Assembly (NCBI GenBank): GCA_965219325.1
Contig: OZ244723.1
Span: 1,642,158-1,706,157, forward strand
Direction: 5' to 3'
Source: Dehalococcoidia bacterium
GTDB lineage: Bacteria > Chloroflexota > Dehalococcoidia > Lucifugimonadales > UBA2962
DNA: 64,000 nt
Under the pieces are notes generated by a model. The model ran no database searches. It was not told the DNA's origin and was given only the letters and a program-made list of their open reading frames with translations. Below are positions 1 to 64,000 of the stretch, piece by piece (position 1 is the stretch's first letter; every line of letters begins with the position of its first letter). Both the position numbers and the translations under genes were made by a program.

Positions 1-2790
1 GGCGTCCGGGCGCCAGGTGGCAAACACAGTTCCTCGGTCGTCCCTTCGCATCAGGCGGACCATCTCATCTACAAGAGAGAAGCCCGGTCTCACCAGGCGG
101 ATTTCCGGGTTCGCAATGGCGGTCCTTCGATTGTAGGTCAGAGGTCGCCCAAGTGCAGATTCAAACCTCTCTTTCCATCCTGGCCGCTCCGGAATGCGCG
201 TGCGCGGGGTCCATTGCAGCCGGTGAGAGTCTCCCGAGAGTTCCTTTCGTTCAAATCCAAGGGCTTCACAGAGCCAACCCTTTAGATCCACCTCAAATCT
301 GTGCTCTTGGCTCTCAGCGTCGCGCAGGCGCTCAAATGCATCCAGGCCTTCGCGGCTCTCAATGTCTAACTCCTCCAGTGCGTATCGTTGATCGAGACGG
401 TGACGCTCCGCCTCCAGAGCCGTTCTGATCCCGTCCGTCAACTGCACCAAGCCCGCCGCTCCCCTTCGGAAAAGCTCGAGACGAATGCGGTCCTGTAAGT
501 CGTCCAAGAGGAAATGGACATCAGATATCGACCTCGAGTAGATTCCGAACCCCTCCTCTAGTAACTCGTGCCAAGCCAGCCAATAACTACCTGGCTCGTG
601 GCTCGGCAACATGACGTATGTCGGTATTTCGGGCAGCTTTCGTCCCAATCGATCTAGCCTTCCGATACGCTGTTCGACCCTTTCGGGTGCCATAGGTAGA
701 TCCACGTGGAACAGGCCGTCCGCTGCCTGTAGGTTGAGGCCTTCCTCAGATGAGCGATCTGCAACCAAGATTGCTGGCCAACGACTTTCGACGAAACTCC
801 TTACCCTTTCCTCTATATCCGACTGGCGGAGTTCGGCCGTTACCGAAACTACAGTGGTTGGGCGAAGTACGTAGAGTGCCGATTCGAGTTCTTCGGCGAA
901 TTCGGTCGATGACGTAAAAGCCACAATTCGCGGGTGATCACCTTTGGCGCGCTGCGAGAGTTCGTATAGGGCTGTCCTCAGGATGTCGACGCAAAGCTGT
1001 AGCCGAGAGGCGCCTCCCTGACCACGCCGGCAAATTGACAACGACTCGCGGTGCCAGTCCAACTCCCCGACAAATGCTTCCTGGTCTCCCTTCCTTAGCG
1101 CAGACAAACGAGATTGCAGGGTGGCAGCGTAGGTTTCCAGCCCGCAGCCCATAGCTTCCACAAGATGCTGGAACATTATCGAAAGGGGGTGCTCGCTTTC
1201 GGACGTCGCCGTTTCCAAGGCGTCAGCACGCCATTGCTCCAGCCGGATCACCAAGTCACTGATCCTTGGGTCAGGATCGCATTGTGTTGCCGCAAGCGGA
1301 CATGAACGTTGGCTCCAACCGGCATCTGTCCTACGGGTACGCATGATGCGTCGATCAAGCCTGTACGTATCAGAAATGTGGAAACGCAAATCGCGAAGAG
1401 CCGCACGCTGCTCAACTCTGCCAAGATCTGGCGAGAGCAGTGCAGCGCTGAATCTGGTAATTGCGGGGTCGTCTGTCAAGAGCGCGGCAATCTGCTTGAC
1501 GGTAGATACCAGTAGTGGCATGGGGACTTCGGGATCTAGAGCGAGGGCTAGTTCCGCGTAGCGCTGCCGTCGATCGAGTCGCGACCGGAAGCCAACAGTG
1601 TCTTCGACCGGATACGAAACCGGGTCAATCAGATGTAGCAGGGCGAGTGTAGCGGCCTCGTCGCTGAGAACCGGAGTTGCGGTAAGGAGGAGTATTCTTT
1701 CGGCGCTGTGCGCGAGCTTAGCCAAACGGCGGTAATCTTCGGCAGCGGGTCCCTCCCGGGAAATAACGTGGTGTGCCTCATCGATCACAAGGAGATCGCA
1801 GTTCTGTCCGCGGCGACCGAGTTCAGCGATGCTGGGCAGATCACAAAGCTTGACCTGATCTCCATCAATTGCGACATCAAATTTCTCGCGCAGTTCTTGT
1901 TCCCACTGCCAGAGCAGAGATGTAGGTGCCACGACTGCAACACGCGAAGAAGGCATGTCCGTCAAGAATTGCCGAATCACGGCCCCCGCCTCGATGGTCT
2001 TACCTAGTCCGACTTCGTCCGCGAGGAGATACCGCTGAACCGAGTCCTCGCTAACGCGGCGCACTATGTGCACCTGGTGTGGCATCAGATCTACGCTGCC
2101 GGATACCAAACCGCTGGCGCTGGCTGCAGCGTTCAGTTGATTGAGGGTGCTCCCTAGGGCTCGGAGACGCCGATCGTAGAAGTACTGTGATTCGATTGCT
2201 CCCGCAGCCAGAGACTCGGTAGGGTCCCTGATTGGAGCAAAGCACCTGACTACAAGGTCGCGCTCCTGAACTAGAAAGCGCTCTCCTCCTTGCATTCGCA
2301 CCTCGTAGGCGACTCCATCCTCGCCTGCCGCAGAGTCATAATCGACGATCCTCCCGGTCGACCAACTTCCGCTTCCCTCATCGAACTGGTAGACGCGAGT
2401 GTGCCGGGACAGTATCGCTCGGTCTAACTGCGCCGGCTTGTACTCATGGGTCACCTGATCGGCCAGAGAGTGGACTATTCGGACGAGAGCTCGATCCTCG
2501 GTCAGTTCGATTAGCTTCCCCAGCACCGCACGATCGTAAGTCCATACGAAATTACCTTCCCGTAGAGACGGCCGGGCCCTGCCTAGAGACGCTCTTGAAG
2601 GCCTGGGTTTGGTCCCCTTTCCGCCTGCACGACCGACCCTGAGGGAGAAGCGTCGGGCTCCACGACATTTGGGAAATCGCGGGCACCCCCAAAACGTTGC
2701 TCCGGCCCTAGACCCTCGCTGTGTCACCTTGAGTTCCATAGCACTGCCACAGTTCGGACAGTCCGGAGTCTCAAATTGCTCATAGTTCAT
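1..2790 (-). CDS. SNF2/DEAH-family helicase with N-terminal topoisomerase-type C4 zinc ribbon (3' end runs off the window)
   Basis: My own minus-strand translation from the ATG at 2790 gives MNYEQFETPDCPNCGSAMELKV...FWGCPRFPKC (zinc ribbon). Helicase motifs follow: motif I DEVGLGKTIEAG, motif II LLVIDEAHH, motif III LLLTATP. The frame stays open to base 1. It is absent from the ORF track because there is no stop in the window. Confidence 0.8.
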   Translation of the reverse strand, partial: MNYEQFETPDCPNCGSAMELKVTQRGSRAGATFWGCPRFPKCRGARRFSLRVGRAGGKGTKPRPSRASLGRARPSLREGNFVWTYDRAVLGKLIELTEDRALVRIVHSLADQVTHEYKPAQLDRAILSRHTRVYQFDEGSGSWSTGRIVDYDSAAGEDGVAYEVRMQGGERFLVQERDLVVRCFAPIRDPTESLAAGAIESQYFYDRRLRALGSTLNQLNAAASASGLVSGSVDLMPHQVHIVRRVSEDSVQRYLLADEVGLGKTIEAGAVIRQFLTDMPSSRVAVVAPTSLLWQWEQELREKFDVAIDGDQVKLCDLPSIAELGRRGQNCDLLVIDEAHHVISREGPAAEDYRRLAKLAHSAERILLLTATPVLSDEAATLALLHLIDPVSYPVEDTVGFRSRLDRRQRYAELALALDPEVPMPLLVSTVKQIAALLTDDPAITRFSAALLSPDLGRVEQRAALRDLRFHISDTYRLDRRIMRTRRTDAGWSQRSCPLAATQCDPDPRISDLVIRLEQWRADALETATSESEHPLSIMFQHLVEAMGCGLETYAATLQSRLSALRKGDQEAFVGELDWHRESLSICRRGQGGASRLQLCVDILRTALYELSQRAKGDHPRIVAFTSSTEFAEELESALYVLRPTTVVSVTAELRQSDIEERVRSFVESRWPAILVADRSSEEGLNLQAADGLFHVDLPMAPERVEQRIGRLDRLGRKLPEIPTYVMLPSHEPGSYWLAWHELLEEGFGIYSRSISDVHFLLDDLQDRIRLELFRRGAAGLVQLTDGIRTALEAERHRLDQRYALEELDIESREGLDAFERLRDAESQEHRFEVDLKGWLCEALGFERKELSGDSHRLQWTPRTRIPERPGWKERFESALGRPLTYNRRTAIANPEIRLVRPGFSLVDEMVRLMRRDDRGTVFATWRPDA

Positions 2791-3048
2791 AACAAAGGTC
2801 TAGTTCAGCGACTTCCCTCAGGCGCGCAGATGATTCTAAGGCAATGCCCAGGCAGGCATGCGGCCGCGCCCTTGCCATTCGGCTTCGAAATCGGAGTCAA
2901 CCGACCGCCCAGCATCAGTGTCTTCGGCCAACCCCTTGCCAAGTTGCCCAAAGTATGAGATGAAGGGATTCGACTTGACATGCGTTTACGTTTCTCGGCC
3001 CAAGAGCGAGGGACGTAATCACCGCTTCTCGGGAAGGAGTTGAGAACA

Positions 3049-4161
3049 ATGGCAACGTACGTGCCCGCCATGCGCGCTCGTATCGGCGTAACCGAATACT
3101 TCGTCTCTGTAATGACGCTTGGAGAGGCCGCCAGGATGATCGAGTACGCGGAGGACGTCGACGGATGGACATCGGAGACTCCCCCCGAATTGAAGCTACA
3201 GCGGAAACTCAATACACAAAGGGTCGAGAAGGAAATGGTCCCGTATCTCGTATCGAACGACGATCACTTCTACTCTGCCCTGACGGTCGAAGTGAGAAAG
3301 GCGTTTCGGGACGGGGACAGTAGCCTCCATTTCGAGTCCAGTGCCAAGTTCCCGGGATCGATCGAATTCGGTCAGTTGACTTTTGACGGCACGGAAACGC
3401 TCTATGCGCTCGACGGCCAGCACCGGCTCAAATCCATAGAGTTCGCAATTAGGCAGCGTCCGGAACTCGCATGCGAGCACGTTGCCCTCATCCTGGTGCC
3501 ATTTGCCGATATCTCTAAGTCTCAGACACTGTTCAGCGATCTCAATCGCAACGCAAAGACGCCCTCTAAGTCCATTTCACTTCTCTTCGCGCACCGTGAC
3601 CCGCACGCTCGCATTGCCAAGCGTGTCTCGGAGGTCAATCCACTACTAAAGGGGCGCATGAACCTTGAGAGCACGAGCCTTTCAGCCAATGCCCGTCAGT
3701 TCATGACACTCTCGACTCTGTATGAGATGGTCCGAACCCTCTTGGGAGGTATCGACGGCGACATCACCGAGCAGGAAGAGGAGAGACTCTCCGACGAAGT
3801 GGCAGATGTGCTCGAGTGCTTGACAAATGCCATTCCCGCCTGGCGGATGATCCGTGATGACGAAGAGCATCCAGCGTATCTGAGGCAGCGCGTATTGGTC
3901 TGCCACGGAGTCGCTCAACGAGCCCTGGCCGAACTTGCCAAGCGAGCACAGGTGCAGGCTCCGTCGGAATGGCGACAACTCCTCATGCGTTTGTCCGATC
4001 GTACAAGTGAAGGGCAATATATGGTAGATTGGCGGCTCACGAACCCAATATGGCAGCATGTTGCTCTCCAGGGCGGCCGTGTCAACAACACGTCGACGTC
4101 CATTCAACTCCTCGCTGATGAACTCGGGCTTGCCATCGGTGTCGGCCACGGCAAAGGCTAG
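3049..4161 (+). CDS. dpdB: DGQHR-domain protein (DndB/DpdB-like, ParB-fold)
   Basis: ORF 3040..4161. GGAAGGAG lies upstream of the ATG at 3049. Motifs: LYALDGQHRLKSIEFAI and FSDLNRNAKTPSKS. It sits in a cluster with queE and a TGT-like gene. Confidence 0.7.
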   Translation: MATYVPAMRARIGVTEYFVSVMTLGEAARMIEYAEDVDGWTSETPPELKLQRKLNTQRVEKEMVPYLVSNDDHFYSALTVEVRKAFRDGDSSLHFESSAKFPGSIEFGQLTFDGTETLYALDGQHRLKSIEFAIRQRPELACEHVALILVPFADISKSQTLFSDLNRNAKTPSKSISLLFAHRDPHARIAKRVSEVNPLLKGRMNLESTSLSANARQFMTLSTLYEMVRTLLGGIDGDITEQEEERLSDEVADVLECLTNAIPAWRMIRDDEEHPAYLRQRVLVCHGVAQRALAELAKRAQVQAPSEWRQLLMRLSDRTSEGQYMVDWRLTNPIWQHVALQGGRVNNTSTSIQLLADELGLAIGVGHGKG

Positions 4162-4425
4162 CGAGAGAAGATGGCGGGTCTTTCGCATCCAATTTCTCTT
4201 CCCGGGCGCACGGCTAAACGAGAGCCCTCCCTCCTTACCCGGTCGCACATGTGCCTCTTACGATAGGCTGGGGCAACTGGCCAGCGGCGGAGTTACTGGG
4301 TGGATGCTTAGCCTGCCTGCACTATCGCAAGGAGATCGTGGTACGGCCCCGGCGCTTCCACGATACGACCGTCAAGCGCATATTCGAGTCGACAATCCCA
4401 AGGGAAGCTACGTAGTTCTCCTGGA

Positions 4426-5151
4426 ATGCGTCGCAGTATGCCCTCACTAAAGCTGTCTCGCCTCTCATCCGGCGAGCCGGAGATCTTCGCTTCCATTCAA
4501 GGGGAAGGCGTCTCGTTAGGGACGCCGAGCACGTTTGTCCGCCTATCTCTTTGCAACCTAGCTTGCGGATGGTGCGACACAAAATACACCTGGGACTGGA
4601 GCAATCATGACCCCGCGGTAGAGATTGCGAACGTTGAATGCTCGGAGGTCGCAGCCAGAGTGAGTGACTTAGGTATGACAAACGTGGTCATTACCGGTGG
4701 CGAGCCGCTAATGCAACAGGTACCGCTCTCGGAGTTGACGGCCGAACTCTTCCGGACGGGACACCGCATCGAAGTGGAGACAAACGGGACCTTGACTCCG
4801 AATGAGGCCGTGCAATCCCATGTCGCACAGTGGAACGTGTCTCCAAAACTTGCGAACTCAGAGAACTCAGAGGCGCGGAGGCTGGTCGATGGACCACTTA
4901 GTTGGTTCGCGGCCTCGGACGACGCGTGGTTCAAATTTGTTATCGAAGCTCCGTCGGATCTGCCCGAGGTTGAGTCACTCCAGACTCAGTATGGCGTACC
5001 GAGCGAACGAGTAATCCTGATGCCGCAGGGAATCTCAACTGGCGAACTTCGTGAGCGCTCAGCATGGCTCGCAGAACAGTGCACTAGGCGAGGCTACCGG
5101 TTTTCCACACGCATGCAAATCCTGATTTGGGGAGATGAGCGTGGTCGATGA
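4426..5151 (+). CDS. queE: 7-carboxy-7-deazaguanine synthase (radical SAM)
   Basis: EIFASIQGEGVSLGTPSTFVRLSLCNLACGWCDTKYTW matches the QueE N-terminal signature and cluster motif CxxxCxxC-like (CNLACGWCDT). Length is about 240 aa. An alternative start is the ATG at 4438. Confidence 0.85.
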   Translation: MRRSMPSLKLSRLSSGEPEIFASIQGEGVSLGTPSTFVRLSLCNLACGWCDTKYTWDWSNHDPAVEIANVECSEVAARVSDLGMTNVVITGGEPLMQQVPLSELTAELFRTGHRIEVETNGTLTPNEAVQSHVAQWNVSPKLANSENSEARRLVDGPLSWFAASDDAWFKFVIEAPSDLPEVESLQTQYGVPSERVILMPQGISTGELRERSAWLAEQCTRRGYRFSTRMQILIWGDERGR

Positions 5152-5273
5152 ATGGCGGTGGGGGCGATCCGGAACGTAGTTGCAACCTTGAAATTGGTCC
5201 AGCGCCTCCCCCATCCGAGCCTACATGGCCGCGTTGGGGTATGGGCCTAGCAGACTAAACGAGCCAAGAGCCT

Positions 5274-5897
5274 GTGAGACGCCGGCGAGTCCTTGTTGTC
5301 AGCGCTTGCTCGAAACGCAAGCTGACAGTCCATCCCGATAGGGCAAATGAGGATGCACCGCTGTCCGCCCGCGAACGTTACGCAGGCCGAGCGCACATCC
5401 GCATCAGAGGGGCCATCGACCGGTGGCGCCAAGACCAAGGCGGGCCACGGAACCCAGTGGAATGGTTAGTCGTATCGGCCAAATTCGGTCTGGTCGAGGA
5501 GGCTGCCCCTGTACCGTTCTACGATGCGACACTAGCAGGCTTAGGTCTTGGGGAGGCACGAAGTAGGGGCCGTGACCTAGGTTTGCCCGGAGGATTGCGG
5601 GCAAGGCTCCCAGAGTTCGACACCGCTATCTTCGTCTTGCCGCTTGTCTATCTCCACGCAGTTGGCGCCCCATTCGAACTTCCCGGCACGCAGGTATACT
5701 TCGCGTCCCCAAGCTTCGACACGAGTTCTAGAGGCCTGTCGGTTGTGCACTGCGGCAGAGAAGTTGCACGTGCGCTTAGAGTGTCGCCAAGAGAAGTTGC
5801 TTCTGCGCGATTTGAACTCTTCGTTGATGACGTGCTGATGCAGGGACTTCGTCCGACCTTGTGCAAATGGCTGCGCGTGGATAAGAAGAGAGTATGA
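5274..5897 (+). CDS. Small conserved-looking protein of unknown function (N-terminal VVSACSKRK motif)
   Basis: 207-aa ORF. Its stop overlaps the next start (ATGA at 5894-5897), which suggests translational coupling to the TGT-like gene. The N-terminal SxCSxxK...ERYxG pattern recalls DUF6884-type proteins (from memory, unverified). Confidence 0.5.
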   Translation: MRRRRVLVVSACSKRKLTVHPDRANEDAPLSARERYAGRAHIRIRGAIDRWRQDQGGPRNPVEWLVVSAKFGLVEEAAPVPFYDATLAGLGLGEARSRGRDLGLPGGLRARLPEFDTAIFVLPLVYLHAVGAPFELPGTQVYFASPSFDTSSRGLSVVHCGREVARALRVSPREVASARFELFVDDVLMQGLRPTLCKWLRVDKKRV

Positions 5898-7138
5898 AAT
5901 TCTTCCTTCCCGATTGGGATGATCGTGTCGACCCAGGATACGACTTCCTGACTGATCGGATGACGCTAGTACGCGACCCGTATGCGGACGATCTCTACGC
6001 CCATGAACTCTTCGAAGACCGCATATACGACGGGATCTTGGTTTCGCGCATGGCACTTTTCCGTTCGGGGCGAAAGCGCGATCGAGTCGAACGAGAGGGG
6101 ATGCGGGCCTACTTGCGCATGCCAAACGATCTGGAATTATTCGGCGACTGCGGGGCATTTGGCTATATAGACCAACGAGAGCCTGCCTTTTCCACGGAGG
6201 ATGTACTACAGCACTACGAGAGATTGGGCTTCGATTACGGCGTTTCCGTAGATCACATAGTTTTGCCTGAGTTCGCAGATCAGCGTTCCTACCGTTACAA
6301 CCTGACCCTCCGAAATGCTGAAGATTTCTTGCGTCTGCACCGAGCCGGAGATTTCCATTTCACACCGGTGGGCGCGGCCCAGGGCTGGGATGAGATTACC
6401 TATGTCGAAGCGGCAAGAGGCCTCATCGAGATGGGTTATTCCTACATAGCCATTGGAGGGCTCGCCAGAAGCGGCACCAGAGAGATCGCCCACACCCTTA
6501 GGTCAATCTCTGAAACAGTCGCTGGACGGGCAAGGGTGCATGTCTTCGGTGTAGCTCGAGCCTCCCTGTTACCTCTGCTACTTGAACTCGGCATCAATAG
6601 TGCGGACAGCGCTGCTCCCCTTCGACAGGCCTGGCTCGCGGCGAAGGACAACTATTACACGCCTGACGGCGCGTTTGCGGCCATACGGATACCGGTAGCC
6701 AAGGAGGGTCGTGCTCTTAATCATTCACTTGTTGGACGAAGCAAGGTCGCCTTCAAAAACTTGAAAGAAGCCGAGCAAGAAGCCTTGAATGCGGTTCGCG
6801 CCTTTGCCGCGCGGACAGTCGGGATAGGTGACACAATGAAGCGCATCAGAAGCTACGACTCAATGCTTGCAGCCAGACCCTACGAAAGCGATTCGCGGAA
6901 GCGATATAGGCTCTACAGTGACCTTCTTAAGCAACGGCCATGGGACCGCTGTCCCTGTCCGATTTGTAAGGAACTAGGGGTTGAGGTCGTGATTTTTCGA
7001 GGGAACAACCGAAACAGACGCCGTGGTTTCCACAACCTCTGGGTCCTGCGCCGTCGAATCGAGACGGCGCTTGGCATGGACGTACCGAAGTGGACCCGTA
7101 CGCGACGACCGGTCCAGGCTATGTTCAACTCATCCTAG
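5894..7138 (+). CDS. dpdA: tRNA-guanine-transglycosylase-like DNA transglycosylase (DpdA/TgtA5-like)
   Basis: 414 aa with TGT-like blocks (GDCGAFGY, GVSVDHIV, IAIGGLAR). C-terminal Zn site CPCPIC...x22...H (DRCPCPICKELG...GFHNLW). Adjacent to the DGQHR protein and queE. Confidence 0.8.
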   Translation: MKFFLPDWDDRVDPGYDFLTDRMTLVRDPYADDLYAHELFEDRIYDGILVSRMALFRSGRKRDRVEREGMRAYLRMPNDLELFGDCGAFGYIDQREPAFSTEDVLQHYERLGFDYGVSVDHIVLPEFADQRSYRYNLTLRNAEDFLRLHRAGDFHFTPVGAAQGWDEITYVEAARGLIEMGYSYIAIGGLARSGTREIAHTLRSISETVAGRARVHVFGVARASLLPLLLELGINSADSAAPLRQAWLAAKDNYYTPDGAFAAIRIPVAKEGRALNHSLVGRSKVAFKNLKEAEQEALNAVRAFAARTVGIGDTMKRIRSYDSMLAARPYESDSRKRYRLYSDLLKQRPWDRCPCPICKELGVEVVIFRGNNRNRRRGFHNLWVLRRRIETALGMDVPKWTRTRRPVQAMFNSS

Positions 7139-7326
7139 ACCGGGTGACAGTTCAGCAGAGCGGGATCCTTGTCGCAATTGATAACCTCTGCCGGATGGTG
7201 CCACCAGCAACGTTGCCCGAGGCAAGCGGTAAGACGGGTCGAAGAAACTGGCGAACCGCTACCACTACGTTAGCGGCGCTCGTTTCAAACTCTTCCCAGC
7301 GGAATAACAGTGATGCGAGGTTCTGA

Positions 7327-7872
7327 ATGGTAGATGAAGATCAGGTTCGTAGGAATCCTGAACGTTCTAAGTCTCCTCGGTTCCAAACGCCTTCTCATAA
7401 GGACCTATGGTGGCCATTATTGGTCGGCATAGGCTCAACTGTTATTGGTACTACAATTATTAGATCATTCGAGGACTTCACGGATCTGTTGACGTCTAGA
7501 ACACTCGAAGCAGGCATTGCCGTATTCGCATATACGTTCGTGGTGTTGGTGATCATGCTGATGATTCAAACCAATACGGGGAGAAATAGGAATGATGCCT
7601 TGTTAGCGCGAAACTTGCTAATGCACGAGGAACGAATGAGAAAAAAATATAGCCTGTCTATGTCGTGGGAACGCATGTCCAGAAGGGCTTACAACTTAGC
7701 GAATCACATTGAACCTACGAGCTACGATCGTCTTCTGGCAGCGAGAGACGATATGGACAGACTGCATGGACATGCGGACGAGGCTGGCTTATGGGAAGCA
7801 ATGCAAAGGGGTGAATCGTTCAACGCCGAGTGCTGGAGGTGTGGTGAGCCAAGGTTTAGAGAGAGAGGCTAA
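7327..7872 (+). CDS. Hypothetical membrane protein
   Basis: 181-aa ORF with two hydrophobic segments (WWPLLVGIGSTVIGTTII and GIAVFAYTFVVLVIMLMI). GC is lower than its surroundings. Confidence 0.4.
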   Translation: MVDEDQVRRNPERSKSPRFQTPSHKDLWWPLLVGIGSTVIGTTIIRSFEDFTDLLTSRTLEAGIAVFAYTFVVLVIMLMIQTNTGRNRNDALLARNLLMHEERMRKKYSLSMSWERMSRRAYNLANHIEPTSYDRLLAARDDMDRLHGHADEAGLWEAMQRGESFNAECWRCGEPRFRERG

Positions 7873-7958
7873 AGGGGAGCGCTCTTCGCTAGGTTGTGGT
7901 CGAAAAGAAAGGTCGAGTCTTGACGGTCCCAAGAGCCAGCCTCTCGCTGTGGTCCTAG

Positions 7959-8290
7959 TCAAGTTCCTTTGACCTCGACGACATCCGCCTCAATCTCGAC
8001 CGGCCTCCAGTCCTCCTCCACCGTCTCCGGCTCTTCCTCCTCACCGTTGACGATCCTGCGGGCCAGGGCCATCAACAGGTCGTCGCCCTCGTCCCCAAAG
8101 GCGGCGAGCCCGTCCTCCGGCAGTTCGCCCTCGACTGCGAGGGAGTTCTGCAGCTTCCTGGCCACCAGCTTCAGGGCGTGGGCCTGGAGGGTGTTCCGAT
8201 AGGACATGAAGGCAACCCTGACGGGTTTCGCTTGGCCGATGCGCCATGCCCGTGCGAGGCCCGTCTCACGGTGTGAGCCAACCAGCGTCA
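7959..8290 (-). pseudogene. 3'-end remnant of an SNF2-type helicase gene (copy A)
   Basis: Minus-strand reading gives HRETGLARAWRIGQAKPVRVAFMSYRNTLQAHALKLVARKLQ... (SNF2 motif VI RIGQ plus C-terminal tail). No upstream helicase core is present. It starts immediately after the stop of the EEP gene at 8308. Confidence 0.6.
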
Positions 8291-8307
8291 GTCTCTGTCT
8301 GGGGGCG

Positions 8308-9030
8308 CTATGGTTCGTCGCGTGCTGAGAGTTCGGCAGAGATTCCGAAATGGTCGGATAGCCTGAGATCGCCGTTCATGTTGCTGATCACGCCCAGGGA
8401 CTCCGCAGCAAGGTCATCGGTGAGGATTATGTGGTCGATGCTCCTTCGCCCCTGGTGGCCGAGCGTGGAGGTCGCCATCGTCATCCCATCCGGTATGGCC
8501 CTCCTCAGCGCCATGCGCAGGTCTACCGGCGCATGGCCTCGTTGCGAGATACGCTGGTTGAAGTCCCCCATGACGATGAGGCGGTCGGGGCGGGTACGTG
8601 AGAGCACGCTGGCAAAGCCTGCCAGGTAATCCCGATGGTCCTCCCACGTCTTCCGCCCGTCTTCGGAATCCCGGACCCGCGAGCCCGACCAGGGGATGCA
8701 GACCCCGATAACGGTGACCCGGCCTATCGACGTGTCCGTGACACCCGCAACGAACCTGCCCGGCGGCATCGACCGTTCTCCCACGTCGTCGACCCCCTCC
8801 CACGGCCGTTTGGACCAAAGCAGCACCTTCCTGCGGCCCTCCTTGATCGGGTACCCGTAGTCTTCCTGAGAACAGATCGTGTGCCCGTCTCTCGCAAACA
8901 ACCCCAAAACCGCCTCGGTGAGGCAGACGATCTCAGGATCATGCCGCTCTATGCGCCTGCGGATCTCGACCGATCTTGGCGAGCGGGACGTCGCCCACTC
9001 GACGTTCCAGTTGACAAGTCTCAGCGGCAT
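8308..9030 (-). CDS. Endonuclease/exonuclease/phosphatase (EEP) family protein, type 1, copy a
   Basis: 240 aa. EEP catalytic landmarks are present: NWNVEW, IVCLTEA, MGDFNQ and C-terminal LSDHFG. Confidence 0.8.
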   Translation of the reverse strand: MPLRLVNWNVEWATSRSPRSVEIRRRIERHDPEIVCLTEAVLGLFARDGHTICSQEDYGYPIKEGRRKVLLWSKRPWEGVDDVGERSMPPGRFVAGVTDTSIGRVTVIGVCIPWSGSRVRDSEDGRKTWEDHRDYLAGFASVLSRTRPDRLIVMGDFNQRISQRGHAPVDLRMALRRAIPDGMTMATSTLGHQGRRSIDHIILTDDLAAESLGVISNMNGDLRLSDHFGISAELSARDEP

Positions 9031-9119
9031 TGCACGTCGTTCCTACTCTCCCCCGGAATTGAGTTGACCGTCATCGATTTTCGTCTCCCCTCGCCGGATT
9101 GATCCGGCCTGCCCGATTC

Positions 9120-9698
9120 TCACTGTACCGTCAGGAACACGGGCTTTTTGCCGATGTACTCGAGAACGCCCCGGACCCAATCCACCGTCGCATCAGACGT
9201 TTCCGGGCCGGTCAGCACATCAACGCGTGGCGCCAGATGCGGTGGGTCGCCCCACCTGGTCACAACGACCCTGTCCGGCCGGCTGGTTGAGGTGGCCAGC
9301 TGGCTCAGACCAAAGGATGCCCCGGTGCTCGCAAGAACGGCCCGGGTCGGGCAGTGGCGGTCGAGCTCGGCCATCACCCTGCGCTTGAGCTCAAGATCAT
9401 CTGCCATCGCCTCCACGGCGAAGCCGACTTCGCCCATGGCGTCTGCGACAGCCGTGCCGGGTACCAGGTGCTGCCGGGCGTGCTCCGCTGTCCATCGATC
9501 CACAATTCCCTCTTCTACTTCGAGAATTCCGAGCGCACTGCGGACATCGTCGAGCGCCCTGCATAGATACTCGCGCGAGGACTCGACGAGCACGACTCTG
9601 AAGCCTCCGAGCGCGAGGGACAGCGCAATCCACTGACCTTCATCCCCCACGCCGACCACTGCGGCATCGCCCACTGGTTGTACGCCTCCGTTTGGCAT
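9120..9698 (-). CDS. 3-hydroxyacyl-CoA dehydrogenase N-terminal (NAD-binding) domain-like protein, copy a
   Basis: 192 aa with Rossmann motif GVGDEG, then FAVEAMADDLELKRRVMAELD...AVLASTGAS...RPDRVVVTRWGDPPH...IGKKPVFL. This is collinear with 3HCDH_N. There is no C-terminal 3HCDH_C domain. Confidence 0.7.
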   Translation of the reverse strand: MPNGGVQPVGDAAVVGVGDEGQWIALSLALGGFRVVLVESSREYLCRALDDVRSALGILEVEEGIVDRWTAEHARQHLVPGTAVADAMGEVGFAVEAMADDLELKRRVMAELDRHCPTRAVLASTGASFGLSQLATSTSRPDRVVVTRWGDPPHLAPRVDVLTGPETSDATVDWVRGVLEYIGKKPVFLTVQ

Positions 9699-9730
9699 CT
9701 ACGCTCCCCGCGAGCGTGGCCGCCGCGGCG

Positions 9731-9913
9731 TCATGAGACCTCGATTTCGATGCGACAGTGGTCGCTGGGCCCCCAGTGGTCCGGTCCGTTCAGGGCACGC
9801 ACAGGGTTGAGAACCGCTGGGGTTTCTGTCTTGAGGGTAGGGGTGCAACCTGTCAGGTCCGCACGCGCGTCAATTCCGTATCCTTGCGGCCCAGGGTCAA
9901 ACTCAGCGCCCAC
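9731..9913 (-). pseudogene. Remnant of EEP type 2 gene (only the last ~22 codons are homologous)
   Basis: The ORF tail VRALNGPDHWGPSDHCRIEIEVS matches the C-terminus of the 282-aa EEP at 46932..47780 (VRALNDPDHWGPSDHCRIVIEVS). The upstream part is unrelated. Confidence 0.5.
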
Positions 9914-10050
9914 TCGAACAGTGACGCCGTTGTCGGGCCGGGGCTTGCGGCTGCTGTCGCCAGGCTCTCAAACCAGGGGGTCGTGCACCTGGCCGAGCAG
10001 TTGGACTCCTCCGTGCACTCGTTTTGGTCCTGCTTAGAGGGGTGGTCGGA

Positions 10051-10437
10051 CTAGGCCTGGCGAGTTCTCGGGCGGCCGCGTCGCCTGCGCTCGCTTAGCC
10101 AGAAATAGATGGCATCGTCAGTGCGTCTAATCTCGATGTCTCTTCCCGATGTGCGGGCCGCGTCTCCCAGCCTGCGTCTGACCGTCGAGAGAGTTTCTCC
10201 CTCGGAGGCGACCGCCTTGCCGGCGGACCCGGGTGACAGCCCATTCACACTCTCGAGATACGCGGCCAGTTCTTTTTGTCTCTTGCCACCGCCGGTGAGT
10301 CTCCGGGCTTCCTCGACGGACGTGGTCGTGAACTGTGGCATTGCTTTGTCAGCCTCCAGCATCGGATTTGGCAAGGCAAATGGTATGTCAAACGCGGGGA
10401 GTGTGGCACCTAATCTGCATGGTGACGCAAACTCCAT
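10051..10437 (-). CDS. Hypothetical protein
   Basis: 128-aa ORF with a basic C-terminus (RRRRGRPRTRQA). No recognisable motif. Confidence 0.3.
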   Translation of the reverse strand: MEFASPCRLGATLPAFDIPFALPNPMLEADKAMPQFTTTSVEEARRLTGGGKRQKELAAYLESVNGLSPGSAGKAVASEGETLSTVRRRLGDAARTSGRDIEIRRTDDAIYFWLSERRRRGRPRTRQA

Positions 10438-10745
10438 CGCCTACGTTTTGACGTCCTAAGGAGTGACGGGATACCGGAGAGGAATTCATGCAACAGGTTC
10501 GCCTTTGGGAAGTGGTCTCCGACCGAGAGCTCAGGGAGATGAGCAGCGCCTCGATCGATTCCGAATCACGGCTGGAGGGCTTGCTGGTAAGCGAAATCTC
10601 GCTTCTCGATCCGGATCTGCTGGTCATAGGAACGCGAATACGAACGAGTTTCGGCGGGGAGATAGACATACTGAGCCCGATAGAGCCGGCAACACCGTAG
10701 TAACCGGACTCGAGAGGACCAATTCATCCAGGTGGTCATCCAGCC

Positions 10746-11351
10746 CTAAGATGCCGCCTCGATCGAAACGAAAATCCTTTTCAGTTTGGTTGAGAACTGC
10801 GTGACCACCCTGACGTCATCGAATATCGCTGATCGTGGCGTTTCGCTGGCGCCAAGGTTATCCGCAAGCCAGTCTTGCGCCGCCTCGCTATCAGCTGGTG
10901 CAAGCACGTCGAGCAGCGCGGTGAAGATCATCACCACTTCCTCAGCCTCCGCTCGTTGAGGATCGATGAATAGCTCGACAGCTTCCGTGCGTCCGTGTCC
11001 GTCGTGGAATATATCGATGACATAGGCTGGTCCCCCATTCCTGAAATTGGCCATGCCGGACCGCCACTTATCGGTATGCGTATCAAACCTGATTCCGCCG
11101 AACGACGCCTCGATCGCCTGCGGGTTGACGGGAAGGGTGGGCGTCCTGTGGTCGAGATCGGAAGCGTGCTCGCCTCCCGGGGGTGTTGCCTCGCTGATGG
11201 TCCTGTCATGCGCTGGATCAGTGCAGGCAATGAAGACAACGGCCGACAGGAGGATGGCCGCGAGCCGTGTGGTCCATTTCCTCACGTGAACCCCCTCGTA
11301 GCACGGGACGGAACCACTTGCCACGGGGGGTCCTCGGCCCTCGCGGGCCAC
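10746..11351 (-). CDS. Putative lipoprotein
   Basis: The ORF contains a signal-like RLAAILLSAVVFIAC (lipobox-like FIAC). The more likely start is the GTG near 11285. Confidence 0.45.
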   Translation of the reverse strand: MAREGRGPPVASGSVPCYEGVHVRKWTTRLAAILLSAVVFIACTDPAHDRTISEATPPGGEHASDLDHRTPTLPVNPQAIEASFGGIRFDTHTDKWRSGMANFRNGGPAYVIDIFHDGHGRTEAVELFIDPQRAEAEEVVMIFTALLDVLAPADSEAAQDWLADNLGASETPRSAIFDDVRVVTQFSTKLKRIFVSIEAAS

Positions 11352-11479
11352 ACGGGGGCATGAAAAGTCGTGTCCCCGTCCCGTGGAATCTACTCACCCA
11401 CGTCGCGGACGGATCGCGGTGCTGCCGTGGCGGGGCAGGGTTAGCAGTCGAGATGACCAATGGTGAGAGCCACGATTGC

Positions 11480-12277
11480 TCACTCGTTTCCGCCTTCGGT
11501 TGTTTCCGGTGCATTGATGACGTCCCGACCTTGGCTCACACTGGCGTCAAGTGTTGTGGGGAGCGCCTCCAGGTGCGGGTTGCTCAGAACCGCCCCGATG
11601 CACTCCCGGCTCCCGCCAACGTAGGTGTCGTACAGGTCGATGTCAGTCGCCACGCACCAGGCCCGATCCTCCGGCCACCATATGTTCGGCGAGTCGCCCC
11701 GGAAAGGCCAATCACCGGTGATAAATGCCATGATGGAGTCGACGGAACCACGGAACAGCAGGTAGTCTCGCCCTGGTGCTCTTACCCTGGCATTTGCCTT
11801 GTAGAGGCGCTTGTCGATGTTCCCATAGCCTTCCCAGAGGCAGAAGTAGCAATTGTCGGGAGTTGCGGTAAAGCCCCTGAGCGCCTGGACAAGGGCACTG
11901 CATTCCGCTTCGGGGATTGACCCAACCCGCGGATGGGAACCCCACGGCGGATCTTCGTACATGACGCCGGGGTCTTCACCCAGACCCGCGATGCGGTCAA
12001 ACTGCATCAGGGGATGGACGGTTCTTCCCGTCCACGAAGCCACCGTAGTCCATCGGACCGGTCGCGCCTCGTCACCGTCCAGATAGGCGGGATGAGGTAC
12101 CCGGGCATAAGCGGGGAACCCATCCGGAAGCAGGGACCGCAACGTCCCGAAGTTCGACAGGCTCTCCTCCACCCACCTGGCCTCCGACACGTCCTCGGAG
12201 AACTCCACACCATCAGGAGCAAGCTTCGTCATGTGGACCGATCGCGTGCATATGTGATCGAATTTCAAGCAAAGCAA
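11480..12277 (-). CDS. Hypothetical protein (conserved-looking, unknown function)
   Basis: 265-aa ORF with coding-like composition. The likely start is MTKLAPDG near 12232. No catalytic motif recognised. Confidence 0.5.
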   Translation of the reverse strand: MLCLKFDHICTRSVHMTKLAPDGVEFSEDVSEARWVEESLSNFGTLRSLLPDGFPAYARVPHPAYLDGDEARPVRWTTVASWTGRTVHPLMQFDRIAGLGEDPGVMYEDPPWGSHPRVGSIPEAECSALVQALRGFTATPDNCYFCLWEGYGNIDKRLYKANARVRAPGRDYLLFRGSVDSIMAFITGDWPFRGDSPNIWWPEDRAWCVATDIDLYDTYVGGSRECIGAVLSNPHLEALPTTLDASVSQGRDVINAPETTEGGNE

Positions 12278-12483
12278 GTCCAGTCTGGGGGCGATACGGA
12301 TTGGGTTCCAATTGATGTGACGCTAATGGCCGACAGTTATACCTACGGTGACTATGAAGTCCTTGGACCAGGAGCGGACAAAGAAAGAGAAGACTGGACG
12401 CAGGTTGTCCTTACAGGCGATGAAGACTGGAGTGGTGTGGATAAGCCGATCGTATTCAGTTTGTCGCTAGAGCTGGTGTGACG

Positions 12484-15400
12484 GGTCTATCCCCGCGTCT
12501 GCGGGGGAACCGCCGACCCGTACACCGCCCCGGCAGACGACCCAGGTCTATCCCCGCGTCTGCGGGGGAACCGATCGGGCGGTACTATCCATTGCGATCA
12601 TAGCCGGTCTATCCCCGCGTCTGCGGGGGAACCATGGCGTTGCCCATCCGGTCTATGCCGTGAGTGGGTCTATCCCCGCGTCTGCGGGGGAACCTCGGCG
12701 ACGGACTTGATGTTGGAGATCGACTTCGGTCTATCCCCGCGTCTGCGGGGGAACCTTCGTGCCATTTGCGGGCGTCCGCTTCCAGCCGGGTCTATCCCCG
12801 CGTCTGCGGGGGAACCATCGGCGTGATTCTGCTGGGGGTCCTGTCCGTGGGTCTATCCCCGCGTCTGCGGGGGAACCGCTCGCGCTCACCAGCTCGCTCA
12901 AATTGCTCGAGGTCTATCCCCGCGTCTGCGGGGGAACCGGCGGCTTCCCGGGGCGAGTGAAACCGGGAGACGGTCTATCCCCGCGTCTGCGGGGGAACCT
13001 GCTACCTCGCGGCGGGTGTCCCTCCTGGCATCGGTCTATCCCCGCGTCTGCGGGGGAACCTGCTACCTCGCGGCGGGTGTCCCTCCTGGCATCGGTCTAT
13101 CCCCGCGTCTGCGGGGGAACCCTGCTAGGGAAGAACGAGATCGACGCGTCTCAGGGTCTATCCCCGCGTCTGCGGGGGAACCGATCTACCCCGGGGAGCC
13201 GGCCAGCTCAAACTAGGTCTATCCCCGCGTCTGCGGGGGAACCGTGATCCCCCAGGCCGCCCGAATCCAACTGATAGGTCTATCCCCGCGTCTGCGGGGG
13301 AACCGATCTACCCCGGGGAGCCGGCCAGCTCAAACTAGGTCTATCCCCGCGTCTGCGGGGGAACCGTGATCCCCCAGGCCGCCCGAATCCAACTGATAGG
13401 TCTATCCCCGCGTCTGCGGGGGAACCGAACCGGCCTTTTGTAGTGGAATCGCGCCCCGAGGTCTATCCCCGCGTCTGCGGGGGAACCCCAGGAGGGACAC
13501 CCGCCGCGAGGTAGCACTCGGGTCTATCCCCGCGTCTGCGGGGGAACCACTCGGGTGGCTATCTCTGTCTGCTTGCTAAGGGGTCTATCCCCGCGTCTGC
13601 GGGGGAACCGGCGTCCCCGCTCTGGCGAATAGACTCGAACCAGGTCTATCCCCGCGTCTGCGGGGGAACCAATCTCTGACAGCTGCAGGGCTAAGGTTGC
13701 TAGGGTCTATCCCCGCGTCTGCGGGGGAACCACCTGATGCGTGCGCTCCCGGGCCTCAGTGCCGGGTCTATCCCCGCGTCTGCGGGGGAACCAAGACCTG
13801 GGGGGAGGACGGCTGGACCGTCAAGGGTCTATCCCCGCGTCTGCGGGGGAACCGTTTCGCGACCGCGCGGCGTGCCCAGCAGGAGGGGTCTATCCCCGCG
13901 TCTGCGGGGGAACCTATCAAGTGTAGCGTTTGGTCGGGTGCAACATAGGTCTATCCCCGCGTCTGCGGGGGAACCGCTGAGCCGGCCCTTGACTATGTAC
14001 GTGTCCAGGGTCTATCCCCGCGTCTGCGGGGGAACCTGATATCGCGGGTCTTCAAGTCCACCCCTCGGAGGTCTATCCCCGCGTCTGCGGGGGAACCTCG
14101 AACCTTCGGTCCTGACGCTCGGCCCAATCAGGTCTATCCCCGCGTCTGCGGGGGAACCGACCTCATCCTCGTGCTGAGTGCGCTGCTGAAGGGTCTATCC
14201 CCGCGTCTGCGGGGGAACCGCCACGCTCCCGCAGTCGCTCGATCGGGGGGGAGGTCTATCCCCGCGTCTGCGGGGGAACCTCTCGGGGGCCCCTTCAGTG
14301 ACCAGCTATCGACGGTCTATCCCCGCGTCTGCGGGGGAACCCACGGACCCCTGTAGCGACTGCGACGGGAACCAGGTCTATCCCCGCGTCTGCGGGGGAA
14401 CCGGTTCCGTACGCGAGACCCTGTCCAATAAGCCGGGTCTATCCCCGCGTCTGCGGGGGAACCTTGAGCGGGACTCGACGAGCCGTGCCATCAAGCGGTC
14501 TATCCCCGCGTCTGCGGGGGAACCGGCGTGTCCACGGCGGGGACCGCCTGGCCCACGGGTCTATCCCCGCGTCTGCGGGGGAACCGGCGTGTCCACGGCG
14601 GGGACCGCCTGGCCCACGGGTCTATCCCCGCGTCTGCGGGGGAACCGACCTATCGGGCGTTCTTCTGGCTGATATCGACGGTCTATCCCCGCGTCTGCGG
14701 GGGAACCAGGGACGCGCAGCGCGAACGGAACCGGGACCGCGGTCTATCCCCGCGTCTGCGGGGGAACCGGAACTCTGCGGGTTGGTAGTAAGGGAGCTCT
14801 GGGTCTATCCCCGCGTCTGCGGGGGAACCCTTTGCAAGCGCGCTGCCCGAGGGTGCCGTTCCGGTCTATCCCCGCGTCTGCGGGGGAACCCGGGTGAGCT
14901 CCTGAAACTCGGCGGATGTCGCCGGTCTATCCCCGCGTCTGCGGGGGAACCGCAGGCGGCATAATGGCAAGAAACTAGGTAGTCGGTCTATCCCCGCGTC
15001 TGCGGGGGAACCACCGGCCGCGACGTTCTCTAGGACTGTGTCATCGGTCTATCCCCGCGTCTGCGGGGGAACCTTGCGCACCATCGCTATGTCCGTGCCG
15101 GTCGCGGGTCTATCCCCGCGTCTGCGGGGGAACCTCATTCACGTAGTGGTCAAGTGAGTCGGCAAGCGGTCTATCCCCGCGTCTGCGGGGGAACCTGACG
15201 GCGCCGGTATTGACGGGAAACACGCTGAGGTCTATCCCCGCGTCTGCGGGGGAACCTTGCGCACCATCGCTATGTCCGTGCCGGTCGCGGGTCTATCCCC
15301 GCGTCTGCGGGGGAACCACCACCCCGAGCTGATGGTGGGGGCCCTTTTCCGGTCTATCCCCGCGTCTGCGGGGGAACCCGTCGGCAATCCCCTCGGGCCG

Positions 15401-18187
15401 GACCTGTCGTTGGTCTATCCCCGCGTCTGCGGGGGAACCTCTAGTGGCGGCCACCACGGGGATCGTCGATGGGGTCTATCCCCGCGTCTGCGGGGGAACC
15501 GTATCGCTGGCAACCCCGCTTGGTCGTCTGTCAGGTCTATCCCCGCGTCTGCGGGGGAACCCAGGAAAAAGCGCACATCGTCTAAGGGGTCGCCGGTCTA
15601 TCCCCGCGTCTGCGGGGGAACCAAGGCCGTCCCGGTATGGCTGTGAACAGCCCGAGGTCTATCCCCGCGTCTGCGGGGGAACCTGTCCGACCCGGACTTT
15701 GCGGGGCTGGCGGCCCGGTCTATCCCCGCGTCTGCGGGGGAACCTCTAGTGGCGGCCACCACGGGGATCGTCGATGGGGTCTATCCCCGCGTCTGCGGGG
15801 GAACCCTTGGTAGGGAGACCATACTGGAGGCTGGATCGGGTCTATCCCCGCGTCTGCGGGGGAACCCTCCAGACGTTTCCGAGGGTCGCCTATGTTCACG
15901 GTCTATCCCCGCGTCTGCGGGGGAACCATCCACGTCAGCAGCACCGCCACTATCACGACGGGTCTATCCCCGCGTCTGCGGGGGAACCTCTTCAAGGAGA
16001 ACCATGAGCGACGTTACCTATGGTCTATCCCCGCGTCTGCGGGGGAACCCCATCGAAATGTCGGCCTGGGTCCTTTTGCTGAGGTCTATCCCCGCGTCTG
16101 CGGGGGAACCTGTCACCACCCGCAAGAACCATGCGCAGGGCAGGGTCTATCCCCGCGTCTGCGGGGGAACCACGGACCCGGACACGGACCCCATCACCTA
16201 CAGCGGTCTATCCCCGCGTCTGCGGGGGAACCTTGCCGTTGGCCTGGGTATCGGGAACGTTGCGAGGTCTATCCCCGCGTCTGCGGGGGAACCCTCCAGA
16301 CGTTTCCGAGGGTCGCCTATGTTCACGGTCTATCCCCGCGTCTGCGGGGGAACCATCCACGTCAGCAGCACCGCCACTATCACGACGGGTCTATCCCCGC
16401 GTCTGCGGGGGAACCTCTTCAAGGAGAACCATGAGCGACGTTACCTATGGTCTATCCCCGCGTCTGCGGGGGAACCCCATCGAAATGTCGGCCTGGGTCC
16501 TTTTGCTGAGGTCTATCCCCGCGTCTGCGGGGGAACCTGTCACCACCCGCAAGAACCATGCGCAGGGCAGGGTCTATCCCCGCGTCTGCGGGGGAACCAC
16601 GGACCCGGACACGGACCCCATCACCTACAGCGGTCTATCCCCGCGTCTGCGGGGGAACCTTGCCGTTGGCCTGGGTATCGGGAACGTTGCGAGGTCTATC
16701 CCCGCGTCTGCGGGGGAACCCTAATGGTGCCGGTCGTCGTCGGGGCGGGCCTGCTGGGTCTATCCCCGCGTCTGCGGGGGAACCCCCATGGGGATGGGCG
16801 TGCCGGAAATGGGCGATGGTCTATCCCCGCGTCTGCGGGGGAACCACGCGCAAAGCTCCTGTCGATCTCCGGCAAGACGGTCTATCCCCGCGTCTGCGGG
16901 GGAACCACATAAGCCGGGAGCCGGTCGGTACCTGTACGTGGTCTATCCCCGCGTCTGCGGGGGAACCGCCGGTAGATCGGCGCTGCGCGGCATCGGATAG
17001 GGTCTATCCCCGCGTCTGCGGGGGAACCATGGTAGAGGAGGTAGGAATCGAACCTACGGCCGGTCTATCCCCGCGTCTGCGGGGGAACCAAGATAGGACG
17101 GGATGGAACTCGTGCGGAGGTCGGTCTATCCCCGCGTCTGCGGGGGAACCTCCGGCGTTTGGCTCTCCTGCATGGTGGCGATCGGTCTATCCCCGCGTCT
17201 GCGGGGGAACCGGAGATCAGGGGCCCTGTGGACGATCCAAGACCGGTCTATCCCCGCGTCTGCGGGGGAACCTCGGCTGGTCTGTCCGTCTCGGTCAAGA
17301 ACACCGGTCTATCCCCGCGTCTGCGGGGGAACCGCCGATCGGCACTCTACAGGGCCCGCAAAGAGCGGTCTATCCCCGCGTCTGCGGGGGAACCAAAGCG
17401 ACAATCGCGAGTGCCAACACCGCCCGGGGTCTATCCCCGCGTCTGCGGGGGAACCAGCGGGTCAGCGTCGGTGAGGTCCTTGGGTATCGGTCTATCCCCG
17501 CGTCTGCGGGGGAACCCATACGCCGTTGCGGGTGCGGGCCTTCGCCTTGGGTCTATCCCCGCGTCTGCGGGGGAACCCGTTCACCGGCCTCGGCGGTCGC
17601 ATGGATGAGCGGTCTATCCCCGCGTCTGCGGGGGAACCTGCACTGACACGCAGCCCTGTTATTGGGTCGTCGGTCTATCCCCGCGTCTGCGGGGGAACCC
17701 CTAGCCTCTTTAGGACAGTCTCGCGTGTCTGGGGTCTATCCCCGCGTCTGCGGGGGAACCCTGCTTTCGTGGTAGATGTCTCTCCGATCCATAGGTCTAT
17801 CCCCGCGTCTGCGGGGGAACCAATAGCAGGGGGCGGACGCAGAACAGGTCCCGGGGTCTATCCCCGCGTCTGCGGGGGAACCGGCCGTGGACGCCGCCCG
17901 CGAGGCCGCCCGGCCGGTCTATCCCCGCGTCTGCGGGGGAACCCCTACTCTGTGCGGGGGGACCGTCACGTTCCGCGGTCTATCCCCGCGTCTGCGGGGG
18001 AACCAGTGAGGCGCGGGAGCGCACGCATCAGGTGATGGGTCTATCCCCGCGTCTGCGGGGGAACCAATCGCGATACGTTCGCGGATGGGCTCTATGAGGG
18101 TCTATCCCCGCGTCTGCGGGGGAACCGCGAATAGCCGACCTCTTTTAGAAAATCCGCCGGGTCTATCCCCGCGTCTGCGGGGGAACC
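12484..18187 (-). CRISPR. Type I-E CRISPR array: 94 repeats, 93 spacers
   Basis: The plus-strand repeat is GGTCTATCCCCGCGTCTGCGGGGGAACC. Its crRNA sense on the minus strand is GGTTCCCCCGCAGACGCGGGGATAGACC, the I-E GTTCCCCGC...GCGGGGAT form. Period is 61 nt (28-nt repeat plus 33-nt spacer), with one 36-nt spacer. Orientation follows the repeat form and the adjacent cas2. Confidence 0.97.
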
Positions 18188-18242
18188 CCTTAAGTTACGA
18201 TAGTATGTATCGCGGTTCGTGATAGTCAGTCGGCGGGTTGGC
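18188..18242 (-). promoter_or_regulatory. Putative CRISPR leader (short, AT-richer)
   Basis: A 55-nt gap lies between the cas2 stop (18243) and the first repeat. The minus strand reads ...GATACATACTATCGTAACTTAAGG directly before the repeat. Confidence 0.5.
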
Positions 18243-18530
18243 CTAGTGGTACTTGACCAGATACACGCCGTCGGCATCGACGATGTCCTTGGGAGCGTCC
18301 CCAAGGGTACGAATTCGCTGTTCGCCTACGGCGGACGTATCGCGCCACGTCATCACTATCGAGCCCTGTCCCAGTTCGTAGTACCACTGGGTCAGTACGT
18401 CCCAGATCCTCTCCCTGATTCCGCCGGTCATTTGCGGAGACGTGTAAACACCCGGGGCTATTTCCAGCATTGCAGATGCTAGAAATCCTCGATAGCGCGC
18501 CTCCACGTTGACTGTGACGACCACAGTCAT
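18243..18530 (-). CDS. cas2: CRISPR-associated endoribonuclease Cas2 (I-E)
   Basis: 95 aa, beginning MTVVVTVNVEARYRGFL. Overlaps the cas1 stop by 4 nt. Position in the I-E operon is as expected. Confidence 0.9.
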   Translation of the reverse strand: MTVVVTVNVEARYRGFLASAMLEIAPGVYTSPQMTGGIRERIWDVLTQWYYELGQGSIVMTWRDTSAVGEQRIRTLGDAPKDIVDADGVYLVKYH

Positions 18531-19471
18531 GGAGTTACCTCTGGCTCCTCAGACAGCTCACCTGGCGGGGCCGCCAGCTCGTCTTGGGGGACAGCGACGT
18601 CATCGAAGAGCGTCTTTATACGGTCAATCATCTTTGAAATCACGCGCTCTGTCCGGAGCATCTCTCCGGTGGTGCGCCTAGTGTGCCGTTCGATGTTCAA
18701 CGCAGGGTTGTCAGTCACAGCCTTGGCCGATTTGAGCGCGGCGGGCAGAAGGACCGTGTCTCGGAACAGGTCGGCTATGTCCAAGGCGAAGGCGTCGCCG
18801 CTGTGTTCATGTATGAAGCCAAGTTGAGGAATTGCGCCGACGGCGGTCACGGCGATCACGGCCCCCGAGGTCACGGCAACGGAGGCGTGATTGATGGCTT
18901 GGTTCGGAATGTCCGCAGCCAGCGGGTTCGACCGGTCGTAACGGCGACCACGCCATGTGATGCCATAGCGCTGCGCCAGAATTTGATAGGTGCGCTTCGC
19001 GCGGGCGCCTTCGATTCCACGAAGGGCGCTAAGGCTCTGATGGGGAAGTACCTCCCCAAGGCGTAGGGCGTACATCTTGCGGGCAATCGTTATGCGGCTT
19101 CCCTTTGGGTCGCCCCATGCGCGCATTTGTCGACGGGCTATGTCGGAGGTGTCCGGCATCAGAGGTGGGGCGGTATAACACCTGACGCCATCCTGGCCCA
19201 CGGCGACCAGAGCGGTGCCGTGGCGTCCCATCAGGCGCAGCGCGTCGTGGCTGACCGTGGAACCCGGGCCCAGCAGAATCGTTGACAGCGTCTGAAAGGG
19301 AATGCCGTACTCGCCGCCTTCCAGGGGGCTGGCTTCGTCCGGTTCATCCTGACGTTGGAACCGGAGTGTGCCGTCCCGCACCATGAGAGCGCCACGTGAC
19401 AGCCACAACAGGCCGTGACGGTCGGCGTGTGGAATCCTTGCGGTTTCAAGTCCCAAACGGCCCTTAAGCAT
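18527..19471 (-). CDS. cas1: CRISPR-associated integrase Cas1 (I-E)
   Basis: 314 aa with a Cas1e-like sequence (GALMVRDGTLRF, GFIHEHSGDAFALDIADLFR). Confidence 0.92.
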   Translation of the reverse strand: MLKGRLGLETARIPHADRHGLLWLSRGALMVRDGTLRFQRQDEPDEASPLEGGEYGIPFQTLSTILLGPGSTVSHDALRLMGRHGTALVAVGQDGVRCYTAPPLMPDTSDIARRQMRAWGDPKGSRITIARKMYALRLGEVLPHQSLSALRGIEGARAKRTYQILAQRYGITWRGRRYDRSNPLAADIPNQAINHASVAVTSGAVIAVTAVGAIPQLGFIHEHSGDAFALDIADLFRDTVLLPAALKSAKAVTDNPALNIERHTRRTTGEMLRTERVISKMIDRIKTLFDDVAVPQDELAAPPGELSEEPEVTP

Positions 19472-19484
19472 CGTGACTACACTC

Positions 19485-19512
19485 GCTTTCCCCGCGTGTG
19501 CGGGGCATATGG
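19485..19512 (-). repeat. Solitary CRISPR-repeat-like hairpin in the cas6e-cas1 intergenic region
   Basis: The minus strand reads TGCCCCGCACACGCGGGGAAAGC, against the array repeat TCCCCCGCAGACGCGGGGATAGAC. It has the same CCCCGC/GCGGGG stem and a 4-nt loop. Confidence 0.55.
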
Positions 19513-19550
19513 CAACGTGTTATTTGATTGGTAAGGTGCGTAACCGCCGG

Positions 19551-20303
19551 TCATCCGCGGGCCGGGCGAAGGAGCAGCATTCCATAGCCATAGGCGCGGT
19601 GCCGCCCGACGCCTCGGGCCAGCAGGCCCCGAAAACCGGCGGGGTCGATGATCGTGAGTATGCCGCGCATCAATGCGTCGGGCCCCTCGGTGTGGCGGGC
19701 GCGCAGCCTGCGGATGGCGCGGCTGCGTTGGAACGAAACCAGCTTGGTGTGCTCAATGTCCAGACTCGCCCCGCCGATTCTGTTGAGTTGGTCTGACAGC
19801 CAACCGGTATAGACCTCCTCCCGGCTGCGCTTCATTCCGCCCATTGGCTGCTGAACGGCCTCCCACAGGAATGCATCGCATTCTCCTGACGGGCGGTTTT
19901 CGGTGCGTCGGGAGCGCCGCACTATCGGGCGTATGCGTGTCTCGAAGCCGAGGCGTTTGCCAGCCTGCCACTGCGTGGGCATCGCCTTGCTGTTCAGCTT
20001 TTCGTTGGGTATGACCCGGCATTGCAGCGGGTCGGCGCAGATGGAGGCGGTTTCGCACAGGGCATCGGCGCCTGAGGGACCGTACCCGTAGAGGACACCG
20101 GTGGATCCTCCGCGCGGCACAATCAGGCGAAAGGGCTTGGGGGCCAGGTCTCCGAAGCACTCGCTCAGCAGGCAGTGCATGGCGTGGTCCGGGTCTCCAA
20201 GGCGTCTGACGCCCATCCACCTGTGGAACTCATTGACGTTGATTTCCGCGCGGATCATCTGCAGAACGGCCGGTTCGATCGTCGCTTCAGCTGTCATGGT
20301 CAT
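19551..20303 (-). CDS. cas6e: Cas6e (CasE) crRNA endoribonuclease
   Basis: This is the C-terminal 250 aa of the 520-aa ORF, starting MTMTAEATIEPAVLQMIRAEINVNEFHRWMG and ending with the glycine-rich GVGRHRAYGYGMLLL motif typical of Cas6e. The upstream 270 aa of that ORF overlap cas5e out of frame. Confidence 0.85.
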   Translation of the reverse strand: MTMTAEATIEPAVLQMIRAEINVNEFHRWMGVRRLGDPDHAMHCLLSECFGDLAPKPFRLIVPRGGSTGVLYGYGPSGADALCETASICADPLQCRVIPNEKLNSKAMPTQWQAGKRLGFETRIRPIVRRSRRTENRPSGECDAFLWEAVQQPMGGMKRSREEVYTGWLSDQLNRIGGASLDIEHTKLVSFQRSRAIRRLRARHTEGPDALMRGILTIIDPAGFRGLLARGVGRHRAYGYGMLLLRPARG

Positions 20304-21070
20304 GCCACCGCGCCCTCTTGCTGTTGAGGCGCGGGTTCCTCGGGGCCCGGCGGGAACTGCTCGCGCCCCAGGAACCCCTCGCAGACCGCTCGCCCGCCGC
20401 CGTGCAGGCCGGACACCCAGTTGCGCTGATCGGTGAGCATATGGCGCTGGTTGGGGTCGACGTCCGCCGTGCCCTCGCCTTCGGGCCATAGGGACCTTAT
20501 AGACGAGGCGCTGCCGGCTACCTTGGCAAGGGGCCAGTCCCGCAAGGCCGCCAGGGCGGTGTCGCCGTCGATGAACCCCGCGAACAGTTGGGCTGAGGGT
20601 AAGCATGGCTTGCGGCCGATGAACAGGGGGCGGGCCGGTTCCCGCAGAGCGTCTGCCAGGCCTTCCAGTGCCGGCTCTCCATCTACCGGATCGAGGCGCA
20701 GGGCGACGGTTACAATCATGTCTGCGAAGTAATCGCGGTAGCGCAGGTGATTTCGATAGTTTCCGCCACCGCGGCCTTCGGGATATCCTCGAGTGGTCCA
20801 GTTGAGTTCGGTTTTGTTGATGGCGGCGCTCTGAAAGTCCCGCATGCTGAGGCCGCCGTGGGGTTCCCGGTCGATGCGGGCGGCGAAGACCAACCTGTCC
20901 TGAAGCCCCTGATGCCGCTCCCGCTCGATGCGCCGCCAGCCCAGGGCGTTGGCCAACAGGCCGGTGAGCATTGACGCCGCCGGGAAGGATCTGATGATGC
21001 CGTAGCTGTCGACGGTTTCGCCACCGAAGGCCATCAGGGGGGATTCCAGGTTCACAATAAGGTGCCGCAT
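20300..21070 (-). CDS. cas5e: Cas5e (CasD)
   Basis: 256 aa, beginning MRHLIVNLESPLMAFGGETVDSYGIIRSFPAASMLTGLLANALG, a typical Cas5e N-terminus. Confidence 0.88.
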   Translation of the reverse strand: MRHLIVNLESPLMAFGGETVDSYGIIRSFPAASMLTGLLANALGWRRIERERHQGLQDRLVFAARIDREPHGGLSMRDFQSAAINKTELNWTTRGYPEGRGGGNYRNHLRYRDYFADMIVTVALRLDPVDGEPALEGLADALREPARPLFIGRKPCLPSAQLFAGFIDGDTALAALRDWPLAKVAGSASSIRSLWPEGEGTADVDPNQRHMLTDQRNWVSGLHGGGRAVCEGFLGREQFPPGPEEPAPQQQEGAVA

Positions 21071-21073
21071 GGT

Positions 21074-22249
21074 CTATGCCGCTTGGCCGTTGCGGACCGA
21101 GTCTGCGACCCACGATGCGAGATCGTCCAGGGACACGCGCTCGGAGTCGGGCATGTCGCAGTCCTCGACCGACATCACGCGGCGCACCTCGCGCGACCCG
21201 TAGGCCGCATCGAGCTTTTGCAGGTACCCGGACAGGGCGGTGGCGGCCTCTCCCGTCTGTGCCTCGCTGGGGTTACGGTAGGCGTTGGCGAGGCTGCGCG
21301 GCTGGCGGGATCCGGCCTCGATCAGCATCAGGTCGGCGTAGCCGTAGGGCGCGGTGGAGCCCAGCTTTGCGCCGGGCGTGACAGTGGCTATGAGATGCGT
21401 CAGATGCTCCACGACCTTGGCGGCTAGGGCTCTATCGGCGCTCTCCCACTCTTCGGCGGCGCAGCCCTCCAGGTTGGAGACCAGCCCGGGCACGTCAACC
21501 ACGACGTAGCCGTAGAACAGGCCGGCGGTGAGTTCCATATCGCCTATATGGGCGGCCCCGGAGTCCTCGTCCCCGCTCTGCAAGTCGTCGACCACTGAGA
21601 AGTAGTCGCTTTCGCTCTCCTCGCTATGCACGGTGAAAGCGTGGGCGACATGTACGGCGGCGTCGATGTTGGATCCGGGGTCCGATGTGACCATGCGTCC
21701 GAACAGGGCCCCTTCGAGTCCGGCGGGGAGTCGAGCCCCGTTCAGGAGGGCGCGGAAGTTCCTGCCCTCACCCCGGCGCGTGTTGAAAAGCTTGGTTGCG
21801 GCGTCTGCGGCGGCCTTGGTGTCTGCGGAATGTTCGGCGCAAATGGCGGCGGCCAGCTCGCGTAGGTGTTCCACTTCTGGGAGCCCCAGCAACAGGGGTT
21901 GGCGTCCGGATTCGGACGCACCGCTCTTGCCGTACACGCCGATATTGAATGCGTCCCGTACCGCATCGATAACTTCGTCGCCGTACTGGTGGCTCTCGCG
22001 CAGCGGCTCGATGATCTTTCGTTCGACCACGTTACGCGATCGCACGGCGCCCTCGGCGCCGGGGATGCTGTGGATGGCGAACTCGTCTTGTGCCACGCGC
22101 CAATGGCGCTTGAGGCACTGGGACGAAATGCGGGTCCGGATCGCTCCGCCAAAGGGCATGCGCTTGGCCAGCCCGCTGTCGTCACGGTTCAGCAGTGCCG
22201 CCGGGTAGGAGTGCAGTGTGTGGATTTGCAGGAATCTGGAGATGGTCAT
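21074..22249 (-). CDS. cas7e: Cas7e (CasC/Cse4) Cascade backbone subunit
   Basis: ORF 21074..22372. The likely true start is MTISRFLQIHTLHSYPAALLNRDDSG, with the ATG at 22249 preceded by GAGGAG. It begins after the cse2 stop at 22272. Confidence 0.88.
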   Translation of the reverse strand: MTISRFLQIHTLHSYPAALLNRDDSGLAKRMPFGGAIRTRISSQCLKRHWRVAQDEFAIHSIPGAEGAVRSRNVVERKIIEPLRESHQYGDEVIDAVRDAFNIGVYGKSGASESGRQPLLLGLPEVEHLRELAAAICAEHSADTKAAADAATKLFNTRRGEGRNFRALLNGARLPAGLEGALFGRMVTSDPGSNIDAAVHVAHAFTVHSEESESDYFSVVDDLQSGDEDSGAAHIGDMELTAGLFYGYVVVDVPGLVSNLEGCAAEEWESADRALAAKVVEHLTHLIATVTPGAKLGSTAPYGYADLMLIEAGSRQPRSLANAYRNPSEAQTGEAATALSGYLQKLDAAYGSREVRRVMSVEDCDMPDSERVSLDDLASWVADSVRNGQAA

Positions 22250-22271
22250 GGTCGAACTCCTCTGTCTGATG

Positions 22272-22889
22272 CTATTCGTGTTCGCCCGCAGGGGCCGGGG
22301 AGTTGCGTCGCGCCGCATCGTAGTAGGCGCGGGCAATGCGGCGTCGGCCCTGCTCGGCAGCCTCTTGGTCATAGCCTTCGTTCAGGATGAATTGGGCCAT
22401 CTCCCGCCAGTTGAAGGACGCGTTGGCGGCGGCAAGCATCCGGAACATCCGGGCCAGCAGGGTTCGCAGCATGGGCCCCCGCGCCGTCAGCAGGCGGTTG
22501 AGCCGAGTCTCGCTGTAAAGGGCTGAAGTCCGCTGCGATTCTCCGCCGAGGTACAGCGTCCGTCCTACGTGTCTGTAGCCGTCGTGGGGGGAGCGGGCGT
22601 TGCCGTCTCCGGCGGCCGTGGGCGTCATCAGCGCGATGCCGTGGAGGATGAGCGCCCACTTGCCTTCCAGGGTGGAACTGCCCAGCAAGTCGTGCTGGGC
22701 CAGCAGCTTCCAGAAGGCTGCGGCATAGGGGCCGTCCAGGTTCATGCGTCGCAGTTCGGCCAGATCACCCCGGCGAAATTCGGCACGGGCCATCTGTCCT
22801 GCGAAATCGACGGCGATGTCCCCCCAGGGCCGGGACTCGCCGTGTTGTGTGGGAGCGTCGGGTGCCGCTACATCTTGCGTAGTGCTCAT
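22272..22889 (-). CDS. cse2: Cse2 (CasB/Cas11e) small Cascade subunit
   Basis: 205 aa. Its position between cas8e and cas7e fits. The 4-nt overlap with the cas8e stop suggests coupling. Confidence 0.8.
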   Translation of the reverse strand: MSTTQDVAAPDAPTQHGESRPWGDIAVDFAGQMARAEFRRGDLAELRRMNLDGPYAAAFWKLLAQHDLLGSSTLEGKWALILHGIALMTPTAAGDGNARSPHDGYRHVGRTLYLGGESQRTSALYSETRLNRLLTARGPMLRTLLARMFRMLAAANASFNWREMAQFILNEGYDQEAAEQGRRRIARAYYDAARRNSPAPAGEHE

Positions 22890-24478
22890 CCATCAATCTC
22901 CTGAGTCGCTTGGTCGAAGAGGAACGGCAGGCCGCTGTTCCCGCGTATCCGTCCCTCGAACAGCCCTTCGGCGGCGACGCGGGCCCTGTAGCGGTGTATC
23001 GACGGGCAGGGCAGGGTGGACTCCGCGTCATCGAGCAGGACACGGGCGTGGTCGATCACGCCATCGCTGCCGTTCATCAACCAATTGTTCCGAATGGCCT
23101 GGCGTTCGCCGGGATTGGCCTCCAACTCGCATTGAAGGCCCTCGAAGAAGCGGGCATCCACGATTTCGTCGAGGCGGTTCAGCCAGACACGAGTCATATT
23201 GCGGTGCTCGGGACTGACCTTGTCGTGATCGCCGCGTGCGGCGAAGATCTGTATTGCGTGGCTCAGGATGCGCTGGACTATGCTGACGTTTTGAATTCGT
23301 GACTGAGCGATCTCGCCGGGTTCCGGGGATGCGTTGCGACGCAGCATGGCGGTTCGGAGCTTTTTCCTTATGGGGATGACGCGCTCGTAATAGCCTTCGG
23401 TCTTACCCTGCCCCCGTACCATCGCGCGGGCCACCAACTGCATCGTTTCGTCGGACCGCTGCTCGGAGTTGGTCGGCCTGAGCAGGGCTGGGTGTTCCCA
23501 GTCAGCCGAGTTGGTCAGGTATTCCGCGACCCGCTTGTAGTTGAACCCTCCGCGGCCCAAAGTCAGCGGCAGACCATCCTTTTTTCTATTGGTGGGAGTC
23601 CAGGGGTCGCCGGTCCTACCCTTGAAGGCCTTCCCATCTATGCGGGCCGCCTTTGACGTGGTCCTAATCCCATCTATGCGGCCGCTGGCACCGGATCGCA
23701 GGCGGATACGGCGGCACACTTCTATGTAGAGGGGATGGACGCCATTCAGCATAAGTGTCTCGGCCCGATCTCCATCCCAGGGCAGAGTCCATAGCAGCTT
23801 ATGGCCGCCATGTTGCATCGGATATTCGTCCAAGAGAGTCGGCAGGTATTCCAGCAGCGCGATGATGTCACGCCTTACGTGGGCGCCAATGCCTCCACCG
23901 GCTGGGGCAAGGGCGAATGCAGGCCTGTTGCCGAGGCCGCCGTTCATACGGGAGATACCGTAGTTGCCGGCCCCACCGAATCCCTCCATTGTCTGCAGGG
24001 TACTGAGGGCGAAGATCCAGTCGTCGAAGCTTGCATGGACCGCCACCGCCGATTTGAGGTCGTGGTTCTTGGAAGTGACCAGCATGTCCAACTCGTCGGG
24101 GGTGGAGATCGCGTCCTTGTAGTCCTTTTCCCCTTCCTTGGAACGGGCGGGGGGCTGCATGAAGGCTGGCCTGGTGATGTCGTCCACTACCAGGTGCCAT
24201 GGCTCGTCGTCCGGGTAGTGCGGCGTGAGGCCGCGAATCAGGTGACCCCACTCGTCCGCGTCTTCCGGTGGGCTGTCCCTGCCGGCTTGGTGTATCGCAA
24301 TTGCGCCGAGTTGAACCAAGAATGCGTGCCAGGCGTGGCGTTGGTGGGGACGTAGCGCCGGGAATGACGCCACGCTATCGTTCATTAGAGCGGCGTAGAC
24401 ATCCGGTAGGGATGCCTCGATGCGGCCCCCAGCGGACTGATCGAATCGGATGAGAGGTTCGGTTAGCAGATTGAGCAT
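22886..24478 (-). CDS. cas8e: Cas8e (Cse1/CasA) large Cascade subunit
   Basis: ORF 22886..24934. The likely true start is MLNLLTEPLIRFDQSAGGRIEASLPDVY, with the ATG near 24478. The 152-aa N-terminal extension in the ORF track crosses the intergenic region and the cas3 3' end. Confidence 0.85.
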   Translation of the reverse strand: MLNLLTEPLIRFDQSAGGRIEASLPDVYAALMNDSVASFPALRPHQRHAWHAFLVQLGAIAIHQAGRDSPPEDADEWGHLIRGLTPHYPDDEPWHLVVDDITRPAFMQPPARSKEGEKDYKDAISTPDELDMLVTSKNHDLKSAVAVHASFDDWIFALSTLQTMEGFGGAGNYGISRMNGGLGNRPAFALAPAGGGIGAHVRRDIIALLEYLPTLLDEYPMQHGGHKLLWTLPWDGDRAETLMLNGVHPLYIEVCRRIRLRSGASGRIDGIRTTSKAARIDGKAFKGRTGDPWTPTNRKKDGLPLTLGRGGFNYKRVAEYLTNSADWEHPALLRPTNSEQRSDETMQLVARAMVRGQGKTEGYYERVIPIRKKLRTAMLRRNASPEPGEIAQSRIQNVSIVQRILSHAIQIFAARGDHDKVSPEHRNMTRVWLNRLDEIVDARFFEGLQCELEANPGERQAIRNNWLMNGSDGVIDHARVLLDDAESTLPCPSIHRYRARVAAEGLFEGRIRGNSGLPFLFDQATQEIDG

Positions 24479-24571
24479 CTTGGAAGTATTCAGCGTGTAA
24501 CGTATAACGTTCAGCGCTGTAAATGTTACTATGGACTTACAGACGGATGTCAAGAGCCAAGTCGCAACAGA

Positions 24572-24653
24572 GTTGCCCCGCGTTCGGGGATAGCCCGACT
24601 TACAGCGCAGAGCGCTATTCCTAACTTCCCCCGCACACGCGGGGATAGAGACC
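24572..24653 (+). repeat. Two degenerate CRISPR-repeat-like elements in inverted orientation (mini-array remnant) between cas3 and cas8e
   Basis: On the plus strand: GTTGCCCCGCGTTCGGGGATAGCC (24572-24595), a 29-nt gap, then CTTCCCCCGCACACGCGGGGATAGAGACC (24625-24653). The second closely matches the crRNA-sense repeat but lies on the opposite strand to the main array. Confidence 0.6.
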
Positions 24654-24692
24654 ACAACAAGGGCCGGAAACCGGGGTCTGGCCCGCCTACGC

Positions 24693-27476
24693 TCACCGCA
24701 GGCCCAGTTCGTCGTAGCGGAATGCTCGGTCGCCGATGCGGAAGGTGAAACCCCTGTCGGCAATGTCGTGCGCGATGGGGCCGTCAACGTTGACGCCACA
24801 CAGCCACCTTGCCGGGACCGCAATGCTCTCGATGGCCCGGCCAGATTGGAATGGGCTGGGCGGCGGCGGGTCGAACTCCACATCAATGCCCTCGTCACCC
24901 AGCCGTGTGCGGATTCGCTCCTCCACGGAGTCAAAGACCACCCCGCGATTTTCGGTGTAGAAGGACTTGTCTCGCCGAATGATGGAGTTGCGGGCGGTCA
25001 GGCCCTCGGCCAACTTACCGCCCGTCACCGCGTTGGCGTGAATGCGCCAATCGTCTCCCTTGTCCTGGACGATGATCTCCAGCGCCTCTGGGTGGGTGGC
25101 CCGTTCCACCAAGTAGCGGTTCATCCTGGGGATACTCCAGTGACCAGACTCGGCAATCAGCCGCCGGGTGGCTTCCAGAATGCGGAGATCCTCGTAGACG
25201 TGGCCGTGTTGGCCGAGTCCGTTCGGGTTTTGGCCACGTTTCAGCAGCGTCGAAAGGTCTTCGCCCTCCGGCATCAATACCACGCTGCGGGGCTCTGCGT
25301 AGCCTTTGGGCCGATCGGTCCGTTGGTGTCTGTGCAGGCGGCCAATGCGCTGCAGCAACACGTCCGCCGGGCATAGGTCTGTGATCAGCAGGTCGGCATC
25401 GATGTCCAGCGATTGCTCCAGGGTCTGCGTCCCAACCACGATGACCCCATTGGAATCGCGGTCCTTGCCGAGCCGCTTCTCCACCTCGTCATCGAGCAGT
25501 CGGCGGTCGGCGGCGGTGAACCGGCCATGATGCAGCGTCGGTTTGCCCTCGCAGTCAAACAGCAGGCCGCGGTCACTGCCTTTTGCGGCCCGGTCCACCG
25601 CCTGCTGGGTGTCAACGGCGTAGTTGACCGTGTTGCGTACTACCAGGACCTTTGCCCCGGCCCGCGCCGCCCACAACGCCATTTCCGCCACCCGATCGAA
25701 GTCGTGCATCAGCGGCTCTGCCTTGATGTTGACGGTCTTCTCACGGTCGTTCCCGCCGACCCTCTCACTGTCGGATGCCATCGTGCTGAAGGCCGGGTAG
25801 GGCGAGTCGACGGCCTGATCCAGTGACATGCGGTCTTTGGGGCCTGGACGTCCTGCCGACAGCCACTCCAGCCGCGCATCGGAGCCCAGCGTTGCTGACA
25901 TCAAAAGTGCATAACCCCCCGCGCCCCGGTGGGCTTCGAGCAGGGACCTGAGTATGCGGCGCATGTACGGATCGGAGGCGTGGACCTCGTCCACGACCAG
26001 CAGGTTGCGAGATAGGCAGGCCGCCCGCATGTGAGCATGCTTTACCTTGAGTGCCGCCATCATGGCCTGGTCCACGGTGCCAACGGAGATCTGCGCCGCG
26101 AGATAACGCTTGGCGCTCTCAGCTGCCCAGCGCCTTCCCCGCGTGGCATCGTCCGGGTGGTCGTCCCACCGCACCTCGTAGTCCGGCAGGTGGCGTCCGG
26201 TAATCTCCCCGGCCTTAAGGTAGCCGGGAACTGCCAACACGACCTCCGGGCGGTGCTCTTCCGGGAACATTCGTTCGGCAAAGCGGGTTACTCGGCCGTG
26301 CAGCTGAGTGGCGGCGGCACGGGTTGGAAGAGCGAAGTACAGACCGTCGACCAGTCTCTGGTGGTACATATTGGCAAACCGCCACAGAGCCGCCTCAGTC
26401 TTACCGGAACCGGTTTCCGACTCGATGATGACCAGACGGTCATCTGGCGAGATATCCTTCGCCGCCCTGCGCTGGATGGAGTTGGGATCGAACCCGAACA
26501 GTCGGGTGAACCCGGGGAGTCCACCGCGCATCGCGTCTCGTTGACACGATATGTCCAACCCGATCTTCGAAACGGCGTCCCGAGCCCGTTTCCGTGCCTT
26601 GTCGATGTATTTCTCGTCACGTTCCGCGGAAAATGGGAACCAGTCTTCATTGGAGCCAATCCAGTCGGCCAGGGTGCACAGCCCCAGGAACATGTGCTGA
26701 AAGGCCGGCGAGGACGGAAGCGGCGGAGCGTCGGGTTTCCTGGCGGCCTCGAACCACCGGCCGACCTGCCGGCCAACGTGCCGCACGCACTCGGCGGGCT
26801 CCAGGCCAAATTGGCGGCGCCAGATTGCCGGGTTGGGTTCGCGCTGCCCCTCCAGCTGCAGGGGCAGCCCGTGGTGCGAGAGGGTGGCGACTAGCAGGGC
26901 GCAGACGGTCTCGCCCCCCTGATCGTCCCAGGACATGGCCTCATCCCACCAGCCCAGAGAGTCGAAGAACCAGCTGGCCGTGGCGCCGTCTTGGCCGCTA
27001 AGTACCGGAGTCAGGTCCAGGGTGTGTCCGGCCGGGCGGATTCGGGGGCCTTCCTGAAGGTATCGGGATTCCCAAATCTGTGTCTGAAACCCCATGTTGA
27101 CCTTGCCGATATCGTGCAGGGCGGCGAAGAGGGCAAGCCGCGCCGCGGTCGACTCGTCGATGACCTTGAGCCCGCCGGCGGTGGCCAGTCGATCCCGAAT
27201 TGTCGGCTGGGCCACCAGGGCCTCGAAGCACGCGCCTACATCGGCAAGGTGGTGCTCCAGCAGATGTATACGCTTGGGGTAACCGTCACGCGGCTGCGAT
27301 TTTGCCCAATGGAACCTGGTGTAGGCTGGCGAACTATCGGCGGTCGTTATTCTCGGCTCCCCATTCCCATTCTCGTTGACACCTGCCATCACTGGCTGCT
27401 GCTCAAAGTAGACCACGTTGTCTGTCGACGTCCAAGATAAATGTCCGTGCAAGGATATGGCCGACGTGCCGGTCAT
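24693..27476 (-). CDS. cas3: Cas3 HD-nuclease/helicase (I-E)
   Basis: 927 aa. HD domain (HLLEHHLADVG, LFAALHDIGK). Helicase motifs: SETGSGKTEAAL, LLVVDEVHASD, LLMSATL. The start may instead be MAGVNENG near 27389, because the first codons overlap the response-regulator fragment. Confidence 0.93.
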   Translation of the reverse strand: MTGTSAISLHGHLSWTSTDNVVYFEQQPVMAGVNENGNGEPRITTADSSPAYTRFHWAKSQPRDGYPKRIHLLEHHLADVGACFEALVAQPTIRDRLATAGGLKVIDESTAARLALFAALHDIGKVNMGFQTQIWESRYLQEGPRIRPAGHTLDLTPVLSGQDGATASWFFDSLGWWDEAMSWDDQGGETVCALLVATLSHHGLPLQLEGQREPNPAIWRRQFGLEPAECVRHVGRQVGRWFEAARKPDAPPLPSSPAFQHMFLGLCTLADWIGSNEDWFPFSAERDEKYIDKARKRARDAVSKIGLDISCQRDAMRGGLPGFTRLFGFDPNSIQRRAAKDISPDDRLVIIESETGSGKTEAALWRFANMYHQRLVDGLYFALPTRAAATQLHGRVTRFAERMFPEEHRPEVVLAVPGYLKAGEITGRHLPDYEVRWDDHPDDATRGRRWAAESAKRYLAAQISVGTVDQAMMAALKVKHAHMRAACLSRNLLVVDEVHASDPYMRRILRSLLEAHRGAGGYALLMSATLGSDARLEWLSAGRPGPKDRMSLDQAVDSPYPAFSTMASDSERVGGNDREKTVNIKAEPLMHDFDRVAEMALWAARAGAKVLVVRNTVNYAVDTQQAVDRAAKGSDRGLLFDCEGKPTLHHGRFTAADRRLLDDEVEKRLGKDRDSNGVIVVGTQTLEQSLDIDADLLITDLCPADVLLQRIGRLHRHQRTDRPKGYAEPRSVVLMPEGEDLSTLLKRGQNPNGLGQHGHVYEDLRILEATRRLIAESGHWSIPRMNRYLVERATHPEALEIIVQDKGDDWRIHANAVTGGKLAEGLTARNSIIRRDKSFYTENRGVVFDSVEERIRTRLGDEGIDVEFDPPPPSPFQSGRAIESIAVPARWLCGVNVDGPIAHDIADRGFTFRIGDRAFRYDELGLR

Positions 27477-27939
27477 CTTCCTGTCGGCCTACGGCCAAGA
27501 GGAGATCATTGCCAGGGCCTTCGAGAATGGGGCCGACGATTACGTGGTCAAGCCCTTTTCGCCGACTGAGCTTGTGGCGAGGATCAAGGCGGCCCTGCGC
27601 AAGCGGGAAGCGCCCGAATGGGCCGAGCCGTCGAAACCCTTCGTGCTGGGGGAGTTGGCCGTCGACTACGCCGAGCGCCGCGTGACGCTGGCCGGGCGTC
27701 CCGTGCAGTTGACCGCCATCGAGTACGGACTGCTCTTCGAGCTATCGGCCAACGCCGGTCGCGTGATGACCTACGACCGGCTGCTGCAACGGGTCTGGGG
27801 CCTGCGGAGGTCGGGCGACTCGCGGCGGGTGCGCACCGCCGCCAAGCAGCTCCGCCGCAAGCTGGGCGACGACGCCAACAACCCCACCTACATCCTCAAC
27901 GAGCCCCGCGTCGGCTACCGGATGGCGAAGGGGGAGTAG
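27457..27939 (+). pseudogene. 5'-truncated OmpR-family response regulator
   Basis: PVIFLSAYGQEEIIARAFENGADDYVVKPFSPTELVARIKAALRK is the last third of a receiver domain. A complete winged-helix output domain follows (LTAIEYGLLFELSANAGRVMTYDRLLQRVWG...YILNEPRVGYRM). The phospho-acceptor region is missing. Confidence 0.8.
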
Positions 27940-27998
27940 GTGGGAACGAAAACGCCCATCCCTCAACACTCAACTACAGGGAGAGGAGACTCATCAAG

Positions 27999-28799
27999 AT
28001 GATGGTCAACTACATGTCAGACGTTGCCGAGGAGATGAACTGGAAGTCTGCGAAGATACGTCGCGACTTCGCTCAGCACAGACTGTCGGCTGGCGAAAAC
28101 CGTCAAGATTTGGTGGCCCAGTTCCTCGTCGATCACCTTCCGAAGCGCCTTGGCATCGATACCGGGTTCGTAGTCTCACCGGACGATGAATTCTCGAATC
28201 AAGCCGATCTCATAATTGTCGACAAGGAGAACAACGCGCCTCTGTACCCCAACTACCGGAATAGGCTGTGGCCTGTTGAGTCCGTCTATGCGCTGATTGA
28301 GGTGAAGACACGTCTAAACCCTGCTGACATAGACGACGCCATCACCAAGGGGCGGAAGTTCAAGGCTCTGCCAAGGGATTTCTGCCAGACTCGCACCCCG
28401 CAGTACATTAGGAACTCGCTGTTTGTGATATGGGCATTCGAGTCACCCGAACCAGAGACGCTCAAGGAACGGCTCAATGAGAAACTGAGCGATATTGACG
28501 TGGCTGAACAGCCTGACCTGGTGGTCGTTCCTGATCTCTTGGTGGCGCATATGGGGCAATACCGTGAGACCGTCAGGCTGGGAGAGCCGGGTAGCCGGTA
28601 CCGGAGTGACACTAAGGAGGACCGTCAAGGCAGCTTGTCCGGTCTGACAAGTGAACCTCTGAGCGTCTACCGGCTCGGCGAGCACTCATTGCTGGCTTGG
28701 TATGTCTGGCTCGATTCATGGCTCCGACAAGCTGGTAGTCGATTTTGTGACCCCATTCGATACCTACCAGACGGCTACAACTTTGGGACGCAGGTATGA
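27999..28799 (+). CDS. PD-(D/E)xK-like nuclease-fold protein (DUF6602-like)
   Basis: ATG at 27999 after GGGAGAGGAG. GENRQDLVAQFLVDHLPKRL...SNQADLIIVDKENNAPLY...VESVYALIEVKTRL gives a D...E-V-K pattern. The first 127 aa of ORF 27618..28799 are an out-of-frame read over the regulator fragment. Confidence 0.6.
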   Translation: MMVNYMSDVAEEMNWKSAKIRRDFAQHRLSAGENRQDLVAQFLVDHLPKRLGIDTGFVVSPDDEFSNQADLIIVDKENNAPLYPNYRNRLWPVESVYALIEVKTRLNPADIDDAITKGRKFKALPRDFCQTRTPQYIRNSLFVIWAFESPEPETLKERLNEKLSDIDVAEQPDLVVVPDLLVAHMGQYRETVRLGEPGSRYRSDTKEDRQGSLSGLTSEPLSVYRLGEHSLLAWYVWLDSWLRQAGSRFCDPIRYLPDGYNFGTQV

Positions 28800-28891
28800 C
28801 GGTGGTTGTCGCTGCTCGACTGACCTAGACGCAAACGTCAGCGTGTCTGCTCAGCTTTGATACACCAGACGACATATTTCAATCTGGAGGA

Positions 28892-30328
28892 TTGCGCATG
28901 CAAGAATTGGGAGAGGTGCTGGCTTTTGTACTGAGCCAGACGAAATTGGATTGCGGCCGTGAGGAAGAAACGCGATACGGTCCCATCCGTCGAAGTTACG
29001 CTTCAAGGCCAGAGGAAACCATATCAGCGGAAGGGTTATGCCGGATCATCGTAGAAGGTACGTGGGACGCACCGGCTCTCAACAAAGCAAGGGCAGCCCG
29101 AGTAGTCTGCCCCACAGAGGCAATTGCAAAGCTGGAAGACCACTTGCGAATGCTCTTCGAGGACTACGTCCATCCGGACACAGACCGAATCGGTCACGCT
29201 TTTCCAATGTTAGGGATGAATGGAACTGGGCATAGCAGGATTCGGTCCAATAGGTTGAAGGCTGAGTCCGCATCGTCGCCGATAAGCGACTTTGCTAGGG
29301 GACTTCTCAGAGGCGCGGCATTTATTGGCTTAGATGGGACGTTGGAGCTCGTGAGAGGTTGGATGCAATCGAAACCAATCCGTTACCGCACGTCGGCCAT
29401 CATCAACGGCGTCTATTTGAACGAATCACTAGCCCCCGCCAATGGCGTCCACGTCGGTACCCTTCCTTGGACGACCAGCGAACTGGACGCAAACTTGCCG
29501 AAGCCCAAGAGTGTTGAGGCTACAGATTACCTGGGGAGGACTGTGGTGTCGATTGACACCGAAGTTTCGCCACCGTTGTTTCTTCCGGAATCACTTGAGG
29601 CGAGCCAGCAAGTAAGTGCCAAGTCAGTATCAGGCATCGACATAGCCACGGTGTGCCAGGCGCTGTCCTTGGAATCAGATAATTATGTGGACGTGGGCTT
29701 CTATTGGAATGACTACGGGGATCTTACCAATTTCCTTCACGGCGGAAACATCCCCAGCTGGTCTTTTCCCCCGGAACGCTTGAGGACCCCCCATATAGGG
29801 TCCGGTTGGTCGATGGGAGGTGACATTGAAACAGGATCGACGCGCATGACTCCTTCAAGCGGATCAATACTTCATTTGAAGGAGGAACGTCTCCGCCACA
29901 CTCTGGAGTCCCTCGTGAAATCCGGGTCAGACATGACCCGAAGAACTGTTTCACGGTGGATGCTGTCCAAGAACAGCTCTGAAGGCTTGGTGGACAGATT
30001 TATCGACCTGCGCGTCGCATTGGAGTCCCTTTACCTAAAGGACTTCATCAACGAACAGAGTCAAGAGATGAGGTTTCGCCTGTCGCTCTTCGGTGCTTGG
30101 CACTTGGGTGCTGATTTCGGGGAAAGAAAGCGAATTCGCAAGACCCTGCGCGATGCCTACGACGCCGCGTCTGGAGCCGTGCACACTGGCGATCTCTACG
30201 ACAGCCCGGAGAACCGAGAATTGCTTGAAGATGCCCAGGAGCTCTGCCGAAGAGGGATAATGAAGCTATTGGACGAAGGCCCACCTAGCGACTGGGGAGA
30301 CCTTATCCTGGGTGAAGGCGAAGACTGA
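28892..30328 (+). CDS. Hypothetical 478-aa protein with C-terminal HEPN-like helical region
   Basis: The C-terminus, IDLRVALESLYLK...RFRLSLFGAWHLG...LRDAYDAASGAVHTGD, resembles the aY..RS..vHG HEPN-type motif but has AS in place of RS. Confidence 0.5.
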   Translation: MRMQELGEVLAFVLSQTKLDCGREEETRYGPIRRSYASRPEETISAEGLCRIIVEGTWDAPALNKARAARVVCPTEAIAKLEDHLRMLFEDYVHPDTDRIGHAFPMLGMNGTGHSRIRSNRLKAESASSPISDFARGLLRGAAFIGLDGTLELVRGWMQSKPIRYRTSAIINGVYLNESLAPANGVHVGTLPWTTSELDANLPKPKSVEATDYLGRTVVSIDTEVSPPLFLPESLEASQQVSAKSVSGIDIATVCQALSLESDNYVDVGFYWNDYGDLTNFLHGGNIPSWSFPPERLRTPHIGSGWSMGGDIETGSTRMTPSSGSILHLKEERLRHTLESLVKSGSDMTRRTVSRWMLSKNSSEGLVDRFIDLRVALESLYLKDFINEQSQEMRFRLSLFGAWHLGADFGERKRIRKTLRDAYDAASGAVHTGDLYDSPENRELLEDAQELCRRGIMKLLDEGPPSDWGDLILGEGED

Positions 30329-30606
30329 ATCGTAAGTAGCTTAAGGATGTCCAGGTCATCATCTCGCAGTAACACACCAGGGTCAGCCTGCCAGGCTCAG
30401 CCACATCTCAAAGACGGTTCTGTCTATCGTCAAGTTTGGTGGCCCTGGCGAAGTCTCGAACTTGCCTGGGGTTGACGATGGCCACCGGCAGCGACGCACC
30501 GGATCGAACACGAAGTCGTCCCGACGGTATGAGCGTGGGTGCCGGGCGATGACCTCCGACCCGCAGCTGATCACCACCTCGCCCACGTAGCCGCGCACCA
30601 CCACGT

Positions 30607-32219
30607 GTCGTTGTTCAGGGAAAATGTCCGGTCAACTGTTCAGCGAAATTGTCCATCGCCGTGGTTGTTGATGGTATCGGATAGGGCTGTGGCGGGCTTG
30701 ACCCGTGTGTACATGGGCGGGCTCTCGGTCAGTGCGTACCTGCGGGCGGTTTCCCTGTGGATCCCCAGCTCCCTGACGATCGCACGCAGCGACAGGCCGC
30801 GTGCCCTGGCCTCCTGAACCGCCTCCCACAGAGCCTTCTGGCGCGGGGTTGGCTTCCTCGATCCTGGAGCTGCACGCTTGCGTTTTCTCCGCGGGCTGGC
30901 TGCCTGTTCACTGTCTACATCGGTCTTCTCCAGGCATGCCAGTTCCTGGTGACCATGGCTGGAGCCGTTGACACGGCCGTCGGGGGTGGTGCGATTCCCC
31001 AGGACACGTAGAAACTCCGGACGTGGAGGCGCCTCCTGTGCCTCGATCAGGTGCCCCTGGTATTCAACCAGCAGTCGACCATCGGGACGCTCAAGGACTT
31101 CCACCTGAACTCCGGCGTAGCTGGTCCGCTCCATGCCGGGCAGCAGCTGCAGGGTGCGCCATCGGTGCCTGACCGTGTTGTCCCTTGCCACCTTGCGGTG
31201 GAACCTGAAACACAGAGCCTGCTCGACAGCGGCCGCTGACGGAGGTTTGCGGTAGGCCACCTCCGACTGCGCCGCCGGGACACCGAACTGCTCGTCGAAC
31301 CTCGGCAGGTATCGGTGCAGGACCTCGTTGGCATGTTCCATGGTCTCGACCTTCGCCAGTCGCAGCTCGGTGACCAGTCTGTCCTGGAATGTCCCGGCCA
31401 CACGCTCGACACGCCCCTTGGCCTGTGGCGACCGGGCGAAGATCTGTCTTATGCCCAACCGCTGCATGGCCCGGGCGAACTGCGTCGGTCCGGGCAGCTT
31501 CTGCCGAGGCGGTGCAGGGTTTTTGAAGACAGCGTGACGATCGCTGTAGAGCGCAAGGGGTACCCCGCGGCGCTCGATCATCCCCTCGATCAACAGCAGG
31601 TATCCCATCGCGTCCTCTTCCGGCCTGAACAATGCATAGGGCACCGTGCCGGTCGCATCGTCAACGGCCAATAGCAGCGCAAAGCGGGGGCCACGATCCT
31701 CCAACCACCGATGGTGGCTGCCGTCTACCTGCACCAGCATCCCCTCTTGGGGCATACGCTGACGCCTTACGCGGTGTTTGGGTGGACGGCGGCGGCGGGG
31801 GCTCTCAATTCCGGCGCTCAGGGCGATCCGCCTCACCGTCGAGCGGCTCAGGAATATACCCTCACGCTCCATGAGCAACTCGGAAAGGTGTGTGTGGTTC
31901 GTACCCGAATAGCGACTCGCCGCCAACTCCATCACCTCGGCAATCGCCGCCTCGGTTGTGGCGTTGGCAGGTCTACGGCCTCGATTCCCGTGGACCAGCG
32001 CGGCGGCTCCTTCCTCCCGGTAGGCCGCCAGGATGCGCCTGACGTGGCGTTCGCTGATCCCCAGTACCTCGGCCGCCTGGCCAACCGGCAATTGGCCGAC
32101 CAGCACGCTGTTCAGTACCTTCAGTCTCGTCTGTGCCTGCTGGCTCAATGTCACTCCTTGCATGGAATGACAATTTCGCTGAACAGTTAGCTACGGACAT
32201 TTTCCCTGAACAACAACAA
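30607..32219 (-). mobile_element. Complete-looking IS (about 1.6 kb) nested in istA, with ~40-bp terminal inverted repeats and a 6-bp target duplication
   Basis: Left end TGTTCAGGGAAAATGTCCGGTCAACTGTTCAGCGAAATTGTC. The reverse complement of the right end is TGTTCAGGGAAAATGTCCGTAGCTAACTGTTCAGCGAAATTGTC. CCACGT occurs at 30601-30606 and 32220-32225. Removing the IS plus one copy restores the istA frame (YGYRDVVVRGYVGE). Confidence 0.8.
30640..32163 (-). CDS. HTH plus DDE (rve-type) transposase of the nested IS (ISNCY-like by memory)
   Basis: 507 aa. N-terminus QQAQTRLKVLNSVLVGQLPVGQAAEVLGISERHVRRILAAYREEGAAALVHGNRGRRPAN, then an integrase core (VQVDGSHHRWLEDRG...LYSDRHAVF). Confidence 0.8.
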   Translation of the reverse strand: MQGVTLSQQAQTRLKVLNSVLVGQLPVGQAAEVLGISERHVRRILAAYREEGAAALVHGNRGRRPANATTEAAIAEVMELAASRYSGTNHTHLSELLMEREGIFLSRSTVRRIALSAGIESPRRRRPPKHRVRRQRMPQEGMLVQVDGSHHRWLEDRGPRFALLLAVDDATGTVPYALFRPEEDAMGYLLLIEGMIERRGVPLALYSDRHAVFKNPAPPRQKLPGPTQFARAMQRLGIRQIFARSPQAKGRVERVAGTFQDRLVTELRLAKVETMEHANEVLHRYLPRFDEQFGVPAAQSEVAYRKPPSAAAVEQALCFRFHRKVARDNTVRHRWRTLQLLPGMERTSYAGVQVEVLERPDGRLLVEYQGHLIEAQEAPPRPEFLRVLGNRTTPDGRVNGSSHGHQELACLEKTDVDSEQAASPRRKRKRAAPGSRKPTPRQKALWEAVQEARARGLSLRAIVRELGIHRETARRYALTESPPMYTRVKPATALSDTINNHGDGQFR

Positions 32220-33348
32220 CCACGTCCCTGTATCCGTAGGCCACCGGCACCGAGTAGTCGTTGCTCCGGTACCTGACAAGTGACAGCGAGCTGACACGGC
32301 TCACACGCTTGTCGCTGGCATCGTACGGTGCAGCGGGAAGCGGCAGCAGGGCCTCCAGGTCGCGCTCCATCCGCTGCCCTATCGTCTCGTCGTGGCCCCG
32401 CAGACATGCCCCCAACCTCTCCATGCACCGCTCCTCAAGGTACGCGTTCAGGGCATCGAAGCTCGGAAGCGACGGCACCGGCACCAGGAAGTTGCGACGC
32501 GCATATCCCACCAGTCCCTCCACCTTGCCCTTGTCGTTTCCCTTTCCGGGACGCCCGAATCTGTCCTCGAACAGGTAGTGCGACTGCAGCTCGGCAAACA
32601 CCCGGGTCCTCTGACGCCGTCCCCCATGATCCTGGCCACCGCCAGCCTCGTGTTGTCGTAAACGATGCTCTGCGGCACTCCCCCGAGGAACGAGAAGGCA
32701 GATACATGCCCATCGCAGAACGCCTCCGTGGTCTCCGCCGGGTAGGCCTTCACGTAGCATCCGTCGCTGTGGGGAAGGTCCAGCACGAAGTAGTGGATGA
32801 CCTGCTCCACACCGCCGATCACCGCTCGCGCCTGGCCGAAGTCGCACTGGGCGTGCCCGGGAGCATGGGTCAGTGGCACGTACATCTCACGCGTCCGGCG
32901 TCGATGCTCGCCCACGTAGTCCTTGACTATCGTGTACCTGCCGCCGAACCCGTACTCGCTCCTCAGGCGCTCGTAGATGCGCTTTGCGGTGTGGCGCTGC
33001 TTTCTGGGAATGCGCCTGTCCTGCTGAAGGATCCGGTCGATCACCCCGCAGTAAGGATCCAGCTTGGATCGGCGCGGAGGACCTCTCCGACGGTACCCGG
33101 GAGGTGCCGAGTATCTGAGCATCTTGCGCAACGTGTCTCGGTGCAGCTCAAAGACCCTGGCCGCCTCCCGGATGCTCATCCCCTCCACCATGCAGGCCCG
33201 GCGCACACGCGTGTACATCTCCACCTTGTACATTCTCTAGACCTTCCATCATGTTCTACAGAACATGATGGAAGGCGGGCGGTCCAATTTCTAAACGCCA
33301 CCCCGCAACGCTAGATCCCGCCCTGCCGGTACATTCTTACTCCGCCGT

Positions 33349-33540
33349 TTACAGCTCGGCAGTTCCGCCCCGGTCATCGCAGGGAGGCTGCTCCACAAAT
33401 GTACTCGGCGTTGCCGTCTCGTTGACCACCTCAATTGTCTCATCGCCACTGCCATTGCCACCGCACCCCGAAACCATCATGAACAGCGCGAGCGCTCCCG
33501 CCAACGTCAACAATTGCAACATCCTCACGGCGGCCCTCAT
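33349..33540 (-). CDS. Small putative lipoprotein
   Basis: 63 aa with a signal peptide and lipobox (LALFMMVSGCGG). Overlaps the upstream gene's stop by 4 nt. Confidence 0.4.
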   Translation of the reverse strand: MRAAVRMLQLLTLAGALALFMMVSGCGGNGSGDETIEVVNETATPSTFVEQPPCDDRGGTAEL

Positions 33541-35828
33541 GGCGTATCCATCCCTGCGGAATCACAGCGCTCCACCCAAACATGTCCGATCCTTATCTCC
33601 GCTCTTGTCTTCGCCTGTTCAGCAACTATGCACTTGGTCAGATAGTTGGGAAGCACTCTTAGTTCGCGCAACGATTCAAGCCCAACCAGTTCCTGCGGGA
33701 TGGCACCCCCCAGAATGTTCATTGAAATATCCAATTTCGTTAGTTGGGACAGGTTGCCCAATTCGGGTGGTATCTCTCCGTCAAGAGAGTTGTGGTTGAG
33801 ATAAAGCCACCGTAGGTTGGCGAGTGTGCCCAACTCACGTGGAATGTTCCCACTGAGAAAATTCCAGCTGAGATCCAGCACCTCCAGATGCGCCAGAGAG
33901 TCCAACTCCACAGGGATGCTCCCACTCAGAAAGTTCCAACCGAGGTCCAGGTGCTCAAGCTCTGTCAGGGCACCGAGCTCCGCCGGGATCGGTCCGACCA
34001 ATTCATTGTAGGAAAGGTCCAACAATTTCAGCTCGGTCAGTTCGGCGATCTGAGGAGGTAACCTTCCGGTCAGGCCGCGATATTGAAGCCTTAATTCATG
34101 GACGCGAGGAGGCACACCGCCCGTGGTGACACCCTCCCACTTGCTGATGGGAGTCCAACTGGTCCACCACCCCAGCCCGGGGATCCCGGCAAACTCGTCA
34201 CGGATGGTCAGCAGTGTCTCGCAGTCTCCCACAAGCCCGGGATTCGCATCCGGTTCCGGCACCACCAGGTCTTCGGAGCACAACGCGAGATCCACCAGCC
34301 TCTCAGGCCGTGGCGCATTCCATGCGCGCAGCTTGCCCTCATCGTCCGCCCTGGCCAGCATACGCACGTCTTCTCCGTCCCTGGTCATCGTCAGGATCAA
34401 AGCCTCTGGATACGAGCGGCTCACGGGGACAGGAAAGTAGATCGCAATCCTTGATCCGTCGGGCGACCACACGGCCTGGGTATCTACGGCTCGGTGGAGT
34501 CTATTTAGGATAGCTGGCTTGGGTAACGACAGGCGGCGTAATCCATCGCCGTCCACTTCCACGACATACGTGCCATCCGAAGAGACGAACAGGAGCTCCG
34601 AGCCTTCAGGCGACCAGGACACATGGTAAATCGATGTTGAGGGTCTGAAGGCTCCGTATGGTACTCCCCTCCAAATCTCCCGAATGCCGGTGCCATCGGG
34701 CCGAATCGTATAGATCGCCGACCCCATCTCTTCAGCCCTGGCGAACGCGAGATACTCTCCGCCCGGCGACCACGTGGGCGGCGTTTCCGTCTCACCTATC
34801 CTGGTCAGTCCCGATCCATCAGCCCCGACCGTGTACAGGATGTTCGAGAATGGATACGACTCTCCCTCGATTGCAATGAATGCCACCATCTCGCCGTCGG
34901 GAGACCACATCGGCGGGTAAAGGCCGACCTCCATTTGGGGAGGGGTGAGAGCTTTCGGTACACCGGATCCGTCGGCCGCCATCGTCAAGAGCTTGGCATT
35001 TCTCGGATAGAATCCGCCTTCTGGTATTCGGATTTCCCCGACAAAGGCGATTCGCGTTCCGTCGGGTGACCACTCCGGAAAGTGGTCGAGGTACTCGTTC
35101 TGCGTCAGGCGTTTCGGCGACGTCCCGTCGATGGCCACAGTGACGATCTCGTAGTTGTGTTTTTCTCTCTCCGGCCTTCTATCCTCAGGAGGATCGAACC
35201 CCTCTGGAACGTCTTGATCCAAGCCTCTCTCGGTCCTGTACTCGCACGATGAGTAAACGACTTGGGAGCCGTCCGGGGACACATCGAAATGAAAGCCATA
35301 CGGCATCAAATAGCCCGGATTCGCGTTAGCGATCGTCTGCAAGAGGGTACCTTCCGTATCGATTGCACTTAAGGTGCTGTCATCGATTTCCTTAAAGACG
35401 ATATCGGCGCCGTCTACAGTCCAGTCCAAGTAATACTTCCCAAGCTCTCGATGAAATTCGTAATAGAAGGGCCCGCAATGTCCCCATGCCGTTTCTTCAT
35501 CATGGAGACCCGGAGTCGGCGTCGGATCCGGCCTGGCTGCTACCGGCGACGGCGTCGGAATCTGTCCGAGTGCGAGTGGGGTGCGAGTGGGGTCCGGTAT
35601 ATTCCGGGTTCGTGCAGGAGCCGGATCCGGATCCGAATGGTTGTCGGCGCTCAGGATGTCAGGTAGTGCTTCCGTGACTGCTCTTGTATGTTCATCACCG
35701 TTCCCGATGGCGGTCTGTTTAATCTGCGCAACATCGGCCGCATCCATATCCTGACCACAAGCGGCAAAGCCCAGGCACAGCACAAGAGACGCTAGAGTCA
35801 ACGCCGAGTTCTTATCGCAACCCGTCAT
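33537..35828 (-). CDS. Lipoprotein with PD40/TolB-like beta-propeller repeats and C-terminal plant-type leucine-rich repeats
   Basis: The likely start is MTGCDKNSALTLASLVLCLGFAACG, with the ATG at 35828. Repeated WSPDG motifs (WSPDGTRIAF, WSPDGEMVAF, WSPGGEYLAF, WSPEGSELLF, WSPDGSRIAI). Six to seven 24-aa LRRs of the form LxxLxxLdLsxNxLsGxIPxELGx. Confidence 0.8.
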   Translation of the reverse strand: MTGCDKNSALTLASLVLCLGFAACGQDMDAADVAQIKQTAIGNGDEHTRAVTEALPDILSADNHSDPDPAPARTRNIPDPTRTPLALGQIPTPSPVAARPDPTPTPGLHDEETAWGHCGPFYYEFHRELGKYYLDWTVDGADIVFKEIDDSTLSAIDTEGTLLQTIANANPGYLMPYGFHFDVSPDGSQVVYSSCEYRTERGLDQDVPEGFDPPEDRRPEREKHNYEIVTVAIDGTSPKRLTQNEYLDHFPEWSPDGTRIAFVGEIRIPEGGFYPRNAKLLTMAADGSGVPKALTPPQMEVGLYPPMWSPDGEMVAFIAIEGESYPFSNILYTVGADGSGLTRIGETETPPTWSPGGEYLAFARAEEMGSAIYTIRPDGTGIREIWRGVPYGAFRPSTSIYHVSWSPEGSELLFVSSDGTYVVEVDGDGLRRLSLPKPAILNRLHRAVDTQAVWSPDGSRIAIYFPVPVSRSYPEALILTMTRDGEDVRMLARADDEGKLRAWNAPRPERLVDLALCSEDLVVPEPDANPGLVGDCETLLTIRDEFAGIPGLGWWTSWTPISKWEGVTTGGVPPRVHELRLQYRGLTGRLPPQIAELTELKLLDLSYNELVGPIPAELGALTELEHLDLGWNFLSGSIPVELDSLAHLEVLDLSWNFLSGNIPRELGTLANLRWLYLNHNSLDGEIPPELGNLSQLTKLDISMNILGGAIPQELVGLESLRELRVLPNYLTKCIVAEQAKTRAEIRIGHVWVERCDSAGMDTP

Positions 35829-36467
35829 AGAAGGTCCCTCAATCACCAACCGTCTGGTACAGTGCATAGATCGCCAAAATATCCAGAGGGTGAGGCGAAC
35901 AGTTGGGATCATATTCCAACAATAGTTCTGGAGCTGCAGTCCTTAGATTACGACCCTCATAGCTCATCACCGATCCGGGCACCGTCAACTGACCTGTCGG
36001 TCGGTCAGGCGTGTCTGGCGGACTGGACGCAGCCGCAGCTGTAATGCGCAGCATTAGCTGGTCTCCGGACTCCCAGGGCTGCTCGGCTACCGACCACGTC
36101 AGCGTGCCCGCCGCCGCGTCCACCGTCGCCGACGATGCCGAGAGGAACAGGTACATCCACCGGTACGCCAACTGCACACGCTGTACCACCTTCACCCCGC
36201 GGCGGCCCCACACCCTGCGCACCACTCCACTCTCTGACACAAGGCTAACGAAGCGCGAACCCCATGGGCAACCCACCGTAGGCAGGGCAGCGCGCGACGG
36301 TCACAAGGGGCCTAACAGCGTGGGGAAGAACTGTCACCCTGAGCGACGCGAAGGCACTTGGGGGGATCGCCTCAACTTGGACTAGGTGTCGACCTCGCCG
36401 CTGCCACTAGTCTCCTTTCTCCGTTCGGGGCGGCATTCAGCAGGCCGGGCCGCCTTTCGGCAACCTG

Positions 36468-37415
36468 CTAGTGGATGTAGCCTGGCACTGTCGTTGCATT
36501 CTCAAAGATGTCGACGCCAGCAATCTCCTGCACCAAACGGCGGAGTGCCCTCAGTTCCTCCGGGCGATGGATCCATCCTGCAAGGAAGGAATCGGGGTCT
36601 TCTTGTATCATCGCGACGGCTTCTTCGTTTAGGGTCGGCCTACCAATGAGCAACTCGTACGGTATGGCTGTTAGAACAGCAAGCTTGCGCAAATGCTGCT
36701 CGTCATAGAACTCGGATGGCCACCGAGCACTCTTCTGTCCGTTGCAAGTTGTGCACAAGAGGGTGGCGTTCTTTGTCGTCATTGGCCATAACAGTCTGAG
36801 CGGAAGGGTGTGATCAAACGTTTCATTATCCTCGCCAATACCAGCGTCGCATGAGAAGCATTTATGCCCGAATTTTCTACGTATCTCATTCCTTTCGATT
36901 CGGGGTGTGTCACTCCGCAGCAACCCAAGAAGACGCCGCCGCTCGGAGGCTTCACGATGTTGATCGGAGATGCGGGTCTTGTTCTTGATCCGGTTATAGG
37001 CAGTCTTGCAGGATGTGCACTCGCCTTGACGTCCCGATAGTCGGGACCTATGTCTACCGAAGGCGTCTAAAGGTTTCATCGTGTAGCAGAGTAAGCAGTA
37101 TTTGTGGTCGGCCGCGCCGCGCACATACTCACCGTGATCGACGACAAACTCTGCAGACTCAACGACCTCCCCCTCCACAACGAGGTCATAGTCGAAGAAG
37201 CTAGTCCCTTCGCCATCGCGCAGTTCATGCAGGCATAACTCGCACTGAAGCTGGAACCCGGGGCGTATGTCGTGACGGCGGACAACGATCCATACCTGAC
37301 ACTCAGCGGCGAGACACTGCAGTACCTTGTAGACTACGTCGCCTTGGCCGCGGACGTGTGCTGGACGCTCCTGTCCGTGCTTGACGACTCTCGAATAGGG
37401 TTCGCGTCTCGGCAA
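36468..37415 (-). CDS. HNH-motif endonuclease (candidate restriction component)
   Basis: The C-terminal half carries GHKCFSCDAGIGEDNETFDHTLPLRLLW...LLCTTCNGQKSARWP (CxxC...DH...N...CxxCNxxK). It is divergent from the methyltransferase, with a ~95-bp gap. Confidence 0.7.
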   Translation of the reverse strand: MPRREPYSRVVKHGQERPAHVRGQGDVVYKVLQCLAAECQVWIVVRRHDIRPGFQLQCELCLHELRDGEGTSFFDYDLVVEGEVVESAEFVVDHGEYVRGAADHKYCLLCYTMKPLDAFGRHRSRLSGRQGECTSCKTAYNRIKNKTRISDQHREASERRRLLGLLRSDTPRIERNEIRRKFGHKCFSCDAGIGEDNETFDHTLPLRLLWPMTTKNATLLCTTCNGQKSARWPSEFYDEQHLRKLAVLTAIPYELLIGRPTLNEEAVAMIQEDPDSFLAGWIHRPEELRALRRLVQEIAGVDIFENATTVPGYIH

Positions 37416-37508
37416 GGGAGTCCTCCGACAGATCCTGCTGAGATTATGGTACTCGTCTAGCCTTTTGCAATATGCGGTTGCATGTAACTACCAAGCCATG
37501 GTAGTTTC

Positions 37509-40184
37509 TTGCAAATGGCTACACCGACGTACAAGTCAATTTATTTCCGAGACTTTCCGGGTCGTGACTCCCGGCGTAAGGCCCTGACGCTCGCCGTTGG
37601 GGCTGGGGAGCCAGACCTCGCTAGGGCGATCCGAAGCATGAGTAGCCACCAACTTCGCACGGCAATCGGCTGCTCGTCATATTCAGCGCTTGTGTCTGAG
37701 GCAGCCTCAGCGGACTTGCCCGTGCACACTTTCTGCATACGTGCCCTCAAGAGATGGATGCGCAGGCGCGACGCGGAGGTAGTATCAGATCTCCCGGGCC
37801 TTGGCGGCCCAATCAGCCATCTCATCACGTTCTCTGAAGATCGGGCAGCTCCCTTCCAACGCTGGTTCCCGCTGCTAGAGGCGTATTCCCTCTCATTTGT
37901 GGAACTCTTGCTCGCCGAGCGTAGGGAAGATGCCTCGCGCGTCTTCGATCCCTTTGGAGGCGTGGGAACTACTCCGCTCGCAGCCGCGTTGAGAGGTTCA
38001 TCAGCGTTCTATGCCGAAGTTAACCCCGTACTACAGAAGGTCGCAGCCGCCAAGTTCAAGGCACTTGGCCTGAGCGAGGCGCAACGCGCCACGGTGGTGA
38101 GTGAACTACGGTCCTTGGCCGACCAACTGCCCACAATAGTCGAGGGCGCTGGAGCTGACCAGCAACTAAGGGACGCCTACGGACGCACATTTGGTAGCAG
38201 TGAATTCTTCGACGGACATACCTTTGAGTCCATTTTGTCAGTACGGCGCGCCATAGATGTGTTGGAGACGAGACTTGACCTTACGCCCGACCTTTTCGAG
38301 ATTGCAGCAGTCGCCTCTCTCCAGCCTGCATCATTCCTTATCCGAGCGGGTGACCTGCGGTACAGGAAGGGCCGCGAACTTGATCGAATGGAGCCTTTCA
38401 TGGACGGGCTCCACAACCGCGTTCTGGCCATTGCAGACGATATCGAGGCAGCCGAGGTGATTGCTGAGCAACCGCTCTTGGTAGCTGAGGACGCACAGAT
38501 GCTTGATCGGATTCGCCCGCTTGGTATTGACGCGGTGGTCACGAGTCCACCGTATTTGAATGGGACCAATTACATTCGGAACACGAAACTCGAACTATGG
38601 TTCGTCAAGGCACTGAAGTCGAAGGCAGACCTTCGTTCGTATCGCGACGCTGCAATCACTGCGGGAATCAACGATGTTCGGGGAGCCGAAGTGCCAGCTC
38701 GCTTCGACGCTGCACGCGCGGTGATATCTGACCTGAAGAAGAACGCTTATGATTCCAGAATCCCTAGGATGGTGTCGTCGTATCTCAATGGGATGTCCCA
38801 GGTCTTCACTGGCCTTGCCCATCACATGAAAGCAGGCGGCCCCGTGTTCCTGGACATCGGAGACTCTGCCTACGGCGGGGTCCACGTTCCAACAGACAGG
38901 CTGCTGGCCGAGGTAGCCTCCGGCTGTGGATTCCGATTGCTAGAGAGCGAAGTACTCAGAACGAGAATGTCCCGAACGGGGATCGCCCTCTCCCAAGCAC
39001 TCCTCACCTTCGAGTTCGTGCCTCTCCGCAGTACTGCGGAGAGGCGGGCGACCGCACAGTCATTGCGATTCAATGGCAGGTGGGAGGCCTTTAAGATCAA
39101 CCTGCCCCACCAGGACCCACCTTACGCGAAGCGCAATTGGGGCAATGCGAGACACAGCATTTGCTCTTACCAAGGAAAGATGAAGCCTTCTCTCGCCAAT
39201 CACTTGGTTGATGTCTTTGCACCCGCGGACGGCGTCGTCCTTGATCCCTTCGCCGGGGTCGGAACAATTCCATTCGAGGCTTGCCTCACAGGTCGTCGAG
39301 GCATCGGATTCGAGATATCTCCTGCCGCTTTCGCAATCATGACGGCAAAATTGACTCCTCCGAGCCGGTCGGAGGCTTTCAGCCTTATTGACGAACTTGA
39401 GGAGTATGTGAGCACCGCCGCAATTGAAGAGACCGATCGGTCCGCAGCTCGCGAAATAGCTTTCAACGGTCCCCTAGAGGAATACTTTCATGAAACGACG
39501 TTTAAGGAGATACTGGCAGCGAGGATATATTTCCAACGCCTAGAGGAAAGTCCGGCAAAGGCATTCGTTCTTGCGTGTCTCCTTCACATCCTGCATGGGA
39601 ATCGACCTTACGCATTGAGCCGTCGCTCCCATCCGATAACTCCATTTTCACCCACTGGGCCAACTGAGTATCGTGCTCTTGTGCCTCGCCTTCGTGAGAA
39701 GGCCAGACGCACAATGGACGCTCCCTTGTCTGAATCTTTCGTGGAAGGAGAGGCACTTCTGCAAGATGCGACTGCTCCTTGGACAGGAATCGCCACGGAC
39801 ATCGATGCGATCATTACTTCACCACCGTTCTTCGACAGCACGCGCTTCTACCTCGCGAACTGGATGAGGCTATGGTTTTGCGGTTGGGAGAAGAAAGATT
39901 TCTCGCTGGAGCCGCGCAGATACGTCGATGAGCGGCAAAAGCGCAGCTTCACGGTTTACCAGGCTGTGCTCCGACAGGCCCGCGAGCGACTCAAACAGGA
40001 TGGCGTGCTGATCCTGCATCTGGGCAAGAGCCGAAAGAGCAACATGGCGGATGCGCTGGTGCGCGTCTCTGCTCCGTGGTTCCGAGTCGTCGACCGATTC
40101 GATGAGAGCGTCACCCACACTGAATCCCACGGAATTCGAGACAAAGGTACAGTGACGTCTCACCAATATCTCGTTTTGGCCTAG
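37509..40184 (+). CDS. Tandem two-module DNA methyltransferase (N6A/N4C type)
   Basis: Module 1: FDPFGGVGTTPLAAA (motif I) and VVTSPPYLNGTNY (motif IV). Module 2: LDPFAGVGTIPFEAC and IITSPPFFDSTRF. The likely ATG is at 37515. Confidence 0.85.
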   Translation: MQMATPTYKSIYFRDFPGRDSRRKALTLAVGAGEPDLARAIRSMSSHQLRTAIGCSSYSALVSEAASADLPVHTFCIRALKRWMRRRDAEVVSDLPGLGGPISHLITFSEDRAAPFQRWFPLLEAYSLSFVELLLAERREDASRVFDPFGGVGTTPLAAALRGSSAFYAEVNPVLQKVAAAKFKALGLSEAQRATVVSELRSLADQLPTIVEGAGADQQLRDAYGRTFGSSEFFDGHTFESILSVRRAIDVLETRLDLTPDLFEIAAVASLQPASFLIRAGDLRYRKGRELDRMEPFMDGLHNRVLAIADDIEAAEVIAEQPLLVAEDAQMLDRIRPLGIDAVVTSPPYLNGTNYIRNTKLELWFVKALKSKADLRSYRDAAITAGINDVRGAEVPARFDAARAVISDLKKNAYDSRIPRMVSSYLNGMSQVFTGLAHHMKAGGPVFLDIGDSAYGGVHVPTDRLLAEVASGCGFRLLESEVLRTRMSRTGIALSQALLTFEFVPLRSTAERRATAQSLRFNGRWEAFKINLPHQDPPYAKRNWGNARHSICSYQGKMKPSLANHLVDVFAPADGVVLDPFAGVGTIPFEACLTGRRGIGFEISPAAFAIMTAKLTPPSRSEAFSLIDELEEYVSTAAIEETDRSAAREIAFNGPLEEYFHETTFKEILAARIYFQRLEESPAKAFVLACLLHILHGNRPYALSRRSHPITPFSPTGPTEYRALVPRLREKARRTMDAPLSESFVEGEALLQDATAPWTGIATDIDAIITSPPFFDSTRFYLANWMRLWFCGWEKKDFSLEPRRYVDERQKRSFTVYQAVLRQARERLKQDGVLILHLGKSRKSNMADALVRVSAPWFRVVDRFDESVTHTESHGIRDKGTVTSHQYLVLA

Positions 40185-40268
40185 CGAGGCGTCGCCAGAA
40201 GGGACAATCCTCCGCATTGCGGGTGTGTAACTCAGTGGGGCTGGGCCATTCGGACGGGCCTGCTCAAG

Positions 40269-40840
40269 CTACTTCACGAAAGCGGCCAGGAATGCCCAGC
40301 CATCGTCCTGCACCGACATCTCGATTGCTCGCTCAGCCATCTTAATCCAGTCTGAAGATGCCACCTCAGCAAGATGGGCTTCAAGTTCCGGCCGGGGAGA
40401 TAGGTTTTCCGTTCGACATATAGACAAAGACCGCGCAAGCATTGACGAACGACTTGGGCGTGTTCGATCTGCCGACGCGCATGACAAACAGACCTTGCTC
40501 ACAAATTCTGGTGGCCAATCTCGTGTAGTCGCTGTCGCTGGAAACAATGCAGAAACCTTGGACGTTACCAGCATGCAACAGGTCCATAGCGTCGATTATC
40601 AGGGCGCTTGTCCGTGGAATTCTTGCCGACGGTGTATCGGAACTGCTGCGTGGGTTGGACTGCGTGCGCGTGAAGGGAATCCTTCCATCCAGACAATTGA
40701 GGCCCCGTCCAGTCGCCATAGACGCGTCGTGTGGTGACGATTCCATACTTGGCTGTCTCGAACAGGACGTGCGCAAGGAGGGTCGGCTGCGCGTTATCCC
40801 CATCGACCAGCATGGCGATTAGTCGAGATTCTGATGCCAT
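40269..40840 (-). pseudogene. NYN (LabA-like) ribonuclease-domain gene, frameshifted
   Basis: Three overlapping ORFs in different frames together give IAMLVDGDNAQPTLLAHVLFETAKYGIVTTRRVYGDW, then ALIIDAMDLLHAGNVQGFCIVSSDSDYTRLATRICEQGLFV, then a C-terminal tail. Confidence 0.65.
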
Positions 40841-41293
40841 ACCGTCAACATACCGGATGTAGAGCGCCTGTCCTCAAGGCATCGGGCTGCCGCGCCTAGG
40901 CACTCCTCAATCCACCATTTGTCCTGCGGCTAAGGGCAACGCAGTCTGGCTATGTGTTCAGGGAACAATGGTCATTTGGAAGTTCAGGTAAGTGGCCTGT
41001 TGCACAGCCGGTCCCACTCCTCGTCAGTTCTGATCATGCCGATGCAGGCAAGACCAGACCGGGATCGCCGCGCATGTTGACATGGACGCCGCAACTCCCC
41101 TCACTGCAACCAAATTAGAATGCTGGGCCATGGTCCTGCCTTGCCGGTGAGACCAGGCGGATGCCGCCAGCGTCCATGCAACGCGGGAGTTGCCAAATGC
41201 GCCGCAGGTGGCGGTACAGACTCTTCCATCGACGCCCGTGCGAAGCGAAGAATCCCGTTCTAGCCAAGGCGCAGGGGATCGGACCTTCCTGCC

Positions 41294-42121
41294 TCAGTTT
41301 GAGACCGGCGGGTTACATCCTTGACAGATGCGAACATCCCGCCCCGTGCCTGTGGCCTTGTTCAATGCGGCCTCAGCGGTCTCAAATCCCTCGTGGTATT
41401 CGCCAGTAGGCGGTTTGGTGCTACTCACACCACCGTGCATCTTGAGGTAGCCACAAGTCGCTCTATGAACGGCGGCGTAGTTGTGGATTCTGTTTTCATA
41501 CACGGAATAGCGCAAGGCTAGTTCTCCAAACCGAAACAACTCTCTGAGGACTGCCCGGGTCGCCAGCAGGGCCTGCCTAGCGTCATCATTGATCACCTCG
41601 TCTAGGGGATCGGCCTGTGGATGGGCCGCCTTGCCGCCCATGAACACGGCTGCCATGCAGTTGCGGTAGGCCAGCTCAGTTAGAAGGTCCCGACTGCGCG
41701 CCCGCTCGACCATCCTGGTCGGCGGCCCGTCTTCCAGGCCCACGGCGAGCAGCGCGTGCTGGACAACGCGGCGACACAGAACTGCGGCCGCAAGGGGCTC
41801 GTTGAACGCCAGACACCTCGCTGCCGAGACAAGAATTCCCCAAATCTCGCCGGGGACGCGGGGGATCTCCTCCAGCAACTCAGCCGGGACAACTGATCTG
41901 GGAGGCGATGTCAGCCTGGCGGGCTGACGGGGGCCCATATACGAGTGCGCGGTGGAAATGGTGACCTCATACGGAAACTTGCACGATCCGCACGTGACGG
42001 GACCCTTGTATCCGTCGTAGGTGTCCTTATCGAGATGCTGCACCGCTCCGCAGGTGGGACAGTATGGAAAGGGCATAATCGGCTGGAACCTCTCGTTGGT
42101 TGTGTCTACCCTTTCTATCAT
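41294..42121 (-). CDS. Zinc-ribbon plus DUF4145-like (HEPN-related helical) protein
   Basis: N-terminus CPTCG...CGSCK. The middle region, AARCLAFNEPLAAAVLCRRVVQHALL...AAVFMGGKAAHP, resembles the DUF4145 pattern (from memory). Confidence 0.55.
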   Translation of the reverse strand: MIERVDTTNERFQPIMPFPYCPTCGAVQHLDKDTYDGYKGPVTCGSCKFPYEVTISTAHSYMGPRQPARLTSPPRSVVPAELLEEIPRVPGEIWGILVSAARCLAFNEPLAAAVLCRRVVQHALLAVGLEDGPPTRMVERARSRDLLTELAYRNCMAAVFMGGKAAHPQADPLDEVINDDARQALLATRAVLRELFRFGELALRYSVYENRIHNYAAVHRATCGYLKMHGGVSSTKPPTGEYHEGFETAEAALNKATGTGRDVRICQGCNPPVSN

Positions 42122-42363
42122 GCCCGCTGGCCCTCTCCGCTCAGGACAGCAGCGTCCGCAGTGGCTCCGTAGACTTGTCCTCGTGGTGGCCGTTCCGTTG
42201 ACCGCTGCGGCCCCCGGCTCCGCCTGCGCCAGCCTCCTCCGTCCTCGCCCACTCGCAGTTCCCCGGCCTCGCTCTCCACGTCCTGTGCTCGTGTGAGTAC
42301 TTCCTCCACCGTCTCCGCCTCGTCCTCCTCGTCGCCGCTGACGATCCTGCGGGCCAGAGCCAT
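42118..42363 (-). pseudogene. Short 3'-end remnant of the same helicase family (copy C)
   Basis: ALARRIVSGDEEDEAETVEEV parallels LMALARRIVNGEEEEPETVEE in the remnant at 7959-8290. Confidence 0.45.
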
Positions 42364-42410
42364 CTACACGTGTCGAATTCTGATATCTATCTGGCTAGGA
42401 GCAGAGAGTA

Positions 42411-42842
42411 GTGATGCAAGATCTAGAACAAGGCATCGGTAAAGAACTGAGGGCTATTTCCTTGACCGTGGAGGGTTGGCCGCCTGCGAAAGATGGAGCC
42501 AGCTCCATATTCAAGAGAAAGCATTCACACTACCATCGCGTGATTGAACTGCGCAGGAGCATCAGACAGGCACTTGACGAATCTCTATGGGACCGGAACG
42601 AAAAGAGAGCGATCGGGCTTGAGCTAACAATCATCGCCGAGAAGCGGTACGACATCCCGGGGGATGCCACCAATTACCTAGGAGGCGTTGCTGACGTCTT
42701 ACAGGCTGACGTAGATCAGTCGGAACTTGGTAACTTGGCACAGGAGTCTCTTTATACGAACGACCGGCAAATTCAAGAGATCAGATACTCCGTGGATCAG
42801 GGTGGCTCCTGTGGTTACCGTGTGAAAATTTGGCTGCTGTGA
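42411..42842 (+). CDS. RusA-like (Holliday-junction-resolvase fold) protein
   Basis: GWPPAK (compare RusA PWPPSNN), GDATNYLGGVADVLQ (compare DLDNLQKAAFDAL) and NDRQIQEIRY (compare DDAQVVDYRV). ATG at 42414. Confidence 0.5.
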   Translation: MMQDLEQGIGKELRAISLTVEGWPPAKDGASSIFKRKHSHYHRVIELRRSIRQALDESLWDRNEKRAIGLELTIIAEKRYDIPGDATNYLGGVADVLQADVDQSELGNLAQESLYTNDRQIQEIRYSVDQGGSCGYRVKIWLL

Positions 42843-43002
42843 CTTCCGGTTATGAATGCAAAGAAATGGACGCATGAAGTGTCTCGATGTAGGTTGACCC
42901 TCGTTTGGTATCTACCTCAGCCGATTTGAAGAGGGGGGCATGTCCTGTGATTTATTGGTCGGGTGTAGCTCGGAGTAAGGAATTGAAGGTGGAGTCGACG
43001 AC

Positions 43003-44610
43003 ATGACGACTGGCAACGAATTACTTGGTGAACTGGCTGAGCAACTGGAACGGGAGCTGCGTGAGACTGGTGGAACGAGAAAGCAAAGCGAACTGTCGAC
43101 GCTCCTGCGCTTTGCGGACGGCGTGGACACTCACAATCCCGTTGATCTCTTCTGGGATATATATGAATCGCAATCCAAGTTCTCAACGCAAACCGAGCGC
43201 TTAGTGTTGGAATTTCTTGCGGGCTTGTGCGAGAGGCACCGAGTCCCTTATGTCCTGGATATGGCTGATTTGGAGATTGAGGGATTCTTCGATGGCCTCA
43301 GGACTGATACTCAACGTGAAGAGTCCGAAAGCATACCGATACCGGACAAACTCAAGGATTTGACCGTCTACCTGCATGGGGCCGCGGCCCGTGCCTTCAG
43401 GATCAAGCGACTCGAAGGTGGAGTTCTATCGGAGGACGCTCTGGATAGTCTGTTTGAGGTGGAGCGGACGATCGAGCGGCTAAATCGAGCGGGCTTTGAT
43501 GACCCCTATCTTGAGGTTGATGCCCTGTCTCTCTCGTTCCGACTCTCAGCACTCGCGATATCGGCGAAGGTGTTCGTCGAGCTCGGTCGCCTTCGAAATG
43601 GCCAAGGCGATTACGCCGGTGCCCTAAGCTACGTTGCGAAAGCTACGGAAACCTTCGGATATATCCCTTTCTACGCAGTGATGGGGGGAGTAGACAACAG
43701 TTGGCCAACAATTCGGACTGAGCAGTCTGAACCTCCCCAGCATCCATCCCTATTGGGTCATCTGGAAGAAGGAATAGGAGGAATATCGCCGCAGGAAGTC
43801 GCTTCTATGTTCAGTTCGCTCAAAGGGCATGGACGCGCCTCCAGTTGGTTTCAGGTTGCCGCGGATTGCAGGATCTTGGGTGAAGCCGAGCATATCTTTG
43901 GGAACGATGCGCTTGACCACGATACAGGTCAGATCTCAGAACTGGTCGAAGACGAACGGGGCGAGCGAAGGCTTTGGACAGTATTTTGGGCGGCTGCCGA
44001 GGCATGGGCAAGTGCTCAGCTCAGCCCGAGCGACCTTCACGAGTTGCGCAAGGCGGAAAGGGACAGGGAATCAGAGGATCGCTTGGTGAATTACTTCTTC
44101 AGACGCAATTGGTCTCACTTGCCTGAAGGTGCCAGACTGCGCCTCAAGAACGCGGACGTAATATGGAACTCGCGAGAGCGAATAGGGTGGGAAGCGGTGT
44201 TCAACGAACTACGTGTCGCAATGGAAATAACTTGTCAAGAATTCATTTGGCGGCCTTTAGTTACGAGTCGCGGAGGTAAAGATTATCTCGAATTCTCGAG
44301 ATTCAAGATCGAATTAGAAAATGAACGCAAAGTTCCAGGCATTTTTCATTTTACGGAAATTTGTGAGTTTGACTGCTTTCGTGAGTTTCTTAAGCGAAAG
44401 CGTCTCAACGATATGGACGTTCGATTCATGACCGAGACTCTACCCCACGCATTGAGAAAGCTCAGACAGAAGAGAAATCCGGCCGATCACGGGACCGGTG
44501 TTCTATGGAGTCGCGACGAAGTTGGACCATACATCGATCTGATTTTAGGTATTGGGAGAGAAGGTATACTCCCTCGACTAGTAGTTATCGGACGTAAGAT
44601 ACGTCAATGA
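43003..44610 (+). CDS. 535-aa protein with C-terminal HEPN motif
   Basis: The C-terminus HALRKLRQKRNPADHGTG contains the RNxxxH HEPN signature. The N-terminal two thirds are helical and unassigned. Confidence 0.55.
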   Translation: MTTGNELLGELAEQLERELRETGGTRKQSELSTLLRFADGVDTHNPVDLFWDIYESQSKFSTQTERLVLEFLAGLCERHRVPYVLDMADLEIEGFFDGLRTDTQREESESIPIPDKLKDLTVYLHGAAARAFRIKRLEGGVLSEDALDSLFEVERTIERLNRAGFDDPYLEVDALSLSFRLSALAISAKVFVELGRLRNGQGDYAGALSYVAKATETFGYIPFYAVMGGVDNSWPTIRTEQSEPPQHPSLLGHLEEGIGGISPQEVASMFSSLKGHGRASSWFQVAADCRILGEAEHIFGNDALDHDTGQISELVEDERGERRLWTVFWAAAEAWASAQLSPSDLHELRKAERDRESEDRLVNYFFRRNWSHLPEGARLRLKNADVIWNSRERIGWEAVFNELRVAMEITCQEFIWRPLVTSRGGKDYLEFSRFKIELENERKVPGIFHFTEICEFDCFREFLKRKRLNDMDVRFMTETLPHALRKLRQKRNPADHGTGVLWSRDEVGPYIDLILGIGREGILPRLVVIGRKIRQ

Positions 44611-45085
44611 CGCAACATATCTATGTAAGTATATCTTGGACAGTTGTAGAGACTCTAGCTGGAGATACCCGGCTTCAAGCAAGTTTATGGAAGTGTGCTG
44701 CTAAAACACGGTGTTGTTCGCTAAGAAGGCCTGACCATAGATTGTCTGTTTCTCTGTGCTGTTTTGCGCCCTGTGCGCTGAGGGTTGGGCGACAGGTGTT
44801 TCCCTAGAACCTCTGGCCGGCAGACAATCCGTATGTGAGGCGGGACTGAGGCTAGTATTTCAAGAGGCCGGCACACTTGGATTGGCAGGGACAGCCACGC
44901 GGTGGCCATCTCTGCACTTTGCAGCTCTAGTGCCGTTCACTGACTGGCTCGCGCTCCCGTCCCTCCGCCCACTGAAAGAGGGACAGAGGTGGGGCTTGGG
45001 CTTCGCTCTTGAGGCCCCTGGGCCTGACCGGTTCTGCGGAGACGAAATCCGCCCATGAGAACAGCGTCCGCTGCGGCTCCGTGAC

Positions 45086-45500
45086 CTAGTCGTGGTGCCC
45101 ATTGACCGGGACCAGCCCGAGCGTCGGCCGCAATGCGTCGTGATGGCCGTTTCCGTTGACGTTGACCGGCCTCCAAGGCTCGTCTACCAGCAGCTCCACG
45201 GTCTCGGCGTCCCGCGCCTGGGCGAAGACCTCCTCCACGGTCTCGGCCTCGTCCTGCTCGCCGCTGACGATCTTCCTCGCCGTCGCCGTCGCCGTCGCCG
45301 AAGGCGGCGAACCCGTCCTCGGGCAGTTCGCCCTCGACGGCCAGCGAGTCCTGGAGCTTCCTGGTCACCAGCTTCAGGGCGTCGGCCTGCAGAGTGTTTC
45401 GGTAGCTCATGAACACGATCCTGATGGGCCGGGTCCATCTCATGCGCCACGACCGGCGCGAGGCCCGTCTCACGGTGTGAGCCAATCAGCGTCAGTCTCT
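45086..45500 (-). pseudogene. 3'-end remnant of an SNF2-type helicase gene (copy B), internally frameshifted
   Basis: HRETGLA...RPIRIVFMSYRNTLQADALKLVTRKLQDSLAVEGELPEDGFAAFG. A (GCCGTC)n tract at 45279-45300 follows, then ARKIVSGEQDEAETVEEV in another frame. Confidence 0.55.
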
Positions 45501-45511
45501 GTCTGGGGGCG

Positions 45512-46234
45512 CTATGGTTCGTCGCGTGCTGAGAGTTCCGCAAAGATCCCGAAATGGTCGGACAGCCTGCGATCGCCGTCCATGTTGCTGATCACGCCCA
45601 GGGACTCCGCCACAAGGTCATCGGTGAGGACTATGTGGTCGATGCTCCTTCGTCCCTGGTGACCGAGCGTGGAGGTCCCGATCGTCATCCCATCCGGTAT
45701 GGCTCTCCTCAGTGCCATGCGCAGGTCTACCGGCGTATGGCCTCGTTGCGAGATACGCTGGTTGAAGTCCCCCATGACGATGAGGCGGTCGGGGCGGGTA
45801 CGTGAGAGCACGCCGGCAAAGCCGGCCAGATACTCCCGATGGTCCTCCCACATCTTCCGCCCGTCTTCGGAATCCCGGACCCGGGATCTCGACCAGGGTA
45901 TGCAGGCCCCGATAACGGTGACCGGGCCTATCGACGTGTCCGTGACACCCGCCACGAACCTGCCCGGCGGCATCGACCGGTCTCCCACGTCGTCGACCCG
46001 CTCCCACGGCCGTTTGGACCAAAGCTGGACCTTTCTGCGGCCTTCCCTGATCGGGTACCCGTAGTCTTCCTGAGAACAGATCGTGTGCCCGTCTTTGAAA
46101 GACAACCCGATAACCGCCTCGGTGAGGCAGACGATCTCGGGATCATGCCGCTCTATGCGCCTACGGATCTCGACCGATCTTGGCGAGCGGGGCGTCGCCC
46201 ATTCGACGTTCCAGTTGACAAGACTCAGCGGCAT
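45512..46234 (-). CDS. EEP family protein, type 1, copy b
   Basis: 240 aa, about nine in ten residues identical by eye to 8308..9030. NWNVEW, CLTEA, GDFNQ and SDHFG are conserved. Confidence 0.8.
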   Translation of the reverse strand: MPLSLVNWNVEWATPRSPRSVEIRRRIERHDPEIVCLTEAVIGLSFKDGHTICSQEDYGYPIREGRRKVQLWSKRPWERVDDVGDRSMPPGRFVAGVTDTSIGPVTVIGACIPWSRSRVRDSEDGRKMWEDHREYLAGFAGVLSRTRPDRLIVMGDFNQRISQRGHTPVDLRMALRRAIPDGMTIGTSTLGHQGRRSIDHIVLTDDLVAESLGVISNMDGDRRLSDHFGIFAELSARDEP

Positions 46235-46323
46235 TGCACTTCGTTCCTACTCTCCCCTGGAATTGAGCCGAGTGGCATCGATTTTCATCGCTCCTCGCCG
46301 GATTGAACGGGCCCGCCCGAATC

Positions 46324-46899
46324 TCACTGTGCCGTTATGAACACGGGCTCTTTGCCGATGTACTCAAGAACGCCTCTGACCCAATCGACCGTCGCACCAG
46401 ACGTTGCAGGGCCGGTCAGCACATCGACGCGTGGCGCCAGATGCGGTGGGTCGCCCCACCTCGTCACAACGACCCTGTCCGGCCGGCCGGTCGAGGTGGC
46501 CAGCAGGCTCACATCAAAGGATGAGCCGGTGCTCGCAAGAACGGCCCGGGTCGGGCAGTGGCGGTCGAGTTCGGCCAACACCCCGCGCTTGAGTTCAATA
46601 TCATCTGCCATCGCCTCCACGGCGAAGCCGACTTCGCCCATGGCCCCTGCGACGGACGTGCTGGGGACCAGGTGCTGCAGGGCGCGGTCCGCTGTCCATC
46701 GATCCACCATACCCTGCCGTTCGAAACGGCCGAGCGCATTGCCGACATCGTCGACCGCCCGGCGCAGTTTCCCGCGCGACGACTCGACGAGCACGACCCT
46801 GAAGCCGCCGAGCGCGAGGGATAGCGCGATACCCTGTGCGGTATCTCCCACGCCGACCACGGCCGCATCGCCCACTGGTTGTATCCCCCCGTTTGGCAT
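46324..46899 (-). CDS. 3HCDH_N-like NAD-binding domain protein, copy b
   Basis: 191 aa, a close paralogue of 9120..9698 (GVGDTA, FAVEAMADDIELKRGVLAELD, VVVTRWGDPPH). Confidence 0.7.
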   Translation of the reverse strand: MPNGGIQPVGDAAVVGVGDTAQGIALSLALGGFRVVLVESSRGKLRRAVDDVGNALGRFERQGMVDRWTADRALQHLVPSTSVAGAMGEVGFAVEAMADDIELKRGVLAELDRHCPTRAVLASTGSSFDVSLLATSTGRPDRVVVTRWGDPPHLAPRVDVLTGPATSGATVDWVRGVLEYIGKEPVFITAQ

Positions 46900-46931
46900 C
46901 TACGCTCCCCGCGGGGGAGGCCGTCGCGGGG

Positions 46932-47780
46932 TCATGAGACCTCGATCACGATGCGGCAGTGGTCGCTGGGACCCCAGTGGTCCGGATCGTTCAGGGCACG
47001 CACACGCACGGAATCGTCCATATCCCGGGACGCGAAGACGAAGTCCAACTGGCGGGTGGCAGTGGATGGGCCCCGGCCGATCGGGTAGTACGTGGGGACA
47101 TTCCTGCTGCTGCTGGGAAGCTCACCCGGCCATGGATCCGCCTGCCGACCGTTGGGCGCCTGCGGGCCTACGAAAGAGAGGCCTAGTGCCTCCATCCTGT
47201 CGAACACCGTTCCGTACCGTCCGGCCCAATATTCGCTGCCGCCATCCCCATGTCCCCTGAGAATGTTCAGATCGCCAGCAGTCAGAATGCGATGGCCGTC
47301 CTGTCTGCCTATGAACGTGGATAGATCCGAGACCACGCGGTGTGCCGACGCGTCCGAGACGATCCAGCGGCTGTTAGAAGTGGCGTGAGGTCTCTCCCAT
47401 AGAGCGTACATGGAGACCGCCACGAATGGCTCGATCCCGGGGGACGAAACAAGCGCGGCGGTGACTGTCCCGGGACGGCTGACGGCGAACTCCCCCGAGC
47501 GCGCTTCCTCCATAGCCTTGGGCGTAATCCATTCCACCTCCACTCGATCAGAGAGCCTTGCTATCGCTGTCCTGCGGGTCCACCCGGTCCATCCAACAGT
47601 TGTCCAGGGAGCGGGATCGACGTCAATTCGCCTGCGTAATTCCTCGGGCGGGCGATCCGCCTCCTGCAGGAGAGCGACATCGGCGTCCATCGCGATCAGA
47701 CAATGCCAGGGATCCGTCCTGCCGTCGATGTTCCAAGAGACGAGCCTAACTGCCAACGAGCCGACATTCCTTCCGGTCAT
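46932..47780 (-). CDS. EEP family protein, type 2, copy b (full length)
   Basis: 282 aa with EEP landmarks: VSWNIDG, VALLQEA, TAGDLNI and PSDHCRIVIEVS. Confidence 0.78.
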   Translation of the reverse strand: MTGRNVGSLAVRLVSWNIDGRTDPWHCLIAMDADVALLQEADRPPEELRRRIDVDPAPWTTVGWTGWTRRTAIARLSDRVEVEWITPKAMEEARSGEFAVSRPGTVTAALVSSPGIEPFVAVSMYALWERPHATSNSRWIVSDASAHRVVSDLSTFIGRQDGHRILTAGDLNILRGHGDGGSEYWAGRYGTVFDRMEALGLSFVGPQAPNGRQADPWPGELPSSSRNVPTYYPIGRGPSTATRQLDFVFASRDMDDSVRVRALNDPDHWGPSDHCRIVIEVS

Positions 47781-47991
47781 GCGCGTGCATTTCGACCTTC
47801 ACGGTACCAGAGGTACGTCGGGCGCCTCGGCGCCCATGGGAACGAGCTGGCGGCGCTGTGAGGCCAATCTGGGGTCATACGCCAGTGAGATTGAAGCTGG
47901 CCGACAGCCAAGCCTTTTGAACCACCGGTAAGGCTCCCACTGCCGTCGGACGTCCCTGGGGACGTCATGCACACGGACCGATGGCGAATGG

Positions 47992-48987
47992 CTAGCCCTC
48001 TTCCCGAGCGCCATTGCCTTCCATCCTCTCCAGGACATCCTCCAAATGAGGCTGGAATGCGGTTCGGAATTTGGTGAGGTTCTCGGTCATCCACTTCCTG
48101 ATCTCGCCCAGTTCTTCTTCAGAGGAATCTATGCGGCCAGGTCGAGATACCGCCACCCTGCTCATCTTCGAGTCATCCATCCGTTCCCAAATCATCGCTC
48201 CGAGTTCATTCTCGATCTGCGCCTGGGACTCTTTCAGTAGATCGAACGCAGCTTTGTTCCAAGCCCTGTCCGTACCCTTGACCTGTAGTTCCACTCTGGC
48301 CTCGCCGTCCCAGGTGAACCGCATGGTGCGCCCGAACCTGGAAGAGCCTATGCCAGCACCGGCATAGTAGGTTGACCCCTTGTAGCGCGTTCCTACGTTC
48401 CATCCGTGCGTCCTGCGCAGATCCTCGAGCAGGGGGCGCCAGAAGCGAATGTATTTCTCTTGCGTTGGAGTCGCCTCGCCCTGAGCCTCTCCGGCATCCT
48501 TTGACCATGTGTTGGGTGCGGCCGCCAAACGGAACAGAGGTGCGGGGAGTGAATCGCCTATTCTCACCGCCTGCACCTCGACACCGAAGAAGCTGAGTGA
48601 ATCCCTGGTGCCCTCGTTGAGCCAGTCCAATGCGGCCCTGTGTTCGTCACGGAACTTGGTGGCGATCCACACCACGACGCTTGCGTTCTTTCCGGCCGAA
48701 TAAGTGAGCAGTTGGCCCAAATGCGCATGGTCCGTGTTGGCGATCTGGTTTTCGATGGCTACTACTGCGTCACTGTTGGCATCTTTGGCGAGTATGTCCA
48801 GGGAGAAGTTGCCAACCGGGACCTCCGTGCCTTCCAGTTCCAGATCCATGCCGAGTTCACTGCCGAGCAGCGGCAGATTGTCTGCCAGCCAGGGGGTGAA
48901 GTCGTTGGCCTCATGTGGCCAGACGCTCGTAATGGGCACCTGCTCTATGCTGCCGATCTTCTGCTGTGTCATTTGGACGTGCTCCAT
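47992..48987 (-). CDS. PD-(D/E)xK nuclease-like N-domain plus DUF4268-like C-domain protein
   Basis: GNFSLDILAKDANSDAVVAIENQIANTDHAHLGQLLTYSAG is a pattern I associate with DUF4268-family proteins. Confidence 0.65.
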   Translation of the reverse strand: MEHVQMTQQKIGSIEQVPITSVWPHEANDFTPWLADNLPLLGSELGMDLELEGTEVPVGNFSLDILAKDANSDAVVAIENQIANTDHAHLGQLLTYSAGKNASVVVWIATKFRDEHRAALDWLNEGTRDSLSFFGVEVQAVRIGDSLPAPLFRLAAAPNTWSKDAGEAQGEATPTQEKYIRFWRPLLEDLRRTHGWNVGTRYKGSTYYAGAGIGSSRFGRTMRFTWDGEARVELQVKGTDRAWNKAAFDLLKESQAQIENELGAMIWERMDDSKMSRVAVSRPGRIDSSEEELGEIRKWMTENLTKFRTAFQPHLEDVLERMEGNGAREEG

Positions 48988-49855
48988 GCGTTTGGGAGAT
49001 TATGTCGTACTTCACCGACCACCGGTGGCCGCGTCAGGGGCATGTTCAAGCATGACGGTCTGCGTCTCAGCCATGCCCGATCTGGTCTTGTCGCCGGTTT
49101 CCGAGACGATCTTCGACCCTGAGCTTCGGACAAGAAATGTCCATCTTGGAGGGACGATAATATCAAGCTGCGCCGAGCTATCTGGCTCTACCGAACTGGG
49201 CAGCCCCTCACCCTGCGTCGCAGGTCGCGGAGTGACGGTCGAGCCCGCCGACACCTCCTCAGCGCGGCGCCATCAGTGGTTCCCAGTCGGGTTTCACGTA
49301 TCGCAACTCGGGACCAATGCTCGCGAGCTCTTCGGCGAGGATCGCCCACACGAGCTCGGCGGCCTCTTTCGATGATAGAAGGGTGGGCGGACGCGTACCG
49401 ATGGGAATCGCCCGCCTTCCCTGAATGAGTATGGTCGAGCCGTCGTGCCTTATCCGGAAGCTGACCTTGTGGAGCATCTTCGTGTAGCTGGCTATGGATT
49501 TCGACTCGATCTTAAGGACCTTCACTTCGATCAAGAGAATGCTCCTTTCAAGTGATGGGAGCTGCGAGCATGTCTTTGACACACTTGTCGCAGACCGTGC
49601 CCTGCGGCATTTCGCGTTCTTTTCCTTTCATCCTGCTCGGTGGCATTGCAAGCGAAGGTCGGTAGGTACCCGGCATGGAGAGAGAGGCAGCGGTTCGCAC
49701 GCGCCCGTAGCTGTGCACGAGACCACAGCCTCATTGCGGGCGTGAGTACGATCCTCGCCATTGCTGCTGGTAAAGTTTGGGCCAGCCAATTTCGCGAGCG
49801 ATGATATAGAACGAGTGTTCTGTTAGTCAATTCGCCGATCTAGGGAGAAGGCTTC

Positions 49856-51775
49856 TTGACCGGAGATACGTCCTTCTATGAGCGCACTCCATCGCCAGAG
49901 CTCAGGGCGCTTCTCGCGCCGGGAGGGTTTCTGGCTCCCCTGATTGATCTCAGGGATCGAAAGATCGCCAGCCTGTTTCTCGACGTGCACCTGAGGGCCA
50001 ACGACGAGGTGCACGTCTACTGTGGCTTGGCGCGCCTGATGAACGTCCGGAGGAACAGGAGCGGGACCGTCAGGGTCTCTGCGCACAGGACCTTCAGCCG
50101 CCAGGGCTGCGCAAAGGAACTCCTTCGTACGTGGAAGGTGAGCGAGTCCGAAGGCTTCAGGAAGGCCCTGGACACTTATCTCCGGGGCGTGAAGGTTGAC
50201 CCGAGGCACACGGCCGGTGAGGGAGAGGTGCAGTCCATGTGGGCCAGCGTCACCGAGCCCTGGATTCCATTCGACAGGGAGGCGGTCCTCGGCGGGCAGG
50301 GCAGAGAACACGAAAGAGTCGAGGCCGCCCGCATCGCGCTGGAGGACCTCGCAGCCTCGCAGGGTAAGTCGTCCGGGCGGAGGGACAGTTGGTCGGCGCC
50401 CCCTGCAAAGGGCCGCGAGGTCGACCAGGTCGCCGTCGATCCGGAGGGCCGCCTAGTGCTGCTTGAGCTCAAGGACGCGAAGGCAGGCAATGCGCCCGTC
50501 TACTACGCGCCATTCCAGTTGCTACAGTACGGTTGGGACTGGCATGAAGCCCTCGAATGCGTGCGGAGCCGGCTGCAGGACCTGATCGATGCGCGCGTGG
50601 AGTTGGGACTGACACCCGGTACCATCCCCCGGCTCACCGGCGGCATCCGGGCCGCAGTGTGCTTCGCCAACGACAATAGAACAGAGGAGGTGAGGCGTCG
50701 CTACGAGATGGTCGTAGAAGAGGTGAACAAGCACCTTCCTCCATGCGTTCCCAGGATCGAGACGTGGGCTCTAGAGTACCGGCCCGAGCCGGTGCGGCTT
50801 AGCAGCAGTCATGCAAGATCCGATCCCCACCGCCGTCCGTCCTCGTTCGCGGAATCCCTGCAGGCGCATCTCGAGGAGTGGCGAGCCGGCGTTGACGGAT
50901 CGCGAGATCGGACATGGTCCGTCTGGACCGACGGCATCTGCCCAGCGTACCGGCAGCTTGCAGAGGATGTGGTGCGGGATGACGAGATGAGGCTCCACAC
51001 CTATGCCAACCACCTTAGGAGTTCCCAGATCTTCGCATTCAACCTGTTCCTTCCCTTCCGGGAAGGAGAGAAATCGAAGCTATCGGACTTGGTGAGCGAG
51101 ACGATAGACACCGGGTTTTCCATCGAGGAGGTGCGCTTCGAGTGGGTGCCTCCCGGCGCGCTGCTCGGCGAAATTGCGGGCGACCGACCTTCCCCAGGCG
51201 AGCCCGCAACGGCGGTTGATGTCGCTCTGTGGGGGCAAGTAGGGGATGGTGGCCGAGCAGCCGTCCTGCTGGAGGTGAAGCTGAGCGAGACCGACTTTAT
51301 GCACTGCAATGGCCGCACCAGCCCAGGAAACCGAAGAACGGACGTGTGTGATTCCGCCGCCACGTTCTTTGACGACCCTGTCGCATGCTACCTTCGGAGA
51401 CCCCGGCGGAGCCGGCGGGACAGACGTTACTGGGAGATCTTCAAGCAGAGTCACGGCAGCGTTCGTGCGGCATTCCCCGGAGCGGACCTGGAAGGTCCAT
51501 GCCCGTTCGCCTTCAGCATGCAGCAGCCGATGCGGAACCTGGCCGTGGCACGGGGACTGGAACTGGATGGGGAAAGCGGTGTGGACAAGGCATGGTTCGC
51601 TCTCTGCTCACACGACGACAATCCGGATGCGGCCCGGCACTGGAAGGACTGGAATCGTCTGCTTGCAGATCAGTCCATGGCGCCGAGACTTCCTGCGTCT
51701 AAGGTCGTGCGGGCAGGGGAGGCCGATGGATTCGGCGACTGGGCGGCTTGCATGCGCGAACGCTACCGTCTGTGA
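49856..51775 (+). CDS. 639-aa protein with two PD-(D/E)xK-like nuclease motifs
   Basis: First motif: VDQVAVDPEGRLVLLELKDAK...FQLLQYGWDW (D..ExK plus QxxxY, RecB/Cas4-like). Second motif: VDVALWG...AAVLLEVKLSETDF. TTG start in the track. Confidence 0.55.
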   Translation: MTGDTSFYERTPSPELRALLAPGGFLAPLIDLRDRKIASLFLDVHLRANDEVHVYCGLARLMNVRRNRSGTVRVSAHRTFSRQGCAKELLRTWKVSESEGFRKALDTYLRGVKVDPRHTAGEGEVQSMWASVTEPWIPFDREAVLGGQGREHERVEAARIALEDLAASQGKSSGRRDSWSAPPAKGREVDQVAVDPEGRLVLLELKDAKAGNAPVYYAPFQLLQYGWDWHEALECVRSRLQDLIDARVELGLTPGTIPRLTGGIRAAVCFANDNRTEEVRRRYEMVVEEVNKHLPPCVPRIETWALEYRPEPVRLSSSHARSDPHRRPSSFAESLQAHLEEWRAGVDGSRDRTWSVWTDGICPAYRQLAEDVVRDDEMRLHTYANHLRSSQIFAFNLFLPFREGEKSKLSDLVSETIDTGFSIEEVRFEWVPPGALLGEIAGDRPSPGEPATAVDVALWGQVGDGGRAAVLLEVKLSETDFMHCNGRTSPGNRRTDVCDSAATFFDDPVACYLRRPRRSRRDRRYWEIFKQSHGSVRAAFPGADLEGPCPFAFSMQQPMRNLAVARGLELDGESGVDKAWFALCSHDDNPDAARHWKDWNRLLADQSMAPRLPASKVVRAGEADGFGDWAACMRERYRL

Positions 51776-51853
51776 CCCGCGACGTTGATGGGGTCTCGGT
51801 AAGAATGAACACCACGCGGCTAGGCTGCTGAGGAAACTCGGGAACGGAAAGCG

Positions 51854-52270
51854 GTGAGGTTTCCCAGATCGGCGTACGTCTCAGCGTGGATGGCTCTCGG
51901 TCTGGCTGTGGCTACCGGAATATACCTCGCGGTCGGACCGGCCTATCAGGGCGTGGAGGTGGAGGCGGTGGCGCCTGGCGAGTCATCCGTCGAGGTCGGC
52001 AGGTTCACGGCGACCTTTATCGAGGTGAACGGCTTGCGCGTGGTCCCATTGTTGCTGGTTCCCGTCGTGCTGAGCGGTCTCGCCGTCTGGGCCGTCCATG
52101 CCCGAGACGCCGGGAGGATCCGACGTCAGGCGAGCCTCTGGATGTTCGCCGTCGCACTCCTCGGACTCTGCGCGGTGACTTTCCTATCCATCGGCCTGCT
52201 CTATCTTCCCACGGGAATCGCACTCTTGGCCGCGGCGTTTACGGGCTCGAGGGCGAAGACTCTATCCTGA
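51854..52270 (+). CDS. Small integral membrane protein (about 4 TM segments)
   Basis: 138 aa with hydrophobic stretches: WMALGLAVATGIYLAVG, VVPLLLVPVVLSGLAVWAV, LWMFAVALLGLCAVTFLSIGLLYL and GIALLAAAF. Confidence 0.5.
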   Translation: MRFPRSAYVSAWMALGLAVATGIYLAVGPAYQGVEVEAVAPGESSVEVGRFTATFIEVNGLRVVPLLLVPVVLSGLAVWAVHARDAGRIRRQASLWMFAVALLGLCAVTFLSIGLLYLPTGIALLAAAFTGSRAKTLS

Positions 52271-52406
52271 ATTGTCCCCAACGTATCGCCTCTCGCTCTC
52301 GGTGCCGTCTCCGAGAGGAGTTGGGCGTTCCTGGTGAAACCGGAAGATGGGAGCCGACCGTGTCCCCCTCCTGTGCCACGATGGAAGAGGTCTTGGGGTC
52401 AGGTCA

Positions 52407-53297
52407 CTAATCTGCTGCAATTTCGATGAGTAGTCGGCAGTGGTCGCTCGCGCCCCACTCCTCAACAGAATTCATGGCCCGCACCGTGATGCACTCGTGA
52501 AAGCCGCGGGAGGCGAAGACGTAATCGAGTTGATTGTTGCTTGTCGTCTCCGGCTTCTTACCGGGTAGGCAGTATGTGACGACGTTGCGGGAGTCGGCGG
52601 GCTCTCCCGTAGCCGGTGTCTTTGCCTGCCGACCATTCGGTGCCTGCGGCCCCGTGAACTCCAGCCCGATGGTTGTCATCCTCTCGAAGACGGACCGGTA
52701 TCGTGCCTCCCAGTAGGAGGGGTCGCCGCCATCGCCATAGCCGTGCGCGATGTTGAGATCGCCAGCAGCCAGTATGCGATGTGTCCGCGGATTCTCGTGG
52801 CCTATGAAGGCCGAGAGATCCGAGATGATCCTGTGAACGGAAGAGTCGGCGTAGCCGAAGCCCCACGCCGTCTTGACGCCCGGATGCGACCCGATCCAGC
52901 GGCCGTACATGGAGACGGCGAAGAACGGTCCGACCGAGCCGTCACGGGGCGTTATGCGGGCGGCCGCTATCGTCCCGATGCCGCTCACGGCGATCTCGTC
53001 ACACTCTGTCCAGCCTATCGGACTGACCTGCCTGAACCACTCGACTTCGACCCGGTCCGATAGCTTCACCACCATCGGCCAGCGGTCGTACAGTTTCGGG
53101 TACCGATCTTCGTACCAGCGCGAGTTCCAGACATGTGAGTCCCAGTGCTCTACCGGGCCGATATCCACTCTATCGGCGACGTCGGAGGGAGGGTCTGCCG
53201 CCTCCTGCAGCAGAGCTATGTCCACGTCCAACTCCAGAAGCTGGCGCCACGGCCGGAGTCGCTTGGCGATGTTCCAACTCACTACTGATACAGTCAA
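52407..53297 (-). CDS. EEP family protein, type 2, copy c
   Basis: 296 aa (VSWNIAK, IALLQEA, AAGDLNI, ASDHCRLLIEI). Diverged paralogue of 46932..47780. Confidence 0.78.
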   Translation of the reverse strand: MTVSVVSWNIAKRLRPWRQLLELDVDIALLQEAADPPSDVADRVDIGPVEHWDSHVWNSRWYEDRYPKLYDRWPMVVKLSDRVEVEWFRQVSPIGWTECDEIAVSGIGTIAAARITPRDGSVGPFFAVSMYGRWIGSHPGVKTAWGFGYADSSVHRIISDLSAFIGHENPRTHRILAAGDLNIAHGYGDGGDPSYWEARYRSVFERMTTIGLEFTGPQAPNGRQAKTPATGEPADSRNVVTYCLPGKKPETTSNNQLDYVFASRGFHECITVRAMNSVEEWGASDHCRLLIEIAAD

Positions 53298-53369
53298 TGA
53301 ATCCTCCGATGTGACTTTAGTGATCCCCCAACTATCCTCTTTGGTCCCTCGGGAGTGAAGAGACTGACA

Positions 53370-54092
53370 CTACTTGAGGTTTTGGGCAGACAGGTCGGCG
53401 ACTACGCCGAAATGGTCTGACAGCTTCCTACCCTCATGGATGTTGCTGATCACACTCAGGGAGCCAACCACCCAGTCCGCGCTCAGTGCAATGTGATCGA
53501 TATTGCTACGTCCCTGGAAGACAAGCTCCGACGTGGCGATTTCCATGCCCGGCGAGAAGGCCTCCCGAAGTGCCAATTGAAGCTCGGAACGCGCGAGGCT
53601 ACCTGGTCCTACAATCTGGTTGAAATCCCCCATCACTATCAGACGCTTGGCATCCGCCCGATCGAGCACCTCAGTGAGACCTCCCAGATACTGTTCATGG
53701 TCCTCCCATGGCGCCTTGCGCTCCGGCTTGCGGTTAGCCTCAGTCCGTGATCCGAACCAGGGGATGCAGATTCCCATGACGGCGACCTCGCCCATTGACG
53801 TTTGCGTGACGCCCGACACGAATCGACCGGGCGGCATCGAGTCGATGCCCAGGTCGTCCACCTGCTCCCACGGTCGCCTGGACCACAGCAGAACCTTCCT
53901 GCGGCCCCGCTTGATCGGATACCCGTAGTCTTCTCGCGAGCAGATCATGTGCCCTTCCCGGGAGAGCAGCGCGGCGTCCGTCTCGATCAGGCAGACGATC
54001 TCGGGATCATGCCCCTCAATGCGCCTGAGGATCTCGGGAGATCTGCGTGAGCCGGGCGTGGACCACGCGACGTTCCAGTTGACCAGTTTCAA
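53370..54092 (-). CDS. EEP family protein, type 1, copy c
   Basis: 240 aa (NWNVAW, VCLIET, MGDFNQ, LSDHFG). About half the residues are identical by eye to copies a and b. Confidence 0.78.
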   Translation of the reverse strand: MKLVNWNVAWSTPGSRRSPEILRRIEGHDPEIVCLIETDAALLSREGHMICSREDYGYPIKRGRRKVLLWSRRPWEQVDDLGIDSMPPGRFVSGVTQTSMGEVAVMGICIPWFGSRTEANRKPERKAPWEDHEQYLGGLTEVLDRADAKRLIVMGDFNQIVGPGSLARSELQLALREAFSPGMEIATSELVFQGRSNIDHIALSADWVVGSLSVISNIHEGRKLSDHFGVVADLSAQNLK

Positions 54093-54329
54093 GGCTATTG
54101 CGTATCAGCCCGTGACTCGCCGTCCGGGCATCTGGGTCCCTGCAATTCTCAAATTCCTTCGGTCTGTCGTATGTCTCGCAGGTGGTCATGCGCTAGACGA
54201 CAAGAGTTCGCCCACGCGCTTGGCGCTTCGCCCCGAGTTGTCCTAAGGCACAAGCTAGACAGGGCAAGGATGCGTTGGGCCAAAAAGCAGCTGGTATGAG
54301 AGATCGAGACAAACCTATGGTTGGTTGCC

Positions 54330-55442
54330 CTACCGCGGACCATCCAGCTGTATTTCCCGCACCGTGTCGCAGAAGTTGGTGAGCTGTAGGAGCTCCTCTT
54401 CCTTGAGTGGATCCCTAAAGTGCATAAGCCGATTGCGATACTTACGAACATCATTCAGGGCCTTGGTGAAGACAATTCTATCGAATGGGACATCGAGTTC
54501 GTGCCAGTGCTCTGCGGACTCTAGCACTCGCTGCAGTGCTCCGACTGTCAAGTCGTCAAGGTCGGCGATAGGATCATCGCCCGAGAGGCCCCTTTCACTG
54601 AGAAACTGGGCCACCCTGTCCTTCCCCAGCCGCCTTTCGAGCAGAGCACGCAGGCGTTCCTCGATTTCGCCTATACGCTTGAAGGGGTCTACCAAACCGG
54701 CAAACTCTTCAGCCAGATCCCAGGCCGTAACGATTCCCTGGAGCCTCTTCTCCCGTCCGATTACCAGGACCACGTCAGTCTCAGCCAGCCGACTGACAAC
54801 GGACTTAAGGTCGTCGTGACTTTGTGCGAACGGCACCTTGCTGTCCACACAATCACCCACGGTCGTGGGTTGTCCGTTCATCAGTGCCTTCGCAATCGAC
54901 TGGAACGACACGATTCCCTTGATGTCCTGCTGTCTGGGTGTCGAGCCGTTTGCGACCACCAACTGCGAATACTTGCCCAAGAGCATCTCGGTATAGGCTA
55001 CTTGGATCGGCGCATCATGCGGCACACACTTCACTGCCTTGTTTGCTGAGGCGAGCTCGGACACGCTGAATGCTGGCTCGGGTAGGCTGAAGTCGTCTAT
55101 GAGTTCCTGCGGCGGAGCATCGGTCCCCGATATATCTTGGCCGTCGCCCGACGCATCGATCGCTGCATCTTCCGCTGTACTGAGCGTGAAGCGGATGTAG
55201 GGTGACCTTAGCGGCATGTCGGGACTGACTGGAGGGTCCGCCACCAAGCCGAGTTCCGCTAGTGTCGTGTTTATCTCATCGATGGCCGTCTTGCGCCTCC
55301 TGACGTAGCCAAAGGCGCGAAGCACGTTCTCACCCATCCTCCATTGATTGCGTCCGGACTCCAAGTTGGACCGGATGTCCCCCAAGTACTCACGCCCGTT
55401 CATGGCTCCTCCTAGGTTTGGCATGCTCTTGCCTGCCCACAC
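54330..55442 (-). CDS. CBS-pair domain protein with C-terminal HEPN-type RNxxxH motif
   Basis: CBS-like segments: VPHDAPIQVAYTEMLLGKYSQLVVANG...IKGIVSFQSI and HDDLKSVVSRLAETDVVLVIGREKRLQGIVTAWDL. C-terminus: LNDVRKYRNRLMHFRDP. Confidence 0.65.
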   Translation of the reverse strand: MWAGKSMPNLGGAMNGREYLGDIRSNLESGRNQWRMGENVLRAFGYVRRRKTAIDEINTTLAELGLVADPPVSPDMPLRSPYIRFTLSTAEDAAIDASGDGQDISGTDAPPQELIDDFSLPEPAFSVSELASANKAVKCVPHDAPIQVAYTEMLLGKYSQLVVANGSTPRQQDIKGIVSFQSIAKALMNGQPTTVGDCVDSKVPFAQSHDDLKSVVSRLAETDVVLVIGREKRLQGIVTAWDLAEEFAGLVDPFKRIGEIEERLRALLERRLGKDRVAQFLSERGLSGDDPIADLDDLTVGALQRVLESAEHWHELDVPFDRIVFTKALNDVRKYRNRLMHFRDPLKEEELLQLTNFCDTVREIQLDGPR

Positions 55443-55844
55443 CGACGGGTTGTCACCCTACAGTGTGCTTTCCGGTCGATGTGATTCAGTACCTGAGCGT
55501 GCGGTGGGAGGCGGAACGTCCCGATACGCTGTAGGCCGGGTGTAGAGAGGGCTGAACTCCGCCGCCTGCTGGCGCCTGAGCTAGGCGCAGGCCGTATGCG
55601 ATCCTCTTTCGCCCAGGATGTCAAAATGCTGGTTTTTCTTTTGACTTCCCGATTGATCCCATGGGTCGGTACGAATGATCGAATCCCTTAAGGCAGTCAG
55701 TCCGACAATTCGGCCCATCGATTCGAGCTAAGAGCCCATGGCGAAACGTGCTCGAGGCCTCCCTTGCTTGAGTGGGCAGATTGCCTTTCTGGTCAAGGCT
55801 ATCTGAGTCCGTGCCAATCGGGTCTGCCATTCGGGAGCCAGCCG

Positions 55845-57965
55845 TCATCTCGAGGGTCGCCCGCCCCAACGGTGCTGCACATACGTGATCGCCTCCTTGA
55901 CCGGGAGCGGCTGAGTAAGGTTGCCGCTGCGCACGTAGAAAGGAGCCTCGTTGGACTTTTCGACATAGACCGGCTGGTCGCTCGGATCGACCGCGATCTG
56001 GCATATATCCTCGCCGTCAATCTCATGGAAGTTGACTGTCAGGTAGGAGGCCGCCACCGCCTCACCGAGATCCTTAGCCACTATCTGCTGCAGACGCTGC
56101 TCGAACCCGTCCCGGTCTTGGCGCTTAAGGGTGCCGTAGTCGGCGGCGAGTCCAACGGCACTCCCTTGGTCATCAACACCGATCAGGAGCGTGCCGCCGT
56201 CAGCCGAGTTCAGAAATCCCGCCAGCGCCTTAACCACTACATCCTCAAGTACCTTGTTTACTCTGTTCTCGGCGATGTCCCAGCGCATGCTCGACTTGAA
56301 CTCGACGAGCTGACTCTCCCCGGCCGACATTAGGTGACGCACGCTGTGCTCATCCATTGCAGCGTGCTCAACCTCCGGGACCCAGCTCTCGATGTATTCG
56401 TTGATCGCCTTTATGAGCAGGGTGCGGCGAGCGCTCATGAAATCGACGAATCGCTCCGGGGACCAGAGGCTGCGATCCATCGGCATCGACTGGGCCTTCA
56501 GGGCTCCGGAGAACTTCTCCTCGATCTCGGGCAGGTAGTCGGCGGGCGAGGATCGGCGGTGCGCCAGTGACGGCTTCTGGCCCAGGAATACCCTGTTACC
56601 CACCGCGTTGATCACCGTCAGGTCCGTGAATCCCGCCGCCTCCAGCACCCTTCGGTGGAATATGTAGTGACGCACGCCGCCGTTGCTCTTGCCGACGGCC
56701 GGATCGTATATGCGCGAGCCCGTAAACCAGTCCCGGGCCTCCTTAGACCTGGCTACGATGTGACTCAGGCGCGCCACTGCGGAGTTGATTTTGGCCCGCG
56801 CCAAGTCGCCCTGTTCTAGGACGACACGGCCGCGCTCTCTCAGGATGGCCGCCTCCAGTTCGTGCGTTGGATCCTGATCGCCGCCAGCCACGAGGGCGAC
56901 ATCCTGCTGCAGTTTCGTTTCGGTCGCCCCCGTGTATCGTGACCAAAGCCCCGCAAGATAGAGCCAGCGAACGAATCGCCGCTTGATAGTGGCGCTTGGG
57001 AAGGTGCCGCCGTGTCGGGCCAAATAGACGGTGGCGGGCACGAGGACGTTGTCGGTGGGCAAGTCCGAGAGATCGCCGATGAAGGCCTCATGGCGCAGCA
57101 CGCCCACGAGATGCTCGAACGCCGGCTGTATCTCTTCCCAGGCCGTCCTTAGATCCTCCGCCGGCGTCCTCATGAAAGTGCCTTCCAGCACGATCGAGCC
57201 GGTGGCCACACCAGCCATGCACCGGACTAGAAAGTCCAGGTCGACACCGAAGCCGACCTGTTTCATCTTCAGGCTGAACGACCACAGATCCCCCCTGGCC
57301 TCCGGCCAGATGCTGCAGATGTGGGCCAGTGCAAGGTCCGCCTTCGTGAGCGGCGTACCCGCACGGTTGACCCGGTTGAAGATATCGACGACCTGTTCGA
57401 CGCTAAATTCCTCTCCGGAAACCTGGTCTACCGTATACGTGTAGTTGCGAATCCCATCCAGACGGCCGAGCCGAGCGAGATTCTGTTGGATGATCGCGCG
57501 GCGCTCTTCGGGAAGTTGATCCAGATTCTCCAACAGGCCCGTCAGCCCCTGGCTCAGGAGATCGTGGACCCCGATCCATGCCGGGTTGTTCCCCATCAGC
57601 GACTTCTGATAGAAGCGGAACTCCTCGGTCTGCATGTTGAAATGCAGGTCGAAGTATAGCGACTCACCCTCGTAAAACAGCGGCGCCTTCCCACGAAACA
57701 GAACGTAGAGCGTGGTCAGGCGCTGCTGTCCATCCAGAAGAAGGAGCGAATGCCCGTTGCCCGTCTTCTGCGCGCCTCGCACCAGAGAGGGCTTGTAGGT
57801 CCGCCATGTGAGCAGGTGGCCGGTAGGATGCCTTCGGTAGAGTGACTGCATTAGGCCGCGCACTTGATCCCGGTTCCAGACGTACCCACGCTGGAACTCG
57901 GGGAGAAGGATCTCGCTGTGCCCGATCTCGCCCAGGAGGTTTTGGATCGATTTCACCTCATGCAT
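55845..57965 (-). CDS. DUF262 (GmrSD-type ParB-like NTPase) protein fused to a C-terminal AlbA_2/Schlafen-like domain
   Basis: N-terminus: ILLPEFQRGYVWNRDQVRGLMQSLYRRHP...LLLLDGQQRLTTLYVLF. C-terminus: ESQLVEFKSSMRWD...ALAGFLNSADGGTLLIGVDDQGSAVGL. Confidence 0.8.
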   Translation of the reverse strand: MHEVKSIQNLLGEIGHSEILLPEFQRGYVWNRDQVRGLMQSLYRRHPTGHLLTWRTYKPSLVRGAQKTGNGHSLLLLDGQQRLTTLYVLFRGKAPLFYEGESLYFDLHFNMQTEEFRFYQKSLMGNNPAWIGVHDLLSQGLTGLLENLDQLPEERRAIIQQNLARLGRLDGIRNYTYTVDQVSGEEFSVEQVVDIFNRVNRAGTPLTKADLALAHICSIWPEARGDLWSFSLKMKQVGFGVDLDFLVRCMAGVATGSIVLEGTFMRTPAEDLRTAWEEIQPAFEHLVGVLRHEAFIGDLSDLPTDNVLVPATVYLARHGGTFPSATIKRRFVRWLYLAGLWSRYTGATETKLQQDVALVAGGDQDPTHELEAAILRERGRVVLEQGDLARAKINSAVARLSHIVARSKEARDWFTGSRIYDPAVGKSNGGVRHYIFHRRVLEAAGFTDLTVINAVGNRVFLGQKPSLAHRRSSPADYLPEIEEKFSGALKAQSMPMDRSLWSPERFVDFMSARRTLLIKAINEYIESWVPEVEHAAMDEHSVRHLMSAGESQLVEFKSSMRWDIAENRVNKVLEDVVVKALAGFLNSADGGTLLIGVDDQGSAVGLAADYGTLKRQDRDGFEQRLQQIVAKDLGEAVAASYLTVNFHEIDGEDICQIAVDPSDQPVYVEKSNEAPFYVRSGNLTQPLPVKEAITYVQHRWGGRPSR

Positions 57966-58919
57966 CTCGTACCTCCTAGTTTGATCCTTTCCTGCCCGCC
58001 ATAATTTGCCGGTTCACCGGTCTCCCAACCAGCCATTCCTCCGACGACCGACAGGACTACTGTTACTCACATCAGACTGTCGGCTGTCCGCAAGGCGCCG
58101 ATATTTGGGTAGGAACACCGAGACATGCAGACCACAGGATCGCTTCGCGAGCAGGTACCCCGAACATGGATCCCTCAACCTACGAGAGTTCATGACCGTG
58201 TAGTATCACCACTCGCTCAAGAATCCTTGCCTCTCAGAGTAGCCTGAAGCTTCTGCATCGAGACCCCCTCTACGCCAGTTCGCAACGTAGAGGGGGCGTA
58301 AGAAGAAGGATTGGAAGGTCCAGTATTCCTCGTCCGTTGCGTTCGCCTTCAAGCTGGTCGTGTATGTGACACTTCTGCGATCATCGACTCAAATGCGCCG
58401 ACCATTCTAAGGCCTACGTGTATATTCGACGAATAATTGGCTGCGTAGGTTGTATGAATTCGGGCATGTTGCTGGTTTGTGTGGCAATTGCATGATTTGT
58501 CTACGGAAGCGACTCTCGAGTCTGCCGGAGTTCAGGTCGTTGCCGACAGGCGGCGAACACACGGTTTAAGGTACGTGAACAAGGTCGTAGATAAGGCCCG
58601 GTTTATCCTGCCGGGATGCAAAATGGCCGCAAGCGTGGGGACTCCAGGGGTCCCCCACAGCCTCTGCATCCCCCTACTCCCTAGCTAGGGCTTACAGGCC
58701 CGCTCCTACTGATTTCTTCCCCGTTCTTGTTTCAACGCTGGCGCCCGCCAGAGCATGGACGTGGAGGCGGGCTGTGCCTTGCGGCTGCGGCGTCTCCGGG
58801 TCCCCGACTCGGCTGCCATGAAATCGGCCTATGAGAATGGCATGTGGTGCGGCTCGTTGGCTGCGTTGCCGCGACTCTACCCATTGGCGTGCCGGACGCG
58901 CTCCCTCCCAGCCGGAGAT

Positions 58920-59375
58920 CTATTGCCGGCAAATGGGGCAATCTCCGAACGCGATCGCCTTACAGGAAAGTTGTGCTAAAGGGATCCGCCCGGTTCCCCG
59001 CCCCTCGATTGCGCTTGCCATTCCAAGCTGATGCAGCACCATGAACAAGAACGTGCAGTTGCATGAGTGGCCGGCTGGCCAAGCCGAAGGATCAAACACC
59101 ATGGGCGCGTGTTGCCTCAGGTCGCGGGACCTTACCCGGGCTCCCCTGAGACTGGAGTAGGCAGAGAACAAGTCACTGACCGCTACGCGAAATGTAGACT
59201 TCCCCCTTACATACGAGACTTTGCCTGCTGAGTAGCTCTTGATCGTAGTCGTCCCACGGCCGGGGTTCCGCAGGATTGTGCCGGGCGGAAGATTGGCGAC
59301 CATGCGCCTATGGAATTCGCGGAGCTCGATCATTGCATGCCTGCCTTCCAGCATGGAAACTGCATCCCGCTCCAC
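58920..59375 (-). CDS. Hypothetical protein
   Basis: 151-aa ORF whose likely start is MIELREFHRRM near 59333. It is divergent from the HNH gene. Contains GHSCNCTFLFMVLHQLG. No family recognised. Confidence 0.4.
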   Translation of the reverse strand: MERDAVSMLEGRHAMIELREFHRRMVANLPPGTILRNPGRGTTTIKSYSAGKVSYVRGKSTFRVAVSDLFSAYSSLRGARVRSRDLRQHAPMVFDPSAWPAGHSCNCTFLFMVLHQLGMASAIEGRGTGRIPLAQLSCKAIAFGDCPICRQ

Positions 59376-59424
59376 CGGACCTGGTGAAGGAGGGGTCTTA
59401 CGATATAGCCGGAAGGTAACTGAT

Positions 59425-59904
59425 ATGAAGCCATTCGACGACTATCCCGGTGGGGGCAACAGGATCTTGAAGAGAATGGGCCGGACTAACACGCGCCGCG
59501 AGGATGGCCTTTGGCTGATGGAGAATGCCAAACAGAACAGCTGCGCATACTGCGATGTCAGCCTCGTGGACACCTACCATCACTGGCTGCTACTCAACGT
59601 AGGCCATGTTGTCCCCTCCAGGGAATGCGCGAGGCTCGGTATCCCGGACGGGTGGCATCATTCCTTCACGAATACCGTCCTTTCGTGCTTTGGATGCAGC
59701 ATGTTCGATAACCGCTACAGCATCGACTGGCAGCCTCCCAAGGCCCCCGAAGAATGGACGGCTCGAGAGTTCATTACCCTTCGGGACAGGGTCTTTCGAG
59801 AGAGGCATAGACGCATCGGTGAGCGTCGTGATTGCGAGATTCGCTTCTTCGAATTGATGGTGGAGAGTAGCGGACCTGGACCGACCCAAACCAGACCCAT
59901 CTAG
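59425..59904 (+). CDS. Small HNH-motif endonuclease
   Basis: ATG at 59425, in frame within ORF 59239..59904. Motifs: CAYCDVSL...GHVVPSREC...NTVLSCFGCSMFDN. Confidence 0.6.
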   Translation: MKPFDDYPGGGNRILKRMGRTNTRREDGLWLMENAKQNSCAYCDVSLVDTYHHWLLLNVGHVVPSRECARLGIPDGWHHSFTNTVLSCFGCSMFDNRYSIDWQPPKAPEEWTAREFITLRDRVFRERHRRIGERRDCEIRFFELMVESSGPGPTQTRPI

Positions 59905-59970
59905 CCCGGAACTCCTAGTCCCAGATGTCACGGTGACTACACGGGAAAGGAAACCTGAAGAGGCAGCAGC

Positions 59971-60708
59971 ATGAGCAAAGATGAATTCCCACAGGAGGTC
60001 GTGGATGCGCTGGGGTGCTACGTCTATCGGTTGATCGACCCTCGCAACGGGGAAACTTTCTACGTGGGCAGGGGCAGGGGGCAGAGAGTATTCGCTCACC
60101 TGAAAGGCTCTGTCAGCGATGGGGACCAAAGCGCCGCCGACCCGAAATTGGAGCGAATCAACGAGATACGGGGCATGGACATGGACGTAGCGCACGTCAT
60201 CCACCGTCACGGTATGTCGGAGTCGACGGCAAAGGAGGTCGAGGCGGCTCTGATCGATGCTTATCCCGGTCTGGAGAATAGGGTGGCCGGTGCGGGCTCG
60301 AGGGACTACGGCACGCGGCACGTGAGTGAAATCATCCAGGAGTACAGCGCCCAGGAATTCGTGGTGGGCGAGCCTCTCATCCTGATCTCTATTGGGCAGC
60401 TGTGGAGGAAGCGTGGCGTATATGGGGCCGTGAAGGGCAGGTGGAGGTTGGACATGGAGAGAGCGAAGCGTCGCAAGCTCGTGCTGGCCCATGTGAGAGG
60501 AGTGGTAAGAGGGGCCTATAGGCCAGAGAAGTGGACTAGAACGACGGCGCAGGATGTGCCGGACCACCCACATCTAGCAGGCCGCATCGGCTTTGACGGC
60601 ATTGAAGCCGAACCGGAAGTGTGGGAGAGGTATGTAGGGAAGAGGGTGCCCGCGCGGTATCGGAAACGGGGCGCGCAGGCGTCCTGTAGGTATCTGAGTC
60701 CGCGGTAA
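59971..60708 (+). CDS. GIY-YIG nuclease-domain protein
   Basis: The N-terminus CYVYRLIDPRNGETFYVGRGRGQRVFAH fits GIY-x(10)-YVG plus a conserved R. The C-terminal half is unassigned. Confidence 0.65.
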   Translation: MSKDEFPQEVVDALGCYVYRLIDPRNGETFYVGRGRGQRVFAHLKGSVSDGDQSAADPKLERINEIRGMDMDVAHVIHRHGMSESTAKEVEAALIDAYPGLENRVAGAGSRDYGTRHVSEIIQEYSAQEFVVGEPLILISIGQLWRKRGVYGAVKGRWRLDMERAKRRKLVLAHVRGVVRGAYRPEKWTRTTAQDVPDHPHLAGRIGFDGIEAEPEVWERYVGKRVPARYRKRGAQASCRYLSPR

Positions 60709-60798
60709 GATTGCCAGCGCTCTTGATGCCTACACCGGCTGGCCACATGAGTCGTCATCCGAGGGTCCACGTCTTCATTCCTACGGTGTGTACCTGAA

Positions 60799-62529
60799 TT
60801 GGCGAGGATGATCCCGGCCCAAATTGACGATTCGGTGGAGAGTTCTGCCGAGCGGCGGATCTTCGATCTGCTCGCGGCCGACCCGGATACCGCTGGATGG
60901 ACGGTGCTTCACTCGCTTGGACTGGCACGCAGGCCGACCGGCCCATACGGAGAGATAGATTTCGTCGTCGTCATTCCCCAAGAGGGCATCCTCTGCCTGG
61001 AGGTGAAGGGGGGGCGCCTGTCATGCGAGGGTGGAATCTGGAAGACCATGGACCGGCTTGGCCGGGTGGCAGAGCTCAAGAGGAGCCCATTCGCCCAGGC
61101 CAAGGATTCCATGTTCGCCTTACGTGACCTGATCATCGGTCATTTCGGCAGGGGGGCGCCCGAGGCGAGTTGCCCGACCGGTTTCGCGGTCGTATTTCCC
61201 GATGTGGTCTGCCCGCCGGCAAGTCCGGAATTCGAGCGCTCGGATGTAATCGACGCCGAAGACCTGAGGGGGCCGATTTCCCCGTCCATCGGCAGGGTCG
61301 CCCGCAGTCGCCTGGCGGAATTCCAGCCACACAGCGGCGAGCGGCTTCCGACATCCTCTCAGCTCAAGTCGATAGTGAACTACCTGCGCCCGAGCTTCGA
61401 TCTTGTGATCGCAAAATCTGCCTCGCTGAGCAGGACCGAAGACAGGCTGATGAGCCTGACCGGCGAGCAGTACGACCGCCTGGACGAACTTTCGGCCAAT
61501 CCCCGCTGCCTGTTCGAGGGAGCCGCCGGGACCGGCAAGACTCTTCTGGCCCTCGAATACGCCCGTCGGGCAAACAGCGCGGGAGCTAGAGTCCTGTTCG
61601 TATGCTTCAACCGCCTCTTGGGGGATTGGCTTCAGCGGCAGGTCGAGGGCACCGGGGTCACGGCCGGAAGCTGGCACAGGATTCTCAGGAGGATCATCGT
61701 CTCAAGCAGTGTGGGGGAGGAGTTCCTCGAACAAGAGCGCGAGGCCCTGGAAGGTGAGGGCTATCCGAGGCTCTTTGATGAGTTGTACCCGTTCTACGGG
61801 GAAATCGCCCTGGTGGAGATGGACAGCCCGTTCGACGTGCTGGTCATCGACGAAGCGCAGGACCTATCCCGGCACAGCACCCTTGACCTGGTGAACCGGG
61901 CCGTGCGGGGAGGGCTGGCAGGGGGAACTTGGGGAATCTTTGGGGACTTCACCGGTCAGGCCCTGTACGGAAGCGATTCCGAATCTCCTGTGGAACTATC
62001 GGAGTATTGCGATCATTTCGTCAGGGCGACGCTTACCCTCAACTGCCGGAACACCCGGGCGATTGCCGAAGAGGCGGCAGTCATGGGGGGATGCAGCAGG
62101 CCACCGTTCAGGCTCGGTCGAGAGACGGGCATGCCGGTCGAGCGTCGATATTGGAAGACCACGCCCGGATTCGTGAGGTCTCTGACAGAGACCGTTGAGC
62201 TCCTGATGAACAGTGGGGTACCGATTGACGACATCGCCATCCTGTCGCCCCGACGACTGGAGAATTCGGTCCTGGCCGAAGTCGAAAAGGTCGGAGACCT
62301 CCCGCTCGTCGACTGCTCCCGGACGTTGGAAGCTCCCCGGGAATGCCTCAGGTTCTCGACCATCCACTCGTTCAAGGGCCTCGAGAGTCAGGTGGTGATC
62401 ATCGTCGACATTGAGGATGTGGATGAGGAAAGGTCGCAGTCGCTCCTATATGTGGGTATGTCCAGAGCCCGGGGCCTCCTGATCCTCTGGCCCATGAACG
62501 GGTCCGCAGGTCAATCGATACCCGGCTGA
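60799..62529 (+). CDS. NERD-domain nuclease fused to a UvrD/SF1-type helicase
   Basis: NERD: ERRIFDLLA...GEIDFVVVIPQEGILCLEVKGG. Helicase: FEGAAGTGKTLLAL (Walker A), VLVIDEAQDL (Walker B) and C-terminal TIHSFKGLESQVVIIVDI. The likely ATG is at 60808. Confidence 0.8.
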   Translation: MARMIPAQIDDSVESSAERRIFDLLAADPDTAGWTVLHSLGLARRPTGPYGEIDFVVVIPQEGILCLEVKGGRLSCEGGIWKTMDRLGRVAELKRSPFAQAKDSMFALRDLIIGHFGRGAPEASCPTGFAVVFPDVVCPPASPEFERSDVIDAEDLRGPISPSIGRVARSRLAEFQPHSGERLPTSSQLKSIVNYLRPSFDLVIAKSASLSRTEDRLMSLTGEQYDRLDELSANPRCLFEGAAGTGKTLLALEYARRANSAGARVLFVCFNRLLGDWLQRQVEGTGVTAGSWHRILRRIIVSSSVGEEFLEQEREALEGEGYPRLFDELYPFYGEIALVEMDSPFDVLVIDEAQDLSRHSTLDLVNRAVRGGLAGGTWGIFGDFTGQALYGSDSESPVELSEYCDHFVRATLTLNCRNTRAIAEEAAVMGGCSRPPFRLGRETGMPVERRYWKTTPGFVRSLTETVELLMNSGVPIDDIAILSPRRLENSVLAEVEKVGDLPLVDCSRTLEAPRECLRFSTIHSFKGLESQVVIIVDIEDVDEERSQSLLYVGMSRARGLLILWPMNGSAGQSIPG

Positions 62530-63001
62530 GAGCGGCCTCGGAACGGGAAACTCAAGTGTGAGACAGGGACCTCATGCTCCCGACCCTGCGCATGGTGCAC
62601 CGCGCGGGTCGATGAGGAACCCATCGCCGCTATTGGAGTACGGACGGGACACCGACACCGCGCTCCTTGAATCTTCAAAGAGAGCAACGCGGACCCGGCG
62701 ACTTGCCTCAGGGTGTAGCCATGCGGTCCCGGGCATGCCGGAGACTACCTGCGTGCGCGATGCCTCTAATCGCGACCGGAGTCACCCGAGCACGATGCGA
62801 GGGATAGGAATACCAATAGGCCTCCCCTATATTACTTGCCCGAGGCCTCGGACCCTCTCGTGAACCTTATGCCGGTCAGGTACCGAGCGGGGTTTGTGCA
62901 TCCAACTCGCCGATTCGACATGTCAATTTGTCAGGGGCAAATGCTACATGGGTCGACGGGCGCCAGCCTTTTGAAGGGGGTCAGGGACACTGGACAGGAT
63001 T

Positions 63002-63463
63002 GTGAGTGCATTCAACAGGTCTTTTGCCAACTGGGACATCTGCCTACCGAAGAGCGCGGTAAAGGCTCGGGAAAGGGGGCGGATCGTAGAGAGGGGCTGG
63101 ACCATCTGGTACGTCTGTGGATCGGACGACGGCGGAGAGTACCTGGACTACTACGCCAGCCATCGCATGACGAACGACAGGCACGTCCGACTCCACGCCG
63201 ATGGCCGGAGCGAGAGTCTCGAGACGGTCCAGGACTCCTACGTCCTACCCAAGGACCCTGCGAAGGCCGAACAGGCTAAGGCCAAGTTTCGTGCACGCAA
63301 CAGGGCGGTGAGGCGCATGCTCGACGAAAAAGGCTTCACCCTGGACGAGGGCGTACATCCGAGCGCCGCTGTCAGGCACTACCAGTTGACGCTAGACGAC
63401 CAATCGACTAACGATGAAGACCACCCTGGGGCGAACGGGAGCGAGGTGCAGAACGGTACCTGA
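63002..63463 (+). CDS. Hypothetical protein
   Basis: 153-aa ORF with a GTG start and coding-like composition. No motif recognised. Confidence 0.35.
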   Translation: MSAFNRSFANWDICLPKSAVKARERGRIVERGWTIWYVCGSDDGGEYLDYYASHRMTNDRHVRLHADGRSESLETVQDSYVLPKDPAKAEQAKAKFRARNRAVRRMLDEKGFTLDEGVHPSAAVRHYQLTLDDQSTNDEDHPGANGSEVQNGT

Positions 63464-63519
63464 GGGTCGATCCCGTTAATCCCGGCCCTGGTCGGCCATT
63501 ACCCCTACGTGATCCTTCG

Positions 63520-64000
63520 TCATTCCCCGGCCGAATCGCCATCCAGTGGCAACACGACCGGCTCCTTGCCGATGTACTCCAGGACGCGCCTGGTAATACC
63601 AATTGTGCGTTCGGTCGTCTGGGGACCGCCAACGACTTCGACGCGCGGCATTCCATGAGGGGGACATCCCCACCTTGTCACGACGACCCTGTCCGGTCGG
63701 CCGGTCGCCTCAGCTAACTCATTAGCGGGGTATGAAGACGAGGTGGATGCGAGAACGGTCCGTGGTGGGCAGTGCCGATCAAGGTCCGCCAGGATGCGCC
63801 GCTTCAACTCCAGATCCTCAGGCACGGCCTCGATCGCAAAGCCGACCTGGCGCATCTTCTCGCCAATCGACATGCTAGTTCGAATGAACTCGAGAGCCAT
63901 CCTGTCGACGGATACGTGGACTGCCCCACGCCTTTCGAGGTCATCCGTCATGGTCCTGATCTTCTCCATCGCCCTCTGGAGGTTCCTGCGAGACGAGTCG
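63520..64000 (-). CDS. 3HCDH_N-like NAD-binding domain protein, copy c (5' end beyond the window)
   Basis: FAIEAVPEDLELKRRILADLDRHCPPRTVLASTSSS...RPDRVVVTRWGCPPH...IGKEPVVL is collinear with copies a and b. The frame is open to the window edge. Confidence 0.7.
   Translation of the reverse strand, partial: DSSRRNLQRAMEKIRTMTDDLERRGAVHVSVDRMALEFIRTSMSIGEKMRQVGFAIEAVPEDLELKRRILADLDRHCPPRTVLASTSSSYPANELAEATGRPDRVVVTRWGCPPHGMPRVEVVGGPQTTERTIGITRRVLEYIGKEPVVLPLDGDSAGE

What the first reader, a model, noticed from the sequence alone, without database searches (positions are those of the whole stretch)
45512..47780. Recurrent three-gene cassette EEP(type 2) - truncated 3HCDH-like NAD-binding protein - EEP(type 1): candidate undescribed system
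Three co-directional genes sit with short gaps (about 32 and 89 nt): 47780->46932, 46899->46324 and 46234->45512. They encode two unrelated EEP phosphodiesterases/nucleases flanking a 191-aa Rossmann protein.

- Both EEPs keep their full catalytic landmarks (WN, LQE/LTE, GDxN, SDH).
- The same gene set recurs as diverged paralogues at 8308-9800, where the type 2 gene is decayed.
- It also recurs at 52407-54092, with both EEP types adjacent and no NAD protein. A third NAD-protein copy sits at 63520 onward.
- I know of no described defence or metabolic system with this composition.
- The embedding between CRISPR-Cas, R-M, HEPN and GmrSD-like genes, together with the copy-number and paralogue turnover, is typical of defence cargo.
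Basis: partly seen in the sequence, partly recalled or inferred. Interest (0 to 1): 0.8.

Follow-up and report, generated by a model that had tools for sequence, protein, structure and literature searches.

The report
Two-nuclease plus dead-dehydrogenase gene cassette
A real three-gene block (two nuclease-like enzymes around a catalytically dead NAD-fold protein) recurs in a narrow group of Dehalococcoidia inside defence-type islands, but its parts mostly occur apart and often decay, so it is an interesting lineage-specific accessory cassette, not yet a demonstrated new system.

Summary
Three co-directional ORFs lie at 47780->46932 (E2a), 46899->46324 (N) and 46234->45512 (E1a), with 32- and 89-nt gaps. 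Paralogues sit at 8.3-9.8 kb, 52.4-54.1 kb and 63.5 kb.

- **The EEPs:** both keep every catalytic residue and model as DNA-acting folds (TDP2, LINE-1/TRAS1 endonuclease, ExoIII/APE1).
- **N:** it is only the N-terminal Rossmann domain of a lambda-crystallin-type 3-hydroxyacyl-CoA dehydrogenase. The catalytic His is Arg or Lys in every intact member, the C-domain is absent, and the NAD motif is degenerate in about 20% of members.
- **For a unit:** E2-N-E1 recurs with conserved order and a conserved 32-nt junction in at least five other Dehalococcoidia contig sets. All lie beside defence or mobile genes, and dN/dS is about 0.2-0.3.
- **Against an obligate system:**
  - E1 lacks both partners in 68 of 80 genome loci, mostly next to metabolic genes.
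  - E2 lacks N in 80 of 80 metagenome loci.
  - N forms a single 50%-identity cluster and also occurs alone.
  - One or both EEPs are broken in about half of the cassettes.
  - PADLOC and PHROGs find nothing.

My best reading is an accessory nuclease module with a non-catalytic Rossmann partner (confidence about 0.4). Historical juxtaposition of independent genes is nearly as likely.

The parts
46932..47780 (-). E2a: 282-aa divergent EEP (endonuclease/exonuclease/phosphatase) protein, first gene of the cassette
   Evidence: ORF. Pfam Exo_endo_phos scores 23.6 bits against a 24.5 cut-off. The family has more than 4,222 clusters at 62-90% identity in the top 120. Catalytic residues E40, D170, N172, D246, D273 and H274 are invariant and N17 is conserved in at least 90% of sequences. 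The AF2 model has pLDDT 87.9. Foldseek top hits are TRAS1 and R1Bm endonucleases, Mth0212/ExoIII and APE1, at TM 0.54-0.62.
46900..46931 (-). 32-nt E2-N junction with the SD-like sequence GGGGAGCGTAG before the N start codon
   Evidence: Sequence read. The length is the same and the sequence 88% conserved across window A, L014, L002, L086 and L087. The predicted hairpin is not better than shuffles (z = -1.2).
46324..46899 (-). N: 191-aa stand-alone 3HCDH_N Rossmann domain, a pseudo-dehydrogenase
   Evidence: Pfam 3HCDH_N at 121 bits, with no C-domain. All NCBIfam 3HCDH models score far below their cut-offs. In the alignment to 3-hydroxybutyryl-CoA dehydrogenase 6aa8, 'GMHFFNP' becomes 'VTRWGDP'. 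His is replaced by Arg or Lys in all intact family members but one (Gly), and GxGxxG is degenerate in about 9 of 45. dN/dS is 0.17-0.53. The family is a single cluster at 50% identity.
46235..46323 (-). 89-nt N-E1 spacer with the SD-like sequence GGGGAGAGTAGGAA before the E1 start codon
   Evidence: Sequence read. The spacer is 66% conserved across six cassettes, and the start codon alternates between ATG and TTG.
45512..46234 (-). E1a: 240-aa EEP protein, third gene of the cassette
   Evidence: Pfam Exo_endo_phos at 59 bits. The family has more than 1,077 clusters. Catalytic residues are invariant. The AF2 model has pLDDT 85.9. Foldseek top hits are TDP2, LINE-1 and TRAS1 endonucleases and Mth0212, at TM 0.64-0.69.
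45196..45485 (-). Frameshifted remnant of a helicase-type C-terminus, carried along in the duplicated block. It is debris, not a working part.
   Evidence: Six-frame translation shows '...SYRNTLQADALKLVTRKLQDSLAVEGELPEDG...', shared with 7959-8207 and partly with 42118-42363.
8308..9802 (-). Copy B: E1b (8308-9030), Nb (9120-9698) and the last 23 codons of a deleted E2 (9734-9802)
   Evidence: tblastn and blastn self-comparison. The 1.8-kb duplication is 88% identical. dN/dS between A and B is 0.41-0.43.
52407..54092 (-). Copy C: the E1c (53370-54092) then E2c (52407-53297) pair, with a 72-nt gap and no N. This is a second cassette type.
   Evidence: The same E1->E2 arrangement occurs in L011, L022, L035, L036, L056, L074 and L079. 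Six of the eight pair-linked E1 sequences, including window copy C, form one clade in the NJ tree.
63520..64000 (-). Nc: a third N paralogue (53% identity), cut by the window end. No E1 lies downstream of it.
   Evidence: The next gene, 63002-63463, is on the opposite strand.

Best explanation
The segment is a lineage-restricted accessory operon of Dehalococcoidia (Chloroflexota). It encodes two different, catalytically competent, DNA-acting EEP phosphodiesterases or nickases, E2a and E1a. Between them lies a non-catalytic Rossmann protein, N, derived by truncation from a lambda-crystallin/L-carnitine-dehydrogenase-type 3-hydroxyacyl-CoA dehydrogenase.

**Proposed mechanism.** The two EEPs cut or process nucleic acid, each providing one active site. 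N can no longer oxidise a substrate. It has also lost the C-domain that normally covers one face of the Rossmann fold. I propose that N uses that exposed face, and possibly a residual dinucleotide pocket, to bind and modulate one of the nucleases.

The block was assembled once. It has since spread by duplication, recombination and horizontal transfer among defence and mobile islands, where it acts as dispensable conflict cargo (anti-phage or anti-plasmid) and is often lost piecemeal.

**Shown.**
- Gene structure and domain identities.
- Conservation of the EEP catalytic residues.
- Loss of the dehydrogenase catalytic His and of the C-domain.
- Conserved synteny and a conserved E2-N junction.
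- Purifying selection on all three genes.
- Island context.
- Narrow distribution of N.

**Inferred, not shown.**
- DNA as the substrate.
- Any N-EEP contact or any regulation by N.
- Co-transcription.
- A defence role.
For: **Anatomy.** Three co-directional ORFs have 32- and 89-nt gaps, each preceded by an SD-like motif.

**Enzymes.** EEP catalytic residues are invariant across 50-sequence alignments. Both models match DNA-acting EEPs best.

**N.**
- It has only the N-domain.
- The catalytic His is Arg or Lys in all intact members but one.
- The family-specific motifs MPNGG(V/I)QP(V/I)GDA and TRWGxPxHL are conserved.
- dN/dS is about 0.2-0.3.
- Its nearest outside relatives are full-length enzymes with the His intact.

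**Unit-like inheritance.**
- Cassettes occur in L014, L087, L086 and L002/3/4.
- The E2-N junction is conserved.
- At least 27 of about 51 N clusters share a contig length with an E1a or E2a gene.
- Triad-linked E1 sequences cluster together in the tree.
- Nine of the ten E2 copies found in 1.28 Mb of E1-flanking DNA lie directly next to E1 on the same strand, in two different orders.

**Context.** All N-cassette loci sit beside defence or mobile genes. The genes are essentially absent from viral contigs and PHROGs.
Against: - E1 lacks both partners in 68 of 80 genome loci, with mostly metabolic neighbours that are partly shared between species.
- E2 lacks N in 80 of 80 metagenome loci from many environments and has no conserved neighbour.
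- N occurs alone in L001, L170, L005 and L171, two of them in a conserved AddAB-like / PLP-decarboxylase context.
- Many cassettes are damaged:
  - L002/3/4: both EEPs are frameshifted.
  - L086: E1 is cut to 68 aa.
  - Window copy B: E2 is deleted.
  - L012: N has decayed while E1 is intact.
- The NAD-binding motif is degenerate in about a fifth of N proteins.
- The gene trees of N and E2 disagree, so the parts recombine independently.
- There is no PADLOC hit.
- No experimental or complex-prediction evidence exists for any interaction.
Confidence: 0.4

Rival explanations
1. There is no system. Three independently functioning genes became neighbours once in a recombination-prone island of one Dehalococcoidia lineage. 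The block has since been copied as a hitch-hiking unit. The EEPs are ordinary stand-alone cellular enzymes, for example repair-type nucleases, and N has its own unrelated role.
For: - E1 and E2 overwhelmingly occur without each other and without N.
- Solitary E1 genes sit among metabolic genes, and their context is partly shared between species, for example the luciferase-like neighbour in L006-L008.
- N is maintained alone in four loci.
- Cassettes lose members freely.
- The window island is full of gene debris and duplications.
- The N and E2 trees are incongruent.
Against: - E1 and E2 are adjacent in two independent gene orders far more often than chance would give: 9 of the 10 E2 copies near E1 are immediately adjacent and co-directional.
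- The tight 32-nt E2-N junction is conserved at 88%.
- All N proteins at least 65% identical to N_a whose surroundings could be read or traced sit with E1a/E2a-type genes.
- Cassettes lie exclusively in defence or mobile contexts, unlike solitary E1 genes.
Confidence: 0.33
2. It is a small-molecule or lipid phosphoesterase operon. One or both EEPs act on a nucleotide cofactor (as Nocturnin does on NADP(H)), on 2'-5'/cyclic oligonucleotides (as PDE12 does) or on a phospholipid, with N as an NAD(P)-binding partner or carrier.
For: - The EEP superfamily includes such enzymes (established knowledge).
- N keeps a Rossmann fold, and about 80% of its members have a plausible dinucleotide-binding motif.
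- Sphingomyelinase appears among the lower E2 fold hits.
- Structural similarity to DNA enzymes is only moderate (TM 0.55-0.69).
Against: - The top 15-50 fold matches for both proteins are DNA-acting EEPs.
- No metabolic genes are conserved next to the cassette.
- N lacks catalytic residues, and about 20% of members lack NAD-binding determinants.
- There are no signal peptides or membrane segments in the sequences (read directly).
Confidence: 0.1
3. It is a toxin-antitoxin or addiction module. One or both EEPs are DNA-damaging toxins and N is the cognate immunity protein.
For: - N is intact in 7 of 8 cassette instances, while EEP genes are often broken.
- The genes are short and tightly spaced and lie in mobile or defence islands.
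- Orphan N genes exist, much like orphan antitoxins.
Against: - E1a-clade genes survive intact without N: L012, where N has decayed, and L006-L009.
- E2a-type proteins at 70-78% identity occur on contigs that carry no N.
- Most of the EEP family members examined have no N partner.
Confidence: 0.07
4. N is merely a pseudogene fragment of an hbd/fadB-type dehydrogenase, and the 'cassette' is decaying DNA.
For: - N is truncated exactly at the domain boundary and has lost its catalytic residues.
- The island contains other gene remnants.
Against: - More than 45 clusters keep the same 180-200-aa length.
- dN/dS is 0.17-0.53 across all pairs, including solitary copies.
- Family-specific motifs are highly conserved.
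- N has its own SD-like site and start codon, conserved across loci.
Confidence: 0.03

Closest known systems
DNA-acting EEP enzymes: TDP2, the LINE-1/TRAS1/R1Bm retrotransposon endonuclease domains, and ExoIII/APE1/Mth0212
   Same: Same fold by Foldseek, with probability 1.0 and TM 0.54-0.69. Both E1 and E2 conserve the same catalytic Asn/Glu/Asp-x-Asn/Asp/Asp-His set.
   Different: Sequence identity is only 14-18%. There is no significant sequence hit to any PDB chain, and no NCBIfam model matches apart from a far sub-threshold xth hit for E1c. These are stand-alone 240-282-aa proteins with family-specific inserts, for example the E2 motif 'FVGPQAPxGRQADPWPDELP'. The substrate is unknown.
3-hydroxyacyl-CoA / 3-hydroxybutyryl-CoA dehydrogenases and the lambda-crystallin (L-gulonate 3-dehydrogenase) / L-carnitine dehydrogenase subfamily
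   Same: N aligns end to end with their NAD-binding domain: E 3e-20 to 6aa8, best NCBIfam model PRK06129. The nearest outside relatives are P0313-P0316.
   Different: N lacks the whole 3HCDH_C dimerisation and substrate domain. The catalytic His is Arg or Lys, the GxGxxG motif is partly degenerate, and the protein is 191 aa instead of about 290. It is not an enzyme of this family.
Nuclease-effector defence-island modules in general, and EEP domains already seen in defence proteins such as the putatively inactive EEP domain of ArmC in ARMADA II (PMC13463889)
   Same: The cassette is located in defence islands, encodes nuclease-type effectors, shows paralogue turnover and is absent from phage genomes.
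   Different: There is no homology to any PADLOC v2 model. The EEPs here are stand-alone and catalytically intact rather than a fused inactive domain. No ATPase, helicase or other recognised sensor is present. No phenotype is known.

Membership tests
EEP superfamily (Pfam PF03372), tested on E1a | HMM match above the gathering score | tested here: met
   59.2 bits against a 24.5 cut-off, covering the full-length profile 2-225.
EEP superfamily (Pfam PF03372), tested on E1a | Catalytic Asn, Glu, Asp-x-Asn, Asp and Asp-His residues, and the four-layer alpha/beta sandwich fold | tested here: met
   N9, E39, D156, N158, D226 and H227 are invariant and D199 is at least 90% conserved in 50 sequences. 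The model has pLDDT 85.9 and Foldseek probability is 1.0 to TDP2 and L1-EN.
EEP superfamily (Pfam PF03372), tested on E2a | HMM match above the gathering score | tested here: inconclusive
   E2a scores 23.6 bits against 24.5, just below the cut-off. Paralogue E2c scores 30.2 bits, and many homologues carry a precomputed PF03372 hit.
EEP superfamily (Pfam PF03372), tested on E2a | Catalytic residue set and fold | tested here: met
   E40, D170, N172, D246, D273 and H274 are invariant and N17 is at least 90% conserved. The model has pLDDT 87.9 and Foldseek probability is 1.0 to TRAS1-EN, ExoIII and APE1.
3-hydroxyacyl-CoA dehydrogenase (functional enzyme), tested on N | NAD-binding N-domain (PF02737) | tested here: met
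   121 bits, covering profile positions 2-177 of 180.
3-hydroxyacyl-CoA dehydrogenase (functional enzyme), tested on N | C-terminal 3HCDH_C domain (dimerisation and substrate cleft) | tested here: not met
   The protein ends at residue 191, where the C-domain would begin. There is no PF00725 hit, and all NCBIfam equivalogs score far below their cut-offs.
3-hydroxyacyl-CoA dehydrogenase (functional enzyme), tested on N | Catalytic His (of the His-Glu dyad) in the 'HFFNP'/'HYFNPP' motif | tested here: not met
   His is replaced by Arg or Lys ('TRWGxP') in all intact N-family members but one, which has Gly.
3-hydroxyacyl-CoA dehydrogenase (functional enzyme), tested on N | Intact GxGxxG motif and beta2 acidic residue for NAD binding | tested here: inconclusive
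   N_a itself reads GVGDTA, with Ala in place of the third Gly. The second Gly is lost in about 9 of 45 members and the acidic residue in about 8 of 45. Binding was not measured.
Any described anti-phage defence system (PADLOC-DB v2.0.0) | Homology of at least one component to a system model | tested here: not met
   There were no hits at E <= 0.01 for all eight E1, E2 and N paralogues. DefenseFinder itself was not available.
Any described anti-phage defence system | Experimental protection against phage or plasmid | not testable with these tools
   This needs cloning and challenge experiments.
Conserved multi-gene system (operational definition) | Components co-occur and are co-linear in most genomes that carry any one of them | tested here: not met
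   This holds only from the N side, for N proteins at least 65% identical to N_a. E1 lacks both partners in 68 of 80 loci. E2 lacks N in 80 of 80 loci. N occurs alone in four loci.
Type II toxin-antitoxin module | The toxin gene is not maintained without its cognate antitoxin | tested here: not met
   E1a-clade and E2a-type genes are intact without N.

The most novel reading that the evidence does not exclude
E2a-N-E1a is a genuinely new anti-phage or anti-plasmid system confined to Dehalococcoidia that appear to be sponge-associated. In it, a dehydrogenase-derived pseudo-enzyme senses the NAD(H) or nucleotide state of the cell, or a phage product, and gates two different EEP nickases. Together these make double-strand breaks or strip protein-linked DNA ends, as TDP2 does. 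The E1c-E2c pair would be the sensor-less core version.
Probability: 0.15. Interest if true: 0.65.

Novelty: new variant of a known kind. Interest (0 to 1): 0.4.

Why it matters
**If the cassette works as a unit.**
- It would add stand-alone EEP nucleases to the repertoire of defence effectors.
- It would be a clear case of a metabolic dehydrogenase domain re-used as a non-catalytic partner.
- It comes from an uncultured lineage whose immune gene content is largely unexplored. The record names suggest these are sponge-symbiont Chloroflexota, but that is my inference.

**Independently of that.**
- Two very large, highly conserved EEP families (more than 1,000 and more than 4,000 clusters at 90% identity) currently have no name, no solved structure and no known substrate.
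- E2 in particular is spread across many environments at 50-65% identity.

**If the cassette is only a historical juxtaposition.** Then the lesson is methodological. Recurrence of a gene set within one genome and its close relatives, inside a recombining island, is not evidence for a system unless linkage also holds from the viewpoint of each component family.

Tried and rejected
1. **PADLOC, PHROGs and NCBIfam naming.** There were no hits for E1 or E2. For N, NCBIfam gave only sub-threshold 3HCDH models and PADLOC and PHROGs gave nothing.
2. **Sequence search of the PDB for E1 and E2.** Nothing significant was found, so structure prediction plus Foldseek was used instead.
3. **A conserved third partner.** Neighbour clustering found none for E1 (maximum 13 of 80 loci) and none for E2 (maximum 5 of 82 loci).
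4. **Phage-borne origin.** E1 is absent from IMG/VR, and E2 has only two hits at 41% identity.
5. **A regulatory hairpin in the E2-N spacer.** Its fold is not better than shuffles (z = -1.2), so the idea was dropped.
6. **Sigma-70 promoter and terminator scan of 45.0-48.2 kb.** It was uninformative: no promoter, and one terminator-like site at chance level.
7. **Rfam and tRNA scans of the window.** Both found nothing.
8. **Reading beyond the right window edge.** I wanted to see whether an E2 precedes Nc, and to reach the fourth cassette in the same genome (P0013, P0179). The source genome is not in the contig index.
9. **Literature.** No paper links stand-alone EEP proteins or 3HCDH_N to a defence system. 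The only EEP mention is the fused, putatively inactive domain of ArmC.
10. **N as a pseudogene.** Rejected on dN/dS and motif conservation.
11. **N as the antitoxin of E1 or E2.** Disfavoured, because intact E1a and E2a genes exist without N.
Full report
**1. Observation**

All stated ORFs exist at the stated coordinates.
- E2a: 46932-47780(-), 282 aa.
- N: 46324-46899(-), 191 aa.
- E1a: 45512-46234(-), 240 aa.
- The gaps are 32 and 89 nt. Each downstream gene has an SD-like purine run before its start codon.

Pfam gives Exo_endo_phos for E1a at 59 bits and for E2a at 23.6 bits, a hair below the 24.5 cut-off. It gives 3HCDH_N for N at 121 bits, covering essentially the whole N-domain profile and nothing else. 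E1 and E2 are not detectably similar to each other by BLAST.

The paralogues are as described.
- Copy B keeps E1b (90% aa identity) and Nb (82%), but only the last 23 codons of E2.
- Copy B is part of a 1.8-kb DNA duplication, 8009-9803 / 45226-47004, at 88% identity.
- Copy C is an E1c->E2c pair, at 58% and 46% identity, in the reverse gene order and without N.
- Nc runs off the right end of the window.

The island context is real.
- A Dpd-like 7-deazaguanine cluster.
- A complete type I-E CRISPR-Cas locus with a 5.7-kb array.
- A DNA methylase and an HNH gene.
- DUF4268, REase-ARP, a CBS protein resembling the DS11 anti-phage protein, and a GmrSD_N-Schlafen fusion.
- GIY-YIG and NERD-helicase genes.

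**2. What the three proteins are**

*E1 and E2.* In 50-sequence alignments of each EEP family, the canonical Asn, Glu, Asp-x-Asn, Asp and Asp-His catalytic residues are invariant or nearly so. Neither protein has a significant sequence match in the PDB.

AlphaFold2 models are confident, with pLDDT 85.9 and 87.9.
- The E1 model matches TDP2, LINE-1 and TRAS1 endonuclease domains and Mth0212 best, at TM 0.64-0.69.
- The E2 model matches TRAS1 and R1Bm endonucleases, ExoIII/Mth0212 and APE1 best, at TM 0.54-0.62.

I therefore infer that both act on nucleic acid. That is an inference from fold neighbours, not a demonstration.

*N.* It aligns end to end with the NAD-binding domain of 3-hydroxybutyryl-CoA dehydrogenases and stops exactly where the C-terminal domain would begin.
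- The catalytic His of 'GMHFFNP' is Arg or Lys ('TRWGxP') in all intact members of the family but one, which has Gly.
- The second Gly of GxGxxG is replaced by Glu, Arg, Asp or Ala in about 9 of 45 members.
- The beta2 acidic residue is lost in about 8 of 45.

An exhaustive HMMER scan of 1.84 billion representatives found one full-length N-like representative at the 50% identity level, plus two short fragments. The next best hits are full-length, sometimes tandem, lambda-crystallin/L-carnitine-dehydrogenase-type enzymes with the His intact ('VAHYFNPP').

So N is a lineage-specific, truncated pseudo-dehydrogenase. It is not a pseudogene.
- dN/dS is 0.17-0.53 in all pairwise comparisons, including solitary copies.
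- It carries strongly conserved motifs of its own, MPNGG(V/I)QP(V/I)GDA and TRWGxPxHL.

**3. Is the triad a unit?**

*From the N side, largely yes.* Neighbourhoods of N homologues show the following.
- L014: E2-N-E1 fully intact.
- L087: E2 lacking about 27 N-terminal residues, then N and E1.
- L086: E2, N, and an E1 remnant of 68 aa.
- L002/3/4: N with both EEPs frameshifted, identically in three independent assemblies.

The 32-nt E2-N junction has the same length and 88% column identity across five loci. Contig-length coincidences among the three homologue lists and the E1a cluster members link at least 27 of about 51 N clusters to an E1a- or E2a-type gene on the same contig.

In a neighbour-joining tree, triad-linked E1 sequences fall in one clade together with four solitary ones. 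Six of the eight pair-linked E1 sequences, counting window copy C, fall in another clade (no bootstrap was done). Every cassette that contains N lies beside defence or mobile genes.
- L002: McrBC-like genes, Type I HsdR, Replic_Relax.
- L086: GmrSD, T5orf172, AlpA.
- L087: REase-ARP, NERD helicase, GIY-YIG, GmrSD_N.
- L014: an SMC/AAA_23 ATPase.

*From the EEP side, no.* A scan of 185,579 species genomes found 318 E1 loci. The best 80 are nearly all Dehalococcoidia or Chloroflexota MAGs, plus one gammaproteobacterial and one Acidimicrobiia 'Spongiisocius' MAG. The record names suggest marine-sponge symbionts, which is my inference.

Among those 80 loci:
- 68 carry neither E2 nor N within 8 kb.
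- 7 carry the E1->E2 pair.
- 1 has an E2 about 2 kb away on the other strand.
- 1 has the full triad.
- 1 has a decayed N next to E1.

No neighbouring family is shared by more than 13 loci. The immediate neighbours are mostly metabolic: periplasmic binding proteins, S9 peptidases, ABC ATPases, methyltransferases, luciferase-like monooxygenases and FGGY kinases. Few are credible defence genes.

E2 is an even larger family, with more than 4,222 clusters. In 80 metagenome loci from many environments, at 47-67% identity, none has N, one has an E1 nearby, and no neighbour recurs. N itself occurs without EEPs in four loci. Two of these share an AddAB-like / N / PLP-decarboxylase / ACT context.

*Still, E1-E2 adjacency is not random.* Ten E2 copies were found in 1.28 Mb of E1-flanking DNA. 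Nine of them lie within about 110 nt of E1 on the same strand. They occur in two different orders (E2-N-E1 and E1-E2), each with its own conserved spacing.

The parts also recombine. N from L014 and L086 are each other's closest relatives (dS 0.35). Their E2 genes are not (dS 0.89, against 0.55 for window A versus L086).

**4. Interpretation**

The data fit a cassette that was assembled once in a Dehalococcoidia lineage. Selection maintains it moderately. It resides and multiplies in defence and mobile islands: at least four N copies and four E2 copies are listed for the 3.25-Mb contig the window appears to come from. It is dispensable enough to lose members often.

My preferred mechanism has two catalytically competent EEP nucleases as effectors and the dead Rossmann domain as a binding or regulatory partner. 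It is plausible but rests on inference. N's exposed former C-domain interface and its residual nucleotide pocket are the obvious candidate surfaces.

The rivals compare as follows.
- **Independent genes.** This is nearly as likely, because each component clearly has a life of its own.
- **Toxin-antitoxin.** This is disfavoured, because intact E1a- and E2a-type genes exist without N.
- **Small-molecule phosphoesterase.** This cannot be excluded, given only moderate TM-scores.
- **Pseudogene.** This is rejected for N.

**5. Comparison with known systems**

Nothing in PADLOC v2, PHROGs or NCBIfam corresponds to these proteins. Four full-text searches aimed at such a system found no defence system built from stand-alone EEPs or a 3HCDH_N protein. 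The only EEP in a described defence protein that I found is the fused, putatively inactive domain of ArmC in ARMADA II (PMC13463889).
- E1 and E2 are members of the EEP superfamily by residues and fold.
- N is not a member of the dehydrogenase family in the functional sense, since the C-domain and the catalytic His were tested and found absent.

**6. Verdict**

The cassette is real and undescribed, but it is narrow in distribution, separable into its parts and often decayed.

I rate interest at 0.4. It is worth a complex prediction and a cloning test, and the two large unnamed EEP families deserve biochemical characterisation. The evidence does not justify calling it a new defence system.

Noticed in passing
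window 52407-54092; L011, L022, L035, L036, L056, L074, L079: A second conserved arrangement exists: E1c followed after about 72-80 nt by E2c, with no N. It recurs in seven other genomes, and six of the eight pair-linked E1 sequences (including window copy C) form one clade. Its contexts are mixed: metabolic, transposase, and a DUF4011/AAA_11-12/REase_MTES_1575 helicase-nuclease.
   Followed up: partly
L020, L024, L025, L030, L032, L034 (for example L024:7250-7933 and 8883-9572): In one E1 clade the gene is flanked on both sides by paralogous 230-aa P-loop proteins ('MNIIVVGCEYTGTTTL...'). They have no Pfam hit and only a weak PHROG thymidylate-kinase match (E 2e-7). This is a third recurrent E1 arrangement.
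   Followed up: partly
window 7959-8207, 42118-42363, 45196-45485: There are three remnants of the same helicase-type C-terminus ('SYRNTLQAxALKLVxRKLQxSLAVEGELPEDG...ALARRIV'). The one below E1a is frameshifted. The parent gene was not identified, and Pfam finds nothing in the two remnants scanned (7959-8207 and 44937-45485).
   Followed up: partly
window 1-7138: A Dpd-like 7-deazaguanine DNA-modification cluster. It comprises an SNF2/ResIII helicase with a Zn-ribbon (running off the left edge), DndB-like (DpdB-type), radical-SAM, DUF6884 and TGT (DpdA-type) genes.
   Followed up: no
window 12484-27476: A type I-E CRISPR-Cas locus (cas3, cse1, cas7/CT1975, cas5, cas6e, cas1, cas2). The array has about 94 repeats of 61-bp period, with repeat GGTCTATCCCCGCGTCTGCGGGGGAACC. 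A perfect 427-bp internal duplication of seven repeat-spacer units spans 15839-16722.
   Followed up: partly
window 30606-32218: An IS-like element: a 507-aa HTH_29/HTH_23/HTH_32 protein (30640-32163) flanked by roughly 50-bp inverted repeats at 30606-30653 and 32169-32218 (90% identity).
   Followed up: no
window 27372-27422 and 59563-59613: A 51-bp direct repeat at 88% identity between the cas3 upstream region and the region before the GIY-YIG gene. It is unexplained.
   Followed up: no
window 59971-62529; L087:1844-4427: A LEM-3-type GIY-YIG gene plus a NERD/SF1-helicase gene lie next to Nc in the window, and the same two families lie next to the triad in L087. They may be a linked defence pair of their own.
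   Followed up: no
window 54330-57965: A CBS-domain protein matches NCBIfam DS11_antiphage at 203 bits (cut-off 260). Beside it is a 706-aa GmrSD_N + Schlafen AlbA_2 fusion.
   Followed up: no
window 33537-35912: A 791-aa protein combines PD40 beta-propeller repeats with leucine-rich repeats. This is a eukaryote-like repeat protein of the kind often reported from host-associated bacteria.
   Followed up: no
L001:4068-8278 and L170:2011-8277: The distant N subclade (60-62% identity) sits in a conserved context of UvrD/PDDEXK_1 (AddAB-like), N, pyridoxal-dependent decarboxylase and ACT-domain genes, without EEPs. L170 has an E2 C-terminal remnant 1.9 kb downstream on the other strand.
   Followed up: partly
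P0316, P0317: P0316 (311 aa, with its C-domain) and P0317 (188 aa, ending within the N-domain) are close relatives of N that have also replaced the catalytic His, here by Asn ('VANWWNP'). Loss of catalysis may therefore predate the truncation.
   Followed up: no

Follow-up and report, generated by a model that had tools for sequence, protein, structure and literature searches.

A conserved dehydrogenase half lacking its catalytic histidine recurs in two kinds of defence-island hydrolase cassette and may act as a dinucleotide-binding subunit

What might a dehydrogenase domain that has lost both its catalytic base and its second half be doing between two putative phosphodiesterases in a defence island? 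This question is raised by the open reading frame at 46324-46899 of a 64,000-nucleotide stretch of a Dehalococcoidia genome (the window), the product of which belongs to a protein family designated here as HCDHN. An initial annotation had viewed the protein as a catalytically dead, C-terminally truncated 3-hydroxyacyl-CoA dehydrogenase that could serve as a dinucleotide-binding sensor or regulatory subunit. Pfam and PADLOC matches mark the window as a dense defence island which, besides a type I-E CRISPR-Cas system, holds a double methyltransferase (restriction-modification) and PDC-S11/DUF4268, REase-ARP, GmrSD-AlbA_2 and NERD helicase genes; known defence genes are dense around all HCDHN copies of this genome (Table 1). 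No model family in PADLOC-DB 2.0 matched HCDHN or the EEP-fold proteins EEP1, EEP2, EEP1c and EEP2c at E 0.01 or better, which is one point against reading the protein as a sensor or adaptor.

Table 1. Features of the window and of the HCDHN cassettes within it, in window coordinates.
Feature	Coordinates	Strand	Evidence
EEP1 of copy a, 90% identical to EEP1 of copy b	8308-9030	-	tblastn
HCDHN copy a, 192 aa; shares 82% identity with copy b	9120-9698	-	tblastn
EEP2 remnant comprising the final 23 residues, upstream of HCDHN copy a	9734-9802	-	tblastn
Type I-E CRISPR array, about 94 repeats	12484-18187		
Type I-E CRISPR-Cas, cas genes	18527-27476		
EEP1, 240 aa, EEP-fold protein	45512-46234	-	PF03372, E 6e-16; AlphaFold2; Foldseek
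HCDHN copy b, 191-aa stand-alone 3HCDH_N Rossmann domain	46324-46899	-	Pfam; PDB alignments; AlphaFold2; Foldseek
EEP2, 282 aa, EEP-fold protein	46932-47780	-	PF03372, E 5e-05; catalytic N, E, D-x-N and S-D-H kept
REase-ARP / PD-(D/E)XK protein, 639 aa, about 2 kb from cassette b	49856-51775	+	PF22558, E 1.4e-23
EEP1c (53370-54092) and EEP2c (52407-53297) pair, no HCDHN between	52407-54092	-	tblastn, 45-58% identity to cassette EEPs; Pfam
HCDHN type B copy, 197 aa in full, 5' end at window-equivalent 64113	63520-63999	-	tblastn

The domain content of copy b is simple. Its match to PF02737 (3HCDH_N) has an E-value of 5.2e-35 and covers profile positions 2-177 of 180, and no Pfam domain other than this one was matched. 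Among NCBIfam models, its nearest neighbours are the PRK06129-type 3-hydroxyacyl-CoA dehydrogenases, at 102 bits against a 347-bit cut-off; thus, HCDHN is the equivalog of no curated enzyme. An AlphaFold2 model, computed from a 20-sequence family alignment, has a mean pLDDT of 89.3, with disorder (pLDDT below 50) confined to residues 1-7. When this model was searched with Foldseek, the top matches were all N-domains of 3-hydroxyacyl-CoA dehydrogenase (HAD), 3-hydroxybutyryl-CoA dehydrogenase (HBD), FadB or lambda-crystallin, including that of the Clostridium acetobutylicum HBD with NAD+ (6aa8; TMq 0.91, rmsd 1.2 Å). The near full-length Pfam match and this structural agreement uphold the proposed collinearity with the 3HCDH N-terminal domain.

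The chain ends in ...KEPVFITAQ, at the point where the PGFxxNR motif and then the whole 3HCDH_C domain would begin, and this truncation point coincides exactly with the domain border. The C-terminal domain is thus missing, as had been suggested, and a separately encoded replacement was sought as counter-evidence. PF00725 (3HCDH_C) was detected neither in HCDHN copy b nor adjoining it, and the 89-nt gap to the next gene leaves no room for such a domain. The single PF00725 match in the 3.25-Mb genome lies inside a canonical full-length enzyme at 1214114-1214956; no 3HCDH_C gene is present in the 14 loci examined, and gene calls in the neighbourhoods of 10 foreign loci include no such gene. A split enzyme with a separate C-domain gene was rejected on the basis of the genome search and these neighbour lists.

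In human HAD, H158 is the general base, and earlier work has established the importance of the catalytic-site residues. To place the corresponding residues in HCDHN, catalytic sites were mapped through gapless phmmer alignments to solved HBD/HAD/lambda-crystallin chains, in which the segment VVVTRWGDPPHLAPRVDVLTG faces the catalytic motif; the longer query segment RPDRVVVTRWGDPPHLAPRVDVLTG likewise aligns to the solved enzymes without gaps. According to these alignments, the catalytic His is replaced by Arg147, the Asn of HFFNP by Asp150 and the Glu of the dyad by Asp159, and the Asn of PGFxxNR is absent, lying beyond the truncation. Mutant human HAD structures (S137, E170, N208 and E110) were also among the Foldseek matches. 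Within the window, the motif reads VVVTRWGDPPH in copies a and b and VVVTRWGCPPH in the copy at the window edge. Position 147 is Arg in 45, Lys in three and Gly in one of 49 relatives, and His in none; T-R/K-W is kept in 48/49 and W148 in 46/46. The loss of the catalytic His from all three window copies is therefore confirmed. The dyad Glu, by contrast, has changed only conservatively (position 159 is Glu in 28 relatives, Asp in 18 and Arg in three; Asp in copy b), so that an acid persists there although its His partner is gone.

The canonical enzyme of the genome (a 337-aa frame) reads RPDRVIVTHYANPPHFVPLVEIVGGP, followed by PGFILNRLQ..., and carries VTHYANPPH. Because this enzyme shows the lambda-crystallin-like H-Y/W-x-N-P-P-H signature, the short HCDHN protein derives from that clade. 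The same comparison bears on the remaining histidine of the motif: since the canonical enzyme has it too, the 'PPH' histidine is a legacy of the parent clade and not compensatory. Indeed, His153 was considered as a relocated catalytic base and dismissed on its presence in the canonical enzyme and the whole parent clade.

The motifs expected of the nucleotide pocket are present, as anticipated: the P-loop of copy b is GVGDTA (GxGxxA), EAxxDDIELK stands for the EAxxExLELK-like element, and ASTGSS retains the Ser of NTSS as S127 (43/49 relatives). E39 is the acidic residue after strand 2. Family-wide, G16 is found in 44/45, G18 in 36/45 (Glu, Ala, Arg or Asp in the other 9/45), Gly or Ala at position 21 in 44/45, and Asp or Glu at position 39 in 38/47. 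Conservation peaks in the former active-site loop, RPDRVVVTRWG.PPH..RVE, along with the NAD-contact residues E95 (50/51) and K104 (49/50); R139 and H153 are kept in 49/50 and 44/49, respectively (position counts from 51 sequences). HCDHN appears to keep the dinucleotide pocket (GxGxxG/A, the acidic residue after strand 2, E95, K104 and S127) and is predicted to bind such a ligand. A 2'-phosphate is disfavoured because an acidic residue follows strand 2, and the most likely ligand would be NAD+/NADH or ADP-ribose without this group. Dinucleotide binding is not expected to be universal in the family, since about 20% of its members lack the central P-loop glycine.

HCDHN is encoded in two types of cassette. 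Type A has the order EEP2 (282 aa)-HCDHN-EEP1 (240 aa), both around copy b and at genome position 1989049-1991299; the latter belongs to the fourth, short HCDHN copy of the genome (position 1989858), the other three being those of the window. In cassette b, EEP2 ends 32 nt upstream of HCDHN and EEP1 starts 89 nt downstream. Besides copy b, the type A loci are L002, L006, L007, L010 and L027, and the EEP2-HCDHN spacer is 32-35 nt in the last four as well. A simple scan revealed no promoter or terminator inside the type A cassette, which is consistent with one operon; the sole terminator-like site (45064-45049) is downstream of EEP1. A conserved regulatory RNA or promoter upstream of HCDHN was also considered and discarded, as the window has no Rfam match, the simple scan found no promoter, and the two cassette types share no conservation upstream of the HCDHN start codon.

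Several loci depart from the complete type A arrangement. Copy a is included in a 1.8-kb DNA duplication (8009-9803 versus 45226-47004, 88% identical), and its cassette is truncated, with EEP2 reduced to its last 23 codons. The EEP1c-EEP2c pair has no HCDHN, and thus EEP genes also travel without the Rossmann protein. Conversely, HCDHN lacks these partners in L009 as well as in L008 and L026, which are syntenic with each other, an observation that counts against a sensor or adaptor role.

Invariant residues in the family alignments comprise N9, E39, D156-x-N158 and D226-H227 for EEP1, and E40, D170-x-N172 and D273-H274 for EEP2, in which N17 is nearly invariant. Sequence-based PDB searches with the EEPs returned weak ExoIII/APE matches only. 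When the AlphaFold2 model of EEP1 (pLDDT 87.2) was submitted to Foldseek, TDP2 ranked first (E 3e-13, TMq about 0.71), with TRAS1/L1 endonucleases next and ExoIII/APE1 after them. Judged by this predicted structure, EEP1 belongs to the nucleic-acid branch of the EEP superfamily and not to Nocturnin/CCR4. A Nocturnin-like NADP(H) phosphatase activity of the EEPs was rejected accordingly, the EEP1 model fitting TDP2/retrotransposon/APE-ExoIII instead of CCR4/Nocturnin and the acidic residue of HCDHN disfavouring a 2'-phosphate. At 60-70% identity, the EEP1 family forms >1000 clusters and the EEP2 family >4200, mostly as single genes in unrelated neighbourhoods; this genome alone has eight EEP2-type loci, remnants included. 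Because the EEP families are so large and mostly occur as single genes elsewhere, HCDHN is a rare accessory to widespread hydrolases, not the other way round, and because it is only an occasional addition to the EEPs, the type A cassette need not be one functional unit.

Type B cassettes bring HCDHN together with an unrelated set of hydrolases. The type B copy of the window, 53-56% identical to the other window copies, runs off the window edge. Directly upstream of it on the same strand are genes for an ADP-ribosylglycohydrolase (ARG; PF03747, E 3e-78), a DSP-PTPase (PF22785/PF22784, E 1e-16; PF22741) with HCWGGVGRTG as its HCxxGxxR motif, and a DUF6508 protein (PF20118, E 1e-34). The order Cys-phosphatase, ADP-ribosylglycohydrolase, HCDHN recurs in L013 and L014, which are type B loci together with L012. 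L025 holds a decayed type B locus, in which 86 residues of an ARG remain just upstream of HCDHN and a complete ARG is found 3.6 kb away.

Section 3.8 of Iyer, Burroughs, Anantharaman and Aravind (Viruses 2022; PMC9503650) predicts ARG-centred systems in which ARG is tightly coupled to R-P (Rhodanese-Phosphatase) superfamily phosphatases, the cognate ADP-ribosyltransferase is absent, and the nucleases and helicases found alongside the core are variable. The role proposed there is a host countermeasure to viral ADP-ribosylation, with Nudix or WYL transcription factors as ADP-ribose sensors (PMC9503650). By gene content, type B appears to match these predicted systems. The type A cassette at 46324-46899 has no ARG and no R-P phosphatase, two EEP enzymes being in their place; the REase-ARP family represented near it, and by a homologue near the type A cassette of L010, is a Pfam family named after its association with ARG-plus-Rhodanese-Phosphatase systems (PMC9503650).

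Further information on the nucleotide pocket comes from the 14 loci with readable neighbours, in which the P-loop could be compared with the state of the cassette. Gly18 is present in 6/6 intact cassettes (window b, L002, L007, L012, L013 and L014). Among the broken or orphan loci, 3/8 have Gly18 (window a, L008 and L026), while the other 5/8 have a different residue: Glu in L006, where EEP2 has a W16-to-stop change plus frameshifts; Ala in L010, where EEP2 is frameshifted; Arg in L027, where EEP1 is cut to 39 residues; Arg in L025, where only the ARG remnant is upstream; and Asp in the orphan L009. The one-sided Fisher probability for this association is 0.028. Within each cassette type the loci are closely related, so that this value and the context counts overstate independence, and some frameshifts could be assembly errors. 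The pattern is therefore no more than suggestive, and is what would be expected if the dinucleotide pocket mattered only while the partner enzymes work. Together with the conserved operon shared by the paralogue, ADP-ribosylglycohydrolase and DSP-PTPase, this tracking of partner-gene integrity by the P-loop Gly strengthens the link between HCDHN and NAD.

HCDHN seems to be a small, lineage-restricted and rare family of stand-alone 3HCDH_N domains. A search space of 5.8 billion clusters yielded about 50 clusters, with lengths of 105-208 aa and PF02737 as the only domain; nearly all derive from ENA MAG assemblies, one of them named Dehalococcoidia, and not even the longest member (208 aa) has a C-domain. 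In both cassette types, the first 11 residues (MPNGGxQPxGD) hardly vary. When 1.84 billion 50%-identity representatives were searched with a profile, essentially one short-family cluster was recovered (P0037, 330 bits) plus fragments, followed by full-length or tandem-duplicated AHYFNPPH proteins at 276 bits or less; a full-length sister clade has Asn at the His position (P0296, P0300). HCDHN occurs in this genome only among 401 sampled genomes of the same class, and GTDB species representatives hold only two other loci. No relatives were found in IMG/VR or JGI metagenomes. Phage origin or an anti-defence function was considered and set aside, as neither HCDHN nor any other cassette protein matched PHROG, IMG/VR holds no relative, and no close viral fold match was obtained.

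Nei-Gojobori dN/dS values, computed for 55 pairs among 11 loci, range from 0.17 to 0.53, also where dS exceeds 1. Selection on HCDHN is purifying but fairly relaxed, the relaxed range (0.2-0.5) being a further point against a sensor or adaptor. Since about 50 clusters of 178-208 aa, nearly all of them from Dehalococcoidia-type MAGs, keep T-R/K-W (48/49) at such dN/dS values, the protein is not decaying.

HCDHN is thus a conserved half of a 3-hydroxyacyl-CoA-type dehydrogenase without the catalytic His and without the second domain. This loss of residue and domain, combined with recurrence beside phosphodiesterases or ADP-ribose-removing enzymes, makes it probably a nucleotide-binding helper and not an enzyme. 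Of the explanations considered, a catalytically dead, truncated dehydrogenase that may have been reused as a dinucleotide-binding subunit is the best supported, and it gains strength from the ARG/phosphatase paralogue and the P-loop pattern. More specifically, we consider it moderately probable that HCDHN is a non-redox, NAD+/ADP-ribose-binding sensor or adaptor subunit of the neighbouring hydrolases, where the ligand, the partners and the defence role are what we infer from sequence and gene context.

Four other explanations deserve consideration. HCDHN could instead be a ligand-independent partner of the hydrolases, serving as inhibitor or antitoxin, as scaffold or as chaperone; the Rossmann fold would then be no more than a stable framework, with docking through the conserved, disordered N-terminal peptide MPNGGxQPxGD. 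The near invariance of these residues in both cassette types despite the predicted disorder of residues 1-7, the replacement of the central P-loop Gly by E, R, D or A in 9/45, and the flanking of the gene by intact nucleases on both sides, an arrangement that would suit an immunity gene, are all in keeping with such a partner. It is nevertheless unlikely: among loci with readable neighbours, every P-loop without the Gly belongs to a cassette whose partners are broken or missing; a conservation peak at the former active-site loop plus E95 and K104 fits a ligand site better than a scaffold; and pairing with two unrelated hydrolase sets is hard to square with a specific antitoxin. An oxidoreductase with a rewired site (Arg147, Asp/Glu159 and Ser127), acting on a ribose- or ADP-ribose-derived hydroxyl that the neighbouring hydrolases release, with a partner protein possibly completing the pocket in place of the C-domain, is quite improbable, given that the general base is gone in every member and arginine would serve poorly as one, that the PGFxxNR Asn and the entire substrate-binding C-domain are missing, and that neither the loci nor the rest of the genome encode a 3HCDH_C-like partner. 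What speaks for residual chemistry is that Ser127 and the acidic dyad partner are kept in the most conserved region of the protein, the active-site loop, that L-gulonate 3-dehydrogenase (3ado, one of the best matches) is an example of the sugar-acid dehydrogenases in the parent clade, and that the P0296 and P0300 sister clade, with Asn for His, shows the position to tolerate change in complete proteins.

The remaining two explanations separate HCDHN from its neighbours. Orphan copies adjoin a tyrosyl-tRNA synthetase gene or a PLP decarboxylase plus ACT gene, transposases are found beside L008 and L026, and EEP1 homologues occur in housekeeping-like synteny, all of which would suit an accessory of metabolism with no part in defence, such as a small protein for NAD(H) buffering or salvage that sits in variable genomic islands through horizontal mobility and has coincidental neighbours. 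Such coincidence is unlikely, however, as the gene order and spacing of both cassette types recur across separate assemblies (32-35 nt between EEP2 and HCDHN in type A), P-loop decay goes with partner decay, and dense known defence genes surround all copies in this genome. Finally, HCDHN may be a functionless truncated dehydrogenase remnant carried by segmental duplication of the island, a very improbable explanation that the selection data already largely refute: dN/dS stays at 0.2-0.5 even at dS above 1, length is constant, R147 and W148 do not vary even between members with only 55% identity, frames are intact in 14/14 loci, and codons of the conserved N-terminus show synonymous changes. 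These observations outweigh the features typical of a remnant, namely truncation exactly at the domain border, multiple copies in one genome through 88%-identical DNA duplications, and several copies in decaying cassettes.

Dead-enzyme Rossmann domains are known in principle as nucleotide sensors. Under the preferred reading of HCDHN as a dinucleotide-binding subunit, a lambda-crystallin-like (H-Y/W-x-N-P-P-H) dehydrogenase would have lost its C-terminal substrate and dimerisation domain and exchanged its catalytic His for Arg, so that 3-hydroxyacyl or sugar-acid dehydrogenation would no longer be carried out. The resulting protein may have become a subunit that senses a ligand or presents substrates within small hydrolase cassettes of defence islands, its putative partners being two nucleic-acid-type EEP phosphodiesterases in type A, and an ADP-ribosylglycohydrolase and a cysteine phosphatase in type B. 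Both the coupling of HCDHN to these hydrolases and an anti-phage or anti-ADP-ribosylation role of the cassettes are suggested by gene context.

A more elaborate variant, which we regard as speculative and quite unlikely, is that HCDHN acts as a 'reader' of ADP-ribose adducts on DNA, RNA or protein, or of the NAD-capped end of RNA, and presents the adduct to interchangeable removal enzymes, the cassettes thereby undoing phage-inflicted ADP-ribosylation. Loss of the C-domain would then open the nicotinamide side of the pocket, Arg147 would contact the linkage, and removal would fall to the TDP2-like EEP phosphodiesterases in type A and to ARG plus the Cys-phosphatase in type B. In the literature searched, no paper linked 3HCDH to anti-phage defence, defence islands or ADP-ribosylglycohydrolase, and no description was found in the searchable literature of a truncated 3HCDH_N module common to two different defence-island hydrolase cassettes. 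The finding would also connect two very large, uncharacterised EEP families with NAD/ADP-ribose biology.

Among known systems, the closest structural relatives of HCDHN are the 3-hydroxyacyl- and 3-hydroxybutyryl-CoA dehydrogenases and L-gulonate 3-dehydrogenase (6aa8, 9fbd, 1f0y and 3ado), the N-terminal NAD-binding fold of which it shares at TM 0.9 and rmsd 1.2-1.6 Å. Common features include the glycine-rich loop, the acidic residue after strand 2, EAxxExxxxK, the NTSS Ser and the RPxR-strand-loop-VE architecture, and the closest sequence signature is that of the lambda-crystallin-like H-Y/W-x-N-P-P-H clade, to which the canonical enzyme of this genome (VTHYANPPH) belongs. Unlike these enzymes, HCDHN has Arg in place of His, and Asp, Ser or Cys in place of the Asn of HFFNP; it lacks the C-terminal domain, so that the Asn of PGFxxNR, the dimer interface and one half of the substrate cleft are gone; it carries an added, conserved 10-residue N-terminal extension; and its genes are found in defence-island hydrolase cassettes instead of fatty-acid or butyrate operons.

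Rex, a non-catalytic Rossmann-type NAD(H) sensor, demonstrates that a dehydrogenase-like fold can read the state of the NAD pool. The likeness to HCDHN is one of concept and does not imply homology beyond the fold class, as HCDHN belongs to another Rossmann subfamily and has no DNA-binding or other output domain. EEP1 resembles the TDP2, AP-endonuclease and retrotransposon-endonuclease branch in predicted fold and in its invariant metal and catalytic residues, but differs in its low identity (only 14-18%), an rmsd of 3.4-5 Å and the lack of accessory domains; to our knowledge, no known member of that branch works with a Rossmann subunit. Type B cassettes resemble the ARG-centric systems in their core of ARG and R-P cysteine phosphatase, in that no ADP-ribosyltransferase was called among the neighbours, and in their location among nucleases and helicases, features set out in section 3.8 of PMC9503650. 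Neither that section nor term searches of the text yielded a Rossmann/3HCDH_N or EEP component, and type B, in which no transcription factor was called next to the core, carries HCDHN instead. HCDHN would add a component to ARG-centric anti-ADP-ribosylation systems, which so far exist as prediction only.

Among full-length proteins, those most closely related to the short HCDHN family (stand-alone 3HCDH_N Rossmann proteins) are P0293, P0294, P0295, P0298, P0299, and P0301, which at 590-653 aa each comprise two complete tandem 3HCDH units (N+C, N+C). A sister clade, consisting of P0296, P0297, and P0300, contains full-length lambda-crystallin-like dehydrogenases with the motif V-A-N-W-W-N-P-P-H, in which the catalytic His is replaced by Asn while the C-domain is complete. 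In this clade the catalytic base could have been lost or rewired a second time, independently.

The first 11 residues of HCDHN, MPNGGxQPxGD, are near-invariant in both cassette types and in orphans, and synonymous variation is seen in these codons at the DNA level. Disorder is predicted for residues 1-7, and the peptide may serve in docking.

The surroundings of HCDHN vary among loci. In the 3.25-Mb genome to which the window belongs, a DUF6508 protein (PF20118, E 1e-34) is encoded upstream of the phosphatase-ARG-HCDHN operon; this gene is absent from the type B loci L013 and L014. Orphan HCDHN genes, which lack the cassette partners, occur in L008 (6756-8278) and L026 (5755-7277), preceded by UvrD/PD-(D/E)XK genes and followed by genes for a PLP-dependent decarboxylase and an ACT-domain protein, with transposases on the flanks of the block. 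This setting may constitute a third HCDHN context or may reflect mere shared ancestry. L026 additionally carries an EEP2 remnant.

EEP2-type genes, encoding one of the EEP-fold partners of HCDHN, are found at approximately eight loci in the same genome. Several of these genes are truncated or stand on their own. The family encompasses more than 4,200 clusters at 60-70% identity, including one MAG labelled Gammaproteobacteria. Such a distribution is how a horizontally mobile single-gene module behaves.

Features of the window and related loci (window positions unless stated)
Feature	Position	Detail
1.8-kb segmental duplication	8009-9803; 45226-47004	88% identity
CRISPR array	12484-18187	~94 units, 61-nt period; repeat GGTCTATCCCCGCGTCTGCGGGGGAACC
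Duplicated block in array	15839-16722	427 nt, copies at 100% identity
Type I-E cas operon	18527-27476	Cas1, CRISPR_assoc/Cas6e-like, Cas7 CT1975, Cse1, Cas3
PD40/LRR protein	33537-35912	791 aa
Short matches to duplication tail	42267-42375	
HCDHN codons 1-11	46870-46899	
DUF4268 protein	47992-48987	
CBS-domain protein	54330-55442	370 aa
GmrSD_N-AlbA_2 protein	55845-57965	706 aa
NERD-UvrD-like helicase	60799-62529	576 aa
DUF6508 protein	L012 5120-5755 (genome 1708119-1708754)	
EEP2 remnant	L026 7510-7837	
EEP2-type loci outside cassettes	genome 337334, 1694567, 1741838, 1832649, 1983957, 1992284	

Within the window, the segmental duplication carries HCDHN together with EEP1 and the stretch that follows EEP1, and short matches to this downstream tail also occur separately. 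The large CRISPR array, itself containing a duplicated block, adjoins the type I-E cas operon. The island also encodes the PD40/LRR, CBS-domain and GmrSD_N-AlbA_2 proteins and the NERD-UvrD-like helicase. Two further HCDHN or EEP loci (L011 and L012) have paralogues of this helicase as neighbours. The DUF4268 gene has cassette b on one side and the REase-ARP gene on the other, and in PADLOC its product hits the candidate system PDC-S11 (E 4e-102).
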